Shown here: in pieces, positions 1-28,862 of the stretch | How positions within the stretch are numbered: position 1 is the first letter of the stretch | Layout of the letters: the number at the start of each line of letters is the position of its first letter | Assembly (NCBI RefSeq): GCF_000143415.4 | Contig: NW_003314271.1 | Span: forward strand, 1,167,955 to 1,196,816 | Direction of reading: 5' to 3' | Length of the DNA: 28,862 nt | Source: Selaginella moellendorffii | Lineage: Eukaryota > Plantae > Lycopodiophyta | Translations under genes and position numbers: made by a program | Notes under the pieces: model-generated | Seen by the model: only the letters and a program-made list of their open reading frames with translations | What the model was told of the DNA's origin: nothing | Database searches by the model: none

Positions 1-329
1 CATCTCGATCGGACACCACATGAGACCACACGAGCCTTACAATGTTTCAGGGGCATTTGCCATAGATCCGACCGTTATTTTGCTCCAAGATTCTACAGTT
101 TGGTGTGCATTGACCTTTCCATCGACACTGCAAAGGGACATCACAATCAGATGCGGGATCACAAGAAACCAACTTCACTAACTCTGGTTTCACCAAGATC
201 TACGTAAGGAGTTATGAAATGAAAGGACCCTCTCTATTGAAATGTGTTTATGGTCCTAAGGGCATTGTGACATATCCAAGGATTTTTCATCAAGTTCTGT
301 ATTTGCATGTTTATCAAGCTACTGAATTG

Positions 330-362
330 CTAAACCCTAAACCCTAAACCCTAACCCTAAAC
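330..362 (+). repeat. Interstitial plant telomere-like repeat (CCCTAAA)n with one CCCTAA variant
   Basis: Sequence reads ctaaaccctaaaccctaaaccctaaccctaaac, about 4.5 units. Confidence 0.9.
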
Positions 363-1221
363 ATGTGGCAAATGCTGCGTGAAGAAAGATGCCCTTTCTG
401 GGCAAATGCTGTAAGAGGCAGATGCCGAGCAGATGTATCTCAGGCTAGCGAAGGGGACAAACGAAAGCTAGCTATAAACATGACGGGATGCAAATAGATT
501 ACTAGGCTGGTCCTGCGAAAATCAAAAACCATAATTGAAAACATTGAAAATGCAAAAAGAAAGGTTTATAATATTTTTGAATTTTAAGCAACCAAAGGAA
601 TGTAAGTAGGGCATGTGTTTGTAAGTTTAAAAATGCCTCAGCCATATAAATTCCCAAGTAAATAAAGCTGTTTCTATTTTTGGTACAGGTAAACTTTATA
701 GCGTGTGGGCTCATGCAATTTTGAACCCAAAAATGCACCAAAAGATGCTCGACTAGCATTATTCTTTGAATGGCATGTGGCATTATATTGCCATAAATGG
801 ACGTACACACACAGCATAATTATTCCTTTACACGGCGAATAATCTTGGCGCGGATCGCTGACATGGCATGGCAAAGTTCGAATCACTGACATGGCACAGC
901 TGGATCGAGGCAAGGACATGATGTGACAAAGTTCAACCTCCGACAGCAAAGTCTAGAAGCTACTCAGTTTGAAATTTGTCAGAGGAATCATAAGATCTGG
1001 TTTGTCAGAGGATTTGATGTGACGTTCAAGCGTGTGTTATTTTTGAATTCTCGAACTCATTCCTAGGTCTATCATTTTTGTGCGCCGTGTTCTTGGTTCC
1101 GCTGAGCGCAGTGAGCGCTGCTTGTGTAAGCGGCGTTGTGAGCTGTGGTTTATGCGTCTACAAGCGGTTGCGGCATTGCGAGCGCCATTGCGAGCGGCAG
1201 TTTATGCGAGTGGCAGTTTGT

Positions 1222-1291
1222 GCGAGCGGCGCTACGAGCAGTTGCGGTGTTGCGAGCGGCGCTACGAGTAGTTGCGGTGTTGCGAGCGGCA
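1222..1291 (+). repeat. 30-bp tandem repeat (~2.3 copies) in a CpG-rich putative 5' UTR exon of the transposase gene
   Basis: GCGAGCGGCGCTACGAG(C/T)AGTTGCGGTGTT starts at 1222 and 1252, with a partial copy at 1282. Looser TGCGAG units lie at 1177-1210. Confidence 0.85.
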
Positions 1292-1345
1292 CTGTCTTTG
1301 GTGTGGCTACCGCTTCCTCTTGATATTCGGCACTTGTGCTTCCTG

Positions 1346-1655
1346 GTATGTTCACCATGGAATGGTTTAGGACCACATTTAGAAATGGCATGAGGCCACA
1401 TGCCATCTTGGGCCCTTGCAATTTCATGGCTAGCGTATTGTCATGTATGTTTTTACTTGCCTGCAACTGTGTGTATATCAAGATGGCATGAGGCCTCATG
1501 CCAATTTTGTGAATGCGAAATTTCATGTGGGTGTCAATAGCATGTTTGAATAATGGCATGTGGCCTCATGCTATTGAGGTTGTTTGGTATGTTATGATTT
1601 AGGCCATTCTCCAATCATTTTTTGTATGGTCTTAACTTCTTTTCTGCACTTTCAG
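1346..1655 (+). other. Predicted spliceosomal intron in the 5' UTR of the transposase gene
   Basis: Donor CTG|GTATGT at 1346; branch-like CTTAAC at 1631; pyrimidine tract and TTTCAG| ending at 1655, with the ATG at 1657. Confidence 0.6.
1385..1573. repeat. Three copies of the 20-bp palindrome TGGCATGAGGCCTCATGCCA in the intron
   Basis: Perfect copy at 1484-1503; 1-2 mismatch copies at 1386-1405 and 1554-1573. Related copies lie at ~700-718, ~769-795, ~3401-3420 and ~3458-3477. Confidence 0.85.
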
Positions 1656-1656
1656 A

Positions 1657-4136
1657 ATGGCCTTCAGGGTTGGGGAAAAGGTTTACATTTTGAATGGTGG
1701 GAAGAGAGTTGCAAAAGGGACCCTTGTGTCTATGGATCGGAACTTTGTTATACACTGTCAAAGGCTTGGGGAAGGCAATGCTGCTGTATCAGTAGAGACT
1801 GTCTTCGATGGGAATGTGGTCGCTATTGAACGAGGAGAGATGGTCGTCGGGGTAAATGTTGTTGTTGCCTTGAAAAATCTTCAGAAGAAAGCAGATGTTG
1901 GGGACAGCGCAAGTGCGACGCATGTTCCCTCCGTGGATCTTAAGAACCGTGCTACATGGATTCAGGCAAAGGTGTTTCTAAACAACCCCGAGGGGGAGGT
2001 GGTAGCTGAGGGCTTAGCCACAGTTGTCGATCCAAGAGATGCGGTTGCTAATCAAGAATTGGGCTGGGATGATATTGGAGTTGCAATTTTAGAGGTTGTT
2101 GACACAGAAGAAAACAGTCTGACTATTGGAAGCATTGTGCGGTGGAAATTGAGGCATTTAGTGTTTGAGAATGTGAAGGATTCACAATCAAACACCACTA
2201 CAACTGATGACAGAACATCTCTTCATGGGAAAAGAAAGTACACCTTCCTACAGCGCAGCCAAAGGGATCTGAGCAACGAACCGAAAAGGCAGAAAATGGC
2301 GATGGAGGTTCGAATGGTCTCGACAGTTGCTTGTTGCAAGAGGAGGTGCTGTCAACATGCTGATTGGGATGCTATTGAAGAGGAGAGAGCAAGATACAAG
2401 ACATTGTCCTGGAAGGTAGCTCGCAATTTTGTGTATGAGGCATTACGGTCATCTGTTGATGCTTCAGAACATCAGGTGGGGGGCATGGTCTTCCAGAGGG
2501 GTTTGGTCTGCATGAAGGCATGGAGAATCATTTATGGAGTCCCTCGAACCACATTCTACAGAATCAAAACTGAGTTCGAGGAACAAAGGGTTCAACAGGC
2601 AGTCCATGGGAACGACGGTACGCACAAAACCAGGGGTCATGTTGTATATGGAGAGGCAATCTTCAAGAGGTTTGTCGAGACATGTAGCGAGTAGCAACCA
2701 CATAAAACCCGCCTCTTGGAAGATGGAACACGAGACACCCAACGAGTTCTCCCTTCCATGTATACCAAGGGGGCCATATTGGAAGATGTGAATCGGGAAC
2801 TCCAGAGTAATGGCTACAGGAAGCTGAGCCAATCTAGATTTAGTAGATTGTGGAGCAACAGGTTCAGGGATGTGAGTATAGGAAAGTACTCCAGCTTTTC
2901 AAAGTGTGACGAGTGCACTGCTATCAAAATGGCTTTGTCGAAGAATTCTTGCAGCGCTCAAGAGCGAGAGACGTTGGTTAGAAGGCGGCTCGACCACAAC
3001 ATCGAGCAGAGAAGCTGCAGGACTGCATATTATCATAACAGGATTCTCTCCATGGAGAGACCTGACTCTTACCTCTGCATCATCCACGACAAAATGGATC
3101 AGAAAAAGACGTGCTTACCTCGACTCAATCCTGCCCCCAAGGCAATCTCTTCATCCATGCAGCTGCCTGTGTCTCTGTTTGGCATAATCGCTCATGGGCA
3201 TGGTGCCCAGAACTATGGGAACTTCTTTGTGCCTCTATGGGGTGGCGGGGGTGCAAACATGATGATTGCGTCCTTAGCAAAACACTTAAGGTCTCTGCAA
3301 AGTGCGCAGACTGAGCTGAACGGCCAACCCTTGCATAAGGCCCTTGTCGATCGAACCCCATACAGGGTTCAGCTGGAGGAGGAGCAAAGGCTTGCAGTAT
3401 CGCGTGGGGCCCCATGCCATCCTAGTGAATATGTTGGCCGTCAGATTGTAGGGTTATCACGTGAGGCCTCATGCCATTACGACGAGGCTGGTCGCCCGGT
3501 GAATGCACAGCCTCATCCAAACGAAGCAGAATCTCAAGGAAGTTCTTGCGGCCGATGTGGCCTTCCACCCCATCTTCTGCTCCAAACAGACAATGCTGGC
3601 AGTGAGAACAAAAACATGTACGTCTTCGCGTACTTGGCGATGCTTGTTGCCAAAGGCATATTTGAAATGGTTACACTTGGCTTTCTCATGGTTGGGCACA
3701 CTCATGAAGACGTCGATGCCATGTTCAGTCACCTGGCAGAGTCCCTCCGGCGATCCAATGTCCTCACCCTCCCACAACTCTACGATGAATTCCAAAATTG
3801 CATCAAAGGCACTGTTGAAGCTGCACTTGTGACAGAGGTTCCAGACTTTAAGGGGTTTGTAAGAGGCTACATCAGGGACGGATCCGAAACGCTGATTGGC
3901 CACTCCAAGCCTCTTCAGTTTCATTTCAGCATGCGTGACGGTGCTCCAGTGATGAGGTACAAGATGAGAGAATGGGACACAGTGTGGCTGCCAGTGGATG
4001 GCATTGAACTCTTCAAGAGAGATCCCATAATTGGGGAACCTATGATTCCTCAGGTTCCCCACGGCCGATGCACCCGGATGACTCAAAGACCAGGAAAGTA
4101 TAGTGGCCGGGATTAGACAGCATATTGCCTTCTGGA
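1657..4136 (+). pseudogene. DDD-type DNA transposase (Sola-like / DUF7869-like), ~820 aa, with one in-frame stop and frameshift(s) near the gap; truncated by the gap
   Basis: ORFs 1657-2694 and 2716-4116 are in the same frame, separated only by TAG at 2692-2694 (TCSE*QPHKTRLL). Motifs: CCKRRC, FSKCDEC, IIHDKMDQ, LQTDNAGSENKN, GFLMVGHTHEDVDAMFS. After ~4050 the plausible frame shifts to KDQESIVAGIRQHIAFW. Confidence 0.8.
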
Positions 4137-4236
4137 NNNNNNNNNNNNNNNNNNNNNNNNNNNNNNNNNNNNNNNNNNNNNNNNNNNNNNNNNNNNNNNN
4201 NNNNNNNNNNNNNNNNNNNNNNNNNNNNNNNNNNNN
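4137..4236. other. Assembly gap (100 N)
   Basis: Exactly 100 Ns, typical of a scaffold gap of unknown size, so the two flanks need not be physically adjacent. Confidence 0.98.
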
Positions 4237-4648
4237 ACTCGTCTGGACACAAAGTCACCGCGCTAGTCACCATGCCCCAGATATGTCTAGCCCCTGGACA
4301 AAAAACATATAATTTCACGTCATTTTCAAATACTTGAAAATTTGTACCTAGTCCCATTTTACTGAATAAATCCCACTTTAACGAAATAGAGCTTAGCAAC
4401 AAACAGCAGCAAAAATCTGTAAGTCCCAAGCTACCTTTGGATCAACGCCACCTGAGCAAATATCAACAGTTGAACTTGAGTTAACTTCATCACCAATATC
4501 CACCATTGATGTGCAATCAAGCCAAATCAAACCACATCAATTCCATCAACAAATCTCTACCGTTCATCACCAGCAATCGAGTGCCGCAAGATCAGCAAAC
4601 CAACAGGTTTCAAGAATCTTAACGGGGTGAGCACTTTGATCACAGAAA

Positions 4649-5786
4649 ATGAAGAGAAAGATGCCAGCTCATCCATCCTGGCGCCTCAGATACGTCATAC
4701 ACCAGATTCCTAGGCTTCCCAGCAACGACACAACCACCTGGCTCAAGGACCATGGATTCGAGCTCCTCCACAAGGCCTTTTCAACACACCCTGATAAAAA
4801 ACTAGCGAGGAAGCTGGCTGCCTCCTTCAACCCCAAGAACAGCACCATAACCGACGGCACCAACGAGATCACCCTCAGCCCAGCAAGAATCGCCTCTGTT
4901 TTCAAAATCTCCAACAAGGGACTGCTCAAATTCTCAGGAGAAGTACCACAGCAAATCATCAAGGCCAATCGAGAAGTTACCGGTGAGCTCACACGGGAGG
5001 ACATTGAGGAGCAGCATATGGATCGCCTCAAAGCCCTCCTCCTCTACTACAAACTTCACCCAACAGATCGCACCATCGGCAAGCGCACAGCAGAAGTCTA
5101 CAGAGCTCTACTTGACGGCAAACTTGTGAACGTGGCTCATCATCTCCACGAGCTCCTTCTCAAAGCTTCTCGACTGTGCCATCCTCGCCACACTCAACAG
5201 GAAGACCATGCAGACAGTAATATTCCCACTACTGATCGCTCTACACCAAGCTCTTCCCAACAAGCAACCATGGACAACCCAAACAAACTCCACAGAACAA
5301 AGTGACAGCTCCGAAGAACACTCAGAATCAGAAGGAGCAACTCCCAGCAAGAAATCGAAGCCAGTATCTCAACAATCAGGCTCAACTCACTCCAACAACA
5401 CCAGCTCCAGCAACAAACACTCCGACGATTCAACTCCACTTTGCCGCCACCTCACACGCAAAACACCAGCGAATCCAGCTCCAAAACCGCTGATCTGAGA
5501 GCACCTCATCATCAGCGACAATGAAGACAACTCACAGCAGCTTCCACACTCAACCCAGAACCCACATCCACTCGAATCAACCCCAAAACCAACAACTTCT
5601 CACAAACACATCAACATCGCCAAAGGAAAACGTCAGCTGCTCGCCCAGATCTTAGTTTCTCTACCAGCTGAGAACAACATTCTCACCACCCCGACCTCCT
5701 CGACACGTTCCACAAAGGAAAACATCGACTACCTTTGCCAATCACTTAAAGAACACGCAACCATCCTCCTCCAGCAAATACCATGA
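4649..5786 (+). pseudogene. Retrotransposon accessory ORF A, resembling plant-mobile-domain / 'putative plant transposon protein' ORFs, with a Ser/Thr/Pro-rich tail
   Basis: Frame 4649-~5190 gives SFNPKNSTIT..EITLSPARIASVFKISNKG and GKLVNVAHHLHELL. It shifts into the 5208 frame (VIFPLLIALHQAL), passes an in-frame TGA at 5496-5498 and stays open to TGA 5784-5786. Confidence 0.55.
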
Positions 5787-5841
5787 CCAGCATTAACAAA
5801 AATTCCGCCCCTTCAACAAATTCCAAGCAGAAAATTTCCCA

Positions 5842-6645
5842 ATGGATAAATTAATTTCAGCACCACAACTGGGCCGTTCATCCACCATCAAACTGAAAAG
5901 CTCATCTCCAACCACCTCAAAGAATCCAGCCCGACCACGTCACCCACATCCAACGAAGCAGATTCAGCCTCCAGCAACTTCAACTCCCGGGACCAAGAAC
6001 ACAGCGAACCCTAGCAAGAAACACCAGGATCACGGAGCAGGATCAGGAGCAGCAGCCATGCCTCAGCCACAGAGTCAGGTACACCGTGACTACAATGAGA
6101 TCAGGAAGGAGTACAAAGATAAACTTCGCAACCCAAGCTATTGCACCTGCAAGTTGTTTGAAGCCCTCGATTAACGCATGCACCGCAAGCAAGCAAACCA
6201 CTTCCCAACACCAGCCGACATCGCACAGCATCTTCTCAAGCAAGACTCCTTCATATACACCCGGGGAGCGATCAAGAAGGAGTTCTATGAGCCTTTAAAC
6301 CACCGGCTAGATACTCAGCTTGAAGAGATGAAGCAGATCCGCACTGACCTCTGGGACATCAAGAAGATCGTCTCCAAGCAGCCATCAACCCCATCAACAG
6401 CTCACGAATTCACCTACAAATTCAAATACGAAGAGCTCAACACCCACTACCGGAAGCTCGAGGATGATCATACTGCCCTCCTGGCTGAGGTAGCCAACCT
6501 CCAGGAAGATGGGACAGATCCACCAGACAGTGTCCCTAACCATGAGCTTACACTCCCGCAGCAAAAACGTCGCCTCTATCAACTTGAGCAGCAGCAACAA
6601 CAAGCGATGGAGACTGACTATGTTCGCACCAAGGACGGTGTCTAG
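5842..6645 (+). pseudogene. Retrotransposon accessory ORF B, disordered N-terminus plus predicted coiled-coil region, function unknown
   Basis: ORFs 5842-6174 and 6178-6645 are in the same frame, split by one TAA (6172-6174). Heptad-like segments LDTQLEEMKQIRTDLWDIKK and YEELNTHYRKLEDDHTALLAEVANLQ. The stop lies just before the PPT. Confidence 0.55.
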
Positions 6646-6664
6646 TTTTGTCAGGGGAGCAGAC

Positions 6665-6982
6665 TGTATCAACCAAAAACCCAGGCTTAGGGGACTCCGA
6701 CCTTGAACCCAGGGCTGCATCAGAGCCATAGATTAAATCATGCATAGCATATAGTATATGCTAGTAGTTAGAACCACTAGCCTTTCAAAGGGGGGAATCC
6801 AAATTGTGGATCCCTATCTCCATTCCATCATTTTTCTTATCAATACACAACATTTTCTTACTCGTGCTTCTTCTCAGCCCTTGGAGATCAGGCCCTTTTC
6901 TCTTTTGTTTTCTTACTAACAATAGATTTCCAGTGAAGAGGAGTTTTCACACCTCTTCACCCTCTTAGGTCAGGCTGTGACA
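6665..6982 (+). repeat. 3' LTR (~318 bp)
   Basis: Starts TGTATC after the purine tract and ends TGTGACA at the junction with the host pol. Contains a 9-bp stem GTGAAGAGG/CCTCTTCAC at 6933-6960. Confidence 0.65.
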
Positions 6983-8790
6983 AGAAATGTTTCGTTGCCA
7001 CATTATCCATATAAACTTTGAAATGCCTCCCAAGGTAATGTTGCCACTCCTTGAGTGCCTTGACCACCACAAATAATTACTTCTCGTGGGTAGGCCACCT
7101 TTGTTGAGCCTTGTCCAACTTCTTCGTGAAGAATGCCACTAGATGGTTATCTTGCTTCAAAACTACACTCAACACAAAGTCTGGAGCGTTCGTTTCTACT
7201 TCAAAGTCCTTACTAAAGTCTGGTAGCACCAACATAGGAGTCTTCCTCAACTTCTCTTTGAGGTGGATAAATATCGCCTCACATTCCACTATCTATACCA
7301 TCTTTGCTTTTCCCATTTGGTCCATTAAAAGCAAAGTTATTCTCAAATAGTGTTTAATAAACTTTCGGTAGTAGTTGCATAACCCTAAGAATACCCTTAA
7401 TTCATGTATATTAGATGGTCGTTCCCATTCTTGGATCACTTGGATCTTCTCAGGGTCCACCTTGAGCCCATCCTTGCCCACCACATGCCCAAGAAACTTT
7501 ACCTCTTATTGAGCAAAGTCATATTTGCTCTCTTTAACATGCAGTTGGTGTTCCCTTAGTTTTTCAAACACCTTTGTCAAGTGTTTGGCATGCTCCTCTA
7601 GTGTCTCGCTATAGATCAGGATGTCATCAATATAGACGACTGCGAAGTGATCTAAATAGGGTATAAAAATGTGGTTCATCAACACTGAAAACATTGCCAG
7701 CGCATTACACAGCCCAAAGGGCATCACCAGAAACTCAAAGCTCCCATACTTTGCTCGATAGATTGTCTTCTTGACATCTTCCTCTGCTATCCTGATCTGG
7801 TAATATCCTGACCTTAGATCCATCCTCGAGAAGTATTTTGCCTTTCCTAACCTATTGAACAAGTCCTCAATCCTTGGCAAAAGGTACTTGTTCTTTTTTA
7901 TATACTTATTGAGCAATTGGTAGTCTATGAATATGTGTATAGATCCATTTTTCTTTTTCACAAATAACACTAGTGCCTCATATGGCGACTTGCTCAACCT
8001 AATATATCCTTTATCCAATAACTCTTCTAATTGGCATTTGAGCTCCTCGAGTACCTTTTTGTTCAAACGATAGGGGGGACAAACCACTGCCTTAACACCC
8101 TCGACCAGCTTAATTTTATATTTTATCAATCGTGTAGGGGGTAACCCCACAGGTAGCTCCTCCGACATAGTATCTTGGAATTGGTCCAACACCCGCTGGA
8201 TCACTAAATGTACTTCTTTCGTTTCCATTTTTTTGTCACTCCTCATTGAGAATAAGCACAAAAATGCTGCCTTGATTCTTTTAGTGAGTTGTCCTCTTGT
8301 GGATACCAAGTTTAAACAAGAGTCTTTGGCCTTACATTGCTCTACCTTTAGATCTTGGGCCTCCACCCTGGATTTTTCTCCCCGGACATTTGCCAATACC
8401 ACAAGGTTCTTGTTTTGTCCATCCAGGGCTATTACGAACCGATTGAACCAATCCATCCCAAAGATTACGTCAAATCCTGCCATGTCCAACACAGTGAAAT
8501 CTATATCTACTTTCTATGTCCCTACTTTGACTTTAGCTTGTCGAAGTATCTCATCAATGCTTTGGTTACTTTGAACAAACTCTATAGTCTTTTGTTCGCC
8601 TAGCTGTTGCACCATTAGTCTGGCTTGCCAGACTATATTTGCAACCACAAAATTATCCGAAGGACTCGTGTCAATAAGAATCTTAACAAAGCTACCTCTA
8701 AGCTTCCCTCGGAGTGCTAGTAGATGTTGCAAACGACTCTCTACCAAAGTTGCTTGTGTAATGAATAACTTTGAGCTAAGGACTAGATCA
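6983..8790 (-). pseudogene. pol: pol: aspartic protease, reverse transcriptase and RNase H, with stops and frameshifts; integrase not in view
   Basis: LIDTSPSDNFV and FDVIFGMDWF (PR); LPRIEDL, DLRSGYYQI, VMPFGLCNA and VYIDDILIYS (RT); FLGLCNYYRKFI; LPDFSKDFEVETNAPD and AQQRWPTHEK (RH). Confidence 0.93.
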
Positions 8791-10655
8791 ATTTGGATTT
8801 CACCCAATTTAATGGTCATATTGGCTTTGGCCTTCTTTGGGTAGGGACATTCCCTCAAAAAGTGTCCTGCTTTGCCACAGTTGAAGTATATGTTGTTTTT
8901 CATGCTACTAGCAAATTTGACATTTTTATCCGTGGTTTTATCCCTTTACGCTTGACTCCCCCATATACTTGCTTGCTGGCCACCGGATCTGCCTTTCCGG
9001 AACCTTAAGGACTCATTCTTAGAGAAACTCTTCTTGAATTTCCCTTTGCCATATGTCCTCTTTGGTTTGGCCCTTTTGCTAAATGTGGACCTTAACCCCG
9101 TTGTGTTACCCTTTTGCAAGTTATCATCAAAATGCACCTTGATAGCTGCATCCAATGCTTCCTTGTAGTTGGTCGAGTTCCAACGCATCACCTCACTTCA
9201 AGCCCAAGTCTGCAAGCTTGATATGAAGGCATGGAATGCATCTATACCGCATATGTCTGTGATAAGGATCCTCTTTGCCATGAATGCATTCACATACTCT
9301 TGAATAGTTTCTGCTTGCTTCATCCTGCTCTGCTCATCACTTAGGTGTAAAGTAGCATTCGGTGGAACATAGGTTGCACAGATCCTCACCTTCATCATTT
9401 CCCAAGTAGCAACCGGTCCTTCATTGGCCTTTGTTATTTTTCACCAAGACTTAGCATTATCTACTAAGTATGGTTTTGCACATGGGACTTTCTTCGAACT
9501 CGATAACCACAACATTCGGAAGTAATCTTCCATATTGTAAAACCAATCCTCCACCACCTTATAGTCGTTCACTCCCTTGAAAACTAGTGGGGGGTTTGGT
9601 TTATACTTGGGAACTGCTTCGGGGACTGATTCCACTTTGGTTTGTTTGAATTTATTTAGTTCTGCCTCGGTCCCACTAAAGGGACCACGCCTTCTGCACT
9701 GCCAACCTCTGCAGTCTTTGGATTTTTCTTTCGCTTTTTGTCACACTTTAGCTTACATACGAGGGTCTCTAACAAGGCATTGGTCTATGTCAATTGTCCT
9801 TCTAGAATGTCCAATTAAGCCTTAGACGACCGAACCTCTCCACTAGACTTCTATTTGGAAGATTCCTCACTGGAGTCCTCCTCGTGCAAGGATTCTTCAT
9901 CCATATGTTTTTGTTCGACCAGAGGCTCCAGATCCGGAGGAAGTTCCGTCTGTAGCGCACCCTATTTCTGTCCCCTTAAGCCAACTGGAAAAGGGGCAAT
10001 TGCTTGATGAGAAAGCCCTTAGTGGCTATTTTATCCCTATTTATCCCCCAAGGTTCTAAGGATCCACGGTGATAGTATATCCAAATTTCATCCTATGATC
10101 ACATGCGCTATACTCACCCCCCTTTCAGAGATGTCAATGTCCTCATTGACTATTGACTAATAACCCCGACTGAGTCAAGGGGAACCAACACCTCCATTTC
10201 CGCACTCAATCTACCAATTGTGTAGACTAGCTATTCCATGTGAGACAACTAATCATCCACCTATACCGCAGTCCTATGGTGGATACTTTTGTCTGTAGAT
10301 ACTCCACACAAGAGGAAGGACGTACGCATGGATACCCAATGCGTATGATTTCAAATTTAAGGGTAGGAATATATCTTGCTCAAGGGTATATTATATTTGA
10401 AGTAACCACTAATCAATGGGAATCGAACCCATGCCATTTGCTCTGATACCAACTGTAGTGCACCTTTTCTCTCTCCCTTTAAGCCAACTGGAAAATGGGC
10501 AATTGCTTGATGAAAGAGCCCTTAGTGGCAATTTTATCTCTATTTATCCCCCAAGGTTTTAAGGATCCACGGTGATAATATATTCAAATCTCATCCCATG
10601 ATCACATGCACTACACCATCTCTGCTTTGATTCTTTTACGCCTTGCCTTTGCCAT
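8791..10655 (-). pseudogene. gag: gag with zinc knuckle, split by the TRIM at 9951-10615
   Basis: ATG at 10655 reads MAKARRKRIKAEM and rejoins ELPPDLEPLVEQ in frame once the TRIM and one TSD copy are removed. Also PPLVFKG..VEDWFYNMEDYF, QAETIQEYVNAF and the degenerate CCHC YFNCGKAGHFLREC. Confidence 0.85.
9951..10615 (-). mobile_element. TRIM (terminal-repeat retrotransposon in miniature), 665 bp, complete
   Basis: 162-bp LTRs at 9951-10112 and 10454-10615; PBS TGGTATCAGAGC (10440-10451, minus strand); PPT GAAAGGGGGTGAG adjacent to 10113; 5-bp TSD CCGTC/CCATC; no ORF. Confidence 0.93.
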
Positions 10656-10698
10656 CTCCCAACAATTCACCTCTATCCTTTTCTAGAACTAAGGAAAA

Positions 10699-10711
10699 GG
10701 CTCCAATACTA
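10699..10711 (-). promoter_or_regulatory. Degenerate tRNA-iMet primer binding site
   Basis: TAGTATTGGAGCC on the minus strand, 3 nt after the LTR end CTTACA; compare TGGTATCGGAGC at 24832. Confidence 0.7.
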
Positions 10712-10714
10712 AAT

Positions 10715-11823
10715 TGTAAGCCATAAAATTTTAGCTTTCAATTTGCCAGTTTACCTCATCTATCTGACCAACACTACTTTGGCCTTAGTTAAGTTCCTTT
10801 ACCAAGGTTCCTGCCTATTACACCAACTCTTACTTAGTCCTACTTAGTTTCAGCTACTCACTGCACGAGCAATGAAGCGTTAACCAACCATCCATAGATT
10901 CCCAAATCTCTCCCAATCCCCCTCTAGACTTATGGTTCAATTACACTCCCCGCAGGCACAAGTAGCCAAGCCTCCAGGTTTTTAACATCCCTTGATACAA
11001 CAAGACTTGATCATAAGACCCTCTAAATCCCAAGCCTTGGGTGTAACATTCACTCTGGGGCACCAGGGGGAAACACTATGGCCTACCGGCCCAGTATGGG
11101 TACCTCTAGTCCCCCACTTCCATCCCGAAGGGAAGGCCCAAGCCCCTAGGAAGGGGCAAAGACCAATGAGCCATAAGGTACTCAAGTGGGGCACCACTCC
11201 ACATAAGCCGGGAGCACCGTAGTCGGTTTACCTTTCGAGAGTGGGAGTTGCTTTTGAGCACTTCCTTGGGTGGCCCCTCTGGCACCACCCGAGTCTATGC
11301 TCACTCCCACCCAAGGCCTCTAAGCACCAGTCTCAACCTCAAGTCAGTTTGGAAGCACCACTGGAGAGTTCCTTCAAGACTAGTTCCTAAACCTCACTAT
11401 TCCTATCATACTTTTGGAACTCCCTGCAGCCCCCCCACCCCCTTGGGAGACACGCTTTGGGCTTTCACCCCACGATCTGTATTAGTATTCGGACTCGATC
11501 TTGGACTCGATCTCAGACTCGAGCTCGAACCCAACCTCAGACTCGGTCTCGAACTCGATCTCAGACTCAACCTCAGACCCGATCTCAGACTTGACCTCGG
11601 ACTCGACCTCAGACTCAGTCTCAAACCCAATCTCGAATCTCAGACTTGGTCTCAAACTCGATCTTGAACTCGGTCTCGAACTCGGTCTCGGAGTCAGTCT
11701 CAGACTCGATCCCGGACTTTGTCTCGAACTCAGTCTCAGAGTTAGTCTTGGAGTCGATCTTAGACTCGGTCCCATCCGATGAACTCTTTATCATTTCGGT
11801 CGTGCTTTTGGGGATAGCCTACA
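10715..11823 (-). repeat. 5' LTR (~1.1 kb) of the minus-strand gypsy element
   Basis: TGTAAG...CTTACA termini; homologous to 16589-17314; contains a hexamer array and the GGGTGAAAGCCCAAAG / TCCAAAAGTATGATAGG core. Confidence 0.85.
11489..11776 (-). repeat. Degenerate hexamer array (GAGTCC/GAGACC/GAGATC type) in LTR U3
   Basis: 6/12-bp periodicity visible as ...gactcg atctca gactcg... on the plus strand. Confidence 0.85.
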
Positions 11824-13166
11824 ACACTTTAGGGAGTTGGTTCCTTACACATTGGTGATGATTGATTATCATCTAGGATAGTTGATTATTCTTGTCAAAA
11901 AGTTTTGTTTGATTATTATTGATCTAGAATTATTTGCCATTCTCGAGATGGTGGATTCTTTTTCTGACAATGATTATGTATCTCTCTTTTGATGGGATGA
12001 TTAATGATCTTTCATGATATTTAGTTATTCTTCTTGATAGCTTATGGTTTTTCGCATTACCACATGTTCTTTGTGGTTTGCTCTGGATTGGTTTTTTGGG
12101 TTTGAGATATCGGTAGGATGTTGCTAATGCTTTCTTAAGCAACTTGAGTTCCTTAGTATTATTGACTAAGATCTATTTGGATTAACTAATGCAATAGTTG
12201 GTGTGAAAAAGTGTTTGTTTGCTTTGCAACATTCATTCTGTTCTGTTGATTGTTGTTTGAGTTAGTTTTCATAGATTTGGATGTTATTTCCTTTGGGTGA
12301 TACATTCACAAGTATTTTACTTCTTAGTCGATGATACTTTGTGTTCTTTAAATTATCTTTAGTAAGTTGTTTGGCATACTATTTATAATCTTTGGTAATT
12401 AAGCTTTATCATTGAGTTTTCTCAATGATACACTTGTTATCAAATTTTGTTGGATGGTAAATCCTATATTTTCCAACTATAGTGATTTTGCTAGATCCTA
12501 TACTCTAATACTCATTTATCAGATGATAACTTACTTGGAATACTTTTATGTTCTAAACTAAGCTTTATTCACTGATAATTAAGTCTTTAAGATATCATTG
12601 TCTATGACTTTGATATTGTCGATCTATTAATCTTTAAGTTTGGGCTAGTATAGGCAGACTGGCTTCGGCACTTTGTGTGCATGATGAAATCTCTAGTCAT
12701 GGGGTAACTACTGTCAACTGGTCATATCACCCGCCTCTTTGTCGATGTTCCTTATTCTGTTAAAAGGGTGTGACCATGTAAACAATTCTAACTGCCTATT
12801 TACAATAGTCTATCTAAACGTTACTGACGGGTTTGGTTTCTTTGCTCATGAGGGTTGGGGCCTTTGACTTCTCTCTCTATGTCTTTGCGGGTAGGGACAT
12901 ATTACACTTTTGTAAGCTAGGTGACACCCAGAGCAGCAAGAGTGGCTAACTCCGTTGGTCATTTCCTTGCCAGCGACGGCTAGAAGGTGTTTGAGCTGGT
13001 AGCGCATCCGCGTCAGACAAAGAGGTTGCTTCCTAACTGATTTAAGTTGTTGCATTTCTCACATAGTGTGATCACTGTGAACTTTTTCTAGAATTGTTTC
13101 CTTGGCAGTGCTCTAGACTAAAGTATGCATCGACGAGGACATCGATCTTCCCTAAGGGGGGAAGAG
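11824..13166 (+). pseudogene. Old, AT-eroded gypsy integrase (possibly plus chromodomain) relic ending in a PPT
   Basis: Only fragmentary integrase-like peptides are readable. A clear GAGGAC motif and PPT AAGGGGGGAAGAG (13154-13166) are followed by TG. Confidence 0.5.
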
Positions 13167-14277
13167 TGTTGCGAATGTGACTTCGGGTATCGAAAATTAT
13201 CTGTCAGTTGGGTTCTCTTTATCAGCCCGTCTTATTCAAGTGTTGGTATACTGGGCTTAGCATCTGTACTTAGTCAGATGGACATAAGGTAGGAACTCTT
13301 ATGTGTTTTTAGCTGAGCATTCTCGGCCTGGCTCTTAGTTCTCTTTTGCTCTGTCTTGCATTGGCTTGGCAAGAACCCTCACGTATTGAGACTAGTCCCT
13401 CAATATCGTTGAATGATAGCTTACCATATTTGCCAAACACCCTCGCTATCATGCCTTTTGTGTTAGTCTCAATTTGGTCCCAAATGCTATTTATGGAAAA
13501 TGTCAAAATTTGCTCATTTGGCATATCTATAGAATGTAGATATTGTCCTGAACACAATAGTGTTCATCCCATGTCCAAATTCGCAATCTAGGGACATTCC
13601 ATATTTAGTAAGATTTAAGTTTGTCCCAAAGACTAACTCCTGATACTAAGGGAGGTTTGGGGTGAAAGCCCAAAGTTTGTGTTCCTGAAGGGGGGAGGGG
13701 GGTGGGGGTTGTGGAAAGTTCCAAATGTATAATAAGGATAGTGGGTAGGTTGGGTATGGCCAACTAAACTGAGGTATAGTTTAACTCCCACTTGCATGCC
13801 TGTCTTTGTTCTGCATCTAGCTTGGGTCTAAGCCCAAGTTCCACACCATGTTAGTTACCATACTAGTTAGTGGAGTACCTATATCCTCGCATGAGGCCAC
13901 CGGTATGCTAAAATAGCACCAGACTCCATTTGGCTCCGTTTTGCGTGTTAGTCCTAGTGTTGGGATGCTAGATGCTCTAGGACTCCTCCAAGTCACTCTA
14001 TGCTCCTGTCCCTTCACTCTTTGGGCTATATGCTCAGGAGTTACTCCATGGTTCGGTTCCATCACTCCTAGGCTCCATGCTTGGGAGTTGGGCTCTGTTA
14101 TTTCATTCAGCTACCCAAGGCCCTAAAACTCAAGTTCTATTCTACTATCCTTTAGACACATGGCATGTGGCATGTGGCATGTGACATGTGGCACATTGGA
14201 GGGTTTAGGTTCTGCTTCATGGTGTTATCCTATAGTAAAATACCATAGGATAAAGGGTAAAAACCACGTGTGCTACA
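13167..14277 (+). repeat. 3' LTR (~1.1 kb) of the old gypsy element
   Basis: Starts TGTTGCGAATGTGAC directly after the PPT; its 5' end aligns with 19111 (TGTCACAAATATAAC...GAAAATTA..TGTCAG), and ~13720-14050 aligns with ~19157-19465. The 3' end at GTGCTACA is tentative. Confidence 0.7.
14158..14196 (+). repeat. 7-bp tandem repeat (CATGTGG)n, ~5 copies
   Basis: catggcatgtggcatgtggcatgtgacatgtggcaca. Confidence 0.85.
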
Positions 14278-14449
14278 ATTGTTATTTCCAACTTCTATGG
14301 CATGTGATTACATAGTGTCTTTTATTCTTGGTGTCCTTCTGTCTCAAATTGATGTAGAGTGTCATTATAACATCAATTAAAGAGTTATAGATGATAAATT
14401 TTTGATTTTGGAGAATATTTGAAGAGTGAATTTATAGGAAGATGATGTT

Positions 14450-14673
14450 TATGAGCTTGAATGGATTTCTGCTAATAGGGAATTCAATGTAAGTAACAAC
14501 TCAAGAGACAATCCATAGGGGTTTAAATATAAAAGGAAAAGGGCTTATGAACAAGGGTGCACCTCTTTTTTCAATTAGTTAAGAGTTTTGAAATATTTAG
14601 GGTTAAACATTCTTGGGTTTGAATAATACTGGGTTGGATGACCTCCAGGGAAGTCTTAATTCAGAAACTTACA
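14450..14673 (+). mobile_element. Cassandra-like LTR fragment carrying a 5S rRNA internal-control-region segment (copy 1)
   Basis: 14601-14657 GGTTAAACATTCTTGGGTTTGAATAATACTGGGTTGGATGACCTCCAGGGAAGTC matches plant 5S GTTAAGCGTGCTTGGGCGAGAGTAGTACTAGGATGGGTGACCTCCTGGGAAGTC. TATAAAAG lies upstream and the repeat ends CTTACA. Confidence 0.7.
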
Positions 14674-15599
14674 TTCAATTATTTTAAAGATAGTTTTGAA
14701 TGTAAGTTAGTCATTTTGCAAGGTAAATATTAATCCTTCAATCTACTATCTTACTTTTTCCCAACATTTTATTATTTCTAGGCCTAAGCCACCTTCTTAT
14801 ATTCATAGTATTTTTTCTTCATTTATGGTATTTCCTTCTTCTAGCACATTAGTCATTTATGACTCTTATAATTCTCATTCTCAATTTGATATTAAGTTAA
14901 GTATTTTTTATCCTCCTTATACTAATTTAAATGTTGAGCATATGTGTGAAGCTGAAAAATCCTGATTTTGTTTCGTTAGCAAAGTTTTTTATTAGAGTTT
15001 TCTTTTGTTCCATGGGTTTAGTCACTTTTAATAGAGTTTTAAGTTGAATGCATGTCCCTAGTTGTGGGTGCCGCTAAAAGCCTTTTGTTTTTATTTCTAT
15101 TGAGGGTGTTGATATTTTTATTAATTTTCTCACTTCAAGTGTTGAATTATATGTTGAGGAGGTTGAACAATGTGAATCTCTTGCTTACCTTATGATGGTT
15201 GAAATATTTTATAATAGGACATCCCCTATTTTCTAAGTTCTTAGCATATTTCTTTTTTCTTATCTCTCCTTTTCCACTTTAATAGCTACTAAAAATTCCT
15301 CTTTGATGCTTCTTTATTCATTTTTTTCCATAATATTTCTTTCTTAATTTTTCTTACTTTCTTCTCTTCAAACATTTTTTTCTTCAGAGGAGAGGGTAGA
15401 GGGGACGAACAGGAGTCTGGCCCAAATGATGGAGTGAAGACAAACAAATATAGTAGTGGAGCGAGGATGAACAACATAAATTATGGAGTGAAGACAAGTA
15501 TAGTGAATCTGAATGAAACTTTCAACCTCAACATAGTGAGGCCAAATGGATATAATAGTGGAATAAAGCCAAACATAAATGGTAAAATGAGGACAAGTG

Positions 15600-15814
15600 C
15601 AATAAGTTTGAATGGAATCAGTGTAAGCAACCAAAGGGAATGATTTAAAAGACAGTCCATAGGGTTCAAATATAAAGGGAAAAGGCCCATGAATAAGAGT
15701 GCACCCCTTTTCTAATCGATTAAGGATTTTGGGATATTTGAGGTTAAACATTCTTGGGTTTAAATAGTACTGGGCTGGGTGACTTCCTGGGAAGTTAAAA
15801 TTTAAGAGTTTACA
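15600..15814 (+). mobile_element. Cassandra-like LTR fragment carrying a 5S rRNA segment (copy 2)
   Basis: 15742-15796 GGTTAAACATTCTTGGGTTTAAATAGTACTGGGCTGGGTGACTTCCTGGGAAGT; direct repeat of ~14450-14673; ends TTTACA. Confidence 0.7.
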
Positions 15815-16588
15815 ATTAGTACTTCAAAACTTTTTTTCCTTCTCCAAAAGGATAAAAAGAATGTGGAGAACAAACAAAGTGAGTCTAACTTCCCATATGT
15901 GGTGTTTGATGAGGACAAAAGTTAAAAGTCTAAGTTAATATAGGTTTTAAAGGTTTACCAAAATGAAAATATAGAAGTAGATTTTGCTAATGGTCGTGAG
16001 TTTGAGTTTATAGTGGTCTCAGAGAATGGTTGGTAGGCAAACTTAAAGATAGAATGTATCATTTACCATAATGATGTTTTATGGACTATAATAACTTTTG
16101 AAGTCCCTTTGACATGAACCACAAGAATATTTTTAAAATATTCTATGGCTTGTGGGATTTAAGGCTGTTAACACCTTAAGGGTTGAGAGGTTAGTCTAGG
16201 GTTCACTCTTTGTTTGTTTCATTGGTATCGAAGTAACATGTTCTTTTAAGGATGGTGGAGGAGTGAGATATAGATTCTAATAAGGAGTATAGTGTTAGTG
16301 ATGATGGCTATGATGAGGAGGATGAATCTCTTAATGATGTTGTCGTGGTAAGGTCTCCAGATTTGTAAGGTTCAAAGTGACATTAAAGAAGTTAAGGATT
16401 CTATCAATCTCATTAAAGATTTCCTTCTTCGCATGAACCCTCAAGGGTTGAATCAATCTCATGTCTGTGATTACTATTAATATGTTAAACATGTTAAGAA
16501 TTATGGTATCATGGAATGGAAGTCATCACCAAATGTTTGTGGTAACCAAGAAGTTGATTTTTGGTTGGAATCGTGGAAAAGTTGTTGG

Positions 16589-17314
16589 TCTGTAGGGGGT
16601 TCCAAAAGTATAGTAGGGATAGTGAGGTCCAGGAACCAGTCTTGAAGGAACTCTCTAGTGGTGCTTCCAAACTGACTTGAGGTTGAGACTGGGGCCGAGG
16701 GGCCTTGGGTGGGAGTGAGCATGGACTCGGGTGGTGCCAAAGGGGCCACCCAAGGAAGTGCTCAAAAGCAGCTCCCACTCCCAAAAGGGAAATCGACTGC
16801 GGTGCTCCCAGCTCATGTGGAGTGGTGCCCCACCTGAGTACCTTGTGGCTCATTGGTCCTCGCCCTTCCTAGGGGCTTAGACCTTCCCTTCGGGATGGAA
16901 GTGGGGGGGTAGAGGTACCCATACTGGGCCGCTAGGCCACGCTGTTTCACCCCGATGTCCCGAAACGAGTGTTGCACCCAAGGCTTGGGATTTAGAGGGT
17001 CCCATGATCAAGTCTTGTGGTACCAACGGATGTTAGGAACCTGGAGGCTTGGTGTGTTTAGCTGCTTGTGCCTGCGGTGAGTGTAGCCGAACCTTAAGTC
17101 CAGTCTAACTTGGGGAGGGGGATTGGAAGAGATGTGGGAATCCGTGGATGGATGGCTAATGCTCTGTTACTCGTGTAGTGAGTAGCTAAAACCAAGTAGG
17201 AGCTGGTACAATAGGCTGGAACCTTGGCAAGGGGACTTAGCAAAAGCCAAGGTAGTGTTGGTCGGATAGACAAGGTAAGTTGGCAAATTGGAAAGGAAAA
17301 ATTTATAGCTTACA
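16589..17314 (+). repeat. 5'-truncated solo LTR of the same family as 10715-11823
   Basis: Reverse-complement homology to ~10715-11430; ends GCTTACA; no PBS follows; the U3 hexamer array is missing. Confidence 0.85.
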
Positions 17315-17901
17315 GTTTTGTGATCTTTGCCTTAGTCTCACAAGCACTTATAATAAGCTACTAAAGGTGCAATATTTCATTAAAGGTTTGAGCTCAGGGA
17401 ATGTGTAGCAAAAGGTCAAGAAGGATTTTCCCACAATGTTGATTGATGCTATCACAAAGGCTCAGATCTTTTCCCCTAAACTGTCAATCAACTTCGTCAA
17501 ATTTGGTCAATAGGATGGTCTACATGGTAGTTAACATGATGACCAACCCACCAATGCTTCATATTCAAGGAAGAAACAACTGTTGTTCCATTGTGGCTCA
17601 AAGAGTGGAGATGGTCACGAGGCCAAAAAAAATTATTTGGACCAACATGAGAAGGATAAGGTGGAGGGTAATTGTTTTCTTTGTTATAAGGCTAGACATC
17701 ATAGCAAAGATTGTCCTCTTGGGAAGGGATCAAAGAATGCTAAGGTGAATGTGATGGAATTTATTATGGATATAGCTCAAATATCTGTTGTGGTGACTCT
17801 TCCACACCCTGTGGCAAAAATTCAAGAATCTAAATCTCAAGTTCATATCAACTTTGTAAAGTTTAATGGTTCTATACTTGATTAACTTGTGAAGGTATAT
17901 G

Positions 17902-18499
17902 TGTAATGCATGTGATCATAGGATGAAATTTGGATATACTGTCACTATGGATCCTTGAAACCTTAGGGGATAAATAAGGATAAATTAGCCATTAAAGGCT
18001 CTCTCATCAAGCAATTGCCCTGGAGAGAGATAATGTGTGTTATATGTGGTATTAGAGCAAATGGCATTAGTTCAATTCTCATTGATTAATGGCTACTTAA
18101 AATATAATATACTTTTGAGTAAAGTATATTCCTACCTCTAAAAATTGAAATACATATTAGGCATCCATGAGTATGAAATAGTTGATCTACACAATGGAAA
18201 GATTGGTAAAAATACGAAAATCAATGTGCTAATTCCCCTCGTCTTAGTAAGGGTTGTTATACTAGTTCCCCATGGCTTAGTAAAGGTTGTTAGTCAATAG
18301 TTAATGAGGACATTGACATTTTTTAAAGGGGAGTGAGTGTAATGCATGTGATTATAGAATGAAATTTGAATATGCTGTCACCATAAATCCTTGAAACCTT
18401 GGAAAATAAATAGAGATGAAATAATCAATAAAGACTCTCTTATCAAGCAATTGCTTCTTTTCCAATTGGTTTAAGGGGAGAAAAATAGAATATACTATA
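17902..18499 (+). mobile_element. Second, older copy of the TRIM family
   Basis: LTRs at 17902-18044 (with ~19-bp deletion) and 18338-18499 (162 bp); PBS TGGTATTAGAGC at 18047-18058; PPT AAAGGGGAGTGAG; many C>T and G>A changes; no clean TSD. Confidence 0.88.
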
Positions 18500-19110
18500 C
18501 CAAGGGGGACATTTAGGATCATGTGATTAGTATTCTTTTCAATCTAGAAGCTACACACAATTTTTTGAGCTCTAAGGTGGTGAAAAAACTTAGTTTGCTT
18601 ATGGAAAAGAATTTAGTAATCTATGAGGTGGTTATCACAAATGGATGTAACACTTGTGTTTATGGTGAATAGACTATAAGTGTTCCTTTGACGATTCAGG
18701 GGATTCTTGACCATCTTTCATTTTAGGTTATGGATCTTGGTTGTACAGATGTTATTCTTGGGAAGGAATGGTTTTATGAAAGAAAGTTAAGGATTGATTG
18801 GGAGCATAATGTTTTACATATCAAAGCTAGTGGCACTGTGAAAGGGATTGTTAGGATAGATAACAATGATACTCTATTGATTAATACTTTGGAGTTAGTG
18901 ATTTGCACATATGAAATAGCTAATTATTTCGTGGTGTACCTGTTTCTTTCTAATATAATCATGTCTAATTTGGAGTATATTTATGGGCATAGGGCTTAGG
19001 TGCTTCCATTCATGAGAAGTTCTGTGAGGTATTTCCGGATGAATTGCCTAATGGTTTGCCTCCCGCCATGGAATTCAACATGAGATTGACTTAGTTCTTG
19101 GAGTTACTCT

Positions 19111-19480
19111 TGTCACAAATATAACTGTAGGTATTGAAAATTACTTGTCAGCTAATCCAAATATATAATAGGGATAGTGGGTAGGTTGGCATGGCCTACT
19201 AACATAAGGCATAGTCTAGCTCCTACTTGTGTGTTTATCCTTGTTCTGCGTCTGACTTGGGTCTAAGCCTAAGTTCCATATTATATCAGCTAGTGGAGTA
19301 TCTATATCCGTTAAGCCACCAGTATGCTAAAATAGAGCTAAACTTTGTTTGGCTCTGTTTTGCATATTGGTCCTAGCATTGGGATGCTGAATGTTCTAGA
19401 ACTGTTAGAATTCACTCTGTGCTTTTATCCCTTGGCTCCTTGGGCTCACTTAAGAGTTATTCCATATATCAATACCTTTG
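19111..19480 (+). repeat. LTR of the 13167 family, internally deleted and cut by the insertion at 19481
   Basis: Aligns with 13167-13210, then jumps to ~13720-14050. Confidence 0.75.
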
Positions 19481-22400
19481 TGTGAGACACAAAATCCCTA
19501 GGCCCCAAAGTGGAGCTGAAAGGGTGCCACGTGGTAGTGGCCGAAGCAAAAGCCAAACAAGCGTAACACGTTTGGACTAAAAGCTCCGACTTGAAAAGGT
19601 CGAGAGTGGGAGTGGAACTCCCAATGAAGTGCTCGAGGAACAAGCATGAAGTGAAAGATAAGTGAGTATCTAGAAAAAGGATACAAGAGGACCGACACAT
19701 GAAATGTGGAAGAGTCCGAGATGGAGTCCGAGATGGACCGAGATGGAGTCCAAGGTCGAGACCGAGCCCGAGACCGGGATGGAGACGGGCTCGGTCTAGG
19801 GTTTGGGAGACGAACGCTTTGGGCTTTCACCCTCGGTCTCGGTCTCGGTCTCGGTCTAGGGGGTTTGGTGAGCTCCAAAAGTATAGTGAGGGGGAAGACT
19901 GCAGTGGAGCCAGTTTGGCCAAGAAAGGCCAGTTTGGCCCAGAAAGGCTGTACCCAGTGTTGGGTGATGAGCTGCCCACTGGGAAGTCCAAGACTAGAGT
20001 GAACACAGACCGACAGGGTAGCTTGGTGAAGTGTTCAAGAGCCGGCTTTAGTTCCCCTGGGAGATCGATGCTCCCAATCCAAGTGTGGGTGGCACTACCT
20101 ACTTGGATACTTAGTGTGGCTCAATGGAACCTCGCTCTAAGCCCATGGCTAGAGCACCCAAAGGCAGAAGGCAAGGAGAGTACCCACGAGGCTTGCATAG
20201 GGCCACGGTGTTCTGAAATGTTGCCCCAAAGTCCCAGATTGTGGAAAGGAAGAAGAGTAGCCCTCTGGTGTGGTGACAAAGGACACAGTCACACAGTGAG
20301 GAAGTCCCAAAGGACAGTTGGACTTAGTGGTCGGGCCTGTAGGCCTTGATCCAGTGGCAGTGTTGGTGAACACCGCCATGGACAGGAAGGGACTTGGTGG
20401 GGACTGGAAAGGAGACATTGGGGAAGGCTATTCCCCATGTCTGCAGGCATCCTAAGGATGCTATAGAGTGGATCTGGGATAGCCACTCATGGATGGATGG
20501 CCTAGTCTTTGAGAAACGGGATTGAAATGCAGGTGGTGTTGGACCACCGATGTGACCAAGGTGAATGGGCATGGCCTAGCATAACGGGCTGGTATGTTGG
20601 TGGTACCTTGGGGTGTCGGTCATAGAATCGGACATGTGGAGCACTTGGACCAAGTGCAAAGGTTGAGTGGCATAGATGCCATTCTCGGGGTTAGCAAGCC
20701 CCAAGTTCTGAATGGGACTTATGGAGGTTGTGAATGAGACTCCTCCAAGTGGTCGGAGGTGCAATTAAATGACTACAGTAGAATAGAAAATTTAGCCACT
20801 TACAACTTAGTATCGGAGCTGTTCCTTAGTCTGACTCTTATTGGTGGCCAAGTATATCACCACTTGTATTGGAATAGAAAGGTCCTAGGTATGGACCTAT
20901 CCTCGAGGAGTAGCATGGTGAGAGGATATGGCTCCCCACTCAAGTTCATGTATGAACTTGTGCGCAATGTGGTGGATGGAAAATGGCCAAAGGGAATGAC
21001 TTTGGGATCTTGGGAATAGTATAAAGGTTTCCTCAGAGAGTTGAGGATGTGATCCAGATGAGCGTTTGACGCAGCAAACGGGCTAATGTAGTTGTGGTAA
21101 ACAACTATAGTTGGGATCACGGGGAAGATGCAGACTCCAAAAACAATAAAGGAGTCACAAGATTACCCTCATATAGTGAAGGCTGGTGCTCATAAATTTG
21201 AGACCGGAATTGATGACTGAGGGAGGTCAAATACGAAAGAGGACACAAGTCCTTGAAATGGTAGCCAGGACTACCTCTAATAAATGCGGGAACAACCCAA
21301 GGAGTTAGGGGTGTACTTAGAGGATGAGTTGGTATTCTCATCATATGGACAGGTGGTCCTAAGGGGCAAAAGGTTGCTCCCAGAGAATAAAATCAAGTGT
21401 TGGAATAACACTGATAATGGTGGTCCTGGTGAGTAGGACATGAATACAAAAAGTTGTATTCCAGTGAGCCGGCACCTCAAAAGTAAAACTTTATAAGTCG
21501 GGGGATTAGGAAAATTCCAAAAGGCTGAATGACTTAAGTGGACTCAAGAAATAGTCCTAAAGGACTGATGGAAGCATTCTGACTGAGGTGTGTTGTGCCC
21601 CATGAAGGATGGGGAGGATCATAAGATCCAAGTATGAGAACAGTGGGTATCTCATGGGTGGCAAAATGTGCCATACTAAAGTCGTGGGAAAGGTGTTCCC
21701 AGAAGAAGTAACTTTGGTGCAGAGTTGTGTGCGAACACTATGGTGTAGTGCTAACGGATAGTTGGCATGAGAAACGACTAGGTTGGTCTTGGCAAAGACC
21801 TAGACACAAGTGCAAAGTGTCATAAAGGCAAACTCATGGAGCTGATGGTATGGAGACACCAAATGGGCTAAGGTGTGATACCTTCAGGTTATGTTGATGG
21901 GTTCATGAGAACCCCTTGCCAAGGGAATCCCAATAGAAATGGGAATGGCATAGCCTAAGCTGGAAGGCATGTGGTAGAGTGTGGTTACCTGGATAATGAT
22001 GGAGGTGTGGAAGCACCAGCAATGAGTTGTAGGACTTGACAATAAGGCAACTAAGCAGGAGGTGCAAGTAATTGGTTAAACGGGTAGAAGGTAGCTACCC
22101 AAGACTTCTTAAAGTTAAATATACCCTTATCGAGGATAAGTTGTTTATGTTGCGATATAGTAAGTCAATGTTGTAAAAGGAAATGCTCATTGTCAAGGAG
22201 GCCATCATTGGGACACCCAAACACTCTAGAACACCAAAAGGTGGTGTTTAATGTCGCAAGGGCAATAGATAAGGCCCAAGGGACAAAGTCTCTGGCGAAC
22301 GATGGATAAAAGGTGCTATCCAAATATCCAAGGTTGTGGAGACGGGAGAAGTCCGTCTACCCAAATTGGACAAAGCCAAAGAGGGATTTTGGCAAAGCTA

Positions 22401-23117
22401 GTGATGGGCATATAAAGGCCCATAAGTGGCAACGGTAATCCCAGTGTGTAGGATTACAAGGTGAGTATACCCAAATTGAGGAACCACTCCCTAAGCTGTC
22501 GGGTAGGTTCATACCAAGGCATGGTAGAAAGTGCAAAGCTATCTTCTTAGTTTGGAGGAGAATGACAAAAGGAAATGTATGAGGCCAAAAGGCAAGTAGT
22601 AAAGGGATAAAACTGAACCATAAGAATTGACAAGCATGACCAAGAATGGCAAAGAAAAGAGCCATGGGAATCATGGGATAGAAGCCAAATGGCAAAGTTA
22701 GTCCAAGAACACTAATGTGTTGGACGCTAACAGATTATGCGAAGGCAATGTGTTTCCAAGGATAAATTCCCAATTGCTCCGATTTGGCGAAGGTGGAAGC
22801 TCCAAGGGATGGAGTGGTAAAGTAGCCAAATGGTAGGGCCATGGACAACCCTAGCACGAATTACAATAACTGGAACTTAGTGCCAAGGGTGGCACGATAT
22901 CGAAGAGAGGATGATGGTGCCCTTAAATAAAGAACTTCCTAGGACGGGAAGTGGAGTTGCACTATGTGCAACGTAAGGTGTCGAAGACACCTAGGAAATT
23001 GACTCTGAGAAGTCAAAATTAAAAGTTCCAAAGTGCAAAAGTTATGTTGATGGAATCTGAGACTACTCGAGAATGAGTAGTGGAATTGAGTTAGAGAAGG
23101 GGTCTCTAACGGGTTTA
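19481..23117 (+). mobile_element. LARD-like LTR element with no recognisable coding sequence, copy A (5' LTR 19481-20804, PBS, internal region), interrupted by copy B
   Basis: TGTGAG...CTTACA LTR; PBS TAGTATCGGAGC at 20808-20819; internal region collinear with 24844-28660 but lacking ~26700-28180; no gag/pol motifs seen. Confidence 0.85.
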
Positions 23118-23347
23118 TGTGAGACACAAAATCCCTAGGCCCCAAAGTGGAGCCGGAAGGGCGCCACGTGGTAGTGGCCGAAGCGAGAGCCAAATGAGCG
23201 TAACACGTTTGGACCAAAAGCTCCGACTTGAAAAGTCAAGAGCGGGAGTGGAACTCCCAAAGAAGTGCTCGAGGAATGAGCACGAAGCGAGCCATAGGCA
23301 AGGCTCCAAAAAGGGACCCAAAACGGACCAATATATGACACGTGGAA

Positions 23348-23840
23348 GAGTCCGAGATGGAGTTTGAGATGGACTCCGAGATGGACCCGAGATGGAGTCC
23401 GAGATGGAGTCCGAGATGGAGTCCAAGATGGAGTCCGAGGTGGAGTCCGAGACGGAGTCCAAGGTGGACCCGAGATGGACCCGAGATGGAGTCCGAGATG
23501 GAGTCCGAGATGGACCCGAGATGGAGTCCGAGATGGACCCGAGATGGGCACGAGATGGAGTCCGAGATGGAGTCCGAGATGGACCCGAGATGGGCACAAG
23601 ATGGAGTCCGAGATGGAGTCCGAGATGGACCCGAGATGGAGTCCGAAGTCGAGACCGAGACCAAGACCGAGACCGGGGCCGAGACCGAGACCGAGATCGG
23701 GACCGAGACCGAGACCGAGGCCGAGGCCGAGACCGAGCCCGAGCCCGAGTCCGAGTCCGAGTCTGAGTCCGAGTCCAAGTCCGAGTCCGAGTCTGAGTCC
23801 GAGTCCAAGTCCGAGTCCGAGTCCGAGTTCGAGTCTGAGA
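23348..23840 (+). repeat. Compound hexamer array in U3: (GAGATG-GAGTCC/GACCC)n, then (GAGACC)n, then (GAGTCC)n
   Basis: Directly visible, ~490 bp; it produces stop-free frames on both strands. Confidence 0.95.
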
Positions 23841-23906
23841 GGGTGAAAGCCCAAAGCATTCGTCTCCCAGACCCTGGGGGGTGAGCTCCAAAAGTATAGT
23901 AGGGGG
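23841..23906 (+). promoter_or_regulatory. Putative LTR core promoter (GGGTGAAAGCCCAAAG, G-run, TCCAAAAGTATAGTAGGG)
   Basis: The same motif order recurs in otherwise dissimilar LTRs at ~11400-11471 (minus) and 13660-13738, and in part at 16595-16620, 19157-19175 and 19815-19895. Confidence 0.55.
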
Positions 23907-24831
23907 AGGACTGCAGTGGAGCCAGTTTGGCCAGGAAAGGCCAGTTTGGCCCAGGAAGGTCAGACCCAGTGTTGGGTGATGAGCTGCCCACTGGGAAGTC
24001 CAAGACTAGAGTGAACACGGACCGACAAGCGGGGTAGCTTGGTGAAGTGTTCAAGAGCCGGCTCTAGTTCCCCCGGGAGATCGACTGGCCGATGCTCCCA
24101 GTCCAAGTGTGGGTGGCACTACCTACTTGGATACCTGTCGTGGCTCAACGGAACCTCGCTCTAAGCCCATGGCTAGAGCACCTAAAGGCGAAAGGCGGGA
24201 GAGTACCCATGAGGCTCGCGTAAGGCTACGGTGTTCCGAAATGTTGTCCCAAAGGCCCAGACTGTGGAAAGGAAGAGGAGCAGTCCTCTGGGGCAGTGAC
24301 CAAGGATGCAGTCGTGTGGTGAGGAAGTCCCAGAGGACCTTGGGACTTAGTGGTCGGGCCTGTGGGCCTCGATCCAGTGGCGGTGTTGGCAAACACGGCC
24401 AAGGGCAGAAAGGGACTTAGTGGGGACCGGAACAGAGATATCGGGGAAGGCTATTCCCCACGTCTGTAGGCATCCTAAGGATGTTAAGGAGTGGATCTGG
24501 GATGATCACTCATGGACGGATGACCCAGTCTTTGAGAGACGGGATTGGAATGCAGGTGGTGTTGGACCACCAGTGTGACCAAGGTAAATGGGCATGGCCT
24601 TAGCGTAACGGGCCGATACGTCGGTGGTACCTTGGGGTGTCGATCATGGGATCGGACACGTGGAGCACTTAGACCAAGTGCTAAGGTTGGGTGGCATGGA
24701 TGCTATTCTCAGGGCTAGCAAGCCCCAAGTCCTGAGTTGGACTTATGGAGGTTGTGAATGAGACTCCTCTAAGTGGTTGGAGGTGTGGTTAAGTGACTAA
24801 AGTAGAATGGAAAAATTTGTCGCTTACAACT

Positions 24832-24843
24832 TGGTATCGGAGC
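24832..24843 (+). promoter_or_regulatory. tRNA-iMet primer binding site
   Basis: TGGTATCGGAGC, 3 nt after the LTR end; complementary to the iMet tRNA 3' end GCUCUGAUACCA with one G-U pair. Confidence 0.88.
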
Positions 24844-27258
24844 TATTCCTTAGTCCGACTTTTATTGGTGCTCAAGTATATCACCACTAGTGTTGGCATC
24901 GGAAGGTCCGAGGAGTGGGCCTATCTTTGAGGAGTAGCAAGTCAGGAAGACATGACTCTCCATTACAGTTCATGTGTGAACTTGTAGACGAGGTGGTGGA
25001 TAGAAAAGGGCCAATAATGGAACGACTTTGGGATCTTGGGAACAGTGCAAGGTTTTCCTCATTGAGTTGAGGATGTGATCCGGATGAGCATTTGTCTCAG
25101 CAAATTGGCTAAGGTAGTTGTGGTAAACAACTATAGTTGGGATCACGGGAAAGATAGAGACTCCAAAACAATAAAGGAGTCACAAGATTATCCTCGTATA
25201 GTTGAGGTTGGTGCTCATGAATGTGAGACCAGAGGTAATGACCGTGGGAGGTCAAATACGGAAGAGGACTCAAGTCCTTGAAATGGTAGCCGGGGCTACC
25301 TTTAATAAATGCTGGAACAACCTGAGGAGTTCGGGGGTGTACTTAGAGATGAGTTGGTATTCTCATCACATGGACAAGTAGTCCTAAGGGGCAAAGGTTG
25401 CCCATAGAGAACAAAATCAAGTGTCAGAGTAACACTTGTGAAAATAGTCCTTTTGAGTAGGACAGGAATGCAAGAAGTGTATTCCAGTGAGCTAGTGCCT
25501 CACAAGTAGGACCTTACGGGTCTATGGATTAACCAAGTCCAAAATTGCTGGATGACTCAAGTAGAGTCAAGGGATGGTCCTAAAAGGACTGATGGAAGCA
25601 TTTGGATTGAGGTGTGTTATACCCCACAAAGGATGGGGGGGGATCATAGGATCCAAGGATGAGAACAAAGGGTATCTCATCGATGGCAAAATGTGCCATG
25701 CTAAAGTCGTGGGAAAGGTGTTCCCAAAAAGAAAACAACTTTGACACAAAGTTGTGTGTGACCTCTATGATGCAGTGCTAACAGATGGTTGGCATGAGAA
25801 AGAGTGGTATTGGTCTTGGCAAAGACTTAGACACAAAGAAGAAGTGTCATAGAGGTAGGCTCGTGGAGCCGATGGTGTGGGGACACCGAAGGTGCCAAGG
25901 TATGATACCTTGAGGCTATGTTGGTGGGTTCATGAGAACCCCTTGCCAAAGGAATCCCAATAGAAATGAGAATGGCATAGCCTAAGCTGCAGAGCATGCA
26001 GTTGGAGTGTGGTGACCCAGATAATGATGGAGGTGTGGAAGCACCAGCAATGAGTTGTAGGACTTGACAACTACGAGGCAACTAAGCAAGAGGTGCAAAA
26101 TAATTGGTTAAACGGGTAGAAGGTAGCTACCCAAGCCTTCTTAATGGCATAGGGAAGTTGGATATACCCTTACGGGGGATAAGTTGCTTACAGTTGCAAT
26201 ATAGTAAGTCAATGTCGTAAACGGGAATGCTCATTATCAGGAGGCCATCATTAAGACACCCAAACACTCTAGAACACCAGAAGGTGGTGTTTCATGTCAC
26301 AAGGGCAATAGATAAGGCCCAAAGGACTAAGTCCCTAGCGAATGAGGGATAGTAGGTGCTATCCAAATGTCCGAGGTTGTGGAGACAAGAGAAGACTGTC
26401 TACCCGAATTGGACAAAGCCAAAAATGGAATTTTGGCAAGGCTAGTGGTGGGCATGTAAAGGCCCATAAACAACAACGTTAATCCCGATATGTGGGATTA
26501 TAAGGTGAGCATGCCCAAGATTGAGGAACCACTCCATATGCTATCGGGTAGGTTCATCCCTAAGAATACTTGCTAAGGCATAGTAAAATGTGCAAAGCTA
26601 TCCTCCTAGTCTGGAGGAGAATAACCAAAGGAAACATAGGGGGCCAAAAGGCAAGTAGTATTGGGATGGAACTGAACCATAGAAATCAAAGGGCATATCC
26701 CACAGTGGTTATGCAAGTTGGGAGTGGAGAATCAAGAGGGTGCTTGAGGATGTTGTTGCTAGCAACCGTGATGCCATGGAGAGTCTAAAATATGGAATTG
26801 TCCATGTTAGACTATATGGCAACTATAAAGCTTGCGAAAAGGGAGGCCTTAGCAAGCTGAGGGACAGAGTTCCTTCAAGGTTCCCAAAGATGATTCTAGG
26901 TAGCTTAGTACCTAGAAAGGCCAAGTGTAAATGGTTCATGGAACGCGCGAAATTAGAGTGGCGCAGCAGAAGCGTGGTCTTGAAGCTTGCCATGAGGCAA
27001 GGCTATCAAGGTTAGGGAAGTAGTTCCCGAGTGTTCAAAGAGATAGCTTTGAATGAAAGTCAATGGTCAAGGACTTTCACGCTTATGCAGGAACCATGTT
27101 ACAGTGGTCGGAGGACTTGCCAAGCGAGATTGGCACGTCGGGGGAACAAATACCCTAATTGAAGGTGATAACTTCAAAAAGGGTGGGCCATGGGGCCGAG
27201 CATGGAGGAGTCCATGCATGATCACAGACATGTCAAGTGAGAGGACTTGGCAGTGCGG

Positions 27259-27834
27259 AGGAACTAGGTTCCTAAGCTGTGATCTGTAGCGCGCTTTAAA
27301 TATAGGTTGGTGCACCGGCGTGGGGAGTCACGCCAGGCATCTTGTGTGATGCCGTCCGTAGATGCATATACGGAGGTTGGGTTCGAGTCCCGACCCTCTA
27401 GTGCTTGGGTTCGAGTCCCAAATCACTAGGGCGTGGTGATGGTTTGGAATATGAGGACACTCATATTTCGGTGGTCATGGACTCTCAGTGGGGAGACTGG
27501 TTTGGGCACACCGCCAAGCGAGGGATGCCTCGGAGTCGTGATGCACGGTTAGATTGCTTAGTGTGAAAGTTTGGCATATCTAACTTGAACGCTTTGGTGC
27601 AAGTGGCACCAAGGACGTGGTGAGTGAGATGGGGACACCTAATCTCAGTTGCTATGGACCCTTGGCCGGAAGGGCTGGCTTGGGCGCACCGCCAAGTGTG
27701 GGGGATGCCCCCGGGGTCGTAGTTAACAAGTTAAAGGTCTGGAAAACCTAGTACCTATTGGCAAACCTGTTAAGGTGCCGAGGTGAGATCACTAGGTGAT
27801 CTTGTGGCTAAATAAGGACAAGGTCCTTGTTTGG
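27259..27834 (+). ncRNA. Candidate highly structured cis-acting RNA domain within the LARD-like element
   Basis: More than 15 adjacent stem-loops readable by eye, two GGGTTCGAGTCCC T-arm mimics and a duplicated four-way junction with compensatory substitutions. Confidence 0.55.
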
Positions 27835-28750
27835 GTTAAGGAATAAGGTTCCTAGTTCAAAGTGTTGATTTGAACTATTGATGATGGTGTAACTTGGTCA
27901 AGGTCACCAAGTGGGAAAAGCACCTTAGGGAAATGAGCTATGTCATTGCGATGGCATAGTGTGTCCAAGGAAAGTAGTCTCTAAAGAGACCCATGGGAGG
28001 GTCACAAAGTTGGGCCGTGGATAGAGCCCATAGCAGAAGGTGCTAAAAGAGACTTACTACGGGTGAACACCCTAGTCTTGGCAAAGCCGAGCCTTTGCTA
28101 TGGAATCAAAAGAATACCTCAAGGAGGGAGGTAGAGATTCGATGTTGCTTAGTGCAACAATCAACGGATAGGAGCAAAAGATGAGTGGCCAAGATAGGGC
28201 CGTGGAATCCCTTGGAAGGAATCCAAGTGACAAAGTTAGGCGAGGAACACTAATATGTTGGACGCTAACAAATTGTGGGAAAGGAAGTGTGTTTCCAAGG
28301 ATGGATTCCGAATTGCTCCAATTTGGCGAAAGTGGAAGCTCCAAGGGAGGGAGCGGTAAGGTAGCCAAACGATAGGGCCATGGACAGCCCTAGCACAAAG
28401 TATGATAAATGGAACTTAGTGCCCAAGGTGGCCCGAAATAGAAGAGAGGATGATGGTGCCCTCAAGTAATGAACTTCCTAGGATGGGGAAGTGGAGTTGC
28501 ACAATCTGTGCAATGCAAGGTGTTGGAGACACCTAGGAAATTGACTTCCAAAAGTCAAAAGAGTAAAAGTTCCAAGGTGCAAACGTTCAATAGATGGAAA
28601 TTGAGACTACTCGAGAAGGAGTAGTGGGATTGACTTAGAGAAGGGTCTCTAAGAGGTTTAGCGAGAACTAAACCAATAAAAGGAGAGAACCACTACATGT
28701 GGTCCAATCAGTCTCTAAGTTGGAGAGACTACCCTCCTTAGAGGATAGGC

Positions 28751-28862
28751 AAGGCATGGTGAGCCTTTGGTGTCAAACCATTGAGGAATATGCAAAAGGC
28801 ATGGTGAGCATTCAATGTCAAACCATTGACAAATATGGAGAAGGCATGGTGAGCCTTCAATG
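28751..28862 (+). repeat. 45-bp tandem repeat (at least 2.5 copies), running off the window
   Basis: AAGGCATGGTGAGC starts at 28751, 28796 and 28841. Confidence 0.9.

What the first reader, a model, noticed from the sequence alone, without database searches (positions are those of the whole stretch)
27431..27725. Duplicated cloverleaf-like four-way junction with compensatory base changes between the two copies
Seen: two ~180-nt units (from CGTGGTGA at ~27432 and ~27616) differ in sequence but keep the same fold. Leader hairpin with a GACA loop: AATATGAG/CTCATATT versus TGAGATGGG/CCTAATCTCA. Closing stem: TCATG.ACTC/GAGT.CGTGA versus CTATG.ACCC/GGGT.CGTAG. Arm 1 has a purine loop: CAGT-GGGGAG-ACTG versus TGGCC-GGAAG-GGCTG. 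Arm 2 is TTGG-GCRCACCG-CCAA in both. Arm 3 has a GATG loop: CGAGG/CCTCG versus GGGG/CCCC. Loops are conserved while stems covary, the usual signature of selection on RNA structure. I do not recognise a hammerhead, HDV or twister core. Inference: a possibly undescribed RNA motif acting in packaging, export, protein binding or processing.
Basis: partly seen in the sequence, partly recalled or inferred. Interest (0 to 1): 0.85.

Follow-up and report, generated by a model that had tools for sequence, protein, structure and literature searches.

The report
Duplicated RNA fold in plant retroelement
Two diverged neighbouring copies of a ~100-base sequence, inside a non-coding, hairpin-packed relic of a plant LTR retrotransposon, keep the same hairpin-plus-four-way-junction fold through compensatory base changes; this points to an uncatalogued RNA element of the retroelement, but only two copies exist here and no relatives were found, so its role is inferred.

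Summary
CGTGGTGA starts two units at 27432 and 27616. The homologous modules (27445-27543 and 27625-27724, about 72% identical) fit one model: a leader hairpin plus a closing stem with three arms. Of 36 modelled pairs, 7 changed on both sides and 7 on one side. None is broken in the model-fitted alignment, and at most 2 in sequence-only alignments. Neutral simulation expects about 9 broken pairs (P of none = 3.5e-5). Stems diverged more than loops (32% v 18.5%). The fold is specific to the + strand. Rfam 15 and ARAGORN find nothing.

Caveats:
- There are only two copies.
- Unit 2's energy optimum uses a competing leader pairing and merges arms 2 and 3.
- The sister copy of the surrounding repeat lacks the whole segment.
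- No relatives were found in any collection reachable here.

Context: the modules lie about 3.6 kb into a non-coding, LTR-like sequence. It follows a purine tract and LTR-start words shared with other LTRs in the window. It carries about four times the hairpins expected by chance.

Best reading: a cis-acting RNA structure on the retroelement's + strand transcript, kept by selection, probably a protein-binding site such as a packaging or transport signal. The structure is shown; the function is inferred. This is a new member of a known kind, of moderate interest.

The parts
27432..27439 (+). Word CGTGGTGA at the head of unit 1. It can pair with the 5' strand of the outer closing stem and so form a competing conformer.
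   Evidence: Sequence; fold of 27431-27545.
27445..27470 (+). Unit 1 leader hairpin: 11-bp stem with a GACA loop.
27474..27542 (+). Unit 1 four-way junction. Outer closing stem 27474-27479 with 27537-27542. Inner closing stem 27481-27485 with 27532-27536. Arm 1 is 27486-27499 (purine loop), arm 2 is 27500-27519 and arm 3 is 27520-27531 (GATG loop).
   Evidence: This is the minimum-energy fold of unit 1, with closing-stem pair probabilities of 0.47-0.99.
27544..27615 (+). Spacer between the modules. It folds into two further hairpins and has no clear counterpart after unit 2.
27616..27623 (+). Word CGTGGTGA at the head of unit 2. In the energy optimum of unit 2 it pairs with 27650-27657.
27625..27647 (+). 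Unit 2 leader hairpin with a GACA loop. It has 2 compensatory and 3 one-sided changes relative to unit 1.
27651..27723 (+). Unit 2 four-way junction. Outer closing stem 27651-27656 with 27718-27723. Inner closing stem 27658-27662 with 27713-27717. Arm 1 is 27663-27677, arm 2 is 27678-27697 and arm 3 is 27698-27712.
   Evidence: Model-fitted alignment A7 and pair counts. The inner stem has probability about 1.0, arms 1-2 about 0.4 and arm 3 as drawn 0.03.
27317..27429 (+). Five hairpins directly upstream. One has a GGAG tetraloop. Two are tandem 28-nt units whose hairpins carry a 7-nt TTCGAGT loop and resemble a tRNA T arm.
   Evidence: Fold, z -3.95; tandem repeat 27377-27436; word search.
26705..28190 (+). 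Segment of about 1.5 kb (approximate bounds) present in repeat copy 2 only. It holds the whole finding. Its two breakpoints share a short word.
23118..28671 (+). Copy 2 of the large non-coding direct repeat. It comprises a 230-nt head, a 12-nt array, a purine tract, LTR-start-like words and a hairpin-dense body.
19481..23117 (+). Copy 1 of the same repeat, about 84-86% identical to copy 2. It lacks the 1.5-kb segment.
23843..23905 (+). Junction signature: GGTGAAAGCCCAAAG, then a G-rich purine tract, then words shared with the starts of the 1.5-1.9 kb LTR-like repeats at 11432 (-), 13700 (+) and 16587 (+).
   Evidence: Alignment of five sites.

Best explanation
The two modules are paralogous copies of a cis-acting structured RNA element. 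The element is carried on the + strand transcript of a non-coding (LARD-like, non-autonomous or decayed) Ty3/gypsy-type LTR retroelement.

An old local duplication produced two modules. Each has a leader hairpin and a four-way junction. The lineage kept both while it was still replicating. Stems therefore drifted by transitions through G-U intermediates and were restored, while loops stayed fixed.

The most likely role is as a protein-binding platform. The exposed conserved loops are GACA, a purine loop, an 8-nt loop and GATG, and a GGAG tetraloop hairpin lies just upstream. They would be read by a Gag or nucleocapsid zinc-knuckle protein supplied in trans (a packaging signal), or by a host transport factor. 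Duplication would double the number of sites.

Shown: the shared fold, the covariation, the strand specificity, the non-coding retroelement context and the absence from Rfam. Inferred: transcription of the region, past selection, and the protein-binding, packaging or transport role.
For: Covariation:
- 14 of 14 changed pairs still pair in the model-fitted alignment. In sequence-only alignments 12-13 of 14 do.
- Neutral expectation is 9.3 broken pairs, P(0 broken) = 3.5e-5.
- Three compensatory changes lie in the long-range closing stem, which local hairpin-copying mutation cannot easily explain.
- Three G-U pairs are invariant, and stems are more diverged than loops.

Strand and specificity:
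- The + strand is 43 kcal/mol more stable than the - strand.
- RNAalifold recovers the model.
- The model detects unit 2 at E about 1e-10 and nothing else.

Background:
- Hairpins compared between the two younger big-repeat copies behave neutrally: 45 kept against 41 broken for single changes, and 7 against 7 for double changes. The module pair therefore stands out.

Context:
- A purine tract and LTR-start words precede the region.
- Short tandem arrays lie upstream, as described between pol and the 3' LTR of Retand/Tat elements (PMC11963269).
- No Pfam domain is found in any open frame tested.
- A gypsy Gag with a CCHC knuckle is encoded in the same window.
Against: - There are only two sequences, so no family-level statistics are possible.
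- Unit 2's predicted optimum is a different fold for the leader and for arms 2-3.
- The sister copy of the repeat lacks the segment, so the module is dispensable for that copy, or that copy is a deletion derivative.
- The whole 9 kb is hairpin-dense, so a hairpin-rich background raises the chance of look-alike folds.
- Transcription, element boundaries (no PBS or second LTR end identified) and any protein partner are untested.
- No relatives were retrieved.
Confidence: 0.5

Rival explanations
1. There is no function. A tandem duplication arose inside a sequence that generates or tolerates many local inverted repeats. The shared fold would be inherited from the duplicated template, and the apparent compensation would come from chance or from a mutational process that copies one hairpin arm onto the other (template switching).
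For: - The LTR-like region has about 4 times the hairpins of shuffled sequence on both strands and low folding z-scores throughout.
- Hairpins are not preserved between repeat copies 1 and 2.
- Only two units exist.
- The module is absent from copy 1.
Against: - Neutral simulation gives P = 3.5e-5 for no broken pair.
- Compensatory swaps occur in a closing stem whose strands lie about 60 nt apart.
- Changes run in both directions (U-A to C-G and C-G to U-A).
- G-U pairs make the fold specific to the + strand, which DNA palindromes would not be.
- Loops are more conserved than stems.
Confidence: 0.25
2. The module is a tRNA- or SINE-derived unit captured in an LTR, like Helenus/TRIMp3 or the 5S-bearing Cassandra elements. 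It would serve as an RNA polymerase III promoter or as a tRNA mimic.
For: - The topology is cloverleaf-like.
- Two hairpins just upstream (27375-27429) have a 7-nt T-loop-like loop and carry GGTTCGAGTCC, which contains the GGTTC that Helenus LTRs conserve in box B (PMC10886601).
- Small-RNA-derived sequences in LTRs are documented (PMC10886601, PMC7215508).
Against: - ARAGORN finds no tRNA in the window.
- No tRNA, 5S or other Rfam hit appears even at E <= 10 on 471 nt.
- The junction has no linker nucleotides, and its loop sizes (6, 8 and 4 nt) are unlike those of a tRNA.
- The T-loop-like hairpins lie outside the duplicated modules.
- The 11-mer with one mismatch is only weakly enriched: 4 found against 1.3 expected.
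Confidence: 0.07
3. The units are a DNA-level regulatory repeat: a duplicated enhancer or promoter block in the U3 part of an LTR, read by transcription factors rather than folded as RNA.
For: - Tandem duplications in LTR regulatory regions are common (general knowledge of LTR retroelements).
- One of only four TAAATA words in 19481-28862 lies at 27297, just upstream.
- Conserved 'loop' words could be factor-binding sites.
Against: - A DNA-binding model does not predict paired compensatory changes or strand-specific G-U pairing.
- No canonical TATA[AT]A[AT] is present in the region.
Confidence: 0.08
4. The module is a processing element: a self-cleaving ribozyme or a small-RNA precursor.
For: - The fold is compact and multi-branched with conserved loops.
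- Retrozymes show that plant non-autonomous LTR elements can carry ribozymes in their LTRs (PMC4918200).
Against: - No hammerhead, HDV, twister, hatchet, pistol or other ribozyme family matches in Rfam 15.
- Stems are at most 11 bp, too short for Dicer-type precursors.
Confidence: 0.05

Closest known systems
Conserved RNA secondary structures of non-autonomous plant LTR retrotransposons (LARD and TRIM groups; PMC7215508 and the work it cites)
   Same: Both involve a non-coding retroelement, long LTR-like sequence, structure rather than coding capacity being conserved, presumed dependence on proteins supplied in trans, and an alternating 'internal piece - LTR - internal piece - LTR' arrangement.
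   Different: No sequence relationship could be tested, because no LARD or TRIM sequence was available to the tools. Here the evidence is a specific duplicated ~100-nt module with pair-by-pair covariation, and the element's ends (PBS, second LTR end) are not resolved.
Small-RNA-like sequences in LTRs: Cassandra (5S rRNA-like), Helenus (tRNA-like) and Ajax (PMC10886601, PMC7215508)
   Same: A compact, folded, RNA-gene-like module sits inside an LTR. Here a T-arm-like hairpin pair with a GGTTC word lies next to the modules.
   Different: The modules match no tRNA or 5S model. Those elements are miniature (LTRs of about 100-300 bp), whereas this LTR-like sequence exceeds 4.8 kb.
Cis-acting structured RNA signals of retroviruses and LTR retrotransposons: packaging signals built from stem-loops with exposed purine-rich loops bound by nucleocapsid zinc knuckles, and RNA transport elements of simple retroviruses and murine retrotransposons, which contain internally repeated motifs (my own knowledge, not tested here)
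   Same: Multi-hairpin domains, conserved loops on covarying stems, frequent internal duplication, and location in untranslated or LTR-derived RNA. This is a likeness in how the element would work.
   Different: There is no sequence or model match to any such family in Rfam 15. No binding, packaging or export data exist, and the position relative to the transcript ends is unknown.
Retrozymes (plant non-autonomous LTR elements with hammerhead ribozymes in the LTRs; PMC4918200)
   Same: A structured RNA motif lies in the LTR of a non-coding plant retroelement.
   Different: No hammerhead or other self-cleaving core was detected.
Retand/Tat-type Ty3/gypsy elements with tandem arrays between pol and the 3' LTR (PMC11963269)
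   Same: 12-nt tandem arrays lie directly upstream of the purine tract.
   Different: Reported Retand LTRs are 315-1,194 bp. Here the sequence after the purine tract stays non-coding for more than 4.8 kb. The lineage of the element was not determined.

Membership tests
Any Rfam 15 family (including hammerhead, HDV, twister, tRNA, 5S, SRP, snRNAs and viral tRNA-like structures) | Covariance-model match at the gathering score | tested here: not met
   There are 0 matches in the whole window at gathering scores. At E <= 10 there are only three noise hits of 16 bits or less in 26600-28300 and 0 hits in 27290-27760.
tRNA or tRNA-derived module (Helenus/TRIMp3, tRNA-SINE head) | Recognisable tRNA cloverleaf with an anticodon arm | tested here: not met
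   ARAGORN finds 0 genes and no Rfam tRNA hit appears at E <= 10.
tRNA or tRNA-derived module (Helenus/TRIMp3, tRNA-SINE head) | Pol III boxes A and B (TRGCY..YGG and GGTTC as given in PMC10886601) | tested here: inconclusive
   GGTTCGAGTCC occurs twice at 27380 and 27408, upstream of the modules and inside a 28-nt tandem repeat. No box A was looked for systematically, and neither word lies inside the duplicated modules.
Cassandra/Ajax (5S-bearing TRIM) | 5S rRNA-like sequence in the LTR | tested here: not met
   No 5S hit in Rfam searches.
Retrozyme | Hammerhead ribozyme in each LTR | tested here: not met
   No hammerhead family hit.
LTR retrotransposon, non-autonomous (LARD-like) | Purine tract followed by an LTR start | tested here: met
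   A G-rich tract and conserved start words are shared by five sites, including 19857 and 23868.
LTR retrotransposon, non-autonomous (LARD-like) | Two LTRs with defined ends, a PBS after the 5' LTR, and target-site duplication | tested here: inconclusive
   Copies 1 and 2 share sequence from 19481/23118 to 23117/28671. However, no LTR-end words, PBS or duplication were identified, and copy 2 may run on beyond the window.
LTR retrotransposon, non-autonomous (LARD-like) | No gag/pol coding capacity | tested here: met
   No ORF of 120 aa or more lies outside the arrays. No Pfam hit was found in seven open frames of 19857-28862.
Retroelement packaging or transport signal | Binding by Gag/nucleocapsid or an export factor, and presence in the genomic RNA | not testable with these tools
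   The fit is by architecture only: purine-rich and conserved loops, and duplication.

The most novel reading that the evidence does not exclude
The modules are the visible tip of a new class of retroelement RNA. This would be a multi-kilobase, LTR-borne, hairpin-saturated transcript, about one stem-loop every 55 nt. Its conserved four-way-junction modules would be the recognition sites through which a protein-less element captures the Gag of an autonomous partner. That would make it a structurally defined signal for being packaged in trans, with no counterpart in Rfam.
Probability: 0.15. Interest if true: 0.7.

Novelty: new member of a known kind. Interest (0 to 1): 0.42.

Why it matters
Plant genomes are mostly LTR retroelements, and many are non-coding passengers that must be recognised by the proteins of others. 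The RNA signals that mediate this are almost unknown in plants, and none is catalogued in Rfam. A module with pair-by-pair covariation gives a concrete, searchable candidate: a covariance model can now be run over the source genome. The module also draws attention to a 9-kb sequence with a fourfold excess of hairpins. If the module proves conserved across the family, it would offer a marker for autonomous/non-autonomous partnerships and a defined object for RNA structure work. If it does not, the finding reduces to a local duplication in a hairpin-rich repeat.

Tried and rejected
Searches for relatives all failed:
- A 17-nt arm-2 pattern in viral contigs gave 7 hits, none extending beyond 24 nt.
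- A gapped arm-2/arm-3 pattern in metagenome contigs gave 1 chance hit with no flanking similarity.
- A 22-nt pattern in genome contigs gave 0 hits.
- Exact look-ups of 20 ORFs from the window found none in the collection.
- A word-indexed protein search with the 81-aa open frame over the modules found nothing.
- A full HMMER scan of representatives with the same frame gave 5 weak hits. These are multi-stretch matches to long proteins, which I read as low complexity.
- The gypsy RT ORF finds only 45-60% identical proteins, so same-species contigs could not be pulled through it.
- A full-text search for four words of the window and for the run accession gave 0 papers.

Ideas rejected:
- A third degenerate module at 27310-27405: 6.5 bits only.
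- The sequence after 28671 restarting the 'internal' head: local alignment no better than shuffles.
- The 1.5-kb extra segment being an inserted transposon: no terminal repeats or duplication, and its breakpoints share only a short word.
- My reading of 18727-18996 as a protease remnant: no Pfam hit.
- Bacterial-type promoter and terminator scans were not used, because they do not apply to plant nuclear DNA.

Slip, stated as required:
- The pattern is the window's own 11 letters with one N.

On models and consensus sequences:
- I built two covariance models of the ~100-nt non-coding module with the tool provided.

Full report
**1. What is there**

The window reads as plant nuclear DNA made of nested repeats. 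It has CCCTAAA-type repeats at 330-362 and Ty3/gypsy gag, protease and RT on the minus strand. It also has a spliced DUF7869 transposase-like gene.

The word CGTGGTGA occurs at 27432 and at 27616. From each copy runs a stretch that aligns with the other at about 72-73% identity. The homology covers about 100-115 nt per unit, not the full 184-nt period. The 70-nt spacer after unit 1 has no clear counterpart after unit 2.

**2. Is the shared fold real?**

- an 11-bp leader hairpin with a GACA loop;
- a bipartite closing stem;
- three arms with a purine loop, an 8-nt loop and a GATG loop.
- Closing-stem pair probabilities are 0.47-0.99.

I built a covariance model from unit 1 only, with that structure. 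It finds unit 2 at 58.7 bits (E about 1e-10). Nothing else in either strand of the window scores above 13 bits. A model of both units also finds no third copy.

On the model-fitted alignment of 36 pairs:
- 20 pairs are identical, 7 differ on one side and still pair, and 7 differ on both sides and still pair;
- none is broken and 2 are gapped;
- with partners slid by 1-3 columns, double changes fall to 0-1 and pairing to about 40%.

A model-fitted alignment leans towards its own structure. I therefore repeated the count on five sequence-only MAFFT alignments. They give 6 double changes kept and 1 broken, and 6-7 single changes kept and 0-1 broken.

I also simulated neutral divergence of unit 1 at the observed stem rate (32%) and transition share (85%). 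It breaks 9.3 pairs on average. No pair is broken in 3.5e-5 of runs, and at most two in 0.2%.

Further points in favour:
- Paired sites are more diverged (32%) than unpaired ones (18.5%).
- Three G-U pairs are invariant.
- RNAalifold returns the same topology: -42.6 kcal/mol, with a covariation term of -5.
- The fold belongs to the + strand, at -125.5 against -82.9 kcal/mol for 27432-27725.

**3. Caveats on the fold**

- In isolation, unit 2 prefers to pair its CGUGGUGA word with the 5' strand of the outer closing stem (-54.4 against -48.6 kcal/mol). It also merges arms 2 and 3.
Arms 1-2 have probabilities of about 0.4 and arm 3 as drawn has 0.03.
- The competing pairing has no covariation support, because its partner word is invariant. 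The outer closing stem has two compensatory swaps.
- The junction is therefore the better evolutionary model, but an alternative conformer is possible.
- Two sequences cannot give family-level statistics.

**4. Surroundings**

The stretches 19481-23117 and 23118-28671 are two direct copies of one non-coding unit, about 84-86% identical. Each copy has the same layout:
- a 230-nt head starting with TGTGAGACAC;
- a 12-nt tandem array (GAGTCCGAGATG type);
- the word GGTGAAAGCCCAAAG (inverted in copy 1);
- a G-rich purine tract;
- about 30 nt shared with the starts of three other LTR-like repeats of the window, at 11432 (-), 13700 (+) and 16587 (+).

Tandem arrays just upstream of the 3' LTR are a described trait of Retand/Tat-type gypsy elements (PMC11963269). 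I therefore read the sequence after 19857 and 23868 as LTR-like.

It is non-coding. There are no long ORFs outside the arrays, and seven of its open frames have no Pfam domain.

Its far end is not resolved. No LTR-end words and no primer-binding site were identified, and the sequence after 28671 does not restart the head.

Alternating internal pieces and LTRs are known for non-autonomous elements (PMC7215508). A plain tandem duplication explains the layout equally well.

The finding lies about 3.6 kb into copy 2, inside a segment of about 1.5 kb (about 26705-28190) that copy 1 lacks. The two breakpoints share a short word and there are no insertion hallmarks. Whether this is a deletion in copy 1 or a gain in copy 2 cannot be told.

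**5. A wider property of the region**

The LTR-like bodies carry 17-18 simple hairpins (stem of 6 bp or more) per kb on the + strand:
- 91 in copy 2, against 22.7 in shuffles;
- 56 in copy 1, against 15 in shuffles.

The rest of the window is at or near the shuffled level. Sliding folding z-scores are about -2 to -5 along the whole 9 kb, so the modules are not thermodynamic outliers there.

Between copies 1 and 2 the hairpins decay as expected for neutral change. Single changes are 45 kept against 41 broken, and double changes are 7 against 7. That fits two dead genomic copies.

The module pair is much older (about 28% diverged) and has no broken pairs. This is what one expects if the duplication evolved while the lineage still replicated. 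The unit 1/unit 2 pair is the only internal paralogy detectable in copy 2, so it is the only place where this test can be made.

**6. What it is not**

- No Rfam 15 family matches at gathering scores or at E <= 10 with lax filters.
- ARAGORN finds no tRNA.
- Directly upstream, at 27375-27429, two tandem hairpins have a 7-nt TTCGAGT loop. They carry GGTTCGAGTCC, which contains the GGTTC conserved in box B of tRNA-bearing Helenus LTRs (PMC10886601).
- That is a lead towards a tRNA-derived piece. However, these hairpins lie outside the duplicated modules, and the word is only weakly enriched.

**7. Mechanism**

The best-supported reading is a cis-acting RNA structure on the + strand transcript of a protein-less retroelement, kept by selection on pairing and on loop sequence.

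The role is inferred from architecture and from general knowledge of retroelements. Clusters of stem-loops with exposed purine-rich loops are what nucleocapsid zinc knuckles recognise in packaging signals. Transport elements of simple retroviruses and murine retrotransposons are internally repeated multi-hairpin domains.

A gypsy Gag with a CCHC knuckle is encoded in this window. The non-coding repeat shares its purine tract and LTR-start words with other LTRs here. That is the pattern expected of an element that borrows another's proteins.

None of this was tested. The rivals are a neutral hairpin-rich duplication, a tRNA-derived pol III module, a DNA-level enhancer repeat, and a ribozyme or small-RNA precursor. 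They are weighed in their own sections.

**8. Relatives**

None was obtained:
- Pattern scans gave only chance hits or nothing: viral, metagenome and prokaryotic genome collections.
- Exact look-ups of 20 ORFs found none in the collection.
- Two protein searches with the open frame over the modules found no relatives.
- The RT has only 45-60% identical hits, so the source species is poorly represented.
- One Logan contig from run ERR10900155 is 97.6-98.4% identical to the DUF7869 gene of the window in three exon-like blocks. Transcript data from the same or a close species therefore exist, but could not be searched by DNA here.

**9. Verdict**

- The interpretation as a conserved, uncatalogued RNA structure is supported as far as two copies allow.
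- The function is inferred.
- Novelty: a new member of a known kind, namely structured cis elements of LTR retroelements.
- Interest is moderate (0.42).

**10. Conduct**

- I recalled a few short consensus words from memory in my reasoning (listed under Tried and rejected).
- The gypsy gag and PR-RT frames were only scanned as they stand.
- The functional test of the module in the element's replication is referred.

Noticed in passing
window 19857-23117 and 23868-28862: The non-coding LTR-like bodies carry about 4 times as many simple hairpins (stem of 6 bp or more) as shuffled sequence: 56 against 15, and 91 against 22.7. The + strand has more than the - strand. Other parts of the window are at or near the shuffled level. 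This is roughly one stem-loop per 55 nt over 9 kb, and it is unexplained.
   Followed up: partly
window 27375-27429: A 28-nt tandem repeat (2.1 copies) forms two hairpins with a 7-nt TTCGAGT loop on 5-7 bp stems. They resemble a tRNA T arm and contain a box-B-like GGTTC word. No tRNA is detected by ARAGORN or Rfam.
   Followed up: partly
window 28751-28862: A 45-nt tandem repeat (2.5 copies, cut by the window end) has units that each form two small hairpins. By eye, one copy differs from the next by changes that keep pairing through G-U wobble on the + strand.
   Followed up: no
window 11489-11771 (-), 19712-19784 (+), 23348-23840 (+): Arrays of a 12-nt unit (GAGTCCGAGATG type, up to 42 copies) lie just upstream of G-rich purine tracts. 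This resembles the arrays described between pol and the 3' LTR of Retand/Tat elements (PMC11963269).
   Followed up: partly
window 19798-19833 v 23840-23875: The GGTGAAAGCCCAAAG block before the purine tract is inverted in copy 1 relative to copy 2: 94% identity on the opposite strand.
   Followed up: no
window 9950-11432 (-) and 16587-18497 (+): Two LTR-like repeats of 1.5-1.9 kb start with TG and end with CTACA or CTATA. They are 80-90% alike and lie head to head, 5.1 kb apart. One has an internal 503-nt duplication.
   Followed up: partly
window 7506-8903 (-): Ty3/gypsy gag (CCHC knuckle) and protease-RT lie in one reading frame interrupted by a single stop. No RNase H or integrase domain was found in the one downstream frame tested. 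The best database relatives are only 45-60% identical.
   Followed up: partly
window 1483-4403 (+); L009: A DUF7869 transposase-like gene matches a Logan transcript contig (run ERR10900155) at 97.6-98.4% identity in three blocks separated by intron-like gaps. The family is therefore expressed in the same or a close species. Named distant relatives are from liverworts, at about 30% identity.
   Followed up: partly
window 27297 and 28675: A TAAATA word (in TTTAAATATAGG) lies about 135 nt upstream of unit 1, and an AATAAA word lies just after the end of repeat copy 2. No canonical TATA[AT]A[AT] is present anywhere in 19481-28862. Whether these mark transcript ends is unknown.
   Followed up: no
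window 330-362: A short plant-telomere-type repeat (CTAAACC, 4.9 copies) lies at an interstitial site.
   Followed up: no
window 27310-27317: An 8-nt palindrome, GGTGCACC, lies in the hairpin cluster upstream of unit 1. Palindromic words of this kind can mediate RNA-RNA contacts. This was not tested.
   Followed up: no

Follow-up and report, generated by a model that had tools for sequence, protein, structure and literature searches.

A dense hairpin cluster as one stretch of a hairpin array spanning a putative LARD-like retrotransposon

We propose, with some reserve, that the hairpin cluster at positions 27259-27430 of the window (the whole stretch of DNA analysed here, 28,862 nucleotides long) is an ordinary stretch of the non-coding interior of a LARD-like element, and that the hairpin array to which it belongs acts in the genomic RNA of that element; on balance we consider this interpretation somewhat more probable than not. 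An earlier note on the same DNA had singled out these 172 nucleotides as a dense cluster of stem-loops carrying tandem mimics of a tRNA T-arm and retrovirus-like packaging and dimerisation loops, within an LTR element lacking open reading frames. Much of what was described there is present. Its special standing within the element is not, and several of the functions proposed for it have become improbable in light of the evidence set out below.

The hairpin cluster at 27259-27430 is real and exceeds chance expectation. All of the stems and palindromes that the earlier note had listed were recovered (Table 1), and six independent hairpins form on the plus strand in the MFE and centroid structures alike, with an energy of -68.1 kcal/mol. 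The ATCTGTA/TATAGGT stem is weak, being seen in the MFE structure and absent from the centroid, and neither palindrome, AGCGCGCT or GGTGCACC, is presented by a stable loop of this fold. The only self-complementary loop within the region is that of the hairpin at 27355-27374, the stem of which is stable. Folding was compared with 200 dinucleotide shuffles, a check that the earlier note had suggested, and gave z-scores of -3.32 on the plus strand and -4.24 on the minus strand. The description of the block as locally CpG-retaining also holds: the observed/expected CpG ratio is 0.90 (11 CpG), compared to 0.12-0.75 in neighbouring 172-nt windows. CpG retention was considered as a cause of hairpin integrity and rejected, as the two correlate only weakly (rho 0.20, p 0.18).

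What could not be upheld is the notion of a cluster with limits. The stems exist, but hairpin density is equal on both sides and no edges can be drawn. Hairpins cover 0.56 of the region, compared to a mean of 0.35 and a maximum of 0.72 across the element, and 6% of sliding windows match or surpass it in this respect. Windows within 26971-27210, just 5' of the region, reach z-scores of -5 to -6 and thus fold more strongly than the region that first drew attention.

Table 1. Positions of features in the window, numbered from its first letter
Feature	Position	Strand
Gag zinc knuckle, protease, RT and RNase H region of a Ty3/gypsy element	6927-8903	-
Third T-arm look-alike hairpin (5-bp stem, 7-nt loop), 9 nt 3' of the gypsy PBS	10416-10432	-
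Exact PBS 12-mer of the Ty3/gypsy element	10440-10451	-
LTR of copy A	19481-20804	+
PBS-like 12-mer of copy A, two mismatches to the reference	20808-20819	+
Internal domain of copy A, stopping at the LTR start of copy B	20820-23118	+
LTR of copy B, including a 12-nt array at 23348-23840	23119-24828	+
PBS of copy B, one mismatch to the reference 12-mer	24832-24843	+
Non-coding internal domain of copy B, at least 4.0 kb, continuing past the window end	24844-28862	+
Stretch of the copy B interior (1.48 kb) without counterpart in copy A, holding 27259-27430	26690-28180	+
Six to seven short stem-loops in direct succession, part of the element-wide array	27259-27430	+
Stem AGGAAC/GTTCCT	27259-27273	
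Palindrome AGCGCGCT	27288-27295	
Palindrome GGTGCACC	27309-27316	
Stem GGCGTGG..TCACGCC with GGAG loop	27317-27334	
Stem GGCATC/GATGCC	27336-27353	
Hairpin TCCGTA/TACGGA, 8-nt loop with the 6-nt palindrome ATGCAT	27355-27374	+
T-arm look-alikes	27375-27395 and 27398-27429	
Tandem duplication of 28 nt, one T-arm look-alike hairpin per unit	27377-27432	+

The region is part of a repeated element. Self-comparison of the window revealed two direct copies with 85% identity, copy A starting at 19481 and copy B at 23119. The LTRs of both have TG...CA termini, starting with TGTGAGAC and ending with CTTACA, and in both copies a 12-mer lies 3 nt past this end. The reference form of the 12-mer, TGGTATCAGAGC, lies without mismatch on the minus strand at 10451-10440, upstream of gag in the gypsy element of the window; two plant relatives, L030 and L033 (Vitis), carry it about 40 nt before gag. 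Because of this placement before gag in all three elements, we identify TGGTATCAGAGC as a primer binding site; that of copies A and B is of the tRNA-iMet type. The sequence TGGTGCACC at 27308 was entertained as a second primer binding site and dropped, the real one of copy B lying at 24832.

No gag or pol sequence was recognised in the interior. There is no ORF of at least 120 aa in the internal domain of copy B, and the longest in 26600-28300 measures 98 aa (with ORFs of 40 aa and above listed). A tblastn search with 120 plant PR/RT proteins gave no match in 19481-28862, and the 216-aa ORF of copy A returned no Pfam family, no homologue and no record. The earlier suggestion of an LTR host devoid of ORFs is thereby supported, in that LTR ends and PBS were identified and no coding similarity was found in either copy. 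Judged from these sequence features, the host of 27259-27430 is a LARD-like non-autonomous LTR retrotransposon, the 3' LTR and PPT of which would lie beyond the window. PMC7215508, which cites Kalendar et al. 2004 for the LARDs, describes such elements as specifying conserved RNA secondary structure. LARDs share with the present element its general plan, namely a long LTR element with a PBS, a multi-kilobase interior without gag or pol and a presumed autonomous partner. Compared to LARDs as described there, the LTR here is shorter (1.3-1.7 kb) and the structure takes the form of about 170 closely packed short hairpins, unrelated to one another and with purine loops; the likeness rests on architecture rather than on a sequence match to a named family.

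Within copy B, the hairpin cluster falls in the stretch missing from copy A, 2.4 kb beyond the PBS in the 3' direction. The composition and hairpin density of this B-only stretch are like those of the rest of the element and it bears no hallmarks of insertion, so that a deletion in copy A is the simpler reading.

Perfect hairpins are abundant throughout both copies. When counted with a stem of at least 6 bp and a loop of 3-10 nt, they number 8-15 per kb in every kilobase of 20001-28862, where dinucleotide shuffles predict 1-2; in the remainder of the window there are 0-4 per kb, 13001-14000 excepted. The interior of copy B holds 53 such hairpins compared to 5.5 expected, and that of copy A holds 29 compared to 3.1. 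The array begins a few hundred bases inside the LTR and continues to the end of the window, with stems of 5-9 bp and loops of 3-10 nt, and in some places its hairpins abut one another, for example at 27259-27440 and 28497-28730. Folding energies agree with the counts: over 69 element windows, each 120 nt long, the MFE z-score averages -1.8 on the plus strand and -2.1 on the minus strand, compared to -0.1 to -0.4 elsewhere. The capacity of the element to form stem-loops is strong and not random.

The form of the excess is as distinctive as its size. Perfect inverted repeats are about 10-fold more frequent than chance at spacers of 3-8 nt only, and fall to background by 12-13 nt; this spacer spectrum is the signature of hairpin loops, and neither of palindromes nor of long-range pairing. 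About 170 hairpins with stems of at least 5 bp were listed, the stem sequences of which are unrelated because the array has neither periodicity nor internal duplication; a check of the 1.48-kb stretch found only in copy B for these two properties revealed none. Local tandem duplications of hairpin units occur at 27377-27432 and 28751-28862. The loops are about 70% purine (35% A, 36% G, 19% T and 10.5% C) and the linkers 61% purine. T-runs of four or more are depleted twelve-fold in the element, at 0.56 per kb compared to 6.7 per kb elsewhere in the window.

The earlier note had interpreted the hairpin cluster as a dedicated dimerisation and packaging module, in which a self-complementary loop and a purine tetraloop would allow the element to enter the particles of a helper. 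There are likenesses to the packaging and dimerisation signals of retroviruses and LTR retrotransposons, which also consist of stem-loops with exposed purines and one self-complementary loop. The stable hairpin at 27355-27374 with its 6-nt loop palindrome, the GGAG loop at 27317-27334, the locally kept CpG and the non-autonomous nature of an element that retains a PBS are all consistent with such a module. However, known signals are discrete and lie in the leader beside the PBS, whereas the hairpins described here are element-wide and their motif frequencies match composition. The region 27259-27430 has no boundaries, its flanks have equal or stronger hairpin density and z-scores, it is situated 2.4 kb from the PBS and outside the leader, and copy A lacks the whole 1.48-kb stretch. 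Moreover, AGCGCGCT and GGTGCACC fall outside stable loops. Across the array, the GGAG likeness to retroviral signals is not supported, the tetramer being present in 5 loops where loop composition predicts 6.9. Element-wide, a 6-nt palindrome is found in 5 loops, 4 of them independent, compared to 1.5 +/- 1.1 expected, and 8-nt palindromes are not enriched, the 25 found in 9 kb being no more than chance would give. We therefore regard a dedicated module at 27259-27430 as very unlikely.

The likeness to a tRNA T-arm has a different standing. The two look-alikes of the region have stems of 5-7 bp, loops of 7 nt and exact B-box matches at 27380-27390 and 27408-27418, and a third exact match lies at 10429-10419 on the minus strand, in the hairpin next to the gypsy PBS. 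In total the window contains 3 exact B-box matches compared to 0.05 expected, a number reached in none of 100 shuffles. The part of the earlier claim that concerned B-box likeness is thus sound, and chance is an unlikely source. The two units of the region derive from one duplication (period 28, 2.1 copies and 81% matches by TRF; unit identity 82%). T-arm likeness is real and recurrent in the lineage, outside any tRNA-like whole. One possibility is that the look-alikes constitute a working tRNA-mimic motif of the lineage, serving to dock a T-arm-recognising factor or RNA, or as a TFIIIC site on the DNA. Such a role would fit the number of exact matches, the shared architecture of all three hairpins, the position of one of them 9 nt 3' of an exact PBS, and the existence of non-autonomous LTR elements with tRNA-like motifs (Helenus, PMC10886601). 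Against it, both look-alikes in 27259-27430 trace to a single event, no other part of a tRNA is present and the motif was selected post hoc. In addition, the look-alike that follows the PBS is absent in L030 and L033 and is decayed in the plus-strand copy and in copies A and B. Taken together, we find a working motif improbable.

Helenus belongs, with Cassandra and Ajax, to the TRIMp3 group, which comprises TRIMs whose LTR holds a Pol III promoter derived from a small RNA (PMC10886601). These are likewise non-autonomous LTR retrotransposons with a tRNA-like motif. In TRIMp3 elements, a whole tRNA- or 5S-like sequence lies inside the LTR of a very short element of about 1 kb, whereas here a duplicated T-arm-like hairpin alone lies within the interior of an element at least 5.7 kb long, with no terminator. 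A search of both LTRs for the B box gave no match, which, together with the interior position of the look-alikes and the length of the element, sets it apart from this group.

A further proposal sees the region as a Pol III transcription unit or as a tRNA-derived SINE that inserted independently. The B boxes at 27380 and 27408 and a TA-rich segment at 27296-27305 are the features that would support it, and the B-box consensus is common to this region and to tRNA-derived SINEs. The searches, however, speak against both forms of the proposal. ARAGORN predicted no tRNA gene and Rfam gave no match at gathering threshold in the whole window; within 27100-27600, Rfam remained without a match even at E<=10. 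These whole-tRNA models also span the place where an A box would lie. Runs of at least four T are absent from 26600-28862, so there is no oligo-T terminator within 1.4 kb. Compared to tRNA-derived SINEs, the region has no tRNA-like fold, tail, target site duplication or terminator, and the 1.48 kb around the look-alikes has the architecture of the host element itself. This sequence, which copy A lacks, is the same kind of hairpin array as the rest, without repeat structure, tail or evident target duplication. A Pol III unit or an inserted SINE is therefore extremely unlikely.

Comparison of copies A and B provides information on whether the array has been conserved. In 3531 aligned columns from these two copies only, of which copy A lacks 27259-27430, stems defined in one copy diverge by 0.085-0.09 compared to 0.16 outside stems. 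We rejected this low divergence as a sign of selection, as ascertainment of stems in one copy alone halves the expected divergence. Hairpins are retained in 31 of 69 and 27 of 64 cases, compared to 26 +/- 4 and 25 +/- 4 in a neutral simulation. Double changes that preserve Watson-Crick pairing number 7 and 4, compared to about 1.6 in controls with slid partners, a weak compensatory signal. In the best-kept shared segment (22925-23118 versus 28465-28660), RNAalifold, which favours kept and compensatory pairs by construction, found none of 53 consensus pairs broken and 1 compensatory change; five pairs are changed on one side, all of them to or from G.U. The ratio of G.T to A.C single changes on the plus strand is 38:30 and 5:1, neither of which is significant with such underpowered counts, and folding z-scores show no difference between strands (p = 0.2). 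Copies A and B thus appear, from their substitutions, to be dead and to be decaying roughly neutrally. An argument for function has to draw on the hairpin excess itself, on how large it is and what form it takes.

We propose that the array acts in the plus-sense Pol II genomic RNA, primed from the tRNA-iMet-type PBS. Because the purine linkers would be unable to pair with one another, each hairpin would fold locally, and the RNA would expose hundreds of purine loops without duplexes longer than about 9 bp. Such loops would lend themselves to multivalent contacts with the zinc-knuckle Gag that an autonomous partner supplies, and the short stems would avoid long double-stranded RNA. In a retrovirus, Gag is reported to bind a single-stranded purine loop (PMC8096270). 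Three observations count against this reading: there is no strand signature, hairpins of copies A and B decay at about the neutral rate, and the gypsy element of the window has no excess.

The window's gypsy element lies on the minus strand, and its coding region is interrupted by 3-4 in-frame stops; the part compared shows no frameshift. Its best RT relatives are all plant retrotransposon proteins, with at most 60% identity. Hairpin excess over shuffles is 1.9-3.2-fold in the coding regions of four related gypsy loci of other plants and 1.2-1.6-fold in the flanks of those loci, with one downstream flank (L034 13000-21539) at 2.6-fold. It is 1.1-fold in a second Vitis gypsy copy and 1.3-fold, which we counted as none, in the broken gypsy element of the window, compared to 9.5-fold in the interiors of copies A and B. 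These values are only a hint that hairpin-rich genomic RNA is a trait of the lineage that becomes extreme once coding constraint is lost. None of the five plant loci reached via relatives (L030 and L033-L036) contains a copy of the element, and ten ORFs of the window were absent from the protein collection searched.

Alternatively, the array could be a functionless by-product of mutation, arising through short inverted micro-duplications and the correction of quasi-palindromes by template switching, at reverse transcription or replication, and accumulating in sequence free of coding constraint. Several features of the data would be expected from such a process, including the equal folding excess on both strands, the predominance of perfect Watson-Crick stems, the near-neutral decay since copies A and B separated and the local tandem duplication of hairpin units. 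An 8-nt insertion in copy B at 24082 illustrates it directly, being an inverted copy of adjacent bases that makes a new hairpin; only 4 indels of at least 4 nt were available for an insertion test, which was hence powerless. The process is less easily reconciled with the lack of excess in adjacent old non-coding DNA (14201-19100) and in the LTR and leader of the related gypsy element. Moreover, purine bias is strongest in the loops, exceeding that of the linkers, which a strand-symmetric DNA process does not predict, and the excess in plant relatives is found within intact coding regions, where insertions of this kind would be harmful. We regard a purely mutational origin as unlikely but deserving of serious consideration, and continue to favour an array that acts in the genomic RNA.

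A bolder extension of the favoured interpretation is that a plant retroelement lineage has non-coding genomic RNA consisting wholly of about 25-30 autonomous stem-loops per kb with purine loops and linkers. These would be selected as a multivalent ligand of Gag or as a shield against silencing, and would occur in milder form in the coding RNA of chromovirus-like relatives, and the T-arm mimics by the PBS and in the interior would be tRNA-related docking sites. As a whole, we consider this extension doubtful.

A literature search for a hairpin-array retroelement of this kind found no description. An array under selection would reveal how the RNA of a retrotransposon without proteins is organised to compete for the particles of its helper, and it would provide a signature for which genomes could be scanned, namely short perfect inverted repeats with purine loops of 3-8 nt in sequence free of T-runs. 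An array that arose as a by-product of mutation would make visible the traces that template switching leaves as retroelements replicate. Under either reading, 27259-27430 should not be annotated as a tRNA, SINE, Pol III gene or retrovirus-like Psi/DIS site.

Two minor observations were made in addition. A plant-type telomere-like repeat lies at 330-362 of the window, which by this repeat, its Ty3/gypsy gag-PR-RT genes and the plant relatives of its RT has the character of plant nuclear DNA. A metagenome scan for the tandem T-arm pattern identified 29 loci, none of them similar to the window, which by their context resemble, for the most part, duplicated 3' ends of bacterial tRNAs or tandem repeats.

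Two features of copy B, one of the two LARD-like elements, bear on how hairpins arise or multiply. In the 45-bp tandem repeat at the window's end, each unit consists of two short hairpins, which shows that the hairpin array can lengthen through duplication of hairpin units. Relative to copy A, copy B also carries an 8-nt insertion (24082-24089) that is an inverted copy of the neighbouring bases and gives it a new hairpin; this insertion looks like a template-switch event.

Features of the window by element
Feature	Position	Strand	Remarks
Two adjoining ORFs	1657-4116	+	345 and 466 aa
Gypsy gag zinc knuckle, PR, RT, RNase H	6927-8903	minus	alignment to relatives
Exact tRNA-iMet-type PBS 12-mer and T-arm look-alike hairpin	10416-10451	minus	
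Array of 12-nt unit GAGTCCGAGATG	11444-11771		inverse orientation; upstream of gypsy LTR body
Repeat of ~330 bp	13720-14050 and 19156-19475		two copies, 76% identity
Inverted, decayed second copy of gypsy LTR and leader	16587-18870	+	
PBS of the decayed copy	18047-18058	+	
Short coding remnant of the decayed copy	18478-18870	+	
Arrays of 12-nt unit GAGTCCGAGATG	19712-19784 and 23348-23840		near 5' part of LARD-like LTRs A and B
45-bp tandem repeat	28751-28862		2.5 copies, continuing past window end

That 12-nt arrays occur in the LTRs of the LARD-like elements and, inverted, ahead of the LTR body of the gypsy element hints at an LTR architecture common to the two families. The gypsy element also has a T-arm look-alike with an exact B-box match, located 9 nt beyond its PBS 12-mer. 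In the two relatives compared, from plant loci L030 and L033 (Vitis), the PBS is identical to that of the window's gypsy element and the hairpin is absent. The tandem T-arm pattern of copy B retrieves 29 metagenome contigs (L001-L029), which appear from their sequences to be mostly duplicated tRNA 3' ends or short T-arm-like tandem arrays in bacteria and bear no relation to the window.

Aligned to its relatives, the gypsy coding region keeps one frame throughout; from the zinc knuckle to RNase H it is free of frameshifts and is interrupted by 3-4 in-frame stops. Perfect short hairpins reach 2-3 times the number in dinucleotide shuffles in the coding regions of gypsy relatives in other plants (L030, 8359-12142; L034, 8681-12961; L033, 8453-15002), and the flanks of these regions are mostly at 1.2-1.6 times, with one at 2.6 times.

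The decayed second gypsy copy breaks off ahead of the 330-bp repeat, whose second copy directly adjoins the start of copy A's LTR. Hairpins are also abundant at 13001-14000 (10 versus 1.8 expected), and the purine bias of the array is not present at this locus. The ORF pair may be part of another mobile element; the second of the two has a Pfam match, DUF7869 (E 4e-43). At 330-362 the window carries 4.9 copies of CTAAACC, a telomere-like repeat of plant type in an interstitial position.
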